Assembly: GCA_963712045.1 (NCBI GenBank)
Contig: CAVQGO010000018.1
Location: 118,591-182,590, forward strand
Source of the DNA: an uncultured Bacteroidota bacterium
Lineage (GTDB): Bacteria; Bacteroidota; Bacteroidia; Chitinophagales; Chitinophagaceae
Direction of reading: 5' to 3'
DNA: 64,000 bases
The notes below the pieces were generated by a model. It was not told where the DNA came from and ran no database searches. It saw only the letters and a list, made by a program, of their open reading frames with translations. Position numbers and translations under genes: made by a program. Shown in pieces: positions 1 to 64,000 of the stretch (position 1 is its first letter; the number at the start of each line of letters is the position of its first letter).

Positions 1-323
1 TCAGGAGCGGAAGCAACCGGGGCTGGTGCAGGGCTGGGTTTTTTAACTGATTTTTTCTTCGGTGCTGCTTTTTTAGGTGCTGCTTTTTTGGGTGCTGCTT
101 TTTTGGGTGCCGCTTTTTTTGCTGCCTTCTTTTTAGGAGCTGCTTTTTTCTTTGGAGCCGCTTTCTTTTTAGGAGCTGCTTTCTTTTTAGGAGCCGCTTT
201 TTTCTTTGCAGCTTTCTTTTTTGCGGGTGCTTTTTTTGCTGCCTTTTTAGCGGACTTTTTAGGCGCAGATTTCTTTTTAGGCGAGGCCTTTTTCTTTGCC
301 GCTTTTTTCTTTGACTTTGCCAT
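1..323 (-). CDS. Histone H1-like Lys/Ala-rich DNA-binding protein (3' end outside window)
   Basis: ATG at 323 on the minus strand reads MAKSKKKAAKKKASPKKKSAPKKSAKKAAKKAPAKKKAAKKKAAPKKKAAPKKK...SVKKPSPAPAPVASAP. There is no stop before the left edge, so it is missing from the ORF track. Confidence 0.85.
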   Translation of the reverse strand, partial: MAKSKKKAAKKKASPKKKSAPKKSAKKAAKKAPAKKKAAKKKAAPKKKAAPKKKAAPKKKAAPKKKAAKKAAPKKAAPKKAAPKKAAPKKKSVKKPSPAPAPVASAP

Positions 324-423
324 AATTTGAAGAAAGTTTTTTAATGATTTGAGAGCAATGGATGTTTGTGGCAAAAAGTTAAACAGAAATATTCATATAG
401 AAAAAAATGAGTACACTTATTTT

Positions 424-451
424 ACGCCTAACGTCTAAAGCTGAACGCTGA
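424..451. repeat. Degenerate heptamer tandem array (ACGCCTA ACGTCTA AAGCTGA ACGCTGA)
   Basis: Four 7-bp units read directly. Same family as the arrays at 7189, 44465, 56299 and 56427. Confidence 0.7.
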
Positions 452-679
452 GACATGATATGGATCTCTGTTTTGCTCTTTGAAATTGTATTATCTCAGT
501 GTGCCGGGAGAACTGTTTGAAGGTCGATGACTGACCGGTTTCTAAAATTGACATGACCACTGAAGTAATTTGAAATATGTATTAGAAAAACTTTCATTAG
601 TATACCTGCCCGTTCTGTTAAGGAGTTACCTTTCGCTGCCCGGAGTACTACGATTTTGGGCAAAATCCTGCAAATTCCT

Positions 680-711
680 TTTGTGATATTCCGGAATAAT
701 CCCTAATTTTG
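680..711 (+). promoter_or_regulatory. Bacteroidota primary-sigma promoter for rplK
   Basis: TTTG (680-683), 20-nt spacer, TAATTTTG (704-711). Matches the Bacteroidetes -33/-7 consensus TTTG-N19-21-TAnnTTTG. Confidence 0.8.
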
Positions 712-741
712 CGTCCCCAATACAGAGTTCTTATTTTGAAA

Positions 742-780
742 TGGTTTGGGAGTCCCGCTATAAGCGGGACGTTAACACCA
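742..780 (+). promoter_or_regulatory. L1-binding autogenous control site in the rplK 5' UTR
   Basis: TGGT-TTGGGAG-[TCCCGCT ATA AGCGGGA hairpin]-CGTTAAC-ACCA. Same GGGAG-hairpin-CGUUA layout as the E. coli rplK leader L1 site as I recall it, which mimics 23S rRNA. Confidence 0.7.
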
Positions 781-792
781 AAAAATGTAAAC

Positions 793-1236
793 ATGGCAAA
801 GCAAATTTCCGGTTATGTCAAGTTGCAGGTTAAGGGCGGTCAGGCCAATCCGGCCCCCCCTATCGGACCTGCATTAGGATCAAAGGGTATTAATATTATG
901 GAGTTCTGTAAGCAATTCAATGCCAGAACCCAGGATAAAATAGGAAAAGTTCTTCCTGTTTTAATTACCGTTTACTCCGACAAATCCTTCGATTTTATCA
1001 TCAAAACACCGCCCGCTGCTGTCCAGATCCTGGAAGCGGCAAAATTACAGAGCGGATCCAAAGAGCCAAATCGCAGCAAAGTAGGTAAGGTCAACTGGAC
1101 CCAGGTAGAAGCTATTGCAAAGGATAAAATGCCAGACCTGAACTGCTTTACCGTTGAAAGCGCCATGCGAATGGTGGCTGGTACGGCACGCAGTATGGGC
1201 GTTAATGTGGAAGGCAAAGCTCCATGGGACAATTGA
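793..1236 (+). CDS. rplK: 50S ribosomal protein L11
   Basis: [29 protein letters not shown] is the L11 signature. The true start is the ATG at 793; the track start at 709 lies inside the promoter. Confidence 0.99.
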
Positions 1237-1262
1237 TTCTGAACACTTAAAAAAATTATGAT

Positions 1263-1958
1263 ATGGCCATCTCAAAAAAAAGAAAATCTGTTGCCGCTAA
1301 GGTTGACAAGAATAAAACATACACGCTGAAAGATGCATCTTCCCTTGTAAAGGAAGTGAATCTTACCAAGTTTGATGCTTCCGTGGACCTGCATATCCGT
1401 CTGGGTGTAGATCCCAAAAAAGCTGATCAGTCCGTTCGTGGAACTGTAAGTCTTCCGCACGGAACAGGTAAAACAAAACGCGTATTGGTATTATGTACAC
1501 CCGATAAGGAAGCTGCCGCAATTGCTGCAGGAGCTGATTATGTCGGACTGGATGAATATATCACAAAGATTGAAGGCGGATGGGTAGATGTGGATGTTGT
1601 TATTGCCACACCTTCCGTGATGCCTAAAATCGGTAAACTGGGTAAAGTATTAGGACCGCGCAATCTGATGCCAAATCCAAAAACTGGTACAGTAACCAAT
1701 GATGTGGCCGCTGCCGTCAATGAGGTAAAAGGTGGTAAAATTGCCTTTAAAGTTGATAAAGCAGGAATTATTCATGCATCCATTGGAAGGGTTAGTTTTT
1801 CACCTGAAAAAATCACCCAAAACAGCCAGGAACTGATCAATGCAGTGATTCGCGCAAAACCAGCCACTTCGAAAGGCACTTATGTAAAGAGTGTATTTAT
1901 GGCCTCCACGATGAGTCCTTCTATTTCAATTGATACCCGCGCTTTTGCAGCTCAATAA
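1263..1958 (+). CDS. rplA: 50S ribosomal protein L1
   Basis: [45 protein letters not shown] motifs. Confidence 0.99.
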
Positions 1959-1978
1959 TATATTTTAAAAAAAAGGTT

Positions 1979-2509
1979 ATGACTAAAGATCAAAAAAACG
2001 AAGTTATTGAAGTGCTGAAAGGCAAGTTCTCTCAATACAATAATTTCTATGTGACCAATACGGAATCTCTTTCTGTTGAACAGGTAGGAAAATTGCGCAG
2101 AATCTGCTTTAATAAAAAAGTGGAAATGAAAGTTGCGAAGAATACACTCATTAAGAAAGCCCTGGAAAATCTGGATTCTTCCCGCTATTCAGGTGTATTC
2201 AACTCGCTGAACGGTGTTACTGCCCTGCTGTTTTCTGAAAATGCAAAAGAGCCCGCCCTTATCATTACGAGCTTCAGAAAAGATTCAAATCTTGAAAAGC
2301 CCGTATTGAAAGCTGCTTTTATCGATGGAGACGTGTTTGAAGGAGACAATCAGTTGAAAACACTTACGACCCTGAAGAGCAAACACGATCTGATCGGAGA
2401 AATCATCAGCTTGTTGCAATCACCTGCCAAGAATGTAATCAGCGGATTAAACGCAGGTGCAAAACTGGCTGGTCTGGTTCAGGCACTGGAAGCAAGAGCA
2501 CAGGCTTAA
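1979..2509 (+). CDS. rplJ: 50S ribosomal protein L10
   Basis: LRR...VAKNTLIKKAL motif; lies between rplA and rplL. Confidence 0.97.
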   Translation: MTKDQKNEVIEVLKGKFSQYNNFYVTNTESLSVEQVGKLRRICFNKKVEMKVAKNTLIKKALENLDSSRYSGVFNSLNGVTALLFSENAKEPALIITSFRKDSNLEKPVLKAAFIDGDVFEGDNQLKTLTTLKSKHDLIGEIISLLQSPAKNVISGLNAGAKLAGLVQALEARAQA

Positions 2510-2638
2510 TTGTTAATGAAGTGTGAATTGTTAATTGAATTAATCGAACCTGGGTTAGTAGACTAATATTTTTTTAATAACGCATCCTCCGGAGTTGAGC
2601 CGAAAGGCGGACCATGAAGGGGGAAAAAATCAAACAAA

Positions 2639-3016
2639 ATGGCAGATTTAAAAGTTTTCGCAGAACAGTTGGTATCTCTGACTGTAAAAGAAGTTAATGA
2701 ACTTGCAAAAATCCTGAAAGAAGAATACGGTATCGAACCTGCTGCTGCAGCTGCTGCTGTTGCTGGTCCTGCTGCCGGTGGAGCTGCTCCTGCTGCTGAA
2801 GAAAAAACCGCCTTTACGGTTATACTGAAAGCTGCTGGTGCAAACAAACTGAATGTCGTTAAGATCGTAAAAGATCTGACTGGCCTTGGCTTGAAAGAAG
2901 CAAAGGATCTGGTTGACGGCGCTCCAAAACCCGTTAAAGAAGGTGTAAGCAAAGCAGATGCTGAAGGTCTGGTTGCTAAGCTGAAAGAAGCTGGTGCTGA
3001 CGTTGAAATTCAGTAA
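2639..3016 (+). CDS. rplL: 50S ribosomal protein L7/L12
   Basis: Ala-rich hinge, [17 protein letters not shown] motif. Confidence 0.99.
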
Positions 3017-3035
3017 TTTCTGGCATAATTAATAT

Positions 3036-3077
3036 AAATGGAGAGTGATTGTTTACAGTCATTCTCCATTTTATTTT
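3036..3077 (+). terminator. Intrinsic terminator after rplL
   Basis: AAATGGAGAGTGA...TCATTCTCCATTT stem (one G-U) followed by TATTTT. Confidence 0.75.
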
Positions 3078-3172
3078 GGTTGACAGTGACGGTTGACAGA
3101 TAATGACGAAATTCGGAAAATACGTTCGATCTTAATTTCGACCTGTCAACTGTCAACTGTCAACTGTCAACT
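3078..3172. repeat. Inverted pair of GTTGACA/CTGTCAA heptamer arrays
   Basis: GGTTGAC AGTGAC GGTTGAC AG (3078-3099) faces four perfect CTGTCAA copies (3143-3170). Confidence 0.85.
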
Positions 3173-3212
3173 AATTTTATCCGGAAAGATCAGATTTTTA
3201 GCATAAAATCCT

Positions 3213-3220
3213 TAACTTTG
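3213..3220 (+). promoter_or_regulatory. -7 promoter box for rpoB
   Basis: TAACTTTG about 150 nt upstream of the rpoB ATG and downstream of the rplL terminator. No clear -33 box. Confidence 0.6.
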
Positions 3221-3371
3221 CCGTCCGTTTGTATTATCAATTAAGCTATAAATATTCAGCACAATATAACATGCTATTAATCAATGCGTTGGGAATTCAT
3301 TGAATTCACGAGGCATTTTTTTGTTTTCCCGCGAACTGTAGTTTGAACATTTAAAACAGGATATATACTAT

Positions 3372-6300
3372 ATGTCTTCCACAAAGCTCACACCAAGGGT
3401 CAATTTCGGTAAGATTAAACACCTTGCAGAAACACCCGATCTTCTCGAAGTGCAGATCCAGTCTTTTAAAGAGTTTTTCCAGCTGGAAACAACTCCTGAC
3501 AAGCGTAATATCGAAGGCTTGTTCAAGGTATTCAAGGAAAATTTCCCGATCACCGATACGAGGAATATTTTCATGCTCGAGTTCCTTGATTACTTCATTG
3601 ATCCGCCCCGTTATACGATTGAAGAATGTATGGAGCGCGGACTGACTTATGCCGTTCCGTTGAAAGCAAAATTGCGACTCAGTTGTAACGATGAGGAGCA
3701 TGTGGACTTTCAGACCATCGTACAGGATGTATTCCTTGGAAATATTCCTTACATGACACCTCGTGGAACCTTTGTGATCAACGGCGCTGAACGCGTGGTT
3801 GTATCCCAACTCCATCGTTCACCAGGTGTATTCTTCGGACAATCCATTCATCCGAACGGAACTAAGATATATTCTGCCCGTGTGATTCCTTTCAAGGGCG
3901 CATGGATGGAATTCGCTACAGACATCAATAACGTGATGTTTGCTTACATCGACCGTAAGAAGAAATTCCCGGTTACTACCCTTCTCCGTTCAATCGGTTA
4001 CGAAACAGATAAAGATATCCTTGCATTATTCGGCATGGCCGACGAAGTGAAGGTGGATAAGAAAACATTACATAAATATATCGGCAAAAAACTGGCTGCC
4101 CGCGTTCTGAGAACATGGGTGGAAGATTTTGTGGATGAAGATACCGGCGAAGTTGTTTCTATCGAAAGAAATGAAATCGTGCTGGAACGCGATACAGTGC
4201 TCGATGAAGAAGCCATCGATATGGTCATTGAGATGGATGTGAAGAGCGTTTTTATTCAGAAAGAAGATGTGGGTGGAGATTATGCCATCATTTACAATAC
4301 ACTGAATAAGGATACGTCCAACAGTGAACTGGAAGCCGTTCAGCATATCTATCGCCAGTTGCGTGGTGCCGATGCACCTGATGATGAAACAGCTCGTGGA
4401 ATCATTGACAAATTATTCTTCAGCGACAAGCGTTATGATCTCGGCGAAGTAGGCCGTTATAAAATTAATCGCAAGCTCAATCTGAACCTGCCTTTGACTC
4501 AGAAAACACTGACAAAGGGCGATATGATTGAGATCATCAAATACCTGGTTCGTTTAACCAATGGTAAAGCAGAAATCGATGACATCGATCACCTGAGCAA
4601 CCGTCGTGTACGTACCGTGGGAGAACAATTATACGCACAGTTTGGTGTGGGTCTTGCCCGTATGGCACGTACTATCCGTGAACGTATGAACGTACGTGAC
4701 AATGAAGTATTCACTCCGGTGGATCTGATCAATGCCAGAACGCTTTCATCCGTGATCAATTCATTCTTTGGAACATCACAGTTGTCACAGTTCCTGGATC
4801 AAACGAATCCCTTAAGTGAAATAACACATAAGCGCCGTATCTCCGCCCTCGGGCCCGGAGGTTTAAGTCGCGAACGTGCAGGCTTTGAAGTACGTGACGT
4901 GCATTATTCACATTATGGACGCCTGTGTACCATTGAAACTCCGGAAGGACCGAACATCGGGTTGATTTCAACGCTTTGCGTTCATGCGAAGATCAATGAA
5001 ATGGGATTTATCGAAACACCTTACCGGAAAGTAAATGAAGGCAAGGTGGATATGAAAAAACTCACTTATCTGAGTGCGGAAGAAGAAGATATCGCCAAAA
5101 TTGCACAGGCAAATATTGCATTGGATGATAAAGGAAATTTCGTTGAAGATAAAATCGTTTCGCGTCAAACCGGTGATTTTCCGATCCTCGACAGAAACGA
5201 AGTGGAATATATGGACGTTGCACCAAACCAGATTGTAGGTCTGAGTGCTTCTCTTATCCCCTTCCTCGAACACGATGATGCCAACCGTGCGCTGATGGGA
5301 TCGAACATGCAAAGGCAGGCTGTACCGCTGATTCTTCCTGAAAGGCCGATCGTAGGTACCGGTCTGGAAGCAAAAGCTGCACGCGATGCCCGCATCCAGA
5401 TCCACTCTGAAGGCGAAGGTGTTGTTGAATTTGTTGACGCAAATGAAATTCACGTTCGATACGAAAGAAATGAAATACAAAAGCTCGTCAGCTTTGAAGA
5501 CGATCTGAAAATATACAAACTCACCAAGTTCATTAAAACGAACCAGGAAACCTGTATCAACCTGAAACCCGCCGTCAAAAAAGGACAGCGCGTGAAAGAA
5601 GGCGATTTCCTTACAGAAGGATATGCCGTGCAGCATGGTGAAATGGCACTCGGTAGAAATCTGAAAGTGGCTTTCATGCCATGGAAGGGTTACAACTTCG
5701 AGGATGCCATCGTTATCAGCGAAAAAGTGGTACGTGAAGATTTATTTACTTCTGTTCATATTTCTGAATACGAACTCGAAGTGCGTGATACTAAACTGGG
5801 TGAAGAAGAACTGACTCCTGATATTCCCAATGTATCTGAAGAAGCCACCAAGGATCTTGACGAAAACGGTATCATCCGGGTAGGTGCACAGATCAAGGAA
5901 GGTGATATCCTGATTGGTAAGATCACACCGAAGGGTGAAAGCGATCCGACTCCTGAAGAAAAACTTCTCCGCGCGATCTTTGGTGACAAGGCAGGTGATG
6001 CGAAAGACGCTTCCCTGAAAGCACCAAGCGGTACGGAAGGTGTTGTAATCAGCAAGAAACTTTTCCAGCGCGCGAAGAAAGATAAGAATGCAAAAGTGCG
6101 TGAGAAGGCTGTTCTTGATAAGATCGAAAAAGTACATGAGAAGAATGAAACAGATCTGCTTGAAGTACTGATATCTAAATTACAGGTGTTGCTGAAAGAT
6201 CATTCATCTACCGGAGTCAATAATAATTTCGGTGAAGTGCAGATCGGAAAGGGTGCAAAGTTCACTCAGAAAAATCTGAGTGGTATCGATTACCTGAATG

Positions 6301-7175
6301 TCAATCCGCTGGGATGGACAGGCGATGCGAAATCAGACGAACTGGTGAATGTTCTTCTGCATAACTACAATATCAAGTACAACGAAGAACTGGGAAGATA
6401 TAAGAGGGAAAAGTTCAACATCTCCATCGGTGACGAATTACCGGCTGGTGTTTTGAAACTGGCAAAAGTGTACCTGGCTGTTAAACGTAAATTGAAAGTG
6501 GGCGATAAAATGGCGGGACGCCATGGTAATAAAGGTATCGTCGCCAAAATTGTACGTGCTGAAGACATGCCATTCCTGGAAGACGGAACACCGGTTGACA
6601 TCGTACTGAATCCGCTCGGCGTACCATCCCGTATGAACCTGGGACAGATCTATGAAACCGTTCTGGGATGGGCAGGTGAAAAACTTGGTTTGAAATTCGC
6701 AACACCGATATTCGACGGTGCGACCGTTGAAGAAATTGCAGAACATATCGACAGAGCAGGTTTGCCTACATTCGGTCATACTTACCTGTATGATGGAGAA
6801 ACCGGCGACCGCTTCGATCAGAAAGCAACGGTTGGTATCATCTATATTATCAAGTTGCACCATATGGTGGATGATAAAATGCATGCCCGCAGTATCGGAC
6901 CATACAGTCTCATTACCCAGCAGCCATTGGGTGGTAAGGCACAATTTGGTGGTCAGCGTTTCGGGGAAATGGAAGTATGGGCGCTTGAAGCCTACGGTGC
7001 TTCCAATATCCTGCAGGAACTGCTTACCCTTAAGTCGGATGACATTATCGGCCGCGCAAAGACTTATGAAGCCATTGTGAAAGGTGATAGCATTCCGAGA
7101 GCCGGTATACCTGAATCATTCAATGTATTGGTTCATGAACTGCGCGGACTTGGACTTGATCTCAGATTCGACTAG
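3372..7175 (+). CDS. rpoB: DNA-directed RNA polymerase subunit beta
   Basis: 1267 aa with [59 protein letters not shown]. Confidence 0.99.
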
Positions 7176-7216
7176 AGTCGAATCTGAGGCCTAAAGCTCA
7201 AAGCTTAAAGCCTAAA
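7161..7216. repeat. 13-bp perfect inverted repeat over the rpoB stop, followed by a heptamer array
   Basis: CTCAGATTCGACT-AG-AGTCGAATCTGAG (7161-7188), then GCCTAAA GCTCAAA GCTTAAA GCCTAAA (7189-7216). Confidence 0.85.
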
Positions 7217-7232
7217 ACTCGTATAAATAAAG

Positions 7233-7269
7233 AAGAGGTTGTCTTAAAAAAGACAGCCTCTTTTGTTTT
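7233..7269 (+). terminator. Intrinsic terminator after rpoB
   Basis: AAGAGGTTGTCT-TAAAAA-AGACAGCCTCTT stem followed by TTGTTTT. Confidence 0.8.
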
Positions 7270-7390
7270 CTTAAATCTCTCACTTACATGCGTAATATTA
7301 TGAATATCAGAATATTAATTTCAAGATCACCTGTCCAGCCGGCTCATATAATGTGTTAACCTTTTCACGATCAACGAAATAGGAGCATAA

Positions 7391-7499
7391 ACCTTCGTCA
7401 ATCCTTGTGTGAACCTTGTGTCAACCATGTGCCATCATAGGGGAAACAGCATATTTGGTACAAGGATGGTACAAGGATCGCACAGGTTTGAGACAAGGG
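7391..7499. repeat. Inverted pair of degenerate 11-bp tandem arrays (REP/MITE-like)
   Basis: Left arm ACCTTCGTCAA TCCTTGTGTGA ACCTTGTGTCA ACCATGTGCCA. Right arm TGGTACAAGGA TGGTACAAGGA TCGCACAGGTT TGAGACAAGGG. The arms are approximately reverse complements. Confidence 0.7.
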
Positions 7500-7536
7500 T
7501 GGTTGATCGTTGATCTTTCTTTAAAATTTCTTCCTA

Positions 7537-8181
7537 TTACAGTTTCCCTTTAATGAAATATCCAAGCCCTCTGCCCGCTTCGCTGTAGGCTGTGGAAATT
7601 CTCTCGTCTGTAGCGTAATCATTTTCAAAAAAGCTGCCACCCGGAGCATTTATTACGCTGATTTTAGCGATTACATGAGATTTATTAGCGGTCTCAACTA
7701 TCCAGGCAACTCCGCTGATTTCAGCATTATGACGCATGAAGCCAATATTAAATCCCGGTTCAGTGTTGGTGGTTTTGAAGATTAGAGTATACTTTGATTT
7801 CGGATCAGGTTGCAAAGAACCATATTTTTCAAACTCTTTTGTGAATGCCGGTTCATACAGCGCTTCCCTGTCATCTTTCCAGGCCTTGGCCCACTCATCA
7901 CCTTTTCCAGGTGATTTTTTATTATAATCTTCAGTGTGTTTTGCAACGTATTCCGCCTCTGTTTGTTGCCCATGTGAATGTGGATGTGGAGGTCCAGGGT
8001 GATGTCCAGATTCCTTTCCGCTGCCTATCATCATACTATCGTAACTAAAGGCAAAAGCAATTGTTTTTTCAGACTTTAGAGGGGAAAGATCTCCGTCTTC
8101 CAATTTAACTTTCTGTCCGAATCCACGCATGGCCACTATCAGAACAAAGGCTAGAAGGGTAAGGTGTTTCAAACGTTTCAT
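7537..8181 (-). CDS. Secreted hypothetical protein with His/Pro-rich insert
   Basis: 214-aa ORF with an N-terminal signal peptide (MKRLKHLTLLAFVLIVAMRGFG-Q). No recognisable catalytic motif. Confidence 0.8.
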   Translation of the reverse strand: MKRLKHLTLLAFVLIVAMRGFGQKVKLEDGDLSPLKSEKTIAFAFSYDSMMIGSGKESGHHPGPPHPHSHGQQTEAEYVAKHTEDYNKKSPGKGDEWAKAWKDDREALYEPAFTKEFEKYGSLQPDPKSKYTLIFKTTNTEPGFNIGFMRHNAEISGVAWIVETANKSHVIAKISVINAPGGSFFENDYATDERISTAYSEAGRGLGYFIKGKL

Positions 8182-8304
8182 GATTTTTCTTTTTAAGGTT
8201 TAATGAATAAGAATTCATGAAATGAAAGTAATTAAAATCGAGGCACAAAAATCCCGGCTAACGTGTGAATTGATAATTTTCCTGTGTGAGATGAATAATT
8301 AGTG

Positions 8305-9606
8305 TTACCTCTTCCTGAGCAGTTCCTTCCGGAACAGCTGATAGTCGGCAGCCATTTTTACGGAACTTTTCTTTTTCTCAAATAAATCCGACACAGATTC
8401 AGGTGCTATCACGGAATGCCCGCTGAATTTTTCCACCACTTCGGGGAATTTTACCGGATGGGCGGTTTCCAGAAACATGCCTGATTCGTCCGGATGCTTT
8501 TCCAGCCATCGGTTCAGGGCCAGCCATCCGACGGCTCCATGTGGATCTGCCTGATATTTATAAAGACGGTAAATAGAGGCCAGGGCATCGCCTGTTTCGT
8601 CATCCGAAATACTTTCACTGCTCATCATTTTTTTCAGGGGTTCGAATTCTGAGTTGAACAGCGCCAGGACCCTTACGAAATTGCTCGGATCACCCACATC
8701 CATTGCATTGGATAAGGTGGCCCTGGCCTTTTCAGGCTTATAGATCCCTGTTTTTAAATATTCCGGAATTACCGCATTGGAATTACAGGCAGCGATAAAA
8801 TGTGAAACGGGAAGTCCGGAGTGATATGCCAGCAGCCCTGCGCAAATATTCCCGAAATTTCCACTGGGAACGGAAATAACAGGTGGTTTCAGTTTGTCGT
8901 TCCATTGTTTCCATGCCAGGAAATAATAGATCTGCTGCGGAAGCCAGCGCGCGACATTTATGGAATTGGCTGACGTCAAAAAAATCTTTTCGTTGAGGTC
9001 CGGGTCTGAGAAAGCCTGTTTGACCAGTGCCTGACAATCATCAAAACTACCATCCACTTCATAAGCCATTATATTTTTACCGGAGGTTGTCAGTTGAAGT
9101 TCCTGCACAAGGCTCACTTTTCCGGAAGGGTACAGAATAACAACATTTACGCCTTCCACATCCAAGAAACCACTGGCAACTGCTCCACCTGTATCGCCCG
9201 AAGTGGCTACCAGCACCGTCACAGGTCTTTCCTGCCCTTTCATGAAATATCCCAGGCATCGGCTCATAAAACGCGCACCCACGTCTTTAAAAGCCAGGGT
9301 GGGCCCATGGAATAATTCAAGTGTTGAAATCCTGGATGAAAGACTAACAAGTGGAATATCAAATGAAATCGTTTCCTGTAAAATTTGCCTCAGCGTTTTT
9401 TCCGGCATGGAATCTCCCACATATTGGTTCATAACATACCAGGCAATTTCCTCATCCGGTTCGCTATCCAGATTGTAGATCCAGGATTCAGGAAAAAAGG
9501 GAACATATTCAGGGAAAAACAATCCTTTTTCTGAGCCCAGTCCCTGGATGGTCGCCGTTCTGAAATCAACTTTTTCTGAATGTTTATTGAGATTGTAGAA
9601 TAACAT
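8305..9606 (-). CDS. thrC: Threonine synthase
   Basis: LELFHGPTLAFKDVGARF (PLP lysine), VATSGDTG, SVPSGNFGN. Confidence 0.98.
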   Translation of the reverse strand: MLFYNLNKHSEKVDFRTATIQGLGSEKGLFFPEYVPFFPESWIYNLDSEPDEEIAWYVMNQYVGDSMPEKTLRQILQETISFDIPLVSLSSRISTLELFHGPTLAFKDVGARFMSRCLGYFMKGQERPVTVLVATSGDTGGAVASGFLDVEGVNVVILYPSGKVSLVQELQLTTSGKNIMAYEVDGSFDDCQALVKQAFSDPDLNEKIFLTSANSINVARWLPQQIYYFLAWKQWNDKLKPPVISVPSGNFGNICAGLLAYHSGLPVSHFIAACNSNAVIPEYLKTGIYKPEKARATLSNAMDVGDPSNFVRVLALFNSEFEPLKKMMSSESISDDETGDALASIYRLYKYQADPHGAVGWLALNRWLEKHPDESGMFLETAHPVKFPEVVEKFSGHSVIAPESVSDLFEKKKSSVKMAADYQLFRKELLRKR

Positions 9607-9629
9607 GTTATTGCTTTATGCTTTGCGCC

Positions 9630-10554
9630 TTACGCTGTAAGCTTAGTAACTCCCTGTGAATTCACAGTGGTAACATAAATATGATAATTCACGCCGATAC
9701 GGTCATACACTGATTTCATCACACCGGCTACTTTTCGGGCGGTCTGATCATCCCTGCTCAACATAAAAATAGAGGGACCGGAACCGGAGATACCTCCGCC
9801 GATTGCACCGGCAGCCTTGCATTCCGATTTGATGATGTCGAAGCCCGGTATCAGTATCGATCGTACCGGCTCAATGATTACATCTTCCAGTGACCTTCCG
9901 ATCAGTTCATAGTCGCCCTTCATCAGGCCCGCGACCAGTCCACCGATATTTCCCCATTGCCGTGATAGCATCTTTTAACAAGACTTCTTTCCTTAGAATT
10001 TCGCGGGCATCGGAAGTTCTTACTTCAATTTGCGGATGCAGTACAGAAACAAACAAGGGCGGTGATGAAATCGGGATAATGTCCAGCGGAAAAATAGAAC
10101 GGATGAGTGTTACGCCGCCGTAAATGCAGGGCGCGATGTTGTCAGCATGTTTAACGCCGGATGCCACTTTTTCTCCGAACATGGCAAAGCGCACGAGTTC
10201 TTCATTCGTAAATATATTCCCCAGCAATTCATTGGCAGCAACCACGGCACCTGCCGCACTCGCTGCACTGGAACCAATTCCGCTTCCGGGTTTGATCTGT
10301 TTAGTTATGGTGACTTCGAATCCAACATCCTGTTTTAAAACGGCCAGCATTTCCAATAAAGGTGCGCCGGCGGTATTCAGTGCAGGATCCTTCGGAAGCG
10401 GGAAATTATCCGTGGTGTTTATTATCACCTGCCGTTTGTCCAGGAGTCGCAATCGCATAATATCATAGGGCTCTGACAGGCATAATCCGAGCACATCGAA
10501 TCCACAAACCAGGTTTGCCACAGTGGCCGGCGCATGTACGGTAATTTCTTTCAT
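9630..10554 (-). CDS. thrB: Homoserine kinase (one apparent +1 frameshift near 9965)
   Basis: APATVANLVCGFD and PGSGIGSSAASA GHMP motifs in 9907-10554; the C-terminus ISGSGPS is in 9630-9971. Removing one base gives KDAIRQWGNIGGLV or KDAITQWGNIGGLV. Confidence 0.93.
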
Positions 10555-10563
10555 AAATGCAAG

Positions 10564-13008
10564 TTAAGCGTTCGCTGCCCGGATGATATCTGCAAAAACA
10601 CCGGAGGCAGTTACTTCCGCACCAGCTCCCGCGCCTTTGATTACAAGGGGCTGTTCGGGGTATCGATCTGTATAAAAAAGCACGATATTATCCTTTCCAT
10701 ACAAATGATAAAAGTCATGAGAAGGGCCCACATGCTGAAGACCCACCGAAGCTTTTCCGTTTTCATAACTCGCAACAAATTTTAATTTCTTTCCTTCAGC
10801 CGCTGCGGCGTCATACAATTTTTTGAAATGTATTTCTTCTTTTTCCATGGCCAGGTAGAAATCCGACACAGATCCGACCATGCAGGACGCAGGCAGAAAT
10901 AAATTGTTGCTGATATCTTCCATTTCAATGGCGTGACCCGCTTCTCTCGCAAGGATCATGATCTTCCGCATCACGTCGGTTCCGCTCAGATCCAGCCGTG
11001 GATCAGGTTCCGTATAACCTTCATCCTGTGCCTGTTTTACGACATTGGTAAATTTTGTCTTTCCATCGTAATGATTGAAAACAAAATTGAGTGTACCACT
11101 GAGAACGGCTTCGATTTTCCTGATTTTATCTCCGCTCCGAAGCAGATCGTTCAATGTTCCGATAACCGGAAGTCCCGCTCCCACATTGGTTTCGAAAAAA
11201 TATGCCGCGTTGAATTCTTTTGACAAATCTTTCAACCGGCGGTAATAACTATAGGGCGATGAACTGGCAATTTTATTACAGGCAACCACAGAAATACTTT
11301 TCTGCAACAGGTGTTCATAACCCAACGCGACTTCCCGATTGGCGGTAACGTCAACAAATACGGAGTTGCGCAGATTTTTTGAATGAATGATCTTTAAGAA
11401 ATTCCCGAGATGCATTGGCTCTGCTTTTTCCAGTTCCGTCTGCCAGTTATTTAAATCAATCCCTTCTTCCTGTATCAGCATCTTACGGCTGTTCGCAAGG
11501 CCCGTCACCCGCACCTGTAACCGAAGATGTTCCAGGAGGAAACTTTTCTGTTGTGCCAGCTGCTGGAGTAATCTCCGGCCCACATTGCCGGTTCCTGTAA
11601 TAAATAAATTCAATTGTTTATAAGTCGCTTCAAAAAAATCTTCGTGTAAAACATTGACTGCTTTCTTAACATCTTTCGTTGATATGACGGCCGAGATATT
11701 TCTTTCCGACGATCCCTGGGCGATGGCCCGGACATTGATACCATTCCTGCCCAACACGCCGAATAGTTTTCCGCTGATGCCAGGATGGCTTTTCATATTA
11801 TCCCCCACGAGCGCTATGATCGCCAGTTCTTCTTCTACTATCAAAGGCAGAACGGTTCCCGCCTGTATTTCTGTTGCAAATGCTTCGTCGATTGAAACTT
11901 TAGACAATGATGCCTGGGAACTGTCGACACCTACACATATGGAGTGCTCCGAAGAAGCCTGCGTAATCAGGATCACATTGATTTGTTGCCTCGACAGGGC
12001 CTCAAATAATCTTTTTGAAAACCCGGGAATGCCGATCATACCACTGCCTTCCAGGCTCAGTAAGGCAATCCGGTGAATACTTGAAATACCGCGTATACTG
12101 CTGCCCGTGGTGCTGGAAACTTTTTCAATCAGGGTGCCCGGATCGGCAGGAGCGAAAGTGTTTTTAACCCATACCGGAATACCCTTGCTCATAACCGGCT
12201 GAAGCGTGGGCGGATAAATCACTTTGGCACCGAAATGGGAAAGCTCCATGGCTTCCTGGTAAGAGATGTCCGGAATCACTCTGGCATTGGTAACGAGGCG
12301 TGGATCAGCTGTCATCATACCGGAAACATCGGTCCATATTTCAATTCCCCGGCAGTTCAGCACACTGCCATAAATGGCGGCTGTATAATCACTTCCCCCC
12401 CTGCCCAAAGTAGTTGTTGTGCCGCTGGCATCAGATGCGATAAAACCAGGAACGATATAAAGATTTACCGGACCGGTCTGAAAGTAGGCATCAATCTTTT
12501 TTTGTGTTGCAGGAAAGTCAACCATTGCGTGACCAAACCGGGAGTCGGTAATAATCAGGTGCCTGGAATCCTTCCAGTTATTGGGAATATCGCGGGCGGC
12601 AAGCCCGGCAGAAATGATCCGGGACGATAATAATTCACCAAAACTGACCACATGATCCTTTGTTCTCGCTGAAAGTTCACGAAGCAGAAATATACCTTTA
12701 AATATATCTTCCAGCTCATTACAGGTCTTTTTTACCATGCTCAGGATACTGCTCTGGCTTGTAACCGGAATCAATTCCCGAACCGTGTCGAGATGTCTTT
12801 GCTCTATCGCTTTCAGCGAATCCATATATGTTTCATCGCCTGTTGAAGCTGCCACGGCACAATGCAATAAACTATCGGTAATACCGCCCAGCGCTGAAAC
12901 CACTACTATGGTTTTATCCTTTTCAATCGCTCTTTGAATGATATGGATACACTTGCTGATGTGAACAGCATTGGCTACGGAAGAGCCTCCAAACTTTAGA
13001 ACCTGCAT
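10564..13008 (-). CDS. thrA: Bifunctional aspartate kinase/homoserine dehydrogenase I
   Basis: MQVLKFGGSSV, TTLGRGGSDYTAA, two ACT domains, GTGNVG, ETNVGAGLP, EPDPRLDLSG. ATG at 13008. Confidence 0.98.
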   Translation of the reverse strand: MQVLKFGGSSVANAVHISKCIHIIQRAIEKDKTIVVVSALGGITDSLLHCAVAASTGDETYMDSLKAIEQRHLDTVRELIPVTSQSSILSMVKKTCNELEDIFKGIFLLRELSARTKDHVVSFGELLSSRIISAGLAARDIPNNWKDSRHLIITDSRFGHAMVDFPATQKKIDAYFQTGPVNLYIVPGFIASDASGTTTTLGRGGSDYTAAIYGSVLNCRGIEIWTDVSGMMTADPRLVTNARVIPDISYQEAMELSHFGAKVIYPPTLQPVMSKGIPVWVKNTFAPADPGTLIEKVSSTTGSSIRGISSIHRIALLSLEGSGMIGIPGFSKRLFEALSRQQINVILITQASSEHSICVGVDSSQASLSKVSIDEAFATEIQAGTVLPLIVEEELAIIALVGDNMKSHPGISGKLFGVLGRNGINVRAIAQGSSERNISAVISTKDVKKAVNVLHEDFFEATYKQLNLFITGTGNVGRRLLQQLAQQKSFLLEHLRLQVRVTGLANSRKMLIQEEGIDLNNWQTELEKAEPMHLGNFLKIIHSKNLRNSVFVDVTANREVALGYEHLLQKSISVVACNKIASSSPYSYYRRLKDLSKEFNAAYFFETNVGAGLPVIGTLNDLLRSGDKIRKIEAVLSGTLNFVFNHYDGKTKFTNVVKQAQDEGYTEPDPRLDLSGTDVMRKIMILAREAGHAIEMEDISNNLFLPASCMVGSVSDFYLAMEKEEIHFKKLYDAAAAEGKKLKFVASYENGKASVGLQHVGPSHDFYHLYGKDNIVLFYTDRYPEQPLVIKGAGAGAEVTASGVFADIIRAANA

Positions 13009-13021
13009 GAACAAAAATTTT

Positions 13022-13110
13022 TAAGAAAGAAAAATTGCCAACGAGAAGCTGTTTTATAAGCAGCCTGAGCCCGGAAATGATATGTAGTTGTATAACCCCT
13101 AAAGGGTCGT
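13022..13110 (-). promoter_or_regulatory. Putative thr attenuator region
   Basis: On the mRNA: a GACCC/GGGUU hairpin over the leader stop, then an imperfect hairpin CCGG..AGGCUG-loop-CAGCUU..UUGG followed by AUUUUUCUUUCUU, just before thrA. Confidence 0.5.
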
Positions 13111-13188
13111 TGCAGTCGTAATAATAGTAACACCGGTATGGCAGGTAATAACAGAAATATTGTTGATATGTGTAACCGGATAATTCAT
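13099..13188 (-). CDS. thrL: thr operon leader peptide (29 aa)
   Basis: [29 protein letters not shown] has 8 Thr and 5 Ile, clustered at the 3' end. It lies between a promoter box and thrA. Confidence 0.85.
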
Positions 13189-13201
13189 CGCTATAGAGAA
13201 G

Positions 13202-13209
13202 CAAAGCTA
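13202..13209 (-). promoter_or_regulatory. -7 promoter box for thrL-thrABC
   Basis: Plus-strand CAAAGCTA reads TAGCTTTG on the minus strand, 13 nt upstream of the leader ATG. Confidence 0.7.
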
Positions 13210-13335
13210 ATGAAATATATTAATGAAAATGAAACAAATCAGGATAATTTATACTATATCGAATGATTTTCTTTGATTGTTTTGATTTCCTGCTTATATA
13301 TTGCTCGATTTGTTGAATGAATTTTAAATTCGCTG

Positions 13336-15903
13336 ATGAGCAATCAAGCCACCGGCTTACAGGAATTTAAAAACCTTGTAGGCATTAAATTTCAGCTGTA
13401 CAATAGTCTCTTCACGTCCCTGCCTTTTCACAGGATAGAAAAAACGGGCGTTTTCCTTTCCCTGCTGCTCACCTATTGTGAGGAAGGATATCATAAAAAA
13501 CAAAGTCCGGTTCAAATTATCGGGGAATTTTTCAACAAACATTATCCCGATGGAACGGATCGTGAAAAATCGGATATCCTTTTCCGTTTCGTTCAATATG
13601 TGGAAAGACAGGTTGTACTTTTCGATGCCCTGGAAGATTCTGCATTTTCCCATGTGAATGATATGGGAGGTACCGGTACACTCAAGCACCTTTCTTCCGA
13701 AGTGATTCAATATGACAAACAGGAGGAATTGAAAGAAAAACTCCGGGATTATGCTGTGCGATTGGTCCTAACTGCGCATCCTACGCAATTTTATCCTGGT
13801 CCTGTTCTTGGCATCATCAACGATCTCTCCCGGGCAGTCGTTCAAAATAATGCGGCCGAGATCAATACTTTCATGCAGCAATTGGGGAAGACACCTTTCC
13901 TGAAAAAACAAAAACCTACGCCTTACGATGAAGCCGTCAGTCTCATCTGGTATCTGGAAAATATTTTTTATCACGCGTCAGGAAGAATTTTATCCTCACT
14001 GAAATCGCAATTCCCCGAAGCAGTAAGTGACAGAAATCCGGTCATTCAAATGGGCTTTTGGCCTGGCGGAGACCGCGACGGAAATCCATTCGTAAAATCA
14101 GATACAACGGTAAAAGTCGCGGAAGCATTGCGGACAGCTTTGTTGCGGTGCTACTATTATGACGTCAGACGACTTAAACGCAGACTGACCTTTAAAGAGG
14201 TGGACCTGATCATAGCCGAATGGGAAGAGAAACTATACCAGGAATTATTTATGCCTGATCCGGAAAAACCCTTCCATTTTGGCGACATGCTGAAATCCAT
14301 GCTGAAAATACGGGAGGTGCTGATCTATCAGAACAATGGACTATTTCTAAACCTGCTGGATAACTTCATCAGCAAGATGCGGATATTCGGGATGCATTTT
14401 GCGACGCTTGATTTACGCCAGGAAAGTTCGGTACATGAAAAAGTATTAAGAATCATCAATGAAAGAGAAGAAATATTTCCGGAGAATTACGACTCGTTAA
14501 GCGAAAAAGAAAAAATAAAAATTCTTACACACCTGAAACCGGTTTCCAAAGTTGCTTTCGCTGACGATATGACGGAGGACACGCTGGCCAGCGTGCGGGC
14601 GGTGAAGACCATACAGGAAAAAAATGGTGAAGCCGGCTGCAACCGGTATATCATCAGCCAGTGTAACCGGGCCTTAAATGTAATCGAGGTATATGCTTTG
14701 TTCCTGCTGGGCGGATGGAAAAAAGATCATCTCAACCTGGACATCGTGCCATTATTTGAGACCGTGGATGATCTGCATCATGCAGCGACGATCATGTCCA
14801 CTCTCTACACAAACACAGATTACAGGGCCCACCTAAAAAAAAGAAACGAGACCCAGACCATCATGGTTGGCTTTTCAGATGGAACGAAAGACGGTGGGTA
14901 TCTGATGGCGAATTGGAGTATTTATAAGGCCAAGGAGGAATTGACCAGGATTTCAAAAGAACATGGTATTCGTGTCGTATTTTTTGACGGCCGCGGGGGA
15001 CCGCCAGCCCGGGGCGGCGGCAAGACCCATAGATTTTATTCCTCATTGGGGAAAAATATAGCCAACAAAGAAATTCAGCTCACCGTTCAGGGTCAAACCG
15101 TTAGTTCAAATTTCGGGACGGTGGATTCTGCCCAGTTCAATATTGAGCAGCTCCTGCATGCAGGTATCTCCAACGACTTGTTTTCAGCACGGAAAGTGAC
15201 ACTGACCGAAGAGGAGGAAGTTCTTCTTTCTGAAATGGCGGATATCAGTTATGAGGCTTACGCCAACCTGAGAGATCACGACCATTTTACTGAATACCTT
15301 ACGGAAGTAAGTCCACTTCAGTTTTATGGGGAAACCAATATTGGGAGCAGGCCTACGAAAAGAAAAAATGCAGGAAAGCTTGAGCTGAAGGATCTCCGGG
15401 CCATTCCATTTGTGGGTGCATTCAGCCAGCTAAAACAAAATGTAACCGGATATTATGGGGTGGGGACCGCTTTAATGGAAATGGAGAAAAAAGGAAAGTG
15501 GAAACAGACTAAAAATTTATATAGCAATTCGCCTTACTTCAAGACTCTGCTGGATAACAGCGAAATGGCTATGAAAAAATGCTTTTTCCCGCTTACAGAA
15601 ACCTTTTCATCACATCCTAAATATGGTAAGATCTGGAGAATGATTTTTAATGAATTCGAACTTACTAAAAAATATATATTCAAGTTGAGCGGGAAACAAG
15701 AGCTGATGCAGGATTACCCCATAGAACAACTATCCATACAAATGAGGGAACGAATTGTGCTTCCTCTGAGCACCATACAGCAATATGCGATAGTAAAATT
15801 CAGGGAATCCGAGCAGTCGGGATCGGGAATGAAAAAGATCTACGAAAAACTAATCATACGCTGCTCATTCGGAATTATTAATGCGGCGAGAAACTCTGCC
15901 TAA
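13336..15903 (+). CDS. ppc: Phosphoenolpyruvate carboxylase
   Basis: VLTAHPT, GGDRDGNP, MVGFSDGTKDGG, FDGRGGPPARGGG, LRAIP, INAARNSA. Confidence 0.97.
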   Translation: MSNQATGLQEFKNLVGIKFQLYNSLFTSLPFHRIEKTGVFLSLLLTYCEEGYHKKQSPVQIIGEFFNKHYPDGTDREKSDILFRFVQYVERQVVLFDALEDSAFSHVNDMGGTGTLKHLSSEVIQYDKQEELKEKLRDYAVRLVLTAHPTQFYPGPVLGIINDLSRAVVQNNAAEINTFMQQLGKTPFLKKQKPTPYDEAVSLIWYLENIFYHASGRILSSLKSQFPEAVSDRNPVIQMGFWPGGDRDGNPFVKSDTTVKVAEALRTALLRCYYYDVRRLKRRLTFKEVDLIIAEWEEKLYQELFMPDPEKPFHFGDMLKSMLKIREVLIYQNNGLFLNLLDNFISKMRIFGMHFATLDLRQESSVHEKVLRIINEREEIFPENYDSLSEKEKIKILTHLKPVSKVAFADDMTEDTLASVRAVKTIQEKNGEAGCNRYIISQCNRALNVIEVYALFLLGGWKKDHLNLDIVPLFETVDDLHHAATIMSTLYTNTDYRAHLKKRNETQTIMVGFSDGTKDGGYLMANWSIYKAKEELTRISKEHGIRVVFFDGRGGPPARGGGKTHRFYSSLGKNIANKEIQLTVQGQTVSSNFGTVDSAQFNIEQLLHAGISNDLFSARKVTLTEEEEVLLSEMADISYEAYANLRDHDHFTEYLTEVSPLQFYGETNIGSRPTKRKNAGKLELKDLRAIPFVGAFSQLKQNVTGYYGVGTALMEMEKKGKWKQTKNLYSNSPYFKTLLDNSEMAMKKCFFPLTETFSSHPKYGKIWRMIFNEFELTKKYIFKLSGKQELMQDYPIEQLSIQMRERIVLPLSTIQQYAIVKFRESEQSGSGMKKIYEKLIIRCSFGIINAARNSA

Positions 15904-16072
15904 AGGTTTTTGCTTATATTGTGGTATAATCATTGCTTAATCAGTAAAGCCGGGTTTTCCCCCCGGACATTTACTTCTGAACCTCTATTCCTAAGAAAAA
16001 CACAGTTGATACACTGGCCTTTTAAACACTGTTCTTTTATTCTGCGTTTTAGAATTTAACAGCCATTTAGTA

Positions 16073-16957
16073 ATGATCAGACGTGTTTTCGGGAATCTAT
16101 ATTTTCTCACCTTTCTGAACGGGTTTTTGCTGGCTTCCCTCATTTATTTTAAAATGGAGGCAAGTTATGAAAAGGAGCTTTTTCATGCTATCCATCTGGA
16201 TATCAGCAATAAAATCTCGGCAACTGATTCACAGGATTCAGTGGTCGCGAAGGCCATGCACGTTTGCCATAATCTGATGGATACCCGTGGTGATGTTTTT
16301 AAGGGTTCGGATTTCCAGGGTATGAAGTCGGGTATGATTGATCCCACTTCTTTCGATTTAATGACGGCCAGCGGCGCCTGCGGAAGTTATTCCATGGTGC
16401 TCGCCAGGGTTCTTCAGGGCTATAAATTCGAGGTACGGATCGCCCAGATGAAATCAAACGGCTCTTTTGCAGCACATAATATCGTGGAAGCCAAAACAAA
16501 TCATGGATGGGTGGTTCTGGATCCGCTTTTTGATACCTATTTTATCAATCCGTCTAAAAAACTTGCCAGTTTTAGTGAGGTAAAGGATAACTGGAGCTAT
16601 TATAAATCCCAGCTGCCCCAGGGTTATGATATGAATTACCGGTATGAAGACGTACGCTATTCGAACTGGTCGAAAATCCCCGTCCTTCTTCCGTCATTCA
16701 AGAAGATACTGGATCTCACAGTAGGAAAAGATAACGCAGATACGATATCTCTCAGAACATATTTCCTTAGGAAATATGTTCTGTGGTTTGACCTCTTCCT
16801 GATTATTTTTGTATTGGTTTTTTCCTTTACGATTCGTAATCTCATCAAAGCAAAAGTTTTTCCCCGGCAAAACATTCCGGTAACATTTTCCAATGTCTAC
16901 AAATACCTTCGCCAGCGCTTTTTTGAAAAAAATTTCACTGAACAGGGGCGGATATAA
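16073..16957 (+). CDS. Membrane-anchored transglutaminase-like (Cys-His-Asp) protein
   Basis: TM segments near both ends, with GACGSYS...AAHNIVE...WVVLDP in the spacing typical of the transglutaminase-like triad. Confidence 0.65.
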   Translation: MIRRVFGNLYFLTFLNGFLLASLIYFKMEASYEKELFHAIHLDISNKISATDSQDSVVAKAMHVCHNLMDTRGDVFKGSDFQGMKSGMIDPTSFDLMTASGACGSYSMVLARVLQGYKFEVRIAQMKSNGSFAAHNIVEAKTNHGWVVLDPLFDTYFINPSKKLASFSEVKDNWSYYKSQLPQGYDMNYRYEDVRYSNWSKIPVLLPSFKKILDLTVGKDNADTISLRTYFLRKYVLWFDLFLIIFVLVFSFTIRNLIKAKVFPRQNIPVTFSNVYKYLRQRFFEKNFTEQGRI

Positions 16958-17070
16958 GTTTTCACCCGGCCGGCAAAGCTTTCCCACATATTCACATTTA
17001 CCAGGCTTTCCTCATATCATTCCCGCCACATCCTTGCACATTATTTATATTTGATCCCTAAACGGATAGG

Positions 17071-18048
17071 ATGCTAAAAGTTGCTGTATTTGGTACCGGA
17101 CATCTTGGAAAATTTCATCTGAACAACTGGAAACTGATACCCGAAGTCGAAGTTGTCGGATTCTATGATCCGAATGACGAGATTGCAGCCGGGGTTATCG
17201 AAAAATACCAGATCAAAAGATTTACAGATCCCGCTGCCCTGCTTGACATATGCGATGCAGCTGATATCATTGCACCCACACCTGTTCATTTTAATCTTTG
17301 TGAGCTGGCGATTCGGAAGGGAAAACATGTATTTGTTGAAAAACCGCTGGCAAACGACATGGATGAAGCAAGAACTATCCTAAAACTGGTAAAGGAATCA
17401 AATGTTAAATTGCAGGTGGGTCATGTGGAAAGATTTAACCCCGCTTTTCTCGCTTTAGAAGGGATCCCGCTTCAACCCATGTTCATAGAAGTGCACAGGC
17501 TGGCGGAATTCAACCCGAGAGGAACAGAAGTAAGCGTCATACTGGACCTGATGATCCATGATATCGATATCATTCTGCATATCGTAAACAGTGAGGTTAA
17601 AAATATTTATTCAAGCGGTGTTGCCGTAATGACCGATACACCTGATATTGCCAATGTTAGAATGGAGTTCAATAACGGGTGTGTCGCTAACCTGACATCG
17701 AGCAGGATCTCGATGAAAAAAATGCGAAAAATGCGCATTTTTCAGAAAGATGCCTATATCGGCGTCGATTTTCTAAATAAAAAATCCGAAATCATCAGTT
17801 TAAATCATTCCGATGTGGAAACCGAAGGGTTTTCCTTCGAGATTGAAACGAGGAGCGGGACAAAATCCATACTCGTTCGCAATCCCGATGTGCCCGATGT
17901 AAATGCCATCCGGATGGAACTGGAGAAATTTACTGAGTCCATTCTTCAAAATAAACCTACGCTCGTGTCGGAGCTGGACGGATACCGGGCGATGGATGTT
18001 GCCCACCAGATCCTTCAGAAAATAAAATACAATTCCATCAATAGTTGA
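17071..18048 (+). CDS. Gfo/Idh/MocA family oxidoreductase
   Basis: VFGTGHLG Rossmann motif, HVFVEKPLA, VGHVERFNPA, DLMIHDID. Confidence 0.93.
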   Translation: MLKVAVFGTGHLGKFHLNNWKLIPEVEVVGFYDPNDEIAAGVIEKYQIKRFTDPAALLDICDAADIIAPTPVHFNLCELAIRKGKHVFVEKPLANDMDEARTILKLVKESNVKLQVGHVERFNPAFLALEGIPLQPMFIEVHRLAEFNPRGTEVSVILDLMIHDIDIILHIVNSEVKNIYSSGVAVMTDTPDIANVRMEFNNGCVANLTSSRISMKKMRKMRIFQKDAYIGVDFLNKKSEIISLNHSDVETEGFSFEIETRSGTKSILVRNPDVPDVNAIRMELEKFTESILQNKPTLVSELDGYRAMDVAHQILQKIKYNSINS

Positions 18049-18051
18049 TAC

Positions 18052-19470
18052 ATGCTGCACGCGGGAAGAAAGATCCATATCACCTGGTACGTGCTGAGCG
18101 ACTATATATCAGCTATCCTATCCTGGATGATATTGTATTTTACCCGGCGCTATCTTTTAAAGGAACCAATCTTTGTAGACGGAGAATTGTTTCTTAATAA
18201 CCGTTTCTGGTTGGGCCTGCTCCTGATTCCGGCCGGATGGATTATTTTTTACGCACTCACGGGAACCTATCATTCTCTATATAAAAAATCCCGTCTGAAT
18301 GAATTTTCCAGTACCGCATTATCGAGCCTGATCGTATGCACCATCTTATTTTTTGCCATCGTTATCAATGATCCACAAACAGATTACCGGTACTATTATA
18401 AAGCTTATTTCATTTTCCTGTTCATGCATTTCGGCATTACATGGACCGGCAGGTGGTTACTACTGTCATTGGCTAAAATGCAAATCCGTAAGGGAAAAAT
18501 CGTATTCAACAGTCTTTTGGTTGGATCCGGAACCATTGGGGTTAAGACATTTGAAGATACCGTTAGCGGGCTCCGGGCGAACGGATATCAGTATACCGGG
18601 TATGTGCATCCAAATGCGATTCCTGACAGCATGAATATAGGCCTGTCATGCCTGGGCAACACCGACCGTTTGGAAGAAATCGTTGACCGTCAGAATATAC
18701 AGCTGGTTGTTATCGCCCTTGGAAGAAATGATCAGTCTTCCGCTGAAAAACTCGTCCAGCGTATGAGTGAAAAAGATGTGGAAATAAAAATCATCCCCGA
18801 TATACTCGATATTTTGTCAGGTTCTGTAAAAACCAGCAATCTGTTTGGCGCCCTGCTGATCGACATCCATACCGGTCTGATGCCCGAATGGCAAATGCAC
18901 TTCAAAAGACTGGTTGACGTCCTGATGTCTGTTCTCTCGTTAATTCTGCTCTCGCCGCTTCTGTTATATACTGCTATCCGGGTAAAATTAAGTTCCCCGG
19001 GTCCGGTATTTTACTCTCAGGAAAGGACGGGATTTAAAGGTAAAAAATTCATGATCCATAAGTTCCGTTCCATGTTTAAGGATGCGGAAAAAGACGGCCC
19101 CTGCTTATCTTCCGAATATGATGACCGTATAACACGATGGGGAAAAACGATGCGTAAATGGCGTATTGACGAACTCCCGCAATTGGTGAATGTTTTAAGG
19201 GGGGAAATGAGCCTGGTCGGTCCCCGGCCCGAAAGACAATACTACATTGACCAAATTCTGCAGGAAACTCCTTATTTCAAATATCTTCTGAAGGTTAAAC
19301 CCGGGGTTACTTCCTGGGGAATGGTACAATTCGGATACGCTGAAAACGTTGATGAAATGATTGAAAGAATGAAATATGACCTTATTTACATAGAAAATAT
19401 TTCCCTGGGCCTCGACTTTAAGATCATGATGCATACTTTACTAACGATTATTAAAGGCAAGGGCCGATAA
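18052..19470 (+). CDS. Polyprenyl glycosylphosphotransferase (WcaJ/WbaP-like sugar transferase)
   Basis: N-terminal TM helices; KRLVDV, HKFRSM, RIDELPQLVNVLRGEMSLVGPRPER, KPGVTSWGMV. Confidence 0.93.
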   Translation: MLHAGRKIHITWYVLSDYISAILSWMILYFTRRYLLKEPIFVDGELFLNNRFWLGLLLIPAGWIIFYALTGTYHSLYKKSRLNEFSSTALSSLIVCTILFFAIVINDPQTDYRYYYKAYFIFLFMHFGITWTGRWLLLSLAKMQIRKGKIVFNSLLVGSGTIGVKTFEDTVSGLRANGYQYTGYVHPNAIPDSMNIGLSCLGNTDRLEEIVDRQNIQLVVIALGRNDQSSAEKLVQRMSEKDVEIKIIPDILDILSGSVKTSNLFGALLIDIHTGLMPEWQMHFKRLVDVLMSVLSLILLSPLLLYTAIRVKLSSPGPVFYSQERTGFKGKKFMIHKFRSMFKDAEKDGPCLSSEYDDRITRWGKTMRKWRIDELPQLVNVLRGEMSLVGPRPERQYYIDQILQETPYFKYLLKVKPGVTSWGMVQFGYAENVDEMIERMKYDLIYIENISLGLDFKIMMHTLLTIIKGKGR

Positions 19471-19490
19471 GTTCCCAAACCAGCGCTTAT

Positions 19491-22187
19491 TTGAAAATAA
19501 CACTCATATTCCCTGTTATATTTTTTGTTTTTTCCGCCAGCGCACAGTCTGACTGGAATCAATCCCTTCGTTATGATCTGCATGTAAAATTCAATCCGGC
19601 TGAACATACCGTGGATGCGACGATGAAACTGAAATACGCAAATCACTCACCAGATACCCTGCGTTTTATCTGGTTTCATGTATGGCCCAACGCCTACCGG
19701 AATGACAGAACACTATATAGCGACCAGTTATTGGAAAACGGAGATACCAGATTTTATTTTTCATCAAAAGATAAAAAAGGATACATTAATCACCTGGATT
19801 TCCGGGTGGACGGCACCCGGGCAGTCATTCAGGATCATCCGGAATTTATTGACGTAATAAAATTAATACTGCCCAATCCGCTTTTACCTGGAGACAGCAT
19901 AATCGTTTCTTCCTCTTTCCACTTACAGATTCCGTTTAATTACAATGGCAATGGGTATATAAAACATCATTTTGAATTCAGGAACTGGTATCCCGAACCT
20001 GCAGTGTATGATTCTCATGGCTGGCACCCGATGCCATTTCTTGTTCAGGGAGGTGCCTTTCATGAGACAGCCGATTATTCAGTGGAGATCGAAACAGCCC
20101 CCGGTTATCGCATAGCAGCAGGAACACAGGCCGGGATAAAAGAGATAGCCGACAGTAATTTGTATCAATTTTCATTGAAGAATGCCAATTCATTCGCATG
20201 GATAGCAAGCGATCAGTATTCCTTAAAGACAGATCAGGTCGAAATAGCTTCCGGAGCACCCATCGTTATCCGGTATTATTATGAAGGGAAATATGCTATC
20301 GAGCCAGTCAAAGTCATGGAGGTTGCAAAAAAAGAAATTCAGATATTAAGTGAATGGTTGGGGCCCTTTCCATATCGTTCGGTTAGTATAGCACAGGCAA
20401 CCTGTATGCCGGATCAGGATTTTTCGGGATTGGTTTGCATAGGATTGAATCCCTATAAGAAGGACTGGCAGGAAGCATTGAGAAAAGGTTTACTGGCTCA
20501 GTGGTTTCAGACAATGCTTTTAACGGATCAGAGAAATAAACCCTGGTTTTCGAAGGGATTTATACATTATTATGAGCGACGCCTGATTTATGATGTCTCA
20601 TCCGCCGGACAAATATCTTCGATAAATTCAAAAGATAATCTCTGGTTACGGGTAGCCGAATATGAAAAAACCACCCAGCCTGTAAATACAGCAGCTCCCC
20701 TGTTTAGTACCCAAAATGATTCTCTGATTCCCTCAGACAAAGCAGGATTATGGCTATTGCAATTGCAGGAGACAATGGGGAAAAAACGTTTTGATGAACA
20801 AATGCGCCGGTATATCTCACAGTGGCAATTCAGGCACCCGTACCCGGAAGATTTTAAAAAAAATATGGATTCTGCCAGTGAAATGAATCTCCGGCCTTTT
20901 TTCGATAGATTAAATAGCAACCAATCTTTCTTCCCCGATTCTATCAAACGCACTACTAAGCCGGCATTTATTTTTTCTGTTAAGAACAGTGAGCGATATA
21001 ACTATCTCGGATTGGCGCCTATTCCGGGATACAACCGTTACGATGGTTTTATGTTAGGGGCTTTGATACATAATATTAACCTCCCGGAAAACAGGTTTGA
21101 ATTTCTTTTTACTCCCTTGTATGCTTTTGGTTCAAAAACACTGGAGGGTCTCGGACGAATTAGTTATTCCTGGCATCCGAAAACCAGCTTCAGTAAAATC
21201 AGCATAGGATTAAACGGTGGTCGTTTCGATACCAACAAAGCCACCGACAGCACCGGGAAAACAATATTTGAAAATTTTGTCAAACTGGTGCCCTATATCA
21301 GGCTGGATTTTAAACCATCCAATCCAAGAACGACCGTAAGCAAATGGATGGATTTTAAAACCTATCTGATTAATGAAAAATCGTTCGGCCAGTTTTCCGT
21401 TTCCTCCAAAGATTCTCTCATACATCCGAATTCAGTTAGTACTAATTTCCGTTATGTAAACCAATTAAGCTTTAATCTGCGGGACGGTCGTGCACTTTAC
21501 CCTTATGGTTTTCGGGTGGAGATTCAGCAAAGTGAATTGTTTTACCGCATCAACGTGCATGCTGATTATCTCCTGAACTATCCCGATGGCGGTGGTTTGC
21601 AGGTTCGTTTTTTCGCATCGAAATTTGGCGTATGGAACGAAAATAATAATGCATTTGTTTCCCGCTATGAACCCAAATTATTGGGTGTAGACGGAAATGA
21701 AGATTATTTATATGAAGATTATTTCATCGGCCGTTCAGCCAGCTACGCACTGGAAAACAGTTCAGTTTCGAATGGTGGAATAGCCGCCCAGCAAATCATG
21801 AATCGGGATGGCGGATTAAAATTACGCGTCGACGATTTTGACTATGTACAGGGGAAGTCCGCCAATTGGGTGAGTTCTCTGAATTTTAACACAAGCCTTC
21901 CTGCCGGTCTGTTTCCGATTCCTGTGCCGATCAGAATATTTTTTGATGTAGGGACCTATGCAGAAGCCTGGCAAAATAATCCACTCACCAGCCGGTTCCT
22001 GTATACAGGCGGCATACAGTTAAGTCTGTTTAAAAATTTGTTGAATATATATGCTCCACTGGTTTACAGCAACGATTTCAACGACGCCCTGAGAAACACT
22101 TCATTTGGACGAAAAATTACATTCAGCATCGATATCCAGAATATCAACTATAAAAAAATTATTCGAAAATTGGCGGAACATGACTGA
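19491..22187 (+). CDS. M1 aminopeptidase-like protein with degenerate zinc site and a C-terminal outer-membrane-type domain
   Basis: Signal peptide; N-terminal YxNxSPDTL..IWFHVWPNAY and WYPxPAVYD..GWHPMP of Bacteroidota M1 proteins. The HExxH/E position reads RKGLLAQWF...WFSKG. The C-terminal half is rich in aromatic beta strands. TTG start. Confidence 0.75.
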   Translation: MKITLIFPVIFFVFSASAQSDWNQSLRYDLHVKFNPAEHTVDATMKLKYANHSPDTLRFIWFHVWPNAYRNDRTLYSDQLLENGDTRFYFSSKDKKGYINHLDFRVDGTRAVIQDHPEFIDVIKLILPNPLLPGDSIIVSSSFHLQIPFNYNGNGYIKHHFEFRNWYPEPAVYDSHGWHPMPFLVQGGAFHETADYSVEIETAPGYRIAAGTQAGIKEIADSNLYQFSLKNANSFAWIASDQYSLKTDQVEIASGAPIVIRYYYEGKYAIEPVKVMEVAKKEIQILSEWLGPFPYRSVSIAQATCMPDQDFSGLVCIGLNPYKKDWQEALRKGLLAQWFQTMLLTDQRNKPWFSKGFIHYYERRLIYDVSSAGQISSINSKDNLWLRVAEYEKTTQPVNTAAPLFSTQNDSLIPSDKAGLWLLQLQETMGKKRFDEQMRRYISQWQFRHPYPEDFKKNMDSASEMNLRPFFDRLNSNQSFFPDSIKRTTKPAFIFSVKNSERYNYLGLAPIPGYNRYDGFMLGALIHNINLPENRFEFLFTPLYAFGSKTLEGLGRISYSWHPKTSFSKISIGLNGGRFDTNKATDSTGKTIFENFVKLVPYIRLDFKPSNPRTTVSKWMDFKTYLINEKSFGQFSVSSKDSLIHPNSVSTNFRYVNQLSFNLRDGRALYPYGFRVEIQQSELFYRINVHADYLLNYPDGGGLQVRFFASKFGVWNENNNAFVSRYEPKLLGVDGNEDYLYEDYFIGRSASYALENSSVSNGGIAAQQIMNRDGGLKLRVDDFDYVQGKSANWVSSLNFNTSLPAGLFPIPVPIRIFFDVGTYAEAWQNNPLTSRFLYTGGIQLSLFKNLLNIYAPLVYSNDFNDALRNTSFGRKITFSIDIQNINYKKIIRKLAEHD

Positions 22188-23112
22188 ACCGGTCTCCGAT
22201 ATCAGGTATCTGGAAAGAAACGAAATTGACACCATCAAATGGGACAATTGTATCGTCAATGCATTCAATGGACTTATTTATGCCAGGTCATTCTACCTGG
22301 ATGCAATGGCTGAAAACTGGTCCGCTCTGGTGGCAGGAGACTATCAGTATGTAATGCCACTCACCTGGAATAAAAAAGTAGGCTTAAAGTATTTATATCA
22401 GCCCTATTTTACAAAATCACTGGGGGTATTCGGGAACAGCAGCCATTCATTTGAAATTTCCTCTTTCTTAAATGCAATACCTGAAATGTTCAGATACTGG
22501 GACATAGATCTGAATGAAAATAATTTCGTTTCTACGGATATCAGGAAATTGCGTCAACGTGCCCGCCGGAATCATTTCTTGTCTTTGGTCAACGACTACG
22601 AACATATTAGTCAGCAGTATAAAAGACTGGCAAATCGCATGACGAAAAAAGCCATTGAAGGACAGGTGCAGATTGTCCGTGGCGAAACCCCGGAACTGAT
22701 CATACAGTTATATCAACGGGATTACGCCAATAGGCATAAAAGAATCTCCGGCGCTGTTTATGAAAAATTAACGAGCTGTTCTGCATATGCATTTGATAAC
22801 AATCTGGCAGAAACATATCTGGCAAAATCCCTGTCAGGAGAAACTCTGGCATATTATATGATCCTGAAGGATGAACATTATATATATTCACTGCTCGGTG
22901 GCAGCACGAAAGAGGGAAAGCAAAAAGGGGCATTTTACCTGCTGACTGATGCCATTATCCGGGATCATGCCGGGACAAATAAAATATTTCGTTTTGAAGG
23001 TTCGGATATTCCGGGTATTTCTTTTTTTGACAACTTATTCGGACCCGAAAGAATATCATACCAGCACCTGGTTATGAATAAACTTCCTTTTTTAATCAGG
23101 TTCTTTAAATGA
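22180..23112 (+). CDS. GNAT/FemAB-like acyltransferase-domain protein
   Basis: IRYLERNEIDTIKWDNCI..., LYQPYFTKSLG, FRFEGSDIPGISFF..FG. ATG at 22180 overlaps the upstream stop. Confidence 0.75.
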   Translation: MTEPVSDIRYLERNEIDTIKWDNCIVNAFNGLIYARSFYLDAMAENWSALVAGDYQYVMPLTWNKKVGLKYLYQPYFTKSLGVFGNSSHSFEISSFLNAIPEMFRYWDIDLNENNFVSTDIRKLRQRARRNHFLSLVNDYEHISQQYKRLANRMTKKAIEGQVQIVRGETPELIIQLYQRDYANRHKRISGAVYEKLTSCSAYAFDNNLAETYLAKSLSGETLAYYMILKDEHYIYSLLGGSTKEGKQKGAFYLLTDAIIRDHAGTNKIFRFEGSDIPGISFFDNLFGPERISYQHLVMNKLPFLIRFFK

Positions 23113-23116
23113 TCGC

Positions 23117-24586
23117 ATGAAAAAAGAACGATACTTTCTTTTATTTTTAATCCTGGTATCCGTTACACTGAATTTGCTGAATATACCGACGTCAGAATTG
23201 TTTTCTGATGATAAGGAGATTTTTAAGTATGCCGGACTGGTCATTTATAAAGGAGGTGTCCCCTACCGTGATTTTTTTGATCATAAACCTCCGCTCATTT
23301 ATTTTCTGAATGCCTTTAACTGGTATTTCAATGTCTGGGTTCCCTGGCTTCTGGATACATTTCTTGTTCTCTTTTCTACCCTCCTGTTTTACTGGCTTTG
23401 TAGAAAAAGCAAACTGTCATGGCCATGGTTATTGCCCTTTATTTATAATTTGCTTATCCGATACAGCCTGGTTTCCTTTGGAAACGGTATGACCAGGGAG
23501 TATACAGCCGTGTTCCTGCTCATGTTTTTTTGCGTCATGCAGGGGAACGCCAAATACAAATATTATCTGATGGGGCTGTTAACCGGCCTGTCTTTCTGGA
23601 TGCAGCAGGATTCTATTATTACACTTGTCCCGTTTTTATTTTATTCGTTTTATTCATCTGCGGAATCCCTTCCGGTCAGCCTGAGACAAAAGGCATTGGG
23701 TATGACCGCCGGCTTCATTACGATTTCAATCCCTTTGATTTTATATTTTACTTCGCACCAGTCCTTATCTTATTTATGGGAGGATGCTTTTTTATTCAAT
23801 CTGCATGCGCCCGGGAATCATTCGGGGATTATTGAGAAAATCAGAAACTGTAAACACGCCCTGCACGAAGTGGAATTTGAAATGCCTTTTTATACTGCAC
23901 TGATATTGGGCACTGCCAGTTTGTTTCTGAAAAACAGAAAGCCGGTGTTATTGCGTATGAGCATACTTACGCTGTTCCTGTCCTTTTCTGCTGAACTATT
24001 GTCCGGCAGAATGAAGCCCGGTAATAGTTTTGTATATTATCTTCTGCCCCTGGCCGCCACCATTCCAATCCTTGTTTACGTTGTATTTACCGAAACGCAG
24101 GCTTCCTTTCTTCAGGATAAAAGAGCACAGCTTATTTTCAGTGTAATGCTGGGCACCACTTTGCTTCTGGGAACATTGCGATATGCATCGGGTTTTCGAT
24201 TTTCGGGTAATAGAAATGTCCGTTTTCCCGACACCCCCGGAATGGATTACCTGAAAACGCAATCCTTATCTGATGATCAGCTGTTTGTATTCGACGACTC
24301 GAACTTTATTTATCTCTATAATTATTTTGGTATTCTTTCTCCCTCCCGCTGGATTTATCAGTATTTCTGGAGTTGGAGCGCCGGCTGGGATGCAGATAAT
24401 AAGATTTTCTATTCCATACTTGCGGATCTGCAGGTTCATAAAACCCGGTTTATAGTGGATTGTTCTGAGTCAAGAAACAGTTTCAGAAACAGACCGGCAT
24501 ACGGCGACTGGAAAAAATTTCTGGACGACCATTACACGTTGGTGGCAAAAGATAGTCTAAACAGAAAACTGTGGAGGATCCAGTAA
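23117..24586 (+). CDS. GT-C fold membrane glycosyltransferase (ArnT/PMT-like)
   Basis: Multi-TM protein with PYRDFFDHKPPLIY in the first periplasmic loop. Confidence 0.75.
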   Translation: MKKERYFLLFLILVSVTLNLLNIPTSELFSDDKEIFKYAGLVIYKGGVPYRDFFDHKPPLIYFLNAFNWYFNVWVPWLLDTFLVLFSTLLFYWLCRKSKLSWPWLLPFIYNLLIRYSLVSFGNGMTREYTAVFLLMFFCVMQGNAKYKYYLMGLLTGLSFWMQQDSIITLVPFLFYSFYSSAESLPVSLRQKALGMTAGFITISIPLILYFTSHQSLSYLWEDAFLFNLHAPGNHSGIIEKIRNCKHALHEVEFEMPFYTALILGTASLFLKNRKPVLLRMSILTLFLSFSAELLSGRMKPGNSFVYYLLPLAATIPILVYVVFTETQASFLQDKRAQLIFSVMLGTTLLLGTLRYASGFRFSGNRNVRFPDTPGMDYLKTQSLSDDQLFVFDDSNFIYLYNYFGILSPSRWIYQYFWSWSAGWDADNKIFYSILADLQVHKTRFIVDCSESRNSFRNRPAYGDWKKFLDDHYTLVAKDSLNRKLWRIQ

Positions 24587-25237
24587 TTCTTCGGCGATAG
24601 CAAGATCAAGTGGAGTGGTTATCTTAATATTGTTCGGTTCGCCATCCACCAAATGTACTTCATAACCAGCGGCTTCCACAACGGAAGCATCATCTGTAAA
24701 TTCTTCCAGGTAATTTGTTTCGTAAGCAGGAAGTAAAATCGCACTTTGAAATGTTTGCGGTGTTTGCACCAGTTTTATTTCCGACCTCTTAATGGATTTA
24801 TGTCCGGTTGCATGGACGAGTCTGACACTGTCTTTGGCTTCAACACAGGGAATTGCAGAACCAAATTTCTGAGACTCTTCAAAGCAATGGTGAATCAGGG
24901 AGGGACTGAGTAAACAGCGTACAGCATCATGAATGAAAACAATTGATTCTTCATCTATCAGAGAAAGACCTTTTTGCACCGAATGAAAACGAGTGTCACC
25001 TCCTACGACTGCCCGAATAGGATTGGCCGCATTCATTTCATCACAAACCGCCAGCCCTGTATCGTAATATTCTGCAGGCAAAACAACTATGATGTGTATA
25101 TCCTTATAAGATTTCAGAAATGTATGAAGCGTATACCAAAGTATCGGTTTATTATGAATTAACAGAAACTGCTTAGGCAAAACACTACCCATACGAGTAC
25201 CTGATCCGGCCGCGACAATTACAGCATACTTTTTCAT
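24557..25237 (-). CDS. ispD: 2-C-methyl-D-erythritol 4-phosphate cytidylyltransferase
   Basis: VIVAAGSGTRMG..PKQF, IHDAVR, VQTPQTF, TDDASVVE, NIKITTPLDL. ATG at 25237. Confidence 0.96.
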   Translation of the reverse strand: MKKYAVIVAAGSGTRMGSVLPKQFLLIHNKPILWYTLHTFLKSYKDIHIIVVLPAEYYDTGLAVCDEMNAANPIRAVVGGDTRFHSVQKGLSLIDEESIVFIHDAVRCLLSPSLIHHCFEESQKFGSAIPCVEAKDSVRLVHATGHKSIKRSEIKLVQTPQTFQSAILLPAYETNYLEEFTDDASVVEAAGYEVHLVDGEPNNIKITTPLDLAIAEELLDPPQFSV

Positions 25238-25268
25238 AACGACATTCTCCAGTTTCGAAAACAAACCG

Positions 25269-26276
25269 CTATTTATCTAATAATAAATGCTGACATTCTT
25301 CTAAAAGTCTTGACTTATCAATGGCTACTGTTCCCACCGCCTCGCAAACCAGACCACCCGCCAGATTTGCAATTTCAGCCATCATAGCAGTATTCTTCGT
25401 CAATGTATAAATCAGGGTTGCTACCGCAATCACCGTATCTCCGGCCCCGGATACATCAGCTACATTTCGGATATGGGAAGGTACAATATGGGCATCCTGT
25501 CCATCCTCATAAAACACACCTTTTTCTGATAAAGTGATAAAAGAAATCCGGTGATTCAGATGGGCCTTGAGGCTCCGGTGAATATGAATAAGTGTGTTGT
25601 CATTCACTTCTTCAATCAATAAATTAAGCGCTTCCCTGGCTTCTTTTAAATTGGGTTTGAAAATATCAACTCCTTTGTATTCAAAGAAATGTTTTCTCTT
25701 TGGGTCTGCCGCCGTAATTATCGAATGCTGTTTACACAATGTCAATCACATTCGCGGATTACTTTTTCAGTCAGTACTCCTTTGTTATAATCTTCAAAAA
25801 TGATCGCAGCGGGAGACTGGTCCTGAATAAACCGGTCCACAGAAGCAATCAGTTCCTGTTCCTGGTCGGTCGTCAACGGCAACAGTGTTTCTGAATCCAA
25901 GCCGCATCATCTGCTGGTTGCGGCTGATAACACGCATTTTATTTGTAGTGATCCGGTTGTCAGCATTCAATAAATATCCCGTATCAATTTTTTTTTCGTC
26001 TAATAATCCTGTCAGTATCTGGCCATCATCATCCTTACCCAATACTGAAAAAACAGAAACAGGGGTTCCGAGTGAAGCCAGGTTTAATGCCACGTTACCG
26101 GCACCTCCGATACGATATTCTTTCCGGTCTACTGTTACCACCGGTACGGGCGCTTCCGGAGAAATCCTTTCTACGTTTCCCCACCAGTATGTATCGAGCA
26201 TCATATCACCGATCACACCGATTTTGACGGAAGAAAAGGATTTAAACAGTTCTTTATAGTCTGTAGCAGATGTCAT
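25269..26276 (-). CDS. RfaE/HldE-like PfkB sugar kinase (ADP-heptose kinase domain); three apparent single-base insertions
   Basis: GDMMLDTYWWGNVERISPEAPVPVV, GGAGNVALNL, DVSGAGDTV. Removing one base near 25900 and two near 25740-25755 restores MRLDSE...IFEDYNKGVL...VIDLCKQ...DPK. Confidence 0.85.
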
Positions 26277-26277
26277 A

Positions 26278-27751
26278 TTATGCTGCCTGGTTTTTCCGGT
26301 TGCCGGAATTCGCGATATAATATAATGGAATTCCCAACAGAGCAATGATGAGCCCCGGCCAGGTATATTCAGGTTTATAAATAATCAGCAGAATACAAAA
26401 ACTGGTTCCCATCAGAATATACAGTATGGGTAAAAAAGGATATCCGAATGCCTTATAGGGTCTGGGTAAATCCGGCCTCTTTTTCCTCAGAATAAAAATA
26501 CCCAGAATGGTGAGTACATAAAAAATCACAACCACAAATGAAATCATATCGAGCAGATCGCCATATTTTCCACTCAGGCATAAAACAGAGGCCACTACAA
26601 ACTGCGCCCAGAGCGCCCATTGCGGAACTGAATTTTTATTCAGCTTCCCGGCCTGTCTGAAAAATAGTTTATCCTTTGCCATGGTATAATAAACCCGTGC
26701 ACCCGAAAGGATCAATCCGTTATTACAACCAAATGTCGACACCATGATCAGTAACGCGATGATATATGTCCCGGATTTTCCGAATATTACCTGGGAGGCT
26801 GCCACGGCAATCCGTGTCTTTTTCTGCATGCGCAATACCATCCATCGGAAGCACAGCGACATACATCAGGTTGGCACAAACATAAATTACGGTTACAATC
26901 AGAGTGCCGAGGAAAAGTGAAAGACCAATATTTTTCTGTGGATTTTTTATTTCACCTGCTATAAAAGTTACATTATTCCAGGCATCGCTACTGAAAACAG
27001 ATCCTACCATCGCCGCAGCAATTCCCCCTAATAGCGCAGCACCTCCAATTGAATTGACGTTAAAACCTAAAGATGGATTACAGGCATCTTTCAAAGTGGT
27101 TTTGGTTGCCGTCCAGGCGGTGGACCAGTTGGCATGCCACACTTCCGGATGAAATGCAATGAATCCGGCGATGATAAGTCCAAATAAGGCCAGCAATTTA
27201 GTGGAGGTAAAAATATTCTGAATCCATTTACTTCCTTTAACTCCGCGGGTATTTGTAAAAGTCAAAAAACCGATCAGCAGGATTGAAACAATTTGAGCAT
27301 GGTTAATGCTAAAGTAGGTAGGATTTCCACAGGTATTTACTCCTGTTTGTAAACGAACAGCATATCTGTCATCATTGAAAGAAGGGAAAATATAGGCTGC
27401 ATATTTGGAAAAAGCAACCCCGACCGCAGCGATGGTTCCTGTTTGGATTACTGCAAACAAACTCCAGCCATATAAAAAACTAACCAGTGGATTATATGCT
27501 TCTTTGAGATAAACATACTGACCACCCGCTTTTGGAAACATACCGCTCAGCTCGCCATAACTTACCGCAGCCGTCAACGTCATGAATCCGGTTATCAGCC
27601 ATACTAATATGAGCCATCCGGCTCCTCCAACATTTCTAACTATATCTGCGCTGACAATGAAAATTCCTGAACCGATCATGGATCCCGCAACGATCATGGT
27701 TGCATCCATCAATCCGAGCGTTGGCTTAAAATGAGGACTTTCTGCGGGCAT
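26278..27751 (-). CDS. APC family amino acid permease (one apparent +1 frameshift near 26820)
   Basis: MIVAGSMIGSGIF, PKAGGQYVYL, DAWNNVTFIAGEIKNP, ARVYYTMAKD. Removing one A gives AEKDRIAVAASQ. Confidence 0.9.
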
Positions 27752-27810
27752 AAGATAATTTGACCCGGAAGATAGTAAATCGAATGGAAAACGGAGAATG
27801 ACGGATCAGC

Positions 27811-28404
27811 CTACTTTTTCTTATACGCTGCATTCAGTCCGCCAACGAGATCATCCGTAATATTATTGGCGGTATCCCTTAGATAGATAAAGGAATTGGC
27901 GTCGTAAGAAATGATATAATTATATCCTTTTGTTTTATTGTATTCCTTCAGGTAATCTTCTATTTTCCTCCTGATATCTGTTTTCAAATCCTCGTTATGT
28001 TTCATCAGGGATTCCTGCAGGGTTTGTTTGCGGATCTGGTAATTCTGTTGCATCTGGGCATATTCCTGTTGGGCTTGCTGGCTCTCAGTCTGGGACATGG
28101 TCGGAGCTTTCTTCTGCCACTCTGATATTTTTTTCTGATAACTTTTTTCCATGCTGCTGAGCTCAGCGTTCATTTCATTTTCCTTTCCTTTTACCTGATC
28201 CAGCACATCTTTGAAATACTGATAATGCGCTTCCAGGGAATCCAGGTTGAAATAAGCCATCCGCAAGTTATTACCAGCGGTCTGATTGGAATGATCAGTG
28301 GAAATGACAGCAGGTGCTGGCTGAGGCCTGTGATATACAACATAAAATAAAACGCCTGTCAGCAGTAAGGCCAGCAATCCGGGAACCATTGCTATATTTC
28401 TCAT
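27811..28404 (-). CDS. OmpH/Skp family periplasmic chaperone
   Basis: N-terminal hydrophobic anchor, MAYFNLDSL, Gln/Lys-rich coiled coil, YNKTKGYNYII...DITDDLVGGLN-type C-terminus. Likely ATG at 28404. Confidence 0.8.
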   Translation of the reverse strand: MRNIAMVPGLLALLLTGVLFYVVYHRPQPAPAVISTDHSNQTAGNNLRMAYFNLDSLEAHYQYFKDVLDQVKGKENEMNAELSSMEKSYQKKISEWQKKAPTMSQTESQQAQQEYAQMQQNYQIRKQTLQESLMKHNEDLKTDIRRKIEDYLKEYNKTKGYNYIISYDANSFIYLRDTANNITDDLVGGLNAAYKKK

Positions 28405-28442
28405 ACGAATAAATCTAAATTGAATGTTCAGTATACCAGATA

Positions 28443-28472
28443 TAAAAGTAGGAAGCATTTCTGCTTCCTACT
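28443..28472 (-). terminator. Intrinsic terminator after rpoC
   Basis: AGTAGGAAGCA-TTTC-TGCTTCCTACT perfect 11-bp stem. The plus-strand AAAA gives the U tract on the minus strand. Confidence 0.8.
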
Positions 28473-28496
28473 GCTTATTAATTCTTAAAGTTTACC

Positions 28497-31400
28497 CTAT
28501 TCTTCTTCATCGAACTGCAGGGCTTCCCTTGTGTTTTGGAGTAATTCATATTCCTCCTTGCTTCCCACGATCATGTTTTCAAATTCCCTCAATCCAGTAC
28601 CTGCAGGAATCGGATGTCCGGTGATAACATTCTCTTTCAATCCCATCATATTATCTGTTTTACCCTGAATAGCGGCTGAAGACAATACTTTCGTGGTTTC
28701 CTGGAATGATGCAGCTGAAATCCAGCTCTGTGTTCCCAAGGAAGCCTTGGTAATCCCCAGTAACATGGGTGCTGATGTAGCCGAATGTGCATCTCTGAAT
28801 TCTGCCAGTTTTTTATCATTGCGTCGCAAAATAGAATTTTCTTCCCTTACTTCACGCAAACTAACTATCTGACCGGGTTTCAGTTTGGCTGAATCTCCTG
28901 CATCCGTGATTACTTTCTTATCGAAGATCCAGTCGTTTTCATCGAGAAATTCAATCTTATCAACTGTTTCATCTTCAAGAAAACGGGTATCTCCGGGATC
29001 AACAATATTCAGTTTACGCATCATCTGCCGTACAATCACTTCAATGTGTTTATCATTGATCTTCACACCCTGCAAACGATATACTTCCTGGATTTCATTC
29101 ACAACATATTCCTGTACAGCAAACGGTCCCTTGATGGAAAGAATATCTGCCGGTGCTGTTTGTCCATCGGACAATTGCGCACCTGCTTTAATAAAGTCAC
29201 CATCCTGAGCCAGAATCTGGCGGGTAAGCGGAACAAGATATTTCTTTACAATACCATCTCTGGCTTCCACGATGATTTCACGGTTACCTCTTTTGATATT
29301 ACCGAAAGTCAACAACACCATCAATTTCAGAAACGACGGCCGGATTGCCTGGATTTCTTGCTTCAAACAATTCCGTTACACGTGGAAGACCACCCGTAAT
29401 ATCACGGAGTTTTCCGAGCACACGAGGAATTTTCACAATTACCTGTCCGCCGCGAACTTCTTCGCCTTCTTCCATAATGATATGGCTTCCAACCGGCAGG
29501 TTATAGTTTTTAATTTCTTTGCCACCTTCTACAACGATACCAGGAATTTTCGTTTTGTCTTTTGTATCGATAACTACTTTTTCACGATGACCCGTTTGTT
29601 CGTCGGCTTCTTCGCGGAAAGTAATTCCTTCAATAACGTTTTCAAATTTCAGTTTGCCCGTGATTTCACTAATCACCACGTTGTTGAACGGATCCCATGT
29701 ACAGATCACTTCACCCTTGGTAACCTTCTGTCCGTCTTTTACAGTCAGTGTGGCACCATAAGGAACGTTATTGGTAATCAGCAGGCGATCGTTCTTCACA
29801 TCCATGATTCTTACTTCACCGGTACGTCCGATAACGACTGGCACTTTCGCACCATCATTATTTTCGGCCATCACCGTTCTGAGTCCATCAAACTGTATGG
29901 TACCGTCGAATTTTGCCATCAGAGAAGATTCTACTGAAGCAGAACCGGCAACACCACCCACGTGGAAGGTACGCAGGGTAAGCTGTGTTCCCGGCTCACC
30001 TATCGACTGTGCAGCAATAATACCAACCGCATCACCTTTCTGCGCTGTATATCCGGTAGCAAGGTTCTTACCATAACATTTTACACACACACCACTTTTG
30101 CTTTCGCAAGTAAGTACCGAACGGATTTCTACCGTTTCAATACCTGTTTCTTCAATTCTCTTGGCAACTTCCTCTGTGATTTCGACACCACCTTCCGCAA
30201 TCAGCTGATCCGTAATCGGATCATAAATATCATGCAGGGAAACACGACCCAAAATACGATCGTACAATGGTTCAACGATATCTTCATTATCCTTCAGAGC
30301 GGTGGTTGCAATACCTCTTAATGTTCCGCAATCTTCTTCCTTGATAACCACATCCTGGGCAACATCCACGAGACGACGCGTCAGGTAACCTGCATCCGCC
30401 GTTTTCAGTGCCGTATCCGCAAGACCTTTTCGTGCACCATGCGTAGAGATAAAGTAATCCAATACATTCAGGCCGCCTTTAAAATTAGAAAGGATCGGGT
30501 TCTCAATGATTTCACTTCCTGTAGATCCGGATTTCCTTGGTTTGGCCATCAACCCTCTGATACCTGCCAGCTGTTTGATCTGCTGTTTGGATCCGCGGGC
30601 ACCGGAGTCAAGCATCATGTAAACAGAATTAAAACCCTGCTTATCAGAAGCCAGTTCACGAATCAATGTTTCTGTGATGCGTGTATCTACTCTTGACCAG
30701 ATATCTACAATCTGGTTATATCTTTCGTTATTTGTAATCAGACCCGTATTGTAATTGTCCCACACTTCATCTACTTCCACTTTTGCATTCACCAATAATT
30801 CTTCTTTGGTGTCAGGGATGATCAGGTCATTAATACTAAATGACAATCCACCGCGAAATGCCATGCGGAAACCCAGTGTTTTGATATCATCAAGGAACTT
30901 GGCTGTTTTCGGAACATTGGTCCATTTGATAATATTACCGATGATTTCGCGGAGCGATTTCTTTGTAAGCAACTGGTTTACGAACCCTACTTCGGCCGGC
31001 GTATGCTGATTGAATAGTACGCGACCGACGGTTGTTTCCAACAGCTTTTTTTCCAGTCCGTCATTTTCATTTCTGACATTTACTTTTACCTTGATATAAG
31101 CATGCAAATCAAGCTGACCTTCGTTATATGCGATAATAACCTCTTCCGGACTGTAAAAGGATTTTCCTTCACCCTTTACTTTTTCTGTTGGCGTGGATTT
31201 TTTTCCTTTTGTAATATAATACAATCCCAGTACCATGTCCTGTGAGGGCAGTGTGATGGGTGTACCATTTTGCGGGTTCAGGATGTTATGGCTTGAAAGC
31301 ATCAGTAACTGTGCTTCCAATACGGCTGCACTGCTCAATGGAACATGTACCGCCATCTGGTCACCATCAAAATCCGCGTTGAAGGATGTACATACCAATG

Positions 31401-32794
31401 GATGTAACTGGATCGCCTTCCCTTCAATGAGTTTTGGCTGAAATGCCTGGATGGAAAGACGGTGAAGAGTCGGAGCACGATTCAGCATCACAGGATGTCC
31501 TTTCAGAATATTTTCCAGGATATCCCACACGATGGCCTCTTTGCGATCAACCAGTTTTCTGGCAGACTTCACTGTTTTTACGATACCTCTTTCAATGAGT
31601 TTACGAATGATAAACGGCTTGAAAAGTTCAGCTGCCATATCTTTAGGCAATCCGCATTCGTGCAATTTCAATTCAGGACCCACCACAATAACGGAACGGC
31701 CTGAATAGTCCACACGTTTACCCAGTAAGTTCTGACGGAAACGTCCTTGTTTACCTTTCAGCACATCACTTAAAGATTTCAGCGCTCTTCCGCCTTCCGC
31801 TTTCACGGCATTGGATTTACGGCTGTTGTCAAAGAGTGAATCGATGGCTTCCTGCAGCATTCTCTTTTCATTGCGCAGGATCACTTCGGGCGCTTTGATT
31901 TCCAATAAACGCTTTAAGACGGTTATTACGGATAATCACACGACGGTAAAGATCATTCAAATCTGAAGACGCAAACCGGCCACCATCCAATGGAACCAGT
32001 GGACGCAATTCAGGAGGAATAACAGGAATATATTGCATAACCATCCATTCCGGACGGTTTGTAATTCTTGTATTGGCATCGCGGAAACTCTCTACTACGC
32101 TCAGGCGCTTCAAAGCGTCTGCTTTACGCTGTTGAGAAGTTTCGTTGGCTGCAGCTGCCCGCAGATCAAAGCTCAGCTGATCCAGATCGATTCTCTGCAG
32201 CAGATCATGCACAGCTTCTGCACCCATCTTGGCGATGAACTTTTGCGGATCGTCGTCAGGTAGATATTGATTGTCTTTCGGAAGAGTTTCAAGAATTTCA
32301 AGATATTCCTCTTCTGTCAGAAGATCACCCTGATTCTGATTTTTATCAGCACGGATTCCTGACTGGATCACGACATATCTTTCGTAATACACAATACTCT
32401 CCAGCTTCTTTGAACTCATGCCCAGCAAATAACCGGTTTTGTTCGGCAGACTTTTGAAATACCAGATATGAACCACAGGGACTACGAGTTTGATATGGCC
32501 CATGCGTTCACGACGAACTTTCTTTTCGGTTACTTCAACGCCGCAACGGTCGCACACGATCCCTTTATAACGGATCCTTTTATATTTTCCGCAGGCACAT
32601 TCATAGTCCTTCACAGGTCCGAATATGCGTTCGCAGAATAAACCATCCCTTTCGGGTTTGTAGGTTCTGTAGTTTATAGTTTCAGGCTTTAAAACCTCTC
32701 CATAGGATCTTTCCAGAATGGAATCGGGAGAAGCAAGTCCGATGGTGATTTTTGAGAAAGTGGCTTTGGGACGATTTTCTTTTTTAATAGCCAT
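28497..32794 (-). CDS. rpoC: DNA-directed RNA polymerase subunit beta' (two apparent +1 frameshifts near 31912 and 29310)
   Basis: Zn finger [60 protein letters not shown] spread over three frames. Removing one base at each junction gives [12 protein letters not shown] and [12 protein letters not shown], about 1431 aa in total. Confidence 0.98.
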
Positions 32795-32947
32795 ATTATT
32801 TGATATCAGGTTTTTAAAAGACAGTTACCACAAATGCATTTACCAAGCAGTTTACAGCAGGAATAACTGTTCCTTTTTGCAACCTACTTTGTTGAAAATC
32901 AGTACTTTAAAAGTGGATAATTTCTGAAAATGCCAGCATAAGGGAGG

Positions 32948-32978
32948 CAAAGGTACGTGGTTTGAATTAATTTACCAA
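32948..32978 (-). promoter_or_regulatory. Bacteroidota promoter for rpoC
   Basis: The minus strand reads TTGG-N19-TACCTTTG (plus-strand CAAAGGTA at 32948-32955), about 150 nt upstream of the rpoC ATG. Confidence 0.7.
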
Positions 32979-33021
32979 GACAAGGCTCTCCGATGCCTTC
33001 AAAAGAAAAGAAATTAATTTT

Positions 33022-33061
33022 GGACTATCTTGCCTCTCTTTTTTAACAAAACAGGTAGTCC
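33022..33061. promoter_or_regulatory. Putative MocR operator 1 (GGACTATC-N25-GTAGTCC)
   Basis: Inverted repeat ending 2 nt before the MocR ATG. Identical half-sites and spacing recur at 34645-34684. Confidence 0.7.
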
Positions 33062-33063
33062 GC

Positions 33064-34541
33064 ATGCTTCCCTGGCGCACCATCATAGAAATAGATAAGG
33101 AATGTGATGTTCCTGTATATCTGCAAATAGCAAATTCTATAATCCGGGAAATGAAAAAAGGCAGGATCGGTCCCGGCATTAAACTGCCCGGCACCCGTCA
33201 GATGTCTGAATTACTGGAAGTGCACCGCAAAACATTGGTTCGGGCTTATGAGGAACTGGATGCCCAGGGTTGGATAGAAATGCGTCCTTCTAAAGGAACT
33301 TTCACCAGTCAAAGCACTTCCTGAAATAAATCCAAGGCGTTTTTATATGAAAACTGAAAAACGCAATTCATTTCCTGAGACAACTGGTTATTCTGTGAAA
33401 GTCAATAATAATATCAGGACACCTGTATTGCCATACCGGAATATTACCGGCTTTCATGACGGTCCGGATGTTCGGCTGATGCCCGTAAAAGAATTGGGCA
33501 AATCATATAAGAGCATATTGTCCAGAACGGTGAATTTAAAATATCTCTCTTACGTGGAAACAGCCGGCGTTCAAAAGTTCAGGGAAGTTCTCTCCGACTA
33601 TCTGAATAGCAGCCGGGGACTTCAAACAAGTTTTGAAAATATTATGATCACCAGGGGAAGTCAGTTCGGATTGTATTTAATTACCTGTGTTCTTTTTTCG
33701 AATGGACAAAATATTATTGTAGGTGAACCTAATTACTATTATGCTGATCATTGTTTTCAAAATGCAGGAATGCGTTTGATCCGGGTTAAGGTGGATGACA
33801 TGGGCATTGATGTGGACGCTATCGAAAAGATTTGTAAAAAGAAAAAGATCAGAGCAGTTTATATTACTTCACATCACCACTATCCAACGACAGTTACGCT
33901 TATAGCTTCCAGGAGAATCAAATTACTGGAACTGTCAGAAAAATACGGATTCATCATTATAGAAGATGATTATGATTACGATTTTCATTATTTAAGCAGT
34001 CCCATTCTCCCACTCATCAGTGCCGATCAGAAGGGCATGATCATTTACGTTGGTACCCTGAGCAAAACCATTGCACCTGCTATCAGAACAGGTTATGTGA
34101 TTGCACCTCCTAATTTACTGTTGGAACTGACCAGATTAAGACAACTCATGGATACACAGGGAGACCCGATTATGGAGCTGGCACTGGCAGAAATGTTTTC
34201 TAAACGGCGAAATTCGGAGACATATGAAAAAAGCATTGAATGAATACCATCGGCGCCGGGATTTTGTTTGTGACCTGATGACCCAACATCTGTCTGCATT
34301 CATTGAATTTAAAATCCCTGATGGCGGACTCGCCATTTGGGCAAAATTCAATAAATCCATTCCCCTGCCGGCGCTTACTGAAAAGCTTAGGCCACAAGGT
34401 CTGATTCTTTCCAATGGACTTATTCATAATTCCGGTTCCGTCTCTCTGAATTCCACCCGGATGGGATTTGCCTGGATGAATGAAAAAGAAGCGGAAATAG
34501 CCGTTGGGAAACTAATCAAAACAATCAAAGAAAAATTTTGA
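33064..34541 (+). CDS. MocR/GabR family PLP-dependent transcriptional regulator (two apparent +1 frameshifts near 33310 and 34203)
   Basis: GntR wHTH LPGTRQMSELLEVHRKTLVRAYEEL; aminotransferase domain IIEDDYDYDF, YVGTLSKTIAPAIRTGY. Single-base removals join the three ORFs. Confidence 0.92.
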
Positions 34542-34644
34542 GTCTGGCGCCCGGCGCGATTTTTCTTATGACGGGTGATTATGAACCAACCATCGGCACG
34601 AATCGATTTACCAACGGAAAATGTCCCGGGTATCAATTCCAACC

Positions 34645-34684
34645 GGACTATCACATTTAAATAAACCGGTCACTTATGTAGTCC
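34645..34684. promoter_or_regulatory. Putative MocR operator 2 (GGACTATC-N25-GTAGTCC)
   Basis: Same half-sites and 25-nt spacer as 33022-33061, 54 nt upstream of the gene at 34739. Confidence 0.7.
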
Positions 34685-34738
34685 AAATGATATTTACTTT
34701 TATATGGTCAAACAATCGCTAACCAAAAAAGAGTAACC

Positions 34739-35176
34739 ATGAAAAAGTATCTGTTTATTATTTATTTCCTTATCGCCGGATTGAGTTCAAGAGCTGCGGT
34801 GTCCACAATCAATGAAAAATTAATTCAGTCATTTAATGATTCATATCCGCACGCAGTGAAAGTAAACTGGCTGGAATTAGCGGAAACCTATGCTGTTAAT
34901 TTTGAGGAAGCAGGTGTAAAATCCACCATTCACTATAATAAGGACGGCAGTTTTCTCAGTGCCATCCGTTATTACTCTGAAGAAAAACTTCCTTACTATC
35001 TGATCGCAACCCTGAACGAAAAATTTCCGGGAAAAAAGATTTACAGCGTAACGGAACTGTCCAATCCTTATGAAATTACCTATTACATCAAACTGGAGGA
35101 TGCAAAAACCTGGAGGACTGTGAAAGTCGACAGTGATGGTAATGTTGTTGTGATAGAAAAATTCAATAAGGCTTAA
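34739..35176 (+). CDS. Secreted PepSY-like/BLIP-like small protein
   Basis: Signal peptide; F...YP.A..V.W and two repeated beta-hairpin units typical of Bacteroidota PepSY-like proteins. Confidence 0.65.
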   Translation: MKKYLFIIYFLIAGLSSRAAVSTINEKLIQSFNDSYPHAVKVNWLELAETYAVNFEEAGVKSTIHYNKDGSFLSAIRYYSEEKLPYYLIATLNEKFPGKKIYSVTELSNPYEITYYIKLEDAKTWRTVKVDSDGNVVVIEKFNKA

Positions 35177-35230
35177 TAAAAAATGCCCGGACCGCCGTTC
35201 AACAATTGAAACAGCGGTTCAGGCATTCTT
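35177..35230. terminator. Bidirectional terminator between convergent genes
   Basis: AATGCC..GACCGC....GCGGTT..GGCATT interrupted stem with an A run on the left and TTCTT on the right. Confidence 0.55.
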
Positions 35231-35258
35231 CCAATCACCCCATCCGACACTACAATTC

Positions 35259-36135
35259 CTAAGGCTGGCCCTTTACACGGTTGAAAAATTCATTTTGTAA
35301 TTCCAGGGTTTTTTTATCAGCCTTGATTGCCTTCAGCGCTTTTACCAACGATTCGATATAGTGTTCATTAACCAACTGGCCGAGTTCACGGGTTGCTTTT
35401 GCGCCTTCTCCGGCATAATGATTCGGGTAATCGGCATACCACCAGATCGCAGTATATACATTGGGTATGTCAAGTCTTTTTTGATTGGCTCCTGACTCAT
35501 TGCTGGCGCTATCCATTTTGACCAGGTCCGGTCTTAAATAAAGAAGCGAAGATGTTTCTCTTTCCCCGGCATGCTGATCCCCTGCCGGATCAGATTTATG
35601 AAGCTCGCTCATTTTTTTCCGTATGCCGAATCGGAACCGGGTTCGAAAAAATAAACTGCATAGTTTCTTCTCTTTTCGAGTCTTGTTTGTATAAAATACC
35701 GGATCAGTTCCGGGTTCCCTCCATGACCGTTAATGATAACAATTTTGCTGAACCCGTTTCGTGCAATTTCATCACAGGTTGCTTCCAGTAAATCCCACAC
35801 GATGCGTTCAGGTAGTGCAAAACTGCCATACTGATGCCGGGCTTCATTGATCTGTCCGTAAAAATAGTCGGGGAAAACAACGGAATATTCTTTTTTGGTT
35901 GCTCGCGCAGCCCATTCGCGAACCTGTATCAGATCGGATCCGATGGGAACATGAGGACCATGTTTTTCAAGAATTCCAATGGGCAAAATGCATGTCTGGT
36001 TCGACATCTCCAATGCTTTCGGCCATTCACTGGCGGTCAGCTCATCCCAACGGCTATGCAGTTCCTGTGCCAATGAATGCATCCCCATCATTAAAAAAGC
36101 CAACAGGCAGACATCATTCTTGTTCGAGTATTCAT
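35259..36135 (-). CDS. Creatininase-family amidohydrolase with signal peptide (two apparent homopolymer deletions near 36095 and 35615)
   Basis: LPIGILEKHGPH..IGSD, INGHGGN, DQHAGERETS. Adding one T and one A gives MNTRTRMMSACWLFLMMGMHSLAQE... and GKKMSELHK. Confidence 0.85.
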
Positions 36136-36215
36136 TTTTTTTGTTTTTATGAAAAAGGAAAATTGATTCTTTAATTGCTATCGTCGTTTTGAGAACGACT
36201 ATATCGTTTGAAATT

Positions 36216-36419
36216 TCACTCCGATTTAAATGCATCACCAGAAATTACACAATCAATTTTTTTAGATTTGACAGCTCCGTCCATAGTCCCCTGCTCCATT
36301 TGAATGGCACAAACGATGTAAAACGGCATATCTCCGTTATGTCCGGGATATTTTGACAACAAAAAAGTGAAAAGAGACAGGAGTAACAGATAAATGGGAA
36401 ATCCATATTTCGAAAGCAT
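36216..36419 (-). pseudogene. Truncated N-terminal remnant of a membrane protein
   Basis: A TM helix plus HNGDMPFY, about 50 sensible codons, then it runs into AT-rich promoter-like DNA. All frames close within about 20 codons. Confidence 0.45.
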
Positions 36420-36429
36420 AATATTAGTA

Positions 36430-38004
36430 TTACCGCTGCTCCAATTCGGGTGCCTCTCTTAGCTTATTTCTCTCAAGAAATTTCTCCCGGATTATTTTCT
36501 GAACAGGCACATCCCTGATTTTACTTTCCAGCCAGGAAATAATATCAAGATAGACAAAGGCCCGGGTTTCAAAACGATTCTTTTCATAGGTCTTAAGCTG
36601 TTCCAGTAATTTTGAAAATCCGGGTTTTAGTTCCATCGGTCCCAATTGGAATGATTTCCTCAGAAAGCGGAATATTTCTTCTTCCACCAGACTCAGGTTT
36701 TCCATTTTTGCCATGAAACGGTAAACCGATTTGATCAGGTACTCCAATAAATTATCATTACCCAGTTCATAATGTGCAATCAGGTGTAACAGTCGTGAAT
36801 AACACTGAAGATCGGTACGCAGATCCATTTTCCAGTTGATGATTTTGTTGAGGTATTTGATCGTATTCTCATAATCCCCACTGCCGAAATACAGGCTGGC
36901 AAATTTGTAATAAAAAACCAGAATGCGATGTCTGTCCAGGTAGATCTCATATTCCTTTAGCTTTTCTTCGATGTAAGGAACCAGGGTCAAACCTTCCGAA
37001 AAAGTACCGTCAATAAAATGTTTGTTGATTTTTGCGATGTGGAGATAAACGAAAGTCTGTATGCGATTGTTATCGTTTTCCTGTACAGCATCAGAATTAA
37101 AAAAGATTTCAAAGCGGTCAAGCGTTTCCAGGAATTTCGGGTAATTCAGTAAATCGAAATGTGCGCCCAGCAGATTATGCATGCCTTTGATATAGTGCGC
37201 CGTTTCAATCTGTATCATGGCAGGCTCCTTTTCAAATAGTTCCACCCAGCGATGAGTATACCGGTAGTAAGAAAGAAAATCCTGACCGATAAATGTGAAC
37301 CAGCTATAACATTGAAAGAGATACAGACTCTCATAAAATCCGTTATTGGAAGGCATCGGGACCGGCAGTCTGGTCTCGAAAAATTCCTTTACGGCGATTT
37401 CATCTTTTTCATTACGAGCCACGCCATGCTGAATATACCAGCTGTATAGCTGAAGTGAAAGACTGGAAAGTTTCCCGGCAAGTCGAATCTGTTCATTTAC
37501 GGCCTCCATTTCGTCTGCCAGCTTCAGTGCACGGTCCTGCATACTTCTTGTGATATGGAGGGCTTCGATTTTTTGTTCAAAGAGCAGGACTTCCAGTACA
37601 TAACTGTATTGGTGGAATTGCCGGGCATATTCCTTTATGCGGTCAAGTACTTTCAGGCTTTGCAAATACAACCCCTGATTGTACAGGATTTCGGCATAAT
37701 CCACTTGCTCATGCAACTGGAGAACGATATTTTGTTCACCACGTATCAGTCGCAGACTGCTCAGTATTTGTTTGTACAAATGAGCTTTGATATTCGAAAG
37801 TTGCTGCTTGCTTAACTGCTTGTTTTTCCTCAAAAGTTCCGTTTCATCATATGTCTCCATTTTATCCAGGGCGTCGAATAAGTAGATGATTTTCAGGTCC
37901 TCTGACGCGGTATTCCGCTTTACATAGAGCTTGAAATTCCGTTTCTCGGACTTTTTCAGAGATTTAACAAGTTGAAACAAGGTATCAGAAGAGCGGTTGG
38001 GCAT
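36430..38004 (-). CDS. Conserved hypothetical alpha-helical/TPR-like protein
   Basis: 524-aa cytoplasmic ORF with repeated TPR-like helices (ASLYFGSGDYENTIKYLNKII). Divergent from leuA. Confidence 0.8.
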   Translation of the reverse strand: MPNRSSDTLFQLVKSLKKSEKRNFKLYVKRNTASEDLKIIYLFDALDKMETYDETELLRKNKQLSKQQLSNIKAHLYKQILSSLRLIRGEQNIVLQLHEQVDYAEILYNQGLYLQSLKVLDRIKEYARQFHQYSYVLEVLLFEQKIEALHITRSMQDRALKLADEMEAVNEQIRLAGKLSSLSLQLYSWYIQHGVARNEKDEIAVKEFFETRLPVPMPSNNGFYESLYLFQCYSWFTFIGQDFLSYYRYTHRWVELFEKEPAMIQIETAHYIKGMHNLLGAHFDLLNYPKFLETLDRFEIFFNSDAVQENDNNRIQTFVYLHIAKINKHFIDGTFSEGLTLVPYIEEKLKEYEIYLDRHRILVFYYKFASLYFGSGDYENTIKYLNKIINWKMDLRTDLQCYSRLLHLIAHYELGNDNLLEYLIKSVYRFMAKMENLSLVEEEIFRFLRKSFQLGPMELKPGFSKLLEQLKTYEKNRFETRAFVYLDIISWLESKIRDVPVQKIIREKFLERNKLREAPELEQR

Positions 38005-38148
38005 CGTAATTTGGATCGTCTAAATTAAGGACTGGCGCGGGTTTCAGAAGTTAAACACCCCTTTCTGAACTGTAATTCAAAGGGGATTTTGATTTGTGTA
38101 TTGAACCAAACAAAAATAACTTCGAAACAACTCATTTCCCAAAACGAT

Positions 38149-39306
38149 ATGAAAACCGACAAAATATACATTTTCGACACCACCCTGCGCGACGGGGAAC
38201 AGGTTCCCGGCTGTAAACTGAATACCAAAGAAAAGCTGGAACTGGCCCTGGAACTGGAAAATCTGGGTGTTGATATTATTGAAGCCGGTTTTCCGATTTC
38301 AAGCCCGGGTGATTTTCATTCGGTGGAGGAGATTTCAAAAGTGGTCAGAAACGCCAGTGTCTGTGCCCTGAGCCGGGCGGTAAAGGCAGACATCGAGGCA
38401 GCCGGACAGGCACTTAAAAAAGCGAAACATCCCCGTATTCATACCGGTATCGGCACTTCTGACCTCCATATCAAGTCGAAATTCAATTCAAACAGGGAGG
38501 ATATCATTGAACGTGCGGTACAGGCCGTCAAATGGGCCAAAAACCTGGTGGCAGATGTAGAGTTCTATGCAGAAGATGCAGGTCGAACCGACAACGCTTA
38601 TTTGGCCAGGGTAATAGAAGCCGTTATCAAAGCGGGGGCTACAGTGGTCAATATTCCGGATACTACGGGGTACTGCCTGCCGTATCAATATGGAGAAAAA
38701 ATCGCCTATCTCGTGAACCATGTAAGCAATATCGACAAAGCCGTTATTTCCTGTCACTGTCATAATGATCTCGGACTGGCAACTGCCAATTCGATTGCAG
38801 GCATTATAGCCGGTGCCCGGCAGATTGAATGTACGATCAATGGCCTGGGGGAAAGAGCCGGCAATACGGCCCTGGAAGAAGTAGTCATGATCATTAAACA
38901 GCACGCCGATTTGGGATTTACGACGGGTATTAAAACCCAGTCTCTGAATCCGATGAGCCGTCTGGTTTCAGAAACCATGCGCATGCACGTACAACCCAAT
39001 AAAGCCATCGTGGGGTCCAATGCATTTTCGCATTCTTCCGGAATTCATCAGGATGGATTTCTGAAAGATGCACAGACCTATGAAATTATCAATCCGGATG
39101 AAGTGGGTGCCGACGGTTCCAAAATCGTTCTCACCGCCCGCAGCGGACGTAGCGCGCTTGCTCATCGTCTCCGGATGCTGGGTTATGATTTTACGCGCAA
39201 CGAAATCGACATTTTGTATAACGAATTCCTGCGTTTAGCAGATACGAAAAAAGAAGTGGGCGAAGAAGATTTGCACGAACTTGCAAAAATTACGGTAAAC
39301 GCTTAG
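38149..39306 (+). CDS. leuA: 2-isopropylmalate synthase (short form, 385 aa)
   Basis: [45 protein letters not shown] at 38149, with a TAACTTCG box at 38117-38124. Confidence 0.95.
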
Positions 39307-39371
39307 AAACATCCAGTCTGCATATTCTCCCAAAAAAAGAAGAAAGCAGCAAAAGCGCCAGTAAACAAATT

Positions 39372-40772
39372 ATGAAGCCAAAAACACTTTTCGAAAAAAT
39401 CTGGGACACTCACGTGGTGAAGACCATCGAGGACGGCCCATCCATATTATATATTGACAAACACTTTATTCATGAAGTAACCAGTCCGCAGGCTTTTAAG
39501 GGACTGGAACAACGCGGTCTTCCTGTTTTCAGGCCGGAACAAATCGTGGCTACTGCGGATCATAATGTACCTACTCAAAATCAACACCTGCCCATCAAAG
39601 AAGCACTTTCACGCCTGCAGGTTGATACACTGGATAAGAATTGCAAAAAATTCGGGATCGAATTATATGGACTTGGACATCCTTATCAGGGCATTGTGCA
39701 TGTAATCGGACCCGAAATGGGATTCACCCAGCCCGGTATGACGATCGTTTGTGGTGACAGTCATACATCTACCCATGGGGCTTTCGGAACCATCGCCTTT
39801 GGCATCGGTACAAGCGAAGTGGAAATGGTGATGGCTACACAATGTCTGATGCAGACAAAACCCCGGCTCATGCGTATCAATGTAGAGGGCAAACTTCATC
39901 CCGGTGTTTTATCAAAAGACATCATATTATATATCATCGCAAAAATATCTGCCAGCGGGGCTACCGGTTATGCGGTGGAATATGCAGGATCTGCCATCCG
40001 CAATCTCTCTATGGAAGCCAGGATGACAATTTGTAATATGAGCATTGAAATGGGTGCCCGTTGCGGAATGATCGCTCCGGATGAAATTACTTTCAACTAT
40101 ATGAAAGGAAGAAAGTATGTGCCAAAGGATGAAAACTGGGACAAATCCGTCGCTTACTGGAAAACGCTTTTCACAGATCAGGGGGCCGAATTTGATGCTG
40201 AGTTAGACATTGACGCCTCAGAAATCGAACCCATGATTACTTACGGAACCAACCCCGGTATGGGCATTGGCATCAGTGGGCATGTACCCAATCTGCGGGA
40301 CGTGGAAGAGAAAGAAAAAAATTCATTTGAAAAATCACTTCAATATATGGGCCTTGAGCCCGGGATGGGCATTATAGGCAAAAAGGTGGACTATATTTTC
40401 ATCGGCAGTTGTACCAACAGCCGAATTGAAGACCTCCGCCTGGTGGCTGATTTTGTAAGAGGAAAACAAAAAGCAAAAGATGTGGAAGTTTGGATTGTTC
40501 CGGGCAGTAAACAGGTGGAAAAACAAGCGCAGGCAGAAGGAATCGACAAAATTTTCGAAGCCGCCGGATTTATTCTCCGCCAGCCAGGCTGTTCTGCATG
40601 CCTGGGTATGAACGAAGACAAAATTCCCGCGGGGAAATATTGCATTTCCACCAGCAACCGGAATTTCGAAGGACGTCAGGGGCCTAATGCAAGAACTTTC
40701 CTCACGAGCCCATTGACGGCAGCTGCAGCTGCGATTACGGGCCGGGTCACTGATGTCAGGGAACTTATGTAG
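39372..40772 (+). CDS. leuC: 3-isopropylmalate dehydratase large subunit
   Basis: [52 protein letters not shown]. Confidence 0.98.
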
Positions 40773-40803
40773 TGTGGAAGTCTGGAAGTGTGGAAGTGTG
40801 GAA
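40772..40803. repeat. Octamer tandem array (GTGTGGAA x4, degenerate)
   Basis: GTGTGGAA GTCTGGAA GTGTGGAA GTGTGGAA starting at the leuC stop codon. Confidence 0.8.
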
Positions 40804-40837
40804 GATGAAATTGAAAATGTAAATACCAAAAATACTC

Positions 40838-41452
40838 GTGAAAGCAATAAATAAAATACTTAGTACAGGGGTTCCTATCAATATCGAAAATATCGATACG
40901 GATCAGATAATTCCTGCACGTTTTCTAAAGGCAACCAGCCGGGATGGATTCGGTAAAAATCTGTTTCGCGACTGGCGTTATGAAAATGATGATGAAAAGA
41001 AACCGAGGAAGGATTTTGCATTAAATGATCCCCGTTATTCAGGAAAAATATTGGTGGCAGGTAAAAATTTTGGATGCGGATCATCCCGGGAGCATGCGGC
41101 CTGGGCGATCAAGGATTTTGGATTTGACGTGGTGGTGAGTAGTTTTTTTGCTGACATTTTTAAAAACAACGCGTTGAATAATTTTTGTCTGCCGGTTACC
41201 GTGAGTGATGAATTTTTGAAGGAACTCTTCAACGCGATTGACAGCAGGCCTTCAACACAAATTCAGGTCGATCTGGAGAGTCAGTCTATCCATTTTGAGG
41301 GAACAGATGTAACAGTAAAAGAAAAATTTGAAATCAGCCCGTATAAAAAAACCTGTTTGCTCAACGGTTATGATGATATTGATTACCTGTTGAGTATGAA
41401 GGAAGAAATTACCGCTTTCGAAAAGAAAACCGCCATCCCGAATACTATATGA
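40838..41452 (+). CDS. leuD: 3-isopropylmalate dehydratase small subunit
   Basis: [27 protein letters not shown] start. Confidence 0.97.
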
Positions 41453-42567
41453 AAAAAAACATTGTCGTCATTGAAGGCGACGGCATCGGTCCGGAAGTGA
41501 CCCGTCAAGCCGTCAAAGTATTAAATGCCATTGCTGAATGTTTTCATCATGAGTTCCATTACAGGTACTGTCTGATGGGCGCAATCGCTATAGATAAAAC
41601 CGGAAATCCGCTTCCCGACGAAACAATTAAACTGGCACTTGAAAGTGATGCCATTCTTTTTGGTGCAATCGGACATCCAAAATATGATCAGGACCCTACG
41701 GCCAAGGTTCGCCCGGAGCAAGGCTTGCTGAAACTGAGAAAATCCCTGCAGCTGTTCGCGAATATCCGGCCAATAAGTACATATCCTTCTCTCCATCATT
41801 TGTCTCCTCTAAAAACAAAAAATATTGAAGGCGTCGATTTTATAATATACCGCGAACTGACCGGCGGTATTTATTTCGGAAAGAAGGAAACGAATGCAGA
41901 TCAGACGGTCGCTACAGATGAGTGCACCTACAGCAGGGAAGAAATTGAACGTATTGCGCACCTGGCTTTCAAACAGGCTGTCATTCGCAGAAAAAAATTA
42001 ACACTGGTTGATAAGGCTAATGTGCTGGAAACGTCCAGATTGTGGAGGAAATGGGTTCAGGAAATTGCCAAGGGCTATCCCGAAGTAACACTGGATTTCC
42101 TTTTTGTGGACAATGCAGCCATGCAGATTATCCTGAATCCAAAACAATTCGATGTGATTCTGACTGAAAATATGTTTGGGGATATCCTCAGCGATGAAGC
42201 CAGCGTAATCAGCGGCTCACTGGGTTTGCTGCCTTCAGCGTCGGTGGGAAAAGGACCTGCTCTTTTCGAACCTATCCATGGATCTTATCCCCAGGCTGCA
42301 GGAAAAGACATTGCCAACCCGCTTGGATCTATTTTGTCGGCTGCTATGATGCTGGATCACTTTGGTTTGTATAAAGAAGCTGAACTCGTAAGAGAAGCTG
42401 CAGAATGGACACTCATGCATGGTTTTGTTACCAAAGATATTGATCCCGTGAATTTTTATTTCACAACAACGATCGGTGAGTTGATCAGCGATTACCTCGT
42501 GGGAAAGATATCCGGGACTGAACTTAATCAGGAAAATATTGCGCTGAGGAAGTCAACTATTATTTAG
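41449..42567 (+). CDS. leuB: 3-isopropylmalate dehydrogenase
   Basis: [34 protein letters not shown]. Confidence 0.98.
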
Positions 42568-42570
42568 TTC

Positions 42571-42601
42571 TTTGTTTTATAAAACGCGGTTCGTATATTC
42601 G
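42571..42601 (+). promoter_or_regulatory. Promoter for the ilv leader
   Basis: TTTG (42571-42574), 19-nt spacer, TATATTCG (42594-42601). Confidence 0.65.
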
Positions 42602-42619
42602 CATTCAACTCGTCTCTCA

Positions 42620-42709
42620 ATGTTGAAAAGCAGTATATATAATAAAGTCCTGATCACACGTATTGTGGTGGTCATTATTATTGTGCTCGCTCTTCCCGGA
42701 GGCGCTTGA
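42620..42709 (+). CDS. ilv operon leader peptide (29 aa)
   Basis: [29 protein letters not shown] contains the run [11 protein letters not shown]. Confidence 0.88.
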
Positions 42710-42737
42710 TCGTATAAAATTTTTCAAAAATAATAAC

Positions 42738-42770
42738 GACCCGCCTCCAAAAAGGCGGGTTTCTTTTTTT
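42738..42770 (+). terminator. Attenuator terminator upstream of ilvD
   Basis: GACCCGCCT-CCAAAA-AGGCGGGTT followed by TCTTTTTTT, directly abutting the ilvD ATG. Upstream GGAGGCG (42698-42704) can pair with CGCCTCC as the antiterminator. Confidence 0.9.
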
Positions 42771-44453
42771 ATGGCAGAACTCAACAAATATTCCAGGACG
42801 TTAACGCAGGACGAAACCCAGCCGGGTGCACAGGCAATGTATTATGCTATCGGTTTTACGGAAGCTGATTTTAAAAAAGCACAGGTGGGCATCGCAAGCA
42901 TGGGATGGGATGGAAATCCATGCAACATGCATCTGAACGACCTGGCTAAATCGGTGAAAGCAAGTATTAATAAAACTGATTTACTGGGATTGATTTTTCA
43001 TACCATCGGCGTGAGTGACGGAATCAGTATGGGCACAGATGGTATGCGGTATTCACTGGTCAGTCGTGATATTATCGCTGACAGCATAGAAACCAATGCC
43101 GGTGCGCAATATTATGACGCCATCATCACCATTCCCGGATGCGATAAAAATATGCCCGGATCCATCATGGCCATGGGCAGGTTAAACCGTCCGGGTATCA
43201 TGTTATACGGAGGAACCATTGCGCCGGGACATTACAAAGGTCAGGACCTGAATATCGTTTCGAATTTTGAAGCCCTGGGCCAAAAAATCGCCGGCAACCT
43301 GAGTGAAGCAGATTTTAAGGGTATCGTGAGAAACAGTTGTCCTGGAGCGGGCGCCTGCGGCGGAATGTATACCGCAAATACGATGGCAAGTGCCATAGAA
43401 GCTATGGGCATGAGCCTTCCCTATTCTTCTTCCAATCCCGCTTTAAGCGAAGACAAACAGAAAGAGTGTGAAGCCATCGGCACAGCTATAAAATTATTAC
43501 TGGAGAAAGATATCAAACCAAGAGATATCATGACCCGCAAAGCTTTTGAAAATGCCATTACCGTTATCATGGTTCTTGGCGGATCCACGAATGCTGTGCT
43601 GCATTTGATAGCGATGGCAAAAAGCGTCAATGTCCCCCTGACTCAGGATGATTTCCAAATGATCAGCAATAAAATACCGGTACTTGCAGATTTCAAGCCC
43701 AGCGGAAAATATCTGATGGAAGACCTTCATCAGTATGGCGGTGTGCCGGCCGTTATGAAATATTTATATAAAAATGGGCTATTACACGGTGACTGCTTAA
43801 CAGTTACCGGAAAAACGGTAGCTGAAAATCTGAAAGAAGCACCGGATTTGGATTTTGAACAGCAAAAAATAATCATGCCTTTGGCTACACCGTTAAAGGC
43901 GACCGGACATTTACAAATATTATATGGTAACCTGGCCGAAGGCGGCAGCGTTGCGAAAATCAGTGGTAAGGAAGGAGAGAGATTTGAGGGAACGGCCAGG
44001 GTATTTGATGGTGAACATGATTTGATCCGGGGAATTCAATCCGGCAAGGTACACGCCGGTGATGTGGTGGTGATCCGGAATATCGGACCCAAAGGTGCCC
44101 CCGGTATGCCTGAAATGTTAAAGCCAACCGGTGCCATTATCGGGGCTGGTCTTGGTAAAACGGTGGCCCTGATTACAGATGCACGTTTCAGTGGAGGAAC
44201 GCATGGCTTTGTTGTAGGCCATATTACACCTGAAGCGTATGAAGGTGGTTTAATCGGACTGGTGGAAGACAATGATATCATCGAAATCGATGCAACAAAA
44301 AATGCCATCACGCTAAAAGTAAGTAAGGACATCATTGCAGAAAGAAAGAAAAAATGGAAACAGCCGGCATTAAAGGCAACGAGTGGGGTTCTGTTTAAAT
44401 ATGCACGTGTCGTGAAGGATGCTTCGCAGGGATGTGTTACGGATGAAGCGTAA
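42771..44453 (+). CDS. ilvD: Dihydroxy-acid dehydratase
   Basis: [45 protein letters not shown]. True ATG at 42771. Confidence 0.98.
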
Positions 44454-44506
44454 GCGAAGCGTAAAGCTTAAGGCTAAGGCTTGAGGCAACACGTCAACTG
44501 TCAACT
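44445..44506. repeat. Duplicated gene end plus two heptamer families after ilvD
   Basis: GAAGCGTAA-GC-GAAGCGTAA, then AGCTTAA GGCTAA GGCTTGA, then CGTCAAC TGTCAAC. Confidence 0.6.
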
Positions 44507-44537
44507 AAAAATATCTGTTTTTATAAAAAATAAAATA

Positions 44538-46280
44538 ATGGAAACGCTGGAAATAAAGAAAGACAAAACGCCCAAGGCAAAACAAAAGACCAGGAAATTA
44601 TCCGGATCAGCAGCCTTGCTGGAAGTATTTCTTTCAGAAAAAGTGGAAACGATTTTCGGATATCCGGGCGGAGCCATTATGCCGATCTACGATGCTTTAT
44701 ATGACTACCAGCAGAAATTAAAGCATGTGCTTGTGCGTCACGAACAGGGCGCGATACATGCTGCACAGGGTTACGCCCGTGCTTCAGGTAAAACGGGAAT
44801 CGTGTTTGCCACCAGTGGTCCGGGAGCTACAAATCTCGTAACCGGCCTTGCAGATGCCATGATCGACAGCACACCCCTGGTTTGCATTACAGGACAGGTA
44901 TATGCACACCTGCTCGGCACAGATGCGTTCCAGGAAACAGACGTCATCAATATCACCACGCCTGTTACGAAATGGAATTATCAGATTACAGATGCAACGG
45001 AAATACCGAACGTTCTGGCAAAGGCATTTTATCTCGCCGCCAGTGGCCGGCCGGGACCCGTACTCATAGACATCACCAAAAACGCACAAATCCAGGAATT
45101 TGATTTTGAAGAATATGTTCCCTGTGAACATATACGCAGTTACCGTCCTAAACCGATCGTACGTAAAAAATATCTGGAAGAAGCGGCGAAGCTGATCAAT
45201 GAAGCAAAAAAACCATTCGTGATTTTTGGCCAGGGTGTTATACTCGGTGAGGCAGAAACAGAGTTTAAAAATTTCATCGAGAAATCAGGAATACCGGCAG
45301 CATGGACAATACTGGGAATGAGTGCTATACCCACCGATCATCCGATGGCTGTTGGTATGTTGGGAATGCATGGCAACTACGGTCCCAATGTACTTACCAA
45401 CGAATGCGATGTTTTAATTGCCATCGGTATGCGTTTCGATGACCGTGTAACAGGCAGGCTGGACAAATATGCAAAGCAGGCAAAAGTGATTCATCTGGAT
45501 ATTGACCCGGCAGAAATTGATAAAAATGTAAAAACCACCGTTTCAGTCTGGGGCGATTGTAAGGAAACCCTTCCTTTACTCACCCAACTCATAGATAAAA
45601 AATCACATACCGCCTGGCATCAGAAATTTAAAGACTTTCAGAAACAGGAAGATGAAAAATGTATCTATCCTGAAATGCATCCTGACACAAACGTACTTTC
45701 AATGGGTGAAGTGATCGATGCGCTGAATGAACTAACCGGTGGTAATGCGGTTCTCGTTACCGATGTAGGTCAGCACCAAATGGTGACCTGTCGTTACGCA
45801 AAATTTAATGAATCAAAAAGCAATATTACATCAGGAGGATTAGGCACCATGGGTTTTGCATTACCCGCAGCCATTGGTGCAAAATTCGGCGCTCCGCAAA
45901 GGGAAGTAATTGCCATCGCCGGAGACGGTGGATTCCAGATGACGCTGCAGGAATTGGGAACCATAATGCAAACGGGCCTGAATGTGAAAATTATTGTTCT
46001 GAATAATCAATTTCTCGGAATGGTTAGACAGTGGCAGGAACTTTTTAACGACAGAAGGTATTCTTTCGTGGATATTCAAAGTCCCGATTTCGTGGAGCTT
46101 GCAAAATCATACCGGATTGCCGGACAAAAAGTGACCGAACGTTCGGCATTGAAGAAAGCATTGAAGGATATGCTTGATACGCCCGAAGCTTATTTGCTTG
46201 ATATAATGGTAGGAAAAGAAAACAATGTGTTCCCGATGGTGCCTCAGGGATGCAGTGTGAGTGAGATCAGGCTCTCCTGA
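44538..46280 (+). CDS. ilvB: Acetolactate synthase large subunit
   Basis: FGYPGGAI, RHEQGAIHAA, TSGPGATN, GDGGFQMTLQEL..LNN..LGMVRQWQ. ATG at 44538. Confidence 0.97.
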   Translation: METLEIKKDKTPKAKQKTRKLSGSAALLEVFLSEKVETIFGYPGGAIMPIYDALYDYQQKLKHVLVRHEQGAIHAAQGYARASGKTGIVFATSGPGATNLVTGLADAMIDSTPLVCITGQVYAHLLGTDAFQETDVINITTPVTKWNYQITDATEIPNVLAKAFYLAASGRPGPVLIDITKNAQIQEFDFEEYVPCEHIRSYRPKPIVRKKYLEEAAKLINEAKKPFVIFGQGVILGEAETEFKNFIEKSGIPAAWTILGMSAIPTDHPMAVGMLGMHGNYGPNVLTNECDVLIAIGMRFDDRVTGRLDKYAKQAKVIHLDIDPAEIDKNVKTTVSVWGDCKETLPLLTQLIDKKSHTAWHQKFKDFQKQEDEKCIYPEMHPDTNVLSMGEVIDALNELTGGNAVLVTDVGQHQMVTCRYAKFNESKSNITSGGLGTMGFALPAAIGAKFGAPQREVIAIAGDGGFQMTLQELGTIMQTGLNVKIIVLNNQFLGMVRQWQELFNDRRYSFVDIQSPDFVELAKSYRIAGQKVTERSALKKALKDMLDTPEAYLLDIMVGKENNVFPMVPQGCSVSEIRLS

Positions 46281-46282
46281 AA

Positions 46283-46314
46283 GTATGGAAGACTGAAAGA
46301 CTGGAAGTTTGGAA
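46283..46314. repeat. Octamer tandem array, same family as 40772
   Basis: GTATGGAA GACTGAAA GACTGGAA GTTTGGAA just after the ilvB stop. Confidence 0.7.
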
Positions 46315-46344
46315 GTGGAGTTGATAAGTATTAAAGTGTGGTTT

Positions 46345-46920
46345 ATGGATGATACAGTTTTAAAAGATATTCCGGTTCAGTACAATCGTATCAAAGATGA
46401 TACGGAAAGGTTGTCTTTTCAAATGAATTCTGATTTGTTTACCGGAAGTCTATTGAAAACATTGGTTGCATCAAAGAAGTCTGGCCGGATACTGGAACTT
46501 GGAACAGGAGGCGGTTTGGCGACTTCATGGATATTGGATGGCATGGATCAGCATACGAAGCTTTTGACAGTAGAAAATAATGCTGCTCTTTTAGAGATTG
46601 CCAGAGAACAATTGGAAGATCCCCGGATTGAATTTATTCTCACTGATGGATACACATGGCTGAAGGAATATCAGGGTGAAAAATTCGATTTGATCTTTGC
46701 AGATGCGATGCCTGGAAAATACGATTTGTTTGTGGAGACGATTCAGCTCCTGAAAAGCGGAGGATTTTATGTAATTGACGATATGCTTCCACAACCGAAC
46801 TGGCCCTCCGGCCATGCTGAAAAGGCAGATCTTTTTATTCATATGCTGGAATCGAGAAAGGATCTCATACTGACAAAATTGAAGTGGTCAACCGGAATCA
46901 TAATCGTGGTGAAAAAATAA
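46345..46920 (+). CDS. Class I SAM-dependent O-methyltransferase
   Basis: ILELGTGGG motif I, FDLIFADA, GGFYVIDD. Likely ATG at 46345. Confidence 0.85.
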   Translation: MDDTVLKDIPVQYNRIKDDTERLSFQMNSDLFTGSLLKTLVASKKSGRILELGTGGGLATSWILDGMDQHTKLLTVENNAALLEIAREQLEDPRIEFILTDGYTWLKEYQGEKFDLIFADAMPGKYDLFVETIQLLKSGGFYVIDDMLPQPNWPSGHAEKADLFIHMLESRKDLILTKLKWSTGIIIVVKK

Positions 46921-46985
46921 ATTAACATACTATATATATGCAAGGCATTCAGCTTTCAAAGTTTCTTTTTATACTTTTTTAATAA

Positions 46986-47582
46986 ATGACTATGATCAAA
47001 CAGGAATTCACCATAACCGTATATACCGAAAACCAGATCGGTTTGCTCAATCGTATTGCGATCATCTTTTCCAGGAGAAAGATCAATATTGAAAGCATGA
47101 ATACCTCTCCATCAGAAATTGACGGCATTCACCGGTTTACCATTGTAATCAATGAGACCGAAGAAGTAGTTAAAAAACTTTGCCGCCAGATCGAAAAACA
47201 GGTAGAAGTGCTCAAAGCATACTTTAATCAAAATGATGAAATCGTATGGCAGGAGCTCGCATTATATAAAGTATCCACCGATCAGATCGTTGAAAAAGTA
47301 AAAGTCGAGAGACTTCTGAGAAAATATGGAGCACGCGCCGTAGTGATCCGTAAAGATTATACGGTATTTGAAACCACAGGTCACCGTGAAGAAACCGATG
47401 GTTTGCTGGAAGCATTGGAACCGTATGGAGTGATCGAATTCGTTCGCAGTGCGAGAGTGGCCATCATCAATGAGAGCAGTGGTTTCCACGAAAAGCTGAA
47501 AGAATTTGAACAAACCGAACCCGGAGAATTAGTTATTGAAAATGAATACCTCGATAAGCAGGATGAGGTTTTCAGTATGTGA
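46986..47582 (+). CDS. ilvN: Acetolactate synthase small (regulatory) subunit
   Basis: ENQIGLLNRIAIIFSRRKINIES ACT domain, IEKQVEV, ELALYKV. Confidence 0.95.
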   Translation: MTMIKQEFTITVYTENQIGLLNRIAIIFSRRKINIESMNTSPSEIDGIHRFTIVINETEEVVKKLCRQIEKQVEVLKAYFNQNDEIVWQELALYKVSTDQIVEKVKVERLLRKYGARAVVIRKDYTVFETTGHREETDGLLEALEPYGVIEFVRSARVAIINESSGFHEKLKEFEQTEPGELVIENEYLDKQDEVFSM

Positions 47583-47584
47583 AT

Positions 47585-47612
47585 CCGGTTGGCGGTTGAC
47601 GGTTGACAGTTG
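47585..47612. repeat. GTTGACA-family heptamer array
   Basis: CCGGTTG GCGGTTG ACGGTTG ACAGTTG just after the ilvN stop. Confidence 0.75.
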
Positions 47613-47684
47613 ACATGAAAATGTCCTTATGCTTTAAGATTGAAACTTAAAAATTGAATTAATAACAAAAATAAATACCAAAAA

Positions 47685-48776
47685 ATGGCAACATTAAATT
47701 TCGGCGGAACAGATGAAACAGTAGTAACCCGCGAAGAATTCCCGCTTTCGAAAGCCCAGGAGGTTTTGAAAAATGAAGTTGTGGCAGTGATCGGATATGG
47801 TGTACAGGGGCCGGGTCAGGCGTTGAATCAGAAGGACAATGGAATAAATGTAATTGTAGGTCAGCGGAAAAATTCAAAGACCTGGGATAAAGCCATTCGG
47901 GACGGTTTCGTACCGGGAGAAACTCTTTTTGAAATTGAAGAAGCCCTTGAAAAAGGCACCATCATATGTTACTTATTAAGTGACGCCGCGCAGATTGAAT
48001 TATGGCCGACGGTTAAAAAACACCTGACCAAGGGAAAAGCACTTTATTTTTCTCATGGATTTGGAATTACGTTTAAAGAGCAAACAGGCATCATACCACC
48101 AGCCGACGTGGATGTATTCCTGGTGGCACCAAAAGGTTCAGGAACTTCATTGAGGAGAATGTTCCTGCAGGGCCGCGGACTAAACAGCAGTTATGCGATC
48201 TTCCAGGATGCTACAGGACGGGCCAAGGATCGGGTGATTGCTTTGGGAATTGCTGTTGGCAGCGGATACCTTTTTGAAACCAATTTCAAAAAAGAAGTAT
48301 ATAGCGATTTAACCGGAGAACGTGGCACGTTGATGGGCGCGATTCAGGGTATTTTTGCGGCGCAATATCAGGTACTGCGCGATAAGGGACACAGCCCATC
48401 CGAAGCATTCAACGAAACCGTGGAAGAACTCACACAAAGTCTCATGCCTCTTGTTGCTGAGAATGGTATGGATTGGATGTATGCCAATTGTTCAACAACC
48501 GCGCAACGCGGTGCGCTGGATTGGTGGAAGAAATTCCGTGATGCAACGGCCCCTGTATTCAAGGAATTGTATGAGAGTGTTGCTTCCGGAAAAGAATCCC
48601 AGCGATCTATCGACAGCAACAGCAAGAAGGATTACCGTGAAAAACTGGAAGTCGAGCTGAAAGAATTGCGCGATAGCGAAATGTGGCAGGCTGGAAAAAC
48701 AGTCAGAAGCCTGCGTCCGGAAAATCAGGCCGCACCTGTTCTAAAATCAGATAAGAAGCTGGCAGAAAAAGTATAA
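47685..48776 (+). CDS. ilvC: Ketol-acid reductoisomerase
   Basis: VIGYGVQGPGQALN, LYFSHGF, VAPKGSG, SDLTGERGTLMG. Confidence 0.97.
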   Translation: MATLNFGGTDETVVTREEFPLSKAQEVLKNEVVAVIGYGVQGPGQALNQKDNGINVIVGQRKNSKTWDKAIRDGFVPGETLFEIEEALEKGTIICYLLSDAAQIELWPTVKKHLTKGKALYFSHGFGITFKEQTGIIPPADVDVFLVAPKGSGTSLRRMFLQGRGLNSSYAIFQDATGRAKDRVIALGIAVGSGYLFETNFKKEVYSDLTGERGTLMGAIQGIFAAQYQVLRDKGHSPSEAFNETVEELTQSLMPLVAENGMDWMYANCSTTAQRGALDWWKKFRDATAPVFKELYESVASGKESQRSIDSNSKKDYREKLEVELKELRDSEMWQAGKTVRSLRPENQAAPVLKSDKKLAEKV

Positions 48777-48778
48777 TT

Positions 48779-50032
48779 ATGGAATCATCTACAAGTACCC
48801 GAACACTGGATGTTCGGGGAGCGGCTGAAAGACTAAAAAAAATAGTGATCAGGACACCCCTGGTTTTGAATCAGAATCTCTCCAGACGTTATCAGTGTAA
48901 TATTTATCTGAAAAGAGAGGATCTGCAGGTTGTAAGATCTTACAAGATCAGGGGTGCTTACAATATGATGAGCAGTTTCCCTGAAGAAGTCCTGAAAAAG
49001 GGCGTGGTATGCGCCAGTGCAGGTAATCACGCACAGGGATTTGCCTATTCCTGCAGGAAACTCAATGTGAAGGGTGTTGTTTTCATGCCTATCATTACTC
49101 CAAAACAAAAAGTCGATCAGACCCGGATGTTTGGTGAAAATTTTGTCGATATAAAACTCATTGGAGATACGTTTGATGATTGTGCAGTGGCAGCGAAAAA
49201 ATTTACTACTGACAACCAAATGACTTTTATACCACCGTTTGAGGACCTGCGTATCATAGAGGGTCAGGCGACCGTGGGACTGGAAATACTCGATGACCTT
49301 TCGGATATCGATTATCTTTTCGTGCCGGTCGGTGGTGGCGGACTGGCCTCAGGCACAGGCACATATTTCAAGACTTATTCACCCAAAACTAAAATCATCG
49401 GATTGGAGCCAGAAGGTGCACCTTCTATGGCAGAGGCATTTAAAGCCGGTCAACCAGTAACCCTGGAAAAAATAGACCGGTTTGTGGATGGTGCAGCCGT
49501 AAAAAGAACCGGGGATCTTACTTTTTCTATTTGTCGCGAAGTGCTTGATGCTTTGGACCTGGTGCCGGAAGGGCGCGTCTGTACCACCATACTCAAATTA
49601 TATAATGAGGAAGCTATCGTAGTTGAACCGGCAGGAGCCCTGTCGATTGCAGGTTTGGAAAACCGTGCATCTGAAATCAAGGGTAAGAATGTCGTTTGTA
49701 TCGTGAGCGGGAGTAACAATGATATTGACCGGATGCCGGAGATCAAAGAGCGCTCCCTTCAGTATGAAGGACTCAAACATTATTTTCTGATCCGCTTCGC
49801 TCAACGACCAGGAGCTCTGAAGGAGTTCGTAAATAATGTTTTGGGACCCAGCGACGACATCACCCGTTTTGAATATATGCAAAAGACAGATAAGGAATCC
49901 GGACCGGCTGTTGTTGGAATCGAACTGGTCAGCCGCGCCGATTACGACAGGTTAATGGAAAATATGAGAAAATATCAAATTGATTATACGGAAATAAACA
50001 AAAGTGATACGCTTTTCAGTCTGTTGGTGTAG
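48779..50032 (+). CDS. ilvA: Threonine ammonia-lyase (biosynthetic, single ACT-like domain)
   Basis: LKREDLQVVRSYKIRGA, SAGNHAQG, VGGGGL, VEPAGA. Confidence 0.96.
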   Translation: MESSTSTRTLDVRGAAERLKKIVIRTPLVLNQNLSRRYQCNIYLKREDLQVVRSYKIRGAYNMMSSFPEEVLKKGVVCASAGNHAQGFAYSCRKLNVKGVVFMPIITPKQKVDQTRMFGENFVDIKLIGDTFDDCAVAAKKFTTDNQMTFIPPFEDLRIIEGQATVGLEILDDLSDIDYLFVPVGGGGLASGTGTYFKTYSPKTKIIGLEPEGAPSMAEAFKAGQPVTLEKIDRFVDGAAVKRTGDLTFSICREVLDALDLVPEGRVCTTILKLYNEEAIVVEPAGALSIAGLENRASEIKGKNVVCIVSGSNNDIDRMPEIKERSLQYEGLKHYFLIRFAQRPGALKEFVNNVLGPSDDITRFEYMQKTDKESGPAVVGIELVSRADYDRLMENMRKYQIDYTEINKSDTLFSLLV

Positions 50033-50279
50033 GATTGAATAAGTAAAAAAGGAATTGAACAAATGTTTCAGGCATATGTTCCTAATTAACAGGTCACCAT
50101 GAAGAATTTTAAGGATTGAACCGTTTATAAGTTTTGGGATTCGGGCATTAAGCTTTCTGCTTTTTACTTGATAAAGTACCGTTTTTTTTAGTATTTTTAA
50201 ACGAATCCCTCCTTTCCTTAGAAAAAACGTCAGAAATAACGATTGTTCGTTGATGCCATTCACTGCTTAACCGAAATAA

Positions 50280-53200
50280 ATGGAACAAAACCAGGGGTTA
50301 TATCGCCCTTCTTTTGAGCGGGATTCTTGTGGTATCGGCTTTGTAGCCAATATTAAAGGCAATAAGAGTCACCAGATCATCTCAGATGCACTCACGATCC
50401 TTGAACACATGGAACACCGGGGTGCCTGCGGCTGTGAAATTAATACCGGTGATGGTGCCGGGATTATGATCCAGACCCCGCACGAATTCTTTTTTGACGA
50501 GTGCATCCGGCTTGGTTTCCACCTGCCTGCCTATGGCAAATACGGTGTGGGAATGATATTCTTTCCAAGAGATATTATGCTCAAGGAAGAATGCCGGGAT
50601 ATTTTTAACCGCGCAGCTGAAAAACTGGGCCTTGAAGTGCTGGGTTACCGTAAAGTTCCGGTAAACCCCGACGGAATAGGACCTACTGCCCTTTCTGTTG
50701 AACCGGATATCGAACAGGTATTCATTGCCAGTCCCGACCATTTCAACGACCCTGAAGAATTTGAACGTAAGTTATTTATACTCCGGAATTATTCCAGTCA
50801 TCTCATAGAGAGCTCGGTTAAGAAAGATCCGATCGGATTTTATCTCGCTTCGCTCTCATACAAAACCGTCGTATACAAGGGCCAGCTCACGAGTAAACAG
50901 GTGCGTCATTATTTTCCCGACCTGACAAATAACCGCATCGTTTCTGCATTCGGGCTCATTCATTCCCGTTTTGCTACCAATACTTTTCCTTCCTGGAAAC
51001 TTGCACAACCCTTCCGTTACATAGCCCACAATGGTGAAATCAATACGGTTCAGGGAAACCTGAACTGGCTAAAGACCAGTGAAAAGGGATTTGAATCTCC
51101 TTACTTCACAAAAGAAGAAATGGAGATGATGCTTCCTTTGATTACAGAAGGACAGTCAGATTCTGCCTGTCTGGACAATATGATCGAACTTACTCCTGTT
51201 CTGCGGCCGCTCTCTGCCTCATGTGATGATGATGCTGATCCCTGAAGCCTGGGACGGCAATGAACAGATGGATCCTGTAAAAAAAGCATTTTACGAATAC
51301 CATGCTTCTTTAATGGAGCCCTGGGATGGACCCGCTTCGATTTCTTTTACAGACGGAAAAATGATCGGTGCTACACTCGACCGAAACGGACTGCGGCCAT
51401 CACGCTACTGTGTTACCACCGACGACCGTGTCATCATGGCTTCAGAAACCGGCGTTCTTCCCATCGACCAGAAAATCATCCGCGAAAAAGGAAGGCTTCA
51501 ACCTGGAAAAATGTTCGTGGTGGACATGGAACAGGGACGAATCATCAGCGACGATGAGATCAAGAATAAAATTTGTTCTTCCCGACCATATGCTGAATGG
51601 CTAAATAAATACAAAATCCGGCTCGAAGAATTACCGGAACCCCGGGTTACGTTTACTGAATTACAGCATGACCAGATTTTTAAATATCAGAAGGTTTTTG
51701 GTTATACCACAGAGGATGTTGAATCCATTATCACGCCGATGGCATTGGATGGCAAGGAACCCATCGGTTCCATGGGATCTGATATACCTCTTGCCGTACT
51801 CAGTGATGAGCCACAACATCTAAGCAGTTATTTCAAACAGCTATTCGCGCAGGTCACCAACCCGCCGATAGATCCGATCCGCGAACGTCTTGTCATGTCG
51901 CTGGCAACATTTGCGGGTAACAATGGAAATCTGCTGGTTGAAGATCCGCTCGCCTGTCATTGTGTGGCCCTGAAACACCCGGTACTAACAAACCACGAAC
52001 TCGAAAAAATCCGAAGTATAGATACGGGAATCTTTCAGGCAAAAACTTTACAGCTTTATTTCAGGGCAGATGAAAAACCCGGTTCCTTGCAGGCAGGTTT
52101 GGAAAGGCTTTGCCGTTATGCTGTGGATGCTGCGAAAGACGGATTTGAGGTGTTAATATTATCTGACCGGGCTATAGATTCGGATCATGCACCGATTCCA
52201 TCCCTGCTTGCAGTGGCCGCTGTTCATCATCACTTAATCAGGAAGGGATTACGCGGACAGGTAGGCATTATCGTTGAAGCGGGAGATGTTTGGGAAGTAC
52301 ACCACTATGCCTGTCTCATCGGATTCGGCGCGACTGCTATTAATCCTTATCTGGCGCTCGCAACGATACATGACGCACAGAAAACGGGCAAACTGCAAAC
52401 CAGTCTTGAACCTGAATACCTGAGGAAAAATTATGTCAAGGCTGTCAATGACGGATTGCTAAAAGTATTCTCCAAAATGGGAATCTCCACATTGCAGTCT
52501 TACCAGGGTGCACAGATATTTGAAATCATTGGATTAAACAATTCCGTGGTGGATAAATATTTTACGGGAGCAACCTCCCGTATCCAGGGAATGGGGCTGG
52601 ATGAAATTGCCCGCGAAACACTCGCTAAACATTTATTCGCATTTAGCCGGAAAGATATTCCGGTGGAACGTCTACCAACTGGTGGGGTATATCAATGGAA
52701 ACGGAAAGGAGAATTTCATCTCTTCAATCCGAACACCATTCACTATCTGCAATATTCAACTCATATGAACGATTATCTGTCGTTCAAAAAATATTCAAAG
52801 CTGGTGAATGATCAGATGGAGAAAACAGCCACCATCAGAAGTTTGTTCCAGTTTAAAAGAAACCGTCCAACCATATCAATTGAAGAAGTGGAACCGGAAG
52901 AAAGCATCATGAGAAGGTTTGCAACCGGTGCCATGAGTTTCGGATCTATTTCACATGAAGCCCATTCTACCCTGGCAATCGCCATGAATCGTATTGGCGG
53001 GAAAAGTAATACCGGCGAAGGAGGCGAAGATGAGTTCCGTTTTGAACCGTTGGCCAATGGCGACTCTATGCGATCAGCCATTAAACAAGTAGCTTCTGCG
53101 AGATTTGGTGTTACAAGCTATTACCTTACACAGGCTGATGAATTACAAATCAAAATGGCGCAGGGCGCGAAACCCGGAGAAGGTGGACAATTGCCCGGAC

Positions 53201-54798
53201 ATAAAGTAGATGAGTGGATCGGGAAAGTGAGGCATTCAACACCAGGTGTCGGACTTATTTCTCCACCCCCGCATCATGATATTTATTCAATTGAGGATCT
53301 TGCGCAGTTGATATTCGATCTGAAAAATTCAAACCGCAATGCGAGAATTAATGTAAAACTGGTTTCCAAAGCAGGTGTTGGAACGATTGCAGCAGGCGTT
53401 GCCAAAGCAAAATCGGATGTCATCCTGATTTCCGGGCACGATGGAGGCACCGGTGCATCTCCGATCAGTTCTATCCGTCATACCGGTTTACCCTGGGAAT
53501 TGGGATTGGCGGAATCTCATCAGACACTGGTGAAAAATAAATTACGCAGCCGTGTAGTTTTGCAAACCGATGGACAATTAAAAACCGGTCGTGATGTGGC
53601 CATTGCAACTTTACTGGGAGCTGAAGAATGGGGTGTAGCAACTGCTGCGCTCGTAGTCGAAGGTTGCATCATGATGCGCAAGTGTCATCTGAATACCTGT
53701 CCGGTGGGTGTTGCCACACAGGATCCCGTTTTGAGAAAACGTTTTACAGGCAATGCGGATCATGTTGTAAACCTGTTTAAATTTCTGACCCGGGAATTAC
53801 GGGAGATCATGGCTGAACTGGGCTTCCGAACCGTTGATGAAATGGTAGGCCAGGTGGAATGTCTCGAGGTTAATGATAACCTGAAACACTGGAAATCAAA
53901 AAAACTAAATCTGTCTCCGATATTATTTAAAGAACCGACTTCTATGTACACCGGTATTCATCATTCTGAAGATCAGGATCATGGTCTCGAAGATGTTCTG
54001 GATTGGCAACTGCTGGCAGCAGCCAGGCCGGCACTCGAATCGGGACAGAAAATATCTGCGGCATTTAATGTTAAGAATACCGACCGTACCATCGGCACCA
54101 TTCTGTCGAATGAAATTTCTAAACTATATAAATCGAAGGGTCTTCCCGCTGATACCATTCATTTCAAACTCAAAGGAACAGCGGGCCAGAGCTTTGGTGC
54201 ATTCAACACATCTGGCGTTACACTCGAGTTGGAAGGAGACGCGAATGATTATTTCGGAAAGGGATTGTCCGGCGCCAGGCTGGTCGTTTATCCTGCACCC
54301 GATGCAGGATTTGTTCCGGAAGAAAATTTTATCATAGGTAATGTAGCATTTTATGGAGCAACCTCAGGGGAGGCTTTTATCAGGGGTAAGGCCGGGGAAC
54401 GGTTTGCCGTTCGTAATTCCGGCGCCAATGCTGTAGTGGAAGGAATCGGAGATCACGGTTGCGAATACATGACAGGAGGCAGGGTTTTGATTCTGGGTTC
54501 TACCGGACGGAATTTTGCGGCTGGCATGAGCGGCGGAATTGCATATGTATATAATGTGGATGGAAATTTTCCATCGCTCTGCAATCCGGAAATGATTGAC
54601 CTGGATCCATTGAACGAAGAAGACATCCGGGAAATGAAAGATATGATTTCCCGCCACTATGCTTATACCGGAAGTACGGTTGCAAAATTTGTATTGGAGG
54701 ATTTTGAAAACCAGCTTCGGAATTTCGTAAAAGTGTTTCCAAAGGATTATAAAAAAGTATTGCAAGAAAAGAAGGCCCGTGTAGGCGTCAATTCCTGA
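50280..54798 (+). CDS. gltB: Glutamate synthase large subunit (one apparent +1 frameshift near 51192)
   Basis: ERDSCGIGF (N-terminal Cys amidotransferase), HSRFATNTFPSW, EPWDGPA, KMAQGAKPGEGGQLPG, CHLNTCPVGVATQ. Removing one A gives MIELLLFCGRSLPHVMMMLIPEAW. Confidence 0.97.
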
Positions 54799-54822
54799 TC
54801 ATCAATTTTAAGAAAAAAATCA

Positions 54823-56298
54823 ATGGGTAAACCAACAGGGTTTCTGGAGTATAACCGTGAACTGCCTTCTAAACGTCCTGTACAGGAAAGAAGAAAGGAT
54901 TACAATGAATTTGTGAATTTGTATGAACCGGAACAATTGAACAAACAGGCGGCCCGCTGTATGAACTGCGGCATTCCTTTTTGTCACCATGGATGTCCGC
55001 TTGGAAATGTGATTCCTGAATTTAACGATGCCGTATACCGCAAAGCCTGGCAGGATGCCTATGATATCCTGGTTACAACAAATAATTTCCCTGAATTTAC
55101 CGGCAGAATTTGTCCGGCTCCCTGCGAAACCAGTTGTGTGCTGGGCATCAATCAGCCTGCGGTTACCATCGAAGAGATCGAAAAGCATATAATTGAAATC
55201 GCTTTCGAAAAAGGTTTTGTAAAAGCAAAACAACCCAATATCCGAACAGGGAAAAAAATTGCTGTCGTTGGCTCAGGACCTGCCGGTCTGGCTGCCGCCG
55301 CTCAATTAAATTCGGCCGGTCATACTGTAACTGTTTTTGAAAGAGATGATGCTCCCGGTGGTTTGCTGAGATACGGTATCCCCGACTTCAAGCTGGAGAA
55401 ATGGATCATCGATCGCAGAATCAACCTGCTTGAACTGGAAGGTGTTGTGTTCCGTTGCAATACAAACGTTGGTGTGGATATCAACATCGATGAATTAAAC
55501 CGTGATTTTCATGCGATCATATTATGTGGCGGATCTACTATTCCAAGGGATCTTCCAGTACCGGGCCGGGAACTGAAAGGAACTTATTTCGCCATGGATT
55601 TTCTGAAACAACAAAATAAAAGAGTTCGTGGTGTTCCGGTATTGGAAGAAGATATTTTCGCTACCGGAAAAAATGTAATCATCATAGGAGGTGGTGATAC
55701 AGGAAGTGATTGCGTCGGAACATCAAATCGGCAGGGTGCGAAAACCATTACACAATTTGAATTGCTTCCACAGCCGCCAAAAGAAAGAACTGCATATATG
55801 CCCTGGCCAACATTCCCTATGATTTTAAAAACAACCTCATCGCACGAAGAAGGTGTTGAAAGGCAATGGGCGATGGCCACAAAGGAATTTATTAGTGATG
55901 AAAAAGGAAATCTGAAAGCGCTCAAAATTGTCCAGCTGGACTGGAAAATGGCAGATGACGGCAGGCCGGCAAAATTTGTGGAAGTACCCGGATCGGTACA
56001 AAAGATCCCCTGTGAATTAGCACTACTGGCGATGGGATTCGTACATCCCCAACAGGAAGGACTTGTGAATGAACTTGGGCTGGAACTCGATGAACGCGGC
56101 AATGTAAGGGCGGCAGAAAAATCCTATCAGACCAATATCAGGAAAATATTTGTTGCCGGCGATATGCGCAGAGGTCAGTCACTGGTCGTTTGGGCAATCA
56201 GCGAAGGCAGGGAATGTGCCCGTAAAGTAGATGAATTCCTTATGGGGTCTTCATTGCTTGAAACCAAAGATCATTCATTGATTGGAGTGACTTATTAA
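54823..56298 (+). CDS. gltD: Glutamate synthase small subunit
   Basis: MGKPTGF, RCMNCGIPFC, GRICPAPCE, GSGPAGLAAA, GDMRRGQSLVVWAI. Confidence 0.98.
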   Translation: MGKPTGFLEYNRELPSKRPVQERRKDYNEFVNLYEPEQLNKQAARCMNCGIPFCHHGCPLGNVIPEFNDAVYRKAWQDAYDILVTTNNFPEFTGRICPAPCETSCVLGINQPAVTIEEIEKHIIEIAFEKGFVKAKQPNIRTGKKIAVVGSGPAGLAAAAQLNSAGHTVTVFERDDAPGGLLRYGIPDFKLEKWIIDRRINLLELEGVVFRCNTNVGVDINIDELNRDFHAIILCGGSTIPRDLPVPGRELKGTYFAMDFLKQQNKRVRGVPVLEEDIFATGKNVIIIGGGDTGSDCVGTSNRQGAKTITQFELLPQPPKERTAYMPWPTFPMILKTTSSHEEGVERQWAMATKEFISDEKGNLKALKIVQLDWKMADDGRPAKFVEVPGSVQKIPCELALLAMGFVHPQQEGLVNELGLELDERGNVRAAEKSYQTNIRKIFVAGDMRRGQSLVVWAISEGRECARKVDEFLMGSSLLETKDHSLIGVTY

Positions 56299-56464
56299 GC
56301 TTAACGCCTAACGCCTAACGCCTAAGGCTTTTTCGGACGGATTGCACTCAGATAGCAAATAGTTGTATTAATTCAGCACCCCCGAGGTGCTTTTTTGTTT
56401 TAATAAACTTTTATCTCATTTTAATTTTAGGCTTTGGGCGTTAGGCGTTAGGCGTTAGGCTTTG
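56299..56464. repeat. Inverted pair of GCCTAAC/TTAGGCG heptamer arrays enclosing the gltD terminator
   Basis: GCTTAAC GCCTAAC GCCTAAC GCCTAAG (56299-56326) and TTAGGCT TTGGGCG TTAGGCG TTAGGCG TTAGGCT (56427-56461). Confidence 0.88.
56375..56395 (+). terminator. Intrinsic terminator after gltD
   Basis: AGCACC-CCGA-GGTGCT followed by TTTTT. Confidence 0.7.
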
Positions 56465-56501
56465 CTAAGGATAACCCTTAAATTTATAGTAATAAATAAA
56501 T

Positions 56502-57734
56502 ATGGACTATCAACAAATGCTCAATAAAGTTGAGCAATACGCCAGAGATTCCTTTGATCATACGAATTTGAATAATCTCCTTTACCACAATCTCCGGCAC
56601 ACGGAATCTGTAGCATCTTATGCCAAGCAGATTGCCCATCATTACCAACTCGGCGAGCGTGATTATTTTATTGTGGTCGCGTCGGCATGGCTACATGATC
56701 TCGGGTATACTTTAGAAAGAGCGAATCATGAAGCAGAAGGTGCAGGGGCTGCCGGTATATTTCTGGGAAATATCGGTCTGTCAGGCACGGATATCGATTC
56801 TATAAAGGGCTGTATACTGGCAACCAAACTGCCTCAGAATCCGCATAATCTGCTTGAAGAAATAGTTTGCGATGCCGACCTCTACCACCTGGGCACTTCA
56901 CACTTCAGCGAACTCAATAAGTCAATGCGAAAAGAAGCAGAAGATGCGGGCAATACTAAAATATCGAAGGATGACTGGAGAGTAAAAACCATCAATTTCC
57001 TTGAATCGCATACATATCATACAGAATATGCAAAGTTGCTGCTGAACGACCAGAAGCAAAAAAATCTGGAAGAATTAAAGGAAAAATCCGAATCTAAATT
57101 TCAGCAGGATCTGCGTCCCAAATCATCGCTGGCCGTTGGCGAACATACGGATGACACAACGCATCATCATGAAAAACATAAAAAAGACAAGGATAAAAAT
57201 GAGCGACCCGAACGAGGAATAGAAACCATGTTCAGGGTGAGTTCCTCCAATCATCAGCGTTTGAGTGACATGGCAGATAATAAAGCGCATATCATGATCA
57301 CAGTGAATTCGATCATACTGTCAGCCGTGATCAGTTTACTATTGCGAAAACTGGATGAAAATAGCTATTTAATGATTCCGACATTTATGTTACTTGCAGC
57401 CAGTCTGATTACGATTATATTTTCTATTCTCGCAACCCGCCCCACCATTCCGAATGGAATATTTTCCAAAAAGGATATCGAAGAAAAAAAAGTAAATCTT
57501 CTATTCTTTGGTAATTTTTACCGGATGAAGCTTCCCGACTATAAAGAAGGCATGGAAAAGATGATGGCTGACAAGGACTATCTATACGGAAGCCTGATCA
57601 TGGATGGATTTGCGCAGGGAAAAGTATTGGGAAAAAAATATCAGCTGTTGCGAATCTCTTATAATGTATTTATGTTCGGATTAATCTTGTCGGTCATTGC
57701 ATTTATTATTGCATCGGCATTCTATGGAAAATAA
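56502..57734 (+). CDS. HD-domain phosphohydrolase fused to a Pycsar-type transmembrane effector domain (DUF5706/PycTM-like)
   Basis: YHNLRH (28-33), WLHD (H65 D66), HE (76-77), CDAD (D124, D126). The C-terminus has ADNKAHIMITVNSII, two TM helices, NLLFFGNF and KKYQLLR plus a third TM helix, as I recall for PycTM-family domains. Confidence 0.8.
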   Translation: MDYQQMLNKVEQYARDSFDHTNLNNLLYHNLRHTESVASYAKQIAHHYQLGERDYFIVVASAWLHDLGYTLERANHEAEGAGAAGIFLGNIGLSGTDIDSIKGCILATKLPQNPHNLLEEIVCDADLYHLGTSHFSELNKSMRKEAEDAGNTKISKDDWRVKTINFLESHTYHTEYAKLLLNDQKQKNLEELKEKSESKFQQDLRPKSSLAVGEHTDDTTHHHEKHKKDKDKNERPERGIETMFRVSSSNHQRLSDMADNKAHIMITVNSIILSAVISLLLRKLDENSYLMIPTFMLLAASLITIIFSILATRPTIPNGIFSKKDIEEKKVNLLFFGNFYRMKLPDYKEGMEKMMADKDYLYGSLIMDGFAQGKVLGKKYQLLRISYNVFMFGLILSVIAFIIASAFYGK

Positions 57735-58590
57735 CTACCCGAGCTTAATAATTTTTTTTCTCTGTACCCTGGTCGCGACCAGTTCCTGTGAAAGTCAGCA
57801 GCAACCATATACTTCACCGCCCGGCTATAATTTCAACAATCCTAAACGCTTTAAAATGCCAAATGCTCTGAGGGAAATATCGGGGATTGCATTTTATCAG
57901 GGAACCGGCGATACATTGTATGCTGAACAGGATGAAGAAGGCAAGGTATTTCGTTTTAGATTAGGCGATGCAAATATGCAGGTTACCCGGTTCGGGAAAA
58001 AAGGAGATTTCGAAGACATATCCGTCGCCAACAACATTATAATCATGTTAAGAAGTGATGGCGTATTATTTACTTTTCCAATTTCCGAAATGCAGAAAAA
58101 AGCAACGGACAATGTGAAAATATTCGAAGACCTTTTGCCGGATGGTGAATACGAAGGCCTTGCTTCAGATGGTCTGAGCAACAAATTATATGTGCTTTGC
58201 AAACATTGTCGCAACGAAAAAACAAACAAGTGGGGAGGCGGTACCATATTACAAATAGATGCTGCCGGTGTACTAACGCCAGCAGGAAATTTTGAATTGG
58301 ATATTAAGGAAATCGACGCGATTTCTCATTCACGAAAAATAAATTTTCATCCCTCCGCCCTGGCCCAAAACCCGTTAACCAAAGAATGGTACATTCTTTC
58401 CTCCGTTAATAAAATGCTGGTCGTGGCCGACCCAAACTGGAAGGTAAAATCTGTGTATCCCCTGAATCCGTCATTATTCGTGCAACCCGAAGGAATCGCC
58501 TTTGACAGGCAGCAAAATCTTTATATTTCAAATGAACGGGGATTGTCATCGGCCGCTACTATTCTCTTATTTGCCTATAATAAAAATTAA
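57724..58590 (+). CDS. SdiA-regulated/YjiK-like beta-propeller lipoprotein
   Basis: Lipoprotein signal ...LVATSS-C; repeated blades EISGIAF, QDEEG, FEDIS, YEGLA, PSALA, QPEGIAFD..LYISNE. The start overlaps the upstream stop. Confidence 0.7.
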   Translation: MENNYPSLIIFFLCTLVATSSCESQQQPYTSPPGYNFNNPKRFKMPNALREISGIAFYQGTGDTLYAEQDEEGKVFRFRLGDANMQVTRFGKKGDFEDISVANNIIIMLRSDGVLFTFPISEMQKKATDNVKIFEDLLPDGEYEGLASDGLSNKLYVLCKHCRNEKTNKWGGGTILQIDAAGVLTPAGNFELDIKEIDAISHSRKINFHPSALAQNPLTKEWYILSSVNKMLVVADPNWKVKSVYPLNPSLFVQPEGIAFDRQQNLYISNERGLSSAATILLFAYNKN

Positions 58591-58679
58591 TTCGGATCCT
58601 GTGTGAGACGCTGTAACATGAACCCGCGGTATTGTTTATGAGAGTAGCATATATTCGATTATACCGGAACAGCCGAAAA

Positions 58680-61600
58680 ATGAAATCATTCTTATACCTC
58701 TGCACAGGAATGCTGGTTATTCACGCTGCGAATGCGCAGGATTCTGTTTTGCAGAGAGTCATCATGATTGGTGATGCCGGTGAAATCGATAAGGAACAGC
58801 AGGCAGTCATCCCCGCTGCCTCTAATATGGTCATCCCCGGAAAAACTACCGTCATTTATCTGGGTGATAATATTTACCCACGGGGTATGGGTTTGCCAGG
58901 CAGCAAAGAGGAAGAAGACAACTAAAAAGATTCTGCAATCCCAGTTTAATCCGATGCGTAGTAAAGGTGCACCGGTGTATTTCATACCGGGCAACCACGA
59001 CTGGGATAAAGGGGGTAAAAACGGACTGGCTAAAATAAAACAGGAGTGGTACTACCTGGAAGAATTAAACGATTCGCTGTTGAAACTGCTGCCGCCGGAC
59101 GGATGCCCCGGCCCAACGGAAATAAATATTTCTGACGAACTGGTCATTATTGTATTTGACAGCGAGTGGTGGTTATTCCCATTTGATAAAACGAATTTGC
59201 TGGCAGAATGTAATTGCCGCACAAAGAAAGATGTAATACTGCGGATGCAGGAATTATTATATAAGAACCGAAACAAAACCATTTTCCTGGCTTCGCATCA
59301 TCCGTTCCAGAGTTACGGAACACACGGGGGATACTTTTCCTGGAAGGATCATATTTTCCCCCTGACGGCAGCCAACGAAAACCTGTACGTTCCCTTACCA
59401 ATAGTCGGTTCACTGTATCCGATCCTCAGAAAAACTTTTACAAATCCAGAGGACCTTCATCATCCACTGTACAAATCAATGATCAGACAGGTGGATGCCG
59501 TTTTTGACAGTTTTCCCAACCTGATCCATATCGCAGGTCACGAGCACGGACTTCAATTTATAAAGGGTAAACAAATTCAGGTTGTCAGTGGCTCCGGATC
59601 GCAGGAGACCTATGCGAGAAAAACAAAAAATTCTCTTTTTGCAGAATGCAAATCAGGGTTTCGTGACAGCAGATCTTCTGATAAACCGGACCGTTCGTTT
59701 TACATTTTATGAGTACAGGGAAAGTGGCATCGCACCCGTATTCACCTACCGCCAGCCTTACACAGAAATGACTTTTAAAGAAGATTCTGTATATGCTGCC
59801 AGTTTGGAGGACAGTGTCATCAGGAGTGTTCATCCGAGATATGATTATCCCGGAAAATTTCATCGGAAATTATTCGGGGAAAACTATCGCAAGGAATGGG
59901 CCAGGCCGACCAAATTACCCCTGATAAAAATATCCAATTTCCATGGTGGTTTAATACCCCTGCAACGGGGCGGTGGTATGCAATCGAATTCTTTGCGGCT
60001 GGTAGACAGTTCCGGAAATGAATGGGTGATCCGAAGTGTTGAGAAAACGGTTGATTTGTTATTGCCCGAAGCGCTGAGAAGTACTTTCGCCAGGGATTTT
60101 CTGGATGACGTAACCAGCGGTCAGCACCCGTTTTCCGCATTATCGGTGCCTCCGATTGCCGATGCAGTAAAAGTTCCGCATGCCAACCCGGAAATCGGTG
60201 TTATCGCACCTGATAAAAATCTGGGACTATATGAAAGGTATTTTGTAAATACCATTTGCCTTATTGAAGAACGGGAACCTGGTGGAAAATCGGATAACAC
60301 TGGTAAAATGCTGAGTAATCTGGATAAGGATAACGATAATTCAATAAAAGGAAAAGAATTTCAAAGGGCAAGGATGCTGGACATGTTTCTCGGCGACTGG
60401 GATCGACATGAGGACCAATGGAGATGGCATAATACGGACACCGGAAAAGACAAACGATATGAGGCCATTCCCCGTGACCGCGACCAGGTATTCCATATTA
60501 CACAGGGATTACTTCCCAAACTGGCCGCTAGTCCTTATATACTTCCTACTCTTCAGAATTTTAGTGGAAAAGTGGAACATCCGGAGTACTCCGTATTCAA
60601 ATCCCGCTTCCTGAATGCCTATCCCGATATGCAATTCGATTATGAGGACTGGATGAAAATGACTTACCGGTTTAAGGATGATATGACAGACAGTGTACTG
60701 GAAGCTGCATTGCGACGATTGCCAGCCGAGTCATATAAACTGCGACACAAAGAATTATTAACTGAATTGCAGCACCGGCGTGAAGATATGCCCCGTGCGA
60801 TGGAGTACTACTATAAGTTCATCAATAAAATTGCAGACATCAAACTGAGTGATAAGAATGAATGGGTCAATATTCAGGGCACTGCAGATGGTTCGATGCG
60901 CGTGTCCGTCCGAAAAATCAATAAAGATGGAGAAGCGAAAGGTGAACTGATGGACAAGACATTCCAAGCCGGACTGACAAAGGAAATCAGGATTTATACA
61001 GGCGATGGGGACGACAGTGTATCCATTGAAAACAAAACCTCTTCGATAGGCATCCGAATCATCGGACGGGACGGAAGGAAGGTTTACCGGGTTGAAGACT
61101 CGAAAAAAAGAATAAAACTCTATGATAAAGCGGATCCCGTTTTTTATGATGACAGCAACCGATTCATAAAATATATTTCTACCGATACCGCAAATACAAC
61201 ATTTGTACCCGTGAATTTGTATAATGTTACGATGCCTTTGTTAAATATTGCCATAAATCGGGATGACGGTTTGCTGATTGGCGCGGGATATGTACATACG
61301 GCACAGGAGGGTTTTCGTAAATCCCCCTTTGCCAGCCAATATCAGATCATGGTAAATCATTCGTTTTCAACCAGTGCATTCAGTGCAAGCTATAAGGGAG
61401 AATGGACTTCTGTGTGGGGAAAGGCCGATCTGACTCTGCAGGCTTTTGCTTATGCTCCTCAGAATACCCAGAATTTTTTTGGCAGCGGAAATGAAACGGT
61501 TATTAATAAAGCCGGCGACTACAAAACATACTATCGCACACGTTTCAACCTTTATCAGGCGCTCCCTGCACTTCGCTGGAATTTCAATGGGGGACGAAAC

Positions 61601-62287
61601 AGTTTCAGCATGGGCCCTGCGATTCAATATTATCATTTTACGCCGGGCGACAATGAAGGAAGATTTATTCTGCAGCCAGGAGCTGTGAACACCTATGACA
61701 GTAACAGCCTGGGAAGCGACCGCGTCCATGCGGGTATTATATTTAATTATAATCAGGATCTTCGCAATAGTAAACTGATCCCAACCTGGGGCTCTTCGAT
61801 ATCAGTTCAAATGGCCGCATGGCAGGGATTAAATACAGCTTCAAAATCTTATGGACAACTAAAAGCGAGTGTTGCGCTTTTCAAAAGTCTGAACGACCGT
61901 TCCACATTGATATTGGCAGACCGCGTGGGAGGTACTGTGACTGTAGGAAATCCTGCTTTTTATCAGACGGCATATTTAGGCGGACAAGGAAATTTGCTGG
62001 GTTATTCCCAATATCGTTTTTCAGGTCTGAACAGCGTCTTCAATAATCTTGAATTGAGATTAAAGCTCGCAGATTTTGCAAACTATATTTTGCCGGGTCA
62101 ACTGGGGATATTTGCATTTTACGATATCGGACGGGTTTGGGAAAAAAATGACTATTCCCAGCAGTGGCATAACGGAACCGGCATCGGATTGTATTTTTCA
62201 CCCGCACAAATGGCAGTCATACAAATCGTAGCTGCACATTCTGTAGAGGGTTGGTATCCTTATTTTTCTTTAGGGTTCAGATTTTAA
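58680..62287 (+). CDS. Metallophosphoesterase + kinase-like domain + Omp85 (BamA/TamA-like) barrel fusion, about 1200 aa (two apparent +1 frameshifts near 58920 and 59648)
   Basis: Signal peptide; GDAG, GDN, GNHD, SHH, GHEH calcineurin-like motifs; middle GGGMQS...GDWDRHEDQW...PRDRDQ; C-terminal beta strands with YRFSG and NNLELR, ending YPYFSLGFRF. Single-A removals join the three ORFs. Confidence 0.82.
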
Positions 62288-62293
62288 GAGATT

Positions 62294-64000
62294 ATGAAAG
62301 CAGATTTAATACATATCAGCAAAAAGATTGACTTTGAAAACAGTTTCAAGTCTGTGATCTCATTTAAAAAATTTATTGACTTTTTAAAGTCAAGTATTCA
62401 GTCTGGGCCATCCATCAAAATTCCTTACTTTAAATGGATCATAAAGAAGTTCAAAAAATTTCCAGAACTCTCAAACAATGTTCCGCTTGAAAAACTGAGC
62501 GAATATGAAGAGATGCTGGAACTGGTTTCTACCTGCCTCCTGCCCCTGGCGGCCGACGAGAATAGTTTATGGGCGCTCAGCAGTCCGCTATCCCCGCAAA
62601 TATTTTACAGCACCGACGGATTTCATAAGTTAATGGGGCATCTTGAACACCCGGTTGTACTGGATCCCGCAAAAGGAAATGCGGATAGTGAATCTGAAAA
62701 AATCATGAGAGAATTACAGTACGGCATGTTGCTTGAAAAAGTATATTCCTTACCGTATTTAAAGAAGACCGAATGGATCCGGAAGTTTGAAGATCCGGAT
62801 ACGGGGCTGGATAAATATTTCCAGGTACATATCGACACACGTTTTATCGATATCCGGCCCATTAATCAATTACCGGCAATGGATTGCTCTTCCATGTCGC
62901 CTGCCTCTGTATGGGGGGAAGAATTCAAAAAAATACAAAAGTCGATTCAACTGAACCAATTCGAAGCGAGGGGATTCAGTATTATTACACTGATCGATGT
63001 AACGGCGGAGCAAGCCGTTGAACAGCTTGGAAAGCTCGTGATCCATCATTCTGAAAAGGATAAACGTCCGTTATTTGAGGATATTACACATGCTCTGCAA
63101 ACCGTGGTCGGCAGCAGAGATTACCAATTCGGACTTGTTCCCTTCCTTTCAATTAATGATCGTCCCGCATTGATTTTTGACAAAATTCCATATAGTATCA
63201 TTCTGCAGGCCTGCAGGAACTTCGATGTTTCAAAAAAAGAATTTTCTAAACTCAGGAATGATTTTACACTCAATCCAAGAATGATTATTTGGACAGCGAC
63301 TGACAAGGAAAGCCAATTGCCCGAATTTGTGGGAAATGCTTTCCGGCAGACAGGAATCGGTACATATATAATGTTTCCGATTTTTCACAATGAACAGGTT
63401 ACCGGATTTTTCGAAGTCAGCACTATGGCGGATAATTCCATGTTGAGTGAGGGTCAGATGGTGCGACTGAAACCTGTTCTTTCTATCATGACGCAGCTGA
63501 TACAGGATATCATTGCACGTTTTAACCATAGCATAGAAAATATCATAAAAGAAAAATTTACCAGTATACAACCCGCGGTTCAATGGAAATTCAATGAGGC
63601 AGCCTGGCACTATCTCAGGGATCATAGTAATGAAGAAGAAGTAGAAACGGTAGAAAATATAATTTTTAAAAATCTACACCCGCTATATGGAGCTGTGGAT
63701 ATCAGAAATTCTACCATTCTCCGCAATCAGGCTCTGGAAAAGGATTACACTATTCAGCTCGGGACTTTAATCAATGCACTGTCTTCCCTCAATTACTACG
63801 AAAAACCACAACTGGATCGTCTCCTGACAACGGCCAATAATTGGCAGCAGATCATTCAGGAAACTTTAACGACACAACAGGATGTCAGGCTGAATGAATT
63901 TTTTAATCTGGACGTTCAATATGAACTTGAAAATCTTCTGCATGCTGAACCTGAAACGACCGAATTCCTGATACCTTACTTCCAATCAATTGATGAGGAA
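62294..64000 (+). CDS. GAF-domain protein with a cyclase-like motif (3' end outside window)
   Basis: ATG at 62294, open to the right edge (569 codons). GAF-type hairpin GIGTYIMFPIFHNEQVTGFFEV (63353-63418), then EKFTSIQPAVQWKF and LYGAVDIRNST. Confidence 0.75.
   Translation, partial: MKADLIHISKKIDFENSFKSVISFKKFIDFLKSSIQSGPSIKIPYFKWIIKKFKKFPELSNNVPLEKLSEYEEMLELVSTCLLPLAADENSLWALSSPLSPQIFYSTDGFHKLMGHLEHPVVLDPAKGNADSESEKIMRELQYGMLLEKVYSLPYLKKTEWIRKFEDPDTGLDKYFQVHIDTRFIDIRPINQLPAMDCSSMSPASVWGEEFKKIQKSIQLNQFEARGFSIITLIDVTAEQAVEQLGKLVIHHSEKDKRPLFEDITHALQTVVGSRDYQFGLVPFLSINDRPALIFDKIPYSIILQACRNFDVSKKEFSKLRNDFTLNPRMIIWTATDKESQLPEFVGNAFRQTGIGTYIMFPIFHNEQVTGFFEVSTMADNSMLSEGQMVRLKPVLSIMTQLIQDIIARFNHSIENIIKEKFTSIQPAVQWKFNEAAWHYLRDHSNEEEVETVENIIFKNLHPLYGAVDIRNSTILRNQALEKDYTIQLGTLINALSSLNYYEKPQLDRLLTTANNWQQIIQETLTTQQDVRLNEFFNLDVQYELENLLHAEPETTEFLIPYFQSIDEE

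Follow-up and report, generated by a model that had tools for sequence, protein, structure and literature searches.

The four genes G1 to G4 described here represent a copy of a chromosomal operon, so far undescribed, that is conserved in Bacteroidota from soil and rhizosphere; its usual fifth member is the polyphosphate kinase gene ppk1. They lie in a window of 64,000 nt, the whole stretch of DNA that was analysed, which covers positions 118,591-182,590 of the forward strand of contig CAVQGO010000018.1 (GCA_963712045.1) from an uncultured Bacteroidota bacterium (Chitinophagaceae). Because the operon is conserved, usually together with polyphosphate kinase, it probably serves phosphate management rather than phage defence. 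No published description of this gene set was found.

Locus Organization

All four genes are co-oriented on the + strand of the window. G1 and G2 overlap by 11 nt, a gap of 89 nt separates G2 from G3, and 6 nt lie between G3 and G4; coordinates, strands and spacing bear out the operon arrangement proposed in an earlier, sequence-only reading of this DNA. Taken as a whole, that reading held for the genes, their spacing and their domains, but not for G3 as a single open reading frame, for a GAF assignment from sequence or for a general adjacency to gltBD. Upstream, an operon boundary (56297..56462, without strand) keeps gltD and G1 apart. Its arms are two 32-nt inverted repeats (56297-56328 and 56431-56462) composed of (TAACGCC)n / (GGCGTTA)n heptamers, and a terminator-like hairpin with a T-run is located between both arms at 56375-56391.

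Conservation and Linkage to ppk1

We surveyed 83 loci anchored on G1 and 80 anchored on G4, distributed over Chitinophagales, Sphingobacteriales and Cytophagales. Besides G1 itself (83 of 83), the G1-anchored loci contain G3 (71), G2 (69), G4 (68) and ppk1 (63); no other family is conserved, the next commonest being found in 16 of the 83. This co-occurrence of G1 to G4 with ppk1 is far above chance. The reverse test on G4-anchored metagenome loci with sufficient flank (n = 39) recovered G1 in 28, G2 in 30, G3 in about 30 and PPK1 in 17. The four genes, whose joint occurrence had been left to a neighbourhood survey, do co-occur across three Bacteroidota orders, which supports the view that they form a conserved functional set there.

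In 63 of the 83 loci ppk1 is inserted between G1 and G2. The arrangement seen more often than any other is G1-ppk1-G2-G3-G4, with its genes closely spaced, and TIGR03705 (1.3e-201) identifies the insert as a genuine PPK1. It had been asked whether ppk or ppx genes join the set; this is the case for ppk1 but not for ppx, since an E. coli PPX query found no homologue within 10 kb in any of 162 loci, whereas the E. coli PPK query found 84. The linkage is not universal, which weighs against a polyphosphate module: ppk1 is missing in about a quarter of the G1-anchored and more than half of the G4-anchored loci, and it is absent both from the source genome's own cluster and from the entire 64-kb window. 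Lone G4 homologues also exist (loci L126, L133 and L134). A PAP2 phosphatase gene accompanies the set in 16 loci. The metallophosphoesterase, described below as a domain of G3, can be part of the barrel protein or the product of a gene of its own (L008, L026), and this alternation of fusion and fission is evidence of linkage.

The adjacency to gltBD noted earlier is restricted to the source genome's own lineage, where synteny is stable; it was seen in 0 of 80 more distant loci. The placement in the core genome rather than in a defence island, also noted earlier, agrees with the ordinary chromosomal context of the operon.

The Inner-Membrane Protein G1 and the Predicted Lipoprotein G2

G1 (56502..57734, + strand) encodes a predicted inner-membrane protein of 410 aa, as judged from Pfam, PADLOC and hydropathy. 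Its HD phosphohydrolase domain (aa 31-129), predicted to be cytoplasmic, contains the motifs YHNLRHT, LHDLGY and CDADLYHLG; the HD domain taken alone scores 23.6 bits against a Pfam cutoff of 22, and the HD residues are invariant across 16 homologues. The protein further includes a linker rich in His, Lys and Asp and a PycTM/2TM-effector-like module (aa ~247-406). Hydropathy predicts three hydrophobic helices (262-284, 288-316 and 382-410), and the membrane module carries a highly conserved cytoplasmic loop of 70 aa. Pfam PycTM matches the C-terminal 160 aa end to end (1.7e-31), the PADLOC PycTM model also matches (5.8e-15), and so do CBASS 2TM effector models. Sequence comparison thus indicates that the membrane module and the Pycsar PycTM and CBASS 2TM effectors are true homologues, and the proposed combination of an HD hydrolase with a PycTM-type inner-membrane domain is upheld. 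The models span essentially the entire small effector in Pycsar and CBASS, whereas G1 has an extra N-terminal HD hydrolase. No known cNMP-binding or other nucleotide-binding domain was found in G1.

G2 (57724..58590, + strand, with its ATG at 57724) encodes a protein of 288 aa, predicted from its N-terminal sequence and the lipobox ...ATSSC to be a lipoprotein. It is a beta-propeller of the YjiK/CarP type and lies above the Pfam gathering threshold for PF06977 'SdiA-regulated' (2.9e-6, 27.1 bits versus a cutoff of 21), which confirms the propeller of the earlier description. CarP, the characterised member of PF06977, is a propeller under Ca2+ regulation and influences Ca2+ homeostasis (PMC10574481). 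Unlike CarP and YjiK, G2 is a predicted lipoprotein within a ppk1-linked operon and has no known link to CarSR or SdiA.

The Multidomain Outer-Membrane Protein G3

G3 (58680..62287, + strand) encodes a predicted outer-membrane protein of about 1201 aa in relatives, where it is intact (1201 aa in L082, 1215 aa in L081). A signal peptide (58680-58739, + strand) precedes the N-terminal metallophosphoesterase domain of purple-acid-phosphatase-like type (58740..59640, + strand), which was identified by Pfam Metallophos, profiles and motifs. It contains each of the five signature blocks (GDAGE, GDNIY, GNHD, SHHP and GHEH), and PDB profiles point to purple acid phosphatases/TRAP (5.7e-5). The middle domain (59816..60838, + strand) has no Pfam match, and its AF2 model (pLDDT 81.5) suggests a PI3/4-kinase-like (protein-kinase-like) fold: a PI3/4-kinase catalytic-domain protein ranks first among the BFVD Foldseek matches (E 5.6e-7), Ser/Thr kinases match more weakly, and the motifs GDWDRHEDQ (60392-60418) and PRDRDQ (60470-60487) are invariant. 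The phosphate donor of a kinase-like domain outside the cytoplasm is not obvious, an observation that counts against a phosphate-related role.

An all-beta linker domain (60830..61174, + strand; DSSP of the model) connects the kinase-like domain to the C-terminal Omp85-family beta-barrel (61226..62284, + strand; Pfam Omp85, NCBIfam Omp85_fam), which matches Sam50/BamA barrels (Foldseek E ~1e-9) and in which DSSP counts 16 strands. The phosphoesterase and barrel named in the earlier reading are hence recognised by Pfam, and the kinase-like domain by structure search. G3 shares a C-terminal 16-strand Omp85 barrel and N-terminal enzyme domains with PlpD (type Vd autotransporter) and the BamA/TamA family. 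In contrast to these proteins, no POTRA domain was detected in G3, where Omp85 is the only Pfam match in this part of the protein, and the patatin lipase of PlpD is replaced by the purple-acid-phosphatase-like and PI3/4-kinase-like domains.

The Putative Sensor G4 and Its Palm Domain

G4 (62294..64000, + strand) extends past the end of the window, which contains its N-terminal 569 aa out of about 797; the full-length protein in relatives has 797 aa, is predicted to be cytoplasmic and has no TM segment. The predicted structure (full-length model, pLDDT 84) shows two GAF/PAS-like domains, of which the second occupies about aa 223-380 (nt 62960-63433, + strand); a long helix or coiled coil then leads to a palm domain. 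The DIRNST motif reported earlier is present at 63698-63715 (+ strand) and ends the first strand of the palm domain, the remainder of which lies outside the window. The earlier GAF assignment is supported by predicted structure but not by sequence profiles, in which GAF stays below significance (Pfam GAF_2 E 0.01-0.05).

Foldseek matches of the model, GAF-regulated cyclases among them, include a phytochrome-cyclase and soluble guanylate cyclase (6fht and 6jt0/8hbe) as well as the Cya2 cyclase domain 2w01 (TM score ~0.5 over ~210 columns). The arrangement of sensors, long helix and C-terminal palm is that of the GAF-regulated class III cyclases CyaB1/CyaB2, of soluble guanylate cyclase and of phytochrome-cyclase fusions, and the strand and helix order of the palm equals that of the class III cyclase domain. 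Residues D469, K612/D616 and N699 are invariant, and we take them to be at the positions of the metal-binding Asp residues, the substrate Lys and the catalytic Asn of class III cyclases. The cyclase fold that was to be looked for in the full-length protein is supported by modelled fold and architecture but not by sequence models: G4 matches no cyclase model in Pfam, PADLOC PycC or PDB profiles, and an HHalign comparison with 11 genuine class III cyclases gave a probability of only ~1%. We regard the palm domain as resembling class III cyclases in modelled fold and topology, without sequence-profile similarity. Peculiar to G4 is a helical insertion of ~130 aa between the first strand and helix and the second strand. 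Palm folds of the ferredoxin-like type are common, which weakens the cyclase interpretation.

Proposed Role and Alternative Explanations

We tentatively propose that the operon is an envelope-spanning module of phosphate/polyphosphate economy, with G4 and G1 as a possible nucleotide-signalling pair. The strongest contextual signal is that of polyphosphate and phosphate chemistry (PPK1, the purple-acid-phosphatase-like domain, PAP2) over nucleotide signalling. At the outer membrane, the phosphatase-like and PI3/4-kinase-like domains of G3, tethered to the Omp85 barrel, would work together with the G2 propeller, and in some genomes with the PAP2 phosphatase, on extracytoplasmic phosphate esters or anhydrides. 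PPK1 would convert phosphate into a polyphosphate store in the cytoplasm, and G4 and G1 could act as a regulatory pair that couples both arms. With its tandem GAF domains as sensor and its cyclase-like palm, G4 might make a nucleotide signal that is received and/or destroyed by G1, whose membrane module has its homologues in 2TM effectors triggered by cyclic nucleotides and whose HD domain would face the cytoplasm. Alternatively, the HD domain of G1 might hydrolyse polyphosphate, in the place that ppx takes beside ppk in other bacteria. Neither a Pho-box-like nor another conserved regulatory motif was found upstream of G1, which counts against a phosphate-related role.

A precedent is known from Flavobacterium johnsoniae, where a ppk-like gene (Fjoh_3851, PUSIII) is strongly induced on phosphate depletion and is situated amid a cluster of outer-membrane proteins (PMC8115612). 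Both systems place a PPK-family gene beside outer-membrane proteins, lipoproteins and phosphatase-type genes; PUSIII, however, involves a TonB-dependent transporter, a FecR/sigma factor and T9SS substrates, and none of the HD-PycTM protein, the Omp85 fusion or the GAF-palm protein is reported there (PMC8115612). As in the E. coli-type ppk-ppx arrangement, 63 of 83 loci have a phosphohydrolase gene directly beside that of a bona fide PPK1, but this neighbour encodes an HD-domain membrane protein instead of a Ppx/GppA-family protein, and the source genome's own cluster lacks ppk1.

The idea of a relative of Pycsar applies to one domain of G1 only. We rejected the operon as a Pycsar system in view of the missing PycC match of G4, the linkage to ppk1 and envelope enzymes, and the chromosomal context: Pycsar is a two-gene cassette of PycC cyclase and PycTM effector in a defence island, and G4 is recognised neither as PycC nor as CD-NTase. 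The assignment of G4 as writer and G1 as eraser and reader agrees with the cyclase-like architecture of G4, but G4 has no cyclase sequence match and G1 no known cNMP-binding domain. It appears doubtful that the locus is a housekeeping Pycsar-type pathway, in which G4 would write a cyclic (pyrimidine) nucleotide, the PycTM module would read it, the HD domain would erase it and the envelope genes would be outputs. Homology of the G1 module over the entire effector length, the structure-search results for G4 and the co-occurrence of G1 and G4 in both anchoring directions agree with such a pathway, but models of PycC and of class III cyclases fail to match G4, the pair is insufficient alone, and G2, G3 and ppk1 are as strongly conserved as G4. 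Nothing in the analysis points to cyclic pyrimidines. An anti-phage Pycsar/CBASS variant with an abortive-infection membrane effector is hardly credible, despite the effector homology of G1 and its NCBI family name, 'Pycsar system effector family protein': three orders keep the gene order in an unremarkable chromosomal setting, and synteny within the source lineage is stable; GC content matches that of the flanks; ppk1 and envelope enzymes are linked; PADLOC matches none of G2, G3 and G4; and the G1 family is very large (>6000 relatives) and uniform.

The enzymes could instead remodel the envelope, with the extracytoplasmic phosphatase, kinase-like domain, PAP2 and propeller adding phosphates to, or removing them from, outer-membrane components such as lipid A or LPS, and PPK1 and G1 supplying or regulating the phosphate donor. 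Lipid A phosphatases belong to the PAP2 family, as does LpxT, a periplasmic phosphotransferase. We consider this combined scenario unlikely: it would suit the PAP2 enzymes of 16 loci, the anchoring of G3 through its barrel and the invariant active-site motifs of the kinase-like domain, but lipid A/LPS biosynthesis genes are not conserved nearby, PAP2 occurs in a minority of loci and a polyphosphate transport route is not known.

A last alternative concerns the source genome itself. Contrary to the earlier view of G3 as one open reading frame, the window holds three frames (58680-58925, ~58921-59712 and 59582-62287), caused by single extra bases at 58917..58920 and 59644..59647 (both + strand), as comparison with relatives and public contigs revealed. 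Together with the missing ppk1, these frameshifts might suggest a decaying locus, in which G3 would be a true pseudogene and the module non-functional. Neither extra base, however, occurs in the close relatives L081 and L082 or in the contigs that five independent public runs provide, and gltB and the essential gene rpoC are likewise split in the window; the two insertions are therefore almost certainly assembly errors and not biology. Decay is accordingly very unlikely, and all four genes are intact in relatives whose cluster also lacks ppk1.

Conservation of the gene set and linkage to ppk1

The four genes are encoded on the + strand at the end of the window: G1, an HD and PycTM membrane protein, at 56502-57734; G2, a propeller lipoprotein, at 57724-58590; G3, a phosphatase, kinase-like and Omp85 protein, at 58680-62287; and G4, a GAF-like protein, from 62294 to past the window end. 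The 11-nt overlap, 89-nt gap and 6-nt gap between them, as described in the sequence-only reading, are reproduced exactly.

We clustered ORFs all against all in 83 loci, namely 80 genome loci fetched by a G1 profile (including Mucilaginibacter, Pedobacter, Dyadobacter, Niastella, Ferruginibacter, Puia, Arachidicoccus and Olivibacter), the two closer relatives L081 and L082, and the window. Only five families are conserved: G1 (83 loci), G3 (71), G2 (69), G4 (68) and a 680-aa protein (63), which is polyphosphate kinase 1 (TIGR03705, 1.3e-201). The ppk1 gene is flanked by G1 and G2 at distances of a few bases, and the order seen most is G1-ppk1-G2-G3-G4; in variants G4 has moved, ppk1 is missing, G3 is short and lacks the phosphatase, or the phosphatase is a gene of its own. 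The operon of five genes is kept across three orders. The next commonest family is a PAP2 phosphatase, found in 16 of the 83 loci; this membrane protein is encoded within or beside the cluster in L002 (14200-14829), L007 (9270-9881) and 14 more loci.

The reverse test used 80 G4-anchored metagenome loci, and presence was counted in the 39 whose upstream sequence is 6 kb or longer. The counts are 28 for G1, 30 for G2, about 30 for G3 and 17 for PPK1. Some G4 homologues of about 35% identity (L126, L133 and L134) stand alone, the 10 kb on each side being free of the partner genes. The gene-neighbourhood survey called for in the sequence-only reading finds G1-G4 together from G1 and G4 anchors alike. 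To its question of whether ppk or ppx joins the set the answer is divided: ppk1 does, but with E. coli PPX as the query neither the window nor any of 162 loci yielded a homologue, whereas an E. coli PPK query returned 84. In the window's own lineage ppk1 was found neither in the 64-kb window nor in the L081 or L082 cluster.

Judged by gene neighbourhood, the set is an apparently undescribed, widely conserved, ppk1-linked operon that brings known domain types into a new combination; our literature search brought up no publication that deals with the cluster or with HD-PycTM proteins. The earlier observation thus concerned a real gene set, but needs corrections, such as the splitting of G3 in the window. 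Its picture also included the adjacency to gltBD, which is specific to the window's lineage, where ilv-gltBD synteny is stable; we therefore reject this adjacency as functionally meaningful.

Integrity of G3 in the window

G3 is spread over three frames in the window, as might be expected of a pseudogene. Alignment with L081 (88% DNA identity) and L082 (95%) places single surplus bases at about 58917 and 59645. The gene is intact in both relatives (1215 aa in L081, 1201 aa in L082), and near-identical contigs from five independent public runs have one base fewer at each site, in five of five. Other genes in the window are likewise split: gltB (50280-51245 and 51223-54798, + strand) carries an extra base at about 51192 relative to L081, in which it is one 1505-aa gene, and the essential gene rpoC, encoding RNA polymerase beta' (31868-32794 and 29299-31905, - strand), is broken up into two or more ORFs that overlap in different frames, a sign of indel errors in the assembly. 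Because the relatives and the five runs lack the extra bases, and gltB and rpoC are also split in the window, we conclude that the apparent breaks in G3 are assembly indels; the pseudogene explanation is rejected on the same grounds, and G3 is treated as one gene. The sequences of the relatives are Nanopore-style contigs. A possible further indel-split gene is formed by the ORFs at 19491-22187 (weak Peptidase_M1 match) and 22105-23112, which overlap in different frames on the + strand.

Domain composition of G1, G2 and G3

The PycTM module of G1 matches Pfam PF18967 over the full length of the model (1.7e-31), and the C-terminal 160 aa also match the PADLOC PycTM (5.8e-15) and CBASS '2TM effector' models. 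The HD domain, searched in isolation, scores 23.6 bits against a Pfam HD cutoff of 22 and matches YedJ and 2pq7 weakly in the PDB; all 16 homologues compared keep its metal ligands H33, H65-D66 and D124. Hydropathy gives three helices and predicts that the HD domain, like a strongly conserved loop of 70 aa, is cytoplasmic. The linker from the HD domain to the membrane module (57090-57200, aa ~197-232) is rich in His, Lys, Asp and Glu (HTDDTTHHHEKHKKDKDKNERPER), and in homologues its length varies while its charge is always kept; a role in binding polyanions, polyphosphate for example, is pure speculation on our part. An exact-sequence look-up of G1 returned no matching record, and the public annotation name for such proteins is 'Pycsar system effector family protein'. 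G2 carries a lipoprotein signal and matches the PF06977 propeller family (27.1 bits, cutoff 21), which includes the Ca2+-regulated propeller CarP (PMC10574481).

G3 begins with a signal peptide, after which comes a metallophosphoesterase domain. All five purple-acid-phosphatase blocks (GDxG, GDxxY, GNH(D/E), xxxH and GHxH) are present, as GDAGE, GDNIY, GNHD, SHHP and GHEH, and profile searches match purple acid phosphatases, at best with 5.7e-5. The middle domain was modelled with AF2 (pLDDT 81.5). When the G3 model was searched against the PDB with Foldseek, BamA barrels dominated the matches, and it was the viral structure library BFVD, used instead, that exposed the kinase-like domain: a PI3/4-kinase catalytic-domain protein ranks first (E 5.6e-7, probability 1.0, 321 columns), and several Ser/Thr kinases match more weakly. 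As modelled, the middle domain has a kinase fold. Its invariant motifs DRHEDQ and DRDQ could correspond to the catalytic loop DRHxxN, with Gln replacing Asn, and the metal-binding DFG of kinases, and there is no Pfam PI3_PI4_kinase match. In the model an all-beta linker follows, and then a 16-strand Omp85 barrel (Pfam Omp85 3.7e-8, or 9.6e-12 for the L001 homologue; NCBIfam Omp85_fam; Foldseek BamA/Sam50 ~1e-9). The Pfam search gave no POTRA before the barrel, where the modelled segment is all-beta. Public annotation names the protein 'BamA/TamA family outer membrane protein'.

The kinase-like domain would lie outside the cytoplasm, where a phosphate donor is not obvious; polyphosphate as the donor is speculation. 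In L008 a separate metallophosphoesterase gene (14166-15260) accompanies a short G3 of kinase-like domain and barrel (17669-20248), with G4 between them, and the same split occurs in L026 (7939-9057 and 11463-14045, again with G4 between). Other loci, such as L007 and L009, have the short G3 alone.

Is G4 a nucleotide cyclase?

G4 had been proposed to be a GAF-cyclase-like protein. Its relatives are 797 aa long and contain no Pfam domains; public annotation calls them 'GAF domain-containing protein' or 'hypothetical'. In the AF2 model (pLDDT 84) two GAF/PAS-like domains precede a long helix, and an alpha/beta domain forms the C-terminus; its Foldseek matches include DosP, a phytochrome-adenylate/guanylate cyclase, soluble guanylate cyclases, GAF domains and the Cya2 guanylyl cyclase domain. 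Against full-length cyclases E values go down to 1e-6; against the cyclase-only chain 2w01 the full-length model reaches a target-normalised TM of 0.48-0.52 over 206-215 columns. The order of strands and helices in the C-terminal domain (DSSP) agrees with that of a class III cyclase domain. The invariant residues D469 (DIRNST), K612/D616 (KFRTDG) and N699/R701 (GAYNIR), aligned by eye, are what we take to be candidate positions of the two metal-binding Asp, the substrate Lys and the transition-state Asn/Arg.

Sequence-based searches for a cyclase all came back empty. Pfam found no cyclase domain (PF00211) in full-length G4, nor at E<=10 in 10 insert-deleted C-terminal sequences; PDB profile searches gave no cyclase match; and G4 (P0122) matched nothing in PADLOC, PycC included, at E<=1. 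A consensus bait served to collect 11 annotated class III cyclases from plasmids; aligned to these with HHalign, G4 gave probabilities of 0.5-1.2%, the best alignment being nonetheless collinear. When the C-terminus was searched as a profile against 1.84 billion representatives, the best 150 all belonged to the same-architecture family, with no bridge to an annotated one; this family has 1164 representatives at 50% identity and a uniform length. The GAF part of the proposal is supported by the predicted structure, and for the C-terminus a cyclase-like palm fold is plausible but unproven.

Relation to Pycsar and ppk-ppx operons

The sequence-only reading had suggested that the set may be a housekeeping relative of Pycsar, with G4 as writer and G1 as reader and eraser. 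This proposal finds partial support. The PycTM module is indeed common to G1 and the Pycsar effector, and the distribution is that of housekeeping genes; a recognisable cyclase, as judged by sequence, is what the proposal lacks. Pycsar systems have an adjacent PycC pyrimidine cyclase, whereas the gene found here is G4, which has neither a PADLOC match nor a Pfam cyclase domain. They are also compact cassettes with a patchy, defence-island distribution, in contrast to the conservation of the present operon. Because only the effector membrane module is common, the sequence tests for a cyclase failed and the genes are distributed as a housekeeping operon would be, these comparisons indicate that the operon is not a Pycsar system, and we reject a defence reading. 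Neither is it a ppk-ppx operon: PPK1 is absent from the cluster in the window, L081 and L082, although present in 63 of the 83 related loci, and no Ppx/GppA homologue, which would sit beside ppk, was found by the E. coli PPX query in the 162 loci or the window.

A putative phosphate and polyphosphate module

Since the conserved partners have phosphate chemistry in common on both sides of the envelope, we read the operon as a module of phosphate or polyphosphate economy, in which G4 and G1 would be a candidate sensor-signal-receiver pair; the activities are predicted ones. PPK1 and the HD hydrolase would act in or at the inner membrane, while the purple-acid-phosphatase-like domain, the kinase-like domain, the CarP-type propeller and sometimes PAP2 would act outside the cytoplasm. 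Instead or in addition, G1 might be a polyphosphatase that replaces ppx beside ppk1. A Bacteroidota precedent is known from Flavobacterium johnsoniae, in which a ppk-like gene in an outer-membrane protein cluster is strongly induced on phosphate depletion (PMC8115612).

We further speculate, while considering it rather unlikely, that in soil Bacteroidota the operon encodes a housekeeping second-messenger pathway built from Pycsar/CBASS parts. A divergent GAF-regulated cyclase would be the writer, and the 2TM-HD protein both reader and eraser; the signal would control PPK1 and the outer-membrane phosphatase/kinase-like enzyme, with polyphosphate possibly as substrate or donor, and the pathway would be an ancestor or a domesticated derivative of defence effectors.

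Polyphosphate regulation is known mainly from Proteobacteria (ppk-ppx, ppGpp) and, to our knowledge, is essentially undescribed in Bacteroidota, the group that dominates the turnover of organic phosphorus in soil and rhizosphere. The operon offers several candidates: an HD membrane protein at the usual place of ppx, a possible divergent nucleotide cyclase, and an outer-membrane purple-acid-phosphatase-like and kinase-like enzyme in a compartment without ATP. Moreover, the 'Pycsar system effector' label, carried by thousands of public proteins, takes in a large housekeeping family, which bears on defence-system censuses and on the origins of immune effectors.

Flanking sequences

The GC content of the G1-G4 region is the same as that of its flanks. 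Upstream of G1 no candidate operator was found, 8-mer enrichment across 78 loci giving AT-rich words only. Downstream of G4, at a distance of 15 nt, L081 (18198-19112) and L082 (12410-13324) have a gene for a xylose-isomerase-like TIM-barrel protein (AP_endonuc_2); its expected place is just past the window end, and it is not conserved outside the window's lineage. Between gltD and G1 lies a terminator-like hairpin (56375-56391), surrounded by 32-nt inverted-repeat arms (56297-56328 and 56431-56462) with 3-4 copies of the heptamer TAACGCC / GGCGTTA. Because hairpin and arms separate gltD from G1, G1-G4 appear to form a unit apart from gltBD. The heptamer pattern has 8 matches in the window, with 0.19 expected, and a scan of the window outside the arms gave a single weak match with two mismatches (422-435). 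Similar arrays occur on contigs of other runs, there joined to unrelated sequence, so that the array may be a dispersed repeat element.

Follow-up and report, generated by a model that had tools for sequence, protein, structure and literature searches.

The window, that is, the whole 64,000-nucleotide stretch of DNA analysed here, derives from a Puia-like soil bacterium of the family Chitinophagaceae and carries near its end, on the plus strand, a cluster of genes that abut or overlap. One of them (56502..57734) encodes an inner-membrane protein with three hydrophobic segments, an N-terminal HD domain (Pfam, E 4e-4) and a C-terminal PycTM-type domain (Pfam, E 1.7e-31; PADLOC PycTM/2TM models). 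It is followed by the gene for a lipoprotein beta-propeller of ~290 amino acids (57697..58590, likely start ATG at 57724) of the SdiA-regulated/phytase-like kind (PF06977, E 3e-6, the phytase-like likeness being a weak match), whose orthologues have lipobox-type N-termini. At 62294..64000, the window end cuts a gene encoding a GAF-domain protein, recognised by tblastn, of which the N-terminal 567 of ~797 residues are present; its relative P0272 has 797 amino acids and is 97% identical. According to AF2 modelling and Foldseek, this protein would combine a GAF/PAS sensor, a helical linker and a cyclase/GGDEF-like output domain, the latter, for which no cyclase or GGDEF match was obtained in Pfam, being assigned from the fold only. 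Between the propeller and GAF genes lies the subject of this study, a single gene (58680-62287, +) whose 1,201-amino-acid product carries a signal peptide, a phosphatase domain, a middle domain of predicted kinase fold, a beta spacer and an Omp85-type barrel, and which is called the tripartite gene below. All sequence features named in the first-pass annotation of this locus were recovered, in the DNA and its translations, where that annotation had placed them.

The gene opens with a start codon and a Sec signal peptide (58680..58736, aa 1-19, MKSFLYLCTGMLVIHAANA, cleavage before QDS), as deduced from the translation and the aligned N-termini of homologues, and ends with the stop codon at 62285-62287 that follows the C-terminal GFRF. 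In the window it is distributed over three frames, A from 58680 to ~58916, B to ~59644 and C to 62287. The two frameshifts already reported in the first-pass annotation are real features of this sequence and correspond to one extra base each. The first lies in GAAGAAGACAACT (58917..58920), where intact relatives read SKEEE(T/D/E)TKKIL in frame, and the second in GCAGAATGC (59644..59645), where they read SLFA(N/D/E)ANQGF in frame. Relative to the intact homologues, as well as to contig L086, the window contains exactly one additional base at ~58917 and one at ~59645. L086 is colinear with the window (95.3% identity) and codes for an intact 1,201-amino-acid protein, the two one-base extras being the sole coding indels between them in 11.7 kb. 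Metagenome runs X1-X4 each miss one base at 58917-58920 and all four miss the base at 59644; together with run X25 and L086, this makes six out of six data sets devoid of the extra bases. Reads from which the window itself was assembled were not found, the best run containing only 50% of its 31-mers. The only "RNA" run containing the sequence is labelled GENOMIC, and is thus uninformative on transcription. Among the matches listed, homologues that span the full query consist of a single ORF of ~1,200 amino acids, and in the 85 loci fetched the ORF is unbroken wherever the gene is present in full. This rules out separate genes for the phosphoesterase and the barrel, in agreement with the single polypeptide initially proposed. 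Programmed frameshifting is likewise ruled out by the close relatives, which lack the extra bases and are read in frame, so that no "repair" of the frame is needed in nature.

Comparison with L086 and the runs, together with other frame-splits in the same 64 kb (two in rpoC, one in gltB and one in an amino-acid permease gene), indicates that both frameshifts are most likely assembly errors. A true pseudogene, inactivated in this strain by two independent one-base insertions, would fit the presence of both bases in the window, their location outside long homopolymers and the lack of any further coding indel relative to L086, but we regard it as very improbable, given that the essential rpoC gene is itself split twice, that the related data sets are all intact and that no other decay is visible, the gene being free of in-frame stops and 91% identical to P0001 throughout its full length.

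Residues 20 to ~365 (58737..59776) match the metallophosphoesterase family PF00149 above its cut-off (E 1e-6), in a domain that the two extra bases distribute over frames A, B and C. The translation bore out both the signal peptide and the complete calcineurin-like motifs that had been reported, with GDAG at aa 31-34, GDN at 62-64, GNHD at 103-106, HH at 205-206 and GHEH at 285-288. When the profile of the family phosphatase was compared with the PDB, it matched human purple acid phosphatase (PAP/TRAP, 1war) with an E-value of 1.4e-16 and aligned across the motif blocks. The five blocks contain the seven metal ligands of PAPs (D, D..Y, N, H, H.H), and D32, D63, Y66, N104, H205/H206, H286 and H288 are invariant in the alignment of intact homologues. 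Based on the PDB profile match and on the invariant Tyr of GDNIY, which joins the GDN motif to the PAP Tyr ligand, this binuclear metallophosphoesterase is, as judged by its sequence, of PAP type. An LpxH or SbcD-type phosphoesterase was also considered and rejected, the NCBIfam matches being insignificant and the profile search pointing to the PAP type. Purple-acid-type phosphatases have a broad substrate range and hydrolyse both esters and anhydrides.

The middle region (aa ~390-716, 59849..60829) was modelled by AF2 with a pLDDT of 93.9 and a pTM of 0.92. A Foldseek comparison of this model with the PDB returned kinases in 16 out of 16 matches at E <= 0.001, the best one with a probability of 1.0. 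The top matches were CtkA (E 7e-6), PI4KIIalpha (3e-5) and CotH (3e-4), followed by Rio, HipT and mTOR; of the first 50, nearly all were kinases or proteins of kinase fold. The TM-scores were modest at 0.3-0.5, with rmsd values of 7-9 A. The model thus supports the proposal that this domain adopts a protein-kinase-like (PKL) fold. The four motifs on which the first-pass annotation had relied are all present. The Gly-rich loop GGGMQS (aa 430-435, 59969-59986) lies between model strands E51-55 and E63-67 and, with the next strand VIRSVEK (aa 449-455), covers 59969..60046; Lys455 (codon 60044-60046) is found after model strand E73-78, and the helix that comes next contains an acidic residue, as in kinase topology. 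The sequence GDWDRHEDQW (aa 571-580, exactly 60392-60421), directly after the long model helix H183-196, resembles a catalytic loop, in which Asp574 (60401-60403) stands where kinases have the catalytic Asp, and Gln579 where they usually have Asn (D-x4-N/Q spacing). PRDRDQ (aa 597-602, 60470..60487) follows model strand E218-223, behind the next pair of strands, at the position of the DFG or IDxxQ metal-binding motif. By the secondary structure of the model, the Gly loop, beta3 Lys, helix-C acid, catalytic Asp...Asn/Gln and metal Asp therefore occupy canonical positions. Among 150 representatives sharing pairwise identities of at most 50%, these catalytic-type residues are conserved at 94-100%: K455 in 150/150, G431 in 147/149, D572 in 149/150, D574 in 141/150, R575 in 149, H576 in 147, Q579 in 143 (with Asn in seven others), and Asp599 and Asp601 in 148/149 each.

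Sequence searches with this domain gave no comparable signal. No Pfam match was obtained for 14 members at E <= 10, including the PI3/PI4-kinase family PF00454 and the HipA_C and CotH profiles, and there was no match in NCBIfam nor, with phmmer, in the PDB; a profile built from 14 middle domains retrieved a sole PDB match, HDAC6, due to a chance "DWDxH" similarity (E 2.5). With hhalign, the family profile placed GDWDRHEDQW on the DRGNDNW loop of PI4KIIalpha, whose catalytic loop comprises residues 308-315 (PMC3974213), in an alignment of 21 columns only that is not significant (E 0.029, probability 1.7%). Although the expected loop was aligned, we dropped the assignment of the domain to the PI3/4K group on account of this score, and the likeness to HipA, CtkA and CotH is structural only. 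The atypical-kinase layout proposed earlier is accordingly retained for the motifs, which stand at kinase topology positions, and finds no support as regards membership, at the sequence level, in the PI3/4K, HipA or CotH families. The link of the predicted fold to kinases comes from structure comparison and from no sequence method. The expectation that standard annotation would miss the domain proved correct, since neither Pfam nor NCBIfam covers it.

The model (residues 343-458) continues with an all-beta spacer of 11 short strands (aa 717-835, 60830..61186), in which the family alignment reveals a repeat of two G-x-G-x-D-x-[FVY] turns (GDGDDSVSI and GRDGRKVYRV). This spacer occupies the place where POTRA domains would stand; no POTRA family was found in the Pfam scan, and the 120 residues preceding the barrel, confidently modelled as 11 beta strands, contain no beta-alpha-alpha-beta-beta unit. 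The remainder of the protein (aa 836-1201 and the stop codon, 61187..62287) corresponds to an Omp85-type beta-barrel, matched by PF01103 (E 3.5e-8, 33.8 bits for a cut-off of 24) and by NCBIfam Omp85_fam (E 5e-20, 72 bits, under the curated cut-off of 200). The barrel with its beta signal GFRF, as first described, is confirmed by this match and by the translation: the sequence ends in ...YFSLGFRF, and the last residue is F or Y in nearly all homologues. A possible counterpart of the Omp85 loop-6 motif (V/I)RG(F/Y), read from the family alignment, is GGQ.NLLGY..YRF.G, whose G, N, L, G, R and F do not vary and whose Arg is off the canonical place. PF00149 lies N-terminal to the Omp85 barrel on one polypeptide in the homologues and, after read-through of the two extra bases, in the window. 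By this domain order the protein belongs to the Omp85 "Metallo" subfamily; the Bacteroidetes metallophosphoesterase subfamily that the first-pass annotation attributed to Omp85 surveys does exist, being described as the "metallo" group by Heinz & Lithgow (2014, PMC4104836), who also describe a POTRA-less "noNterm" group.

These features go well beyond what chance would give: more than 3,000 homologues were found, and the motif residues are invariant or nearly so in the alignments. The family, mainly from Bacteroidota, comprises no fewer than 2,500 clusters at 50% identity. Three architectures were distinguished: proteins of ~1,200 amino acids with the metallophosphoesterase (MPE), proteins of ~860 amino acids without it and barrel-less lipoproteins of ~535 amino acids, which also lack the phosphatase. 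The phosphatase is fused to the kinase-fold domain and barrel in 53 of 80 species loci, and the relative encoded in the other 27 has the kinase-fold domain and the barrel without phosphatase, which means that the pairing is not obligatory. From these architectures, the kinase-fold domain with its membrane tether probably constitutes the conserved core, and the phosphatase a frequent accessory. Some of the lipoprotein relatives have Ser for Asp574 (DWSRHEDNW), and an acidic export signal behind the Cys is lacking in the barrel-less forms.

The gene content around the tripartite gene was compared in 53 species loci. Within 8 kb, HD-PycTM is found in 49/53, the propeller in 39/53, the GAF protein in 32/53 and a polyphosphate kinase 1 (PPK1; TIGR03705 equivalog, 653 bits) in 31/53, with all four partners together in 22/53; PPK1 is missing from the cluster of the window and from 22/53 tripartite loci. 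Signal peptides are absent from PPK1 and from the GAF protein, both of which are taken to be cytoplasmic. The cluster is kept, with rearrangements, across Chitinophagales, Sphingobacteriales and Cytophagales, and is adjoined by the housekeeping genes gltBD in the window and in L086. The tripartite gene thus sits in a conserved operon-like cluster, often with ppk1, as gene order demonstrates; part of the ppk1 linkage could reflect the inherited synteny of a single-copy housekeeping gene. Since PycTM domains prompted this idea, an anti-phage defence locus was considered and discarded as the main reading: PADLOC matches the PycTM domain alone in the cluster, and synteny over three orders, with gltBD adjacent in the window and in L086, is unlike a defence island. 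A defence role for the HD-PycTM/GAF pair may be kept as a minor reading. Our literature search found no described Omp85-kinase protein and no ppk1-Omp85 cluster.

Taken together, these results are best explained, with a probability of about 0.6, by one intact gene encoding an outer-membrane-anchored protein that unites a predicted phosphotransferase with a PAP-type phosphatase and is tied to a polyphosphate/phosphate cluster. The architecture and the kinase fold are the supported parts of this proposal. The Omp85 barrel would act as an anchor that keeps both enzyme domains on the periplasmic side of the outer membrane, a placement proposed by analogy with PlpD, whose enzyme domain was located in the periplasm by experiment (Hanson et al. 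2024, PMC11116518). The kinase-fold domain would most likely be a catalytically competent phosphotransferase, in which Lys455 and the Gly-rich loop would hold the phosphoryl donor, Asp574 and Gln579 would form the catalytic loop and Asp599/Asp601 would bind the metal. Its substrate would belong to the envelope, for instance a protein or the head group of a lipid or glycan, and the PAP-type domain would cleave phosphate esters or anhydrides there as well. The protein would be the outer-membrane part of an envelope-spanning cluster comprising HD-PycTM, cytoplasmic PPK1, the propeller lipoprotein and the GAF sensor; its conserved clustering with PPK1 suggests that its chemistry is connected with the metabolism of phosphate or polyphosphate.

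ATP is generally assumed to be missing from the periplasm, and we know of no phosphoryl donor there, which makes a classical kinase reaction in this compartment problematic. This bears directly on the cycling proposed in the first-pass annotation, where an ATP-using kinase domain and the fused phosphatase would add and remove the same phosphate on an extracytoplasmic substrate. Complete catalytic motifs in both domains and their fusion in most of the species loci are in line with such a cycle, but the phosphatase-free relatives, with or without barrel, the broad ester and anhydride specificity of PAP-type enzymes and the lack of any known periplasmic ATP source all speak against it; we consider it hardly probable, and extracytoplasmic phosphorylation cycling is at this stage pure speculation. 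In a different scenario, the middle domain would bind a ligand (a nucleotide, polyphosphate or the head group of a lipid) in the manner of a pseudokinase, or serve as a scaffold, and the protein would essentially be an outer-membrane-anchored acid phosphatase that scavenges phosphate. The PAP type, typical of secreted phosphate-scavenging enzymes, would suit this role, as would the Gln replacing the catalytic-loop Asn, the Ser found for Asp574 in some lipoprotein relatives and the weakly matched phytase-like propeller encoded next door. Pseudokinases, however, usually lose the Lys/Asp/Asp pattern, which is here conserved at 94-100% in 150 divergent clusters, and the kinase-fold domain is kept where the phosphatase is missing, so that we judge this scenario unlikely.

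The location of the enzyme domains can be questioned as well, as they might be exported to the cell surface by a type-Vd-like route, through the barrel or alongside it, and act on external organic phosphate, ATP or polyphosphate. Surface delivery is allowed by the original patatin-Omp85 model and by the idea put forward for the "metallo" group by Heinz & Lithgow, and soil habitats contain extracellular ATP and polyphosphate according to the literature. Against it, the enzyme domain of PlpD is exclusively periplasmic (PMC11116518), and in the present protein a short link separates ~815 folded residues from the first strand of the barrel. Moreover, the barrel-less lipoprotein relatives do not have the acidic signal after the Cys by which, under the LES rule, surface lipoproteins are exported, and surface exposure therefore seems to us improbable. 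Returning to the preferred reading of a periplasmic, outer-membrane-anchored enzyme pair, the donor might conceivably be periplasmic polyphosphate instead of ATP, within a trans-envelope polyphosphate system in which the tethered kinase-fold domain would transfer phosphate to a lipid, glycan or protein of the envelope. The product of PPK1 would then enter the periplasm, perhaps via the PycTM-type membrane domain of the HD protein, with control exerted by the GAF sensor and its cyclase-like output; trimming or recycling of phosphate would fall to the PAP-type domain together with the propeller lipoprotein. We put this scheme forward as a long shot.

Bacterial phosphorylation is viewed as a cytoplasmic process, the periplasm having no known ATP supply. 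The present family places a predicted kinase-fold domain with an intact catalytic set on the outer membrane, via an Omp85 barrel or a lipid anchor, and its members often carry a PAP-type phosphatase and are genetically linked to polyphosphate kinase 1. Beyond the kinase fold predicted for the middle domain and the PAP type of the phosphatase, the new result is the ppk1-linked gene cluster, which points to an envelope phosphate chemistry not studied before. If the domain is active, an envelope phosphoryl donor or substrate awaits discovery, the role of polyphosphate outside the cytoplasm becomes testable with a defined gene set, and the protein would be the second case, after PlpD, of an Omp85 barrel re-used as an enzyme anchor. 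Should the trans-envelope polyphosphate scheme hold true, it would represent the first case of a dedicated extracytoplasmic kinase system in a Gram-negative envelope, with the kinase fold put to a new use. Current domain libraries have no model for this kinase-like family, and thousands of annotations ("BamA/TamA family protein", "metallophosphoesterase") are consequently incomplete.

Among known systems, the closest is the "Metallo" subfamily itself, which has the same N-terminal PF00149 and barrel in Bacteroidetes. The published account of this group (Heinz & Lithgow 2014, Front Microbiol 5:370, PMC4104836) names PF00149 "metalloprotease", whereas the domain appears here as a PAP-type phosphatase, and its description of the group mentions no middle domain, in contrast to the predicted kinase-fold domain, beta spacer and ppk1-linked cluster described above. 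PlpD and the patatin-Omp85 proteins (type Vd) likewise have an N-terminal enzyme on an Omp85 barrel that is apparently re-used as an anchor. PlpD possesses one POTRA and a lipase, while the present protein, known by sequence and model, has no POTRA, two domains of phosphoryl chemistry and a beta spacer. For the PAP-type domain, the reference is mammalian TRAP/ACP5 (PDB 1war, 1ute), whose seven metal-ligand positions, including the Tyr of GDxxY, are all found here, with the difference that here the domain forms a single module within an outer-membrane protein.

For the middle domain, the best structural match is Helicobacter pylori CtkA (PDB 3akj/3akk; E 7e-6, TM 0.50 on the target), which shares with HipA/HipT-type kinases and with our protein the D-x-H-x-x-N/Q pattern of the catalytic loop. 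CtkA shows no detectable sequence homology to it and is a soluble secreted Ser/Thr kinase, unlike the outer-membrane-tethered domain predicted here. The second-best match, PI4KIIalpha (PDB 4hnd/4hne), has a DRGNDNW loop resembling DRHEDQW, preceded by a similar L-D helix end, and is also a membrane-attached kinase-fold enzyme; our protein differs from it by the absence of a PF00454 match, of the PI4KII insertions and of a palmitoylation motif. Finally, in CotH (matched with E 3e-4) and Fam20C an atypical kinase fold likewise operates outside the cytosol, and neither has a sequence relationship with the present domain. Both work at sites where ATP is available, in the mother cell or the Golgi lumen.

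The target gene starts at the ATG at window position 58680 and ends at the stop codon at 62285–62287 on the + strand, according to the ORF listing and the translation of window 58560–62287. It spans three successive frames, the first running to ~58916 (with a stop at 58923), the second to ~59644 and the third to 62285–62287. Aligning the target with its intact homologues (alignment A1) located one extra base at each break, at ~58917 (GAAGAA[G]ACAACT, relatives reading SKEEE-TT-KKIL in frame) and at ~59645 (GCAG[A]ATGC, relatives reading SLFA-x-ANQGF in frame). The read-through protein retrieved more than 3,000 homologues; among those listed, every homologue spanning the full query is a single ORF of ~1,200 amino acids. 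These ORFs come from Chitinophagaceae and Sphingobacteriaceae and carry the database names "BamA/TamA family outer membrane protein" or "metallophosphoesterase"; the closest among those listed has 1,201 amino acids and 91% identity to the target. In four out of four metagenome runs from soil or rhizosphere, contigs that are 95–99% alike have one base fewer at both sites, and a fifth run likewise lacks both extra bases. L086, a 74-kb ENA contig colinear with the window (95.3% identity across 11.7 kb), encodes an intact 1,201-amino-acid protein, and the two one-base extras are the only coding indels between them. The single gene with two frameshifts proposed by the first-pass annotation was thus recovered.

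The same kind of break is seen elsewhere in the window. The gene rpoC, encoding the essential beta' subunit, is broken into three ORFs (28500–32794, − strand), an amino-acid permease gene into two (26281–27751, − strand) and gltB, encoding the large subunit of glutamate synthase, also into two (50280–54798, + strand), the latter being unbroken (1,505 amino acids) in the 95%-identical L086. These frame-split genes suggest that the assembly carries an indel error about every 10 kb. Given the intact close relatives and the splits in rpoC, gltB and the permease gene, the breaks in the target gene are most probably indel errors of the assembly and not biology; there is a small chance that they are genuine and that the gene is a real pseudogene in this strain. 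At window 19491–23112 (+ strand), a peptidase-M1-like ORF (898 amino acids) overlaps the next one (335 amino acids, no Pfam match) by 83 nt, which may be another frameshift.

The translation of window 58680–62287 contains the signal peptide and all the motifs that had been listed for it. The N-terminus carries the signal peptide MKSFLYLCTGMLVIHAANA, cleaved before QDS, followed by a phosphoesterase domain (Pfam Metallophos PF00149, E 1e-6, above the cut-off) with its GDAG, GDN(IY), GNHD, HH and GHEH motifs complete. The family motif is GDNIY with an invariant Tyr in A1, and the Tyr ligand of GDxxY is the mark that distinguishes purple acid phosphatases (PAP). A profile of the domain built from 24 sequences matched the mammalian enzymes with an E-value of 1.4e-16 over all motif blocks (0.005 for the target sequence alone). 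From this match and the invariant Tyr, the domain is assigned at the sequence level to the PAP type, which sharpens the earlier "calcineurin-like" label. The C-terminal part is an Omp85 barrel (PF01103, E 3.5e-8, above the cut-off) ending in the predicted GFRF beta-signal, and Pfam found no POTRA domain in the protein. In the model and the alignment, the 120 residues ahead of the barrel fold into 11 short strands and contain two turns of the form G-x-G-x-D-x-[FVY]. In this spacer between the kinase-fold domain and the barrel (window 60830–61186, + strand), the turns (GGAGEDEY and GGKGDDVF in relatives) recall beta-roll calcium-binding repeats.

Between Metallophos and Omp85, neither Pfam nor NCBIfam matched any family over ~460 residues, so that standard annotation does miss the middle domain, as had been anticipated. 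This region holds the motifs GGGMQS, VIRSVEK, GDWDRHEDQW (exactly at 60392–60421) and PRDRDQ. Residues 375–835 were modeled with AlphaFold2 from a 115-sequence alignment (mean pLDDT 93.9, pTM 0.92); model residues 1–342 are alpha/beta plus helical, and residues 343–458 all-beta. Foldseek searches against the PDB returned Helicobacter pylori CtkA (E 7e-6, probability 1.0, TM 0.50 on the target), PI4KIIalpha (3e-5), CotH (3e-4) and YihE (7.6e-4), followed by weaker matches to Rio1/2, HipT, mTOR/PI3K, an alpha-kinase and eukaryotic protein kinases; all 16 matches with E ≤ 0.001 were kinases. The predicted kinase fold of the middle domain therefore holds in the model. The paper on the PI4KIIalpha structure lists CtkA, Fam20C and the actin-fragmin kinase as the closest structural neighbours of that enzyme (PMC3974213), which, together with the CtkA and PI4KIIalpha matches, places the domain in this neighbourhood of atypical kinases.

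In the AlphaFold2 model, the conserved residues lie at the positions expected from kinase topology, and they are predicted from this to cluster in three dimensions. GGG.QS sits between two strands, Lys455 directly behind the next strand and Asp476 inside the helix that follows; EEREP, behind the fifth strand, takes the hinge position, D-W-D-R-H-x-D-Q-W comes immediately behind a long helix and R-D-R-D-Q behind the next pair of strands. Counted across 150 cluster representatives (≤50% identity), K455 is invariant (150/150), and conservation is nearly as high for G431 and G432 (147/149 and 143/149), D476 (144/150), D572 (149/150), D574 (141/150), R575 (149/150), H576 (147/150), Q579 (143/150, with Asn in the remaining 7), and D599 and D601 (148/149 each). 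Asp574 and Gln579 are spaced as in the D-x4-N pattern of catalytic loops in kinases. With hhalign, LDMFLGDWDRHEDQW pairs with the loop of PI4KIIalpha, LDYIIRNTDRGNDNW in the PDB sequence (33% identity over 21 columns, E 0.029, probability 1.7%), a match that alone is not significant, and none of the sequence methods tried on the middle domain linked it to a kinase family. The first-pass annotation was right about the kinase-like catalytic layout. The domain has a kinase fold and a kinase-type set of active-site residues, membership in the PI3/4K, HipA or CotH families not being demonstrable. The 33 bases coding for the DWDRHEDQW loop (window 60389–60421) recur with at least 90% identity in contigs of unrelated organisms from soil metagenome runs (X21, X22), showing strong conservation of the compared stretch even at the DNA level. 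The barrel-less lipoprotein relatives P0176, P0215 and P0250 read DWSRHEDNW, with Ser for Asp574 and Asn for Gln579; the two substitutions are coupled and may indicate either inactive forms or another chemistry.

At E ≤ 0.001, an exhaustive HMMER search seeded with the middle region gave 2,515 representative clusters, of which 1,061 reached E ≤ 1e-30. The family shows three architectures: proteins of ~1,200–1,300 amino acids with phosphatase, kinase fold and barrel; proteins of ~850–880 amino acids that have a signal peptide, followed by the kinase fold and the barrel, and lack the phosphatase; and lipoproteins of ~530–545 amino acids reduced to the kinase fold and the beta spacer. What stays constant is the kinase-fold domain, together with its beta spacer and a tether to the outer membrane; the phosphatase is accessory. 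Four loci have both barrel forms, the one lacking the phosphatase being an additional copy that adjoins the tripartite gene. Such a copy lies a few kb downstream in L001/L002, L012 and L061, and one Sphingobacteriales genome (L053:6247–16119) has three adjacent paralogues, of which two include the phosphatase domain and one lacks it.

In two genomes, among three homologues looked up, a polyphosphate kinase gene lies immediately upstream. The neighbourhoods of 80 loci from different GTDB species were screened by tblastn and phmmer, and partners were counted within 8 kb of the 53 tripartite genes: an HD + PycTM membrane protein in 49, a ~290-residue lipoprotein beta-propeller (SdiA-regulated/phytase-like) in 39, a ~790-residue GAF protein in 32, PPK1 in 31 and all four in 22. 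The commonest order of this operon, with genes that abut or overlap, is HD-PycTM, PPK1, propeller, target and GAF protein. The cluster, previously unrecognised, is present in Chitinophagales, Sphingobacteriales and Cytophagales with varying gene orders and strands, which argues for functional coupling over mere inherited synteny; none of these partners was found at 16 of the 27 loci lacking the phosphatase. In the window, HD-PycTM (56502–57734), the propeller (57697–58590) and the first 567 residues of the GAF protein (62294–64000, the window end; full length ~797 amino acids, P0272, L086:10001–12394) are all on the + strand, and no PPK1 gene lies inside the cluster in the window or in L086.

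As for compartment signals, PPK1 (TIGR03705 equivalog, 653 bits) has no signal peptide, while lipoboxes are present in the propellers and three hydrophobic segments in HD-PycTM. The C-terminal domain of the HD protein matches the PADLOC models of a Pycsar effector (PycTM) and a CBASS-type "2TM effector"; its gene is core and syntenic, not within a defence island. The GAF protein, with only a weak GAF match in Pfam and none to any Pfam cyclase model, was modeled with a pLDDT of 84.7. Its model is similar to sensor-output proteins in which GAF/PAS modules are connected through a long helical linker to an output domain of the class III cyclase or GGDEF type; among the structural matches are a phytochrome-cyclase (6e-7), soluble guanylate cyclase, DosP and Cya2 (TM 0.47). 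Together with the upstream PycTM-type domain, this fold hints at a possible cyclic-nucleotide signalling pair.

The conservation pattern suggests that the kinase-fold domain is probably an active phosphotransferase, and the gene linkage that its chemistry is probably tied to polyphosphate or phosphate metabolism. ATP would not be expected to occur in the periplasm; this poses the chief obstacle to a classical kinase reaction and makes the ppk1 linkage interesting. The first-pass annotation had read opposing kinase and phosphatase activities on one exported protein as phosphorylation cycling; both domains are indeed carried by the target, but the phosphatase is optional in the family, which weakens this speculative reading. 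The barrel would anchor both enzyme domains at the periplasmic face, as proposed from the short link between the spacer and the first strand and from PlpD, a patatin-Omp85 protein whose enzyme domain has been located in the periplasm by experiment (PMC11116518).

The Omp85 metallophosphoesterase subfamily mentioned in the first-pass annotation exists: the target gene is a member of the "Metallo" group described in 2014 (Heinz and Lithgow 2014, PMC4104836), and in the passages of that paper on the group PF00149 is termed a metalloprotease and the function is left open. Full-text searches, incomplete in coverage, returned no paper describing Omp85 proteins with a kinase-like domain, nor any reporting a cluster of ppk1 with an Omp85 gene. 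A specialist would be surprised to see a kinase fold whose catalytic set is intact tethered to the outer membrane and linked to ppk1, and the gene set puts the question within experimental reach. This known subfamily holds an unrecognised kinase-fold family.
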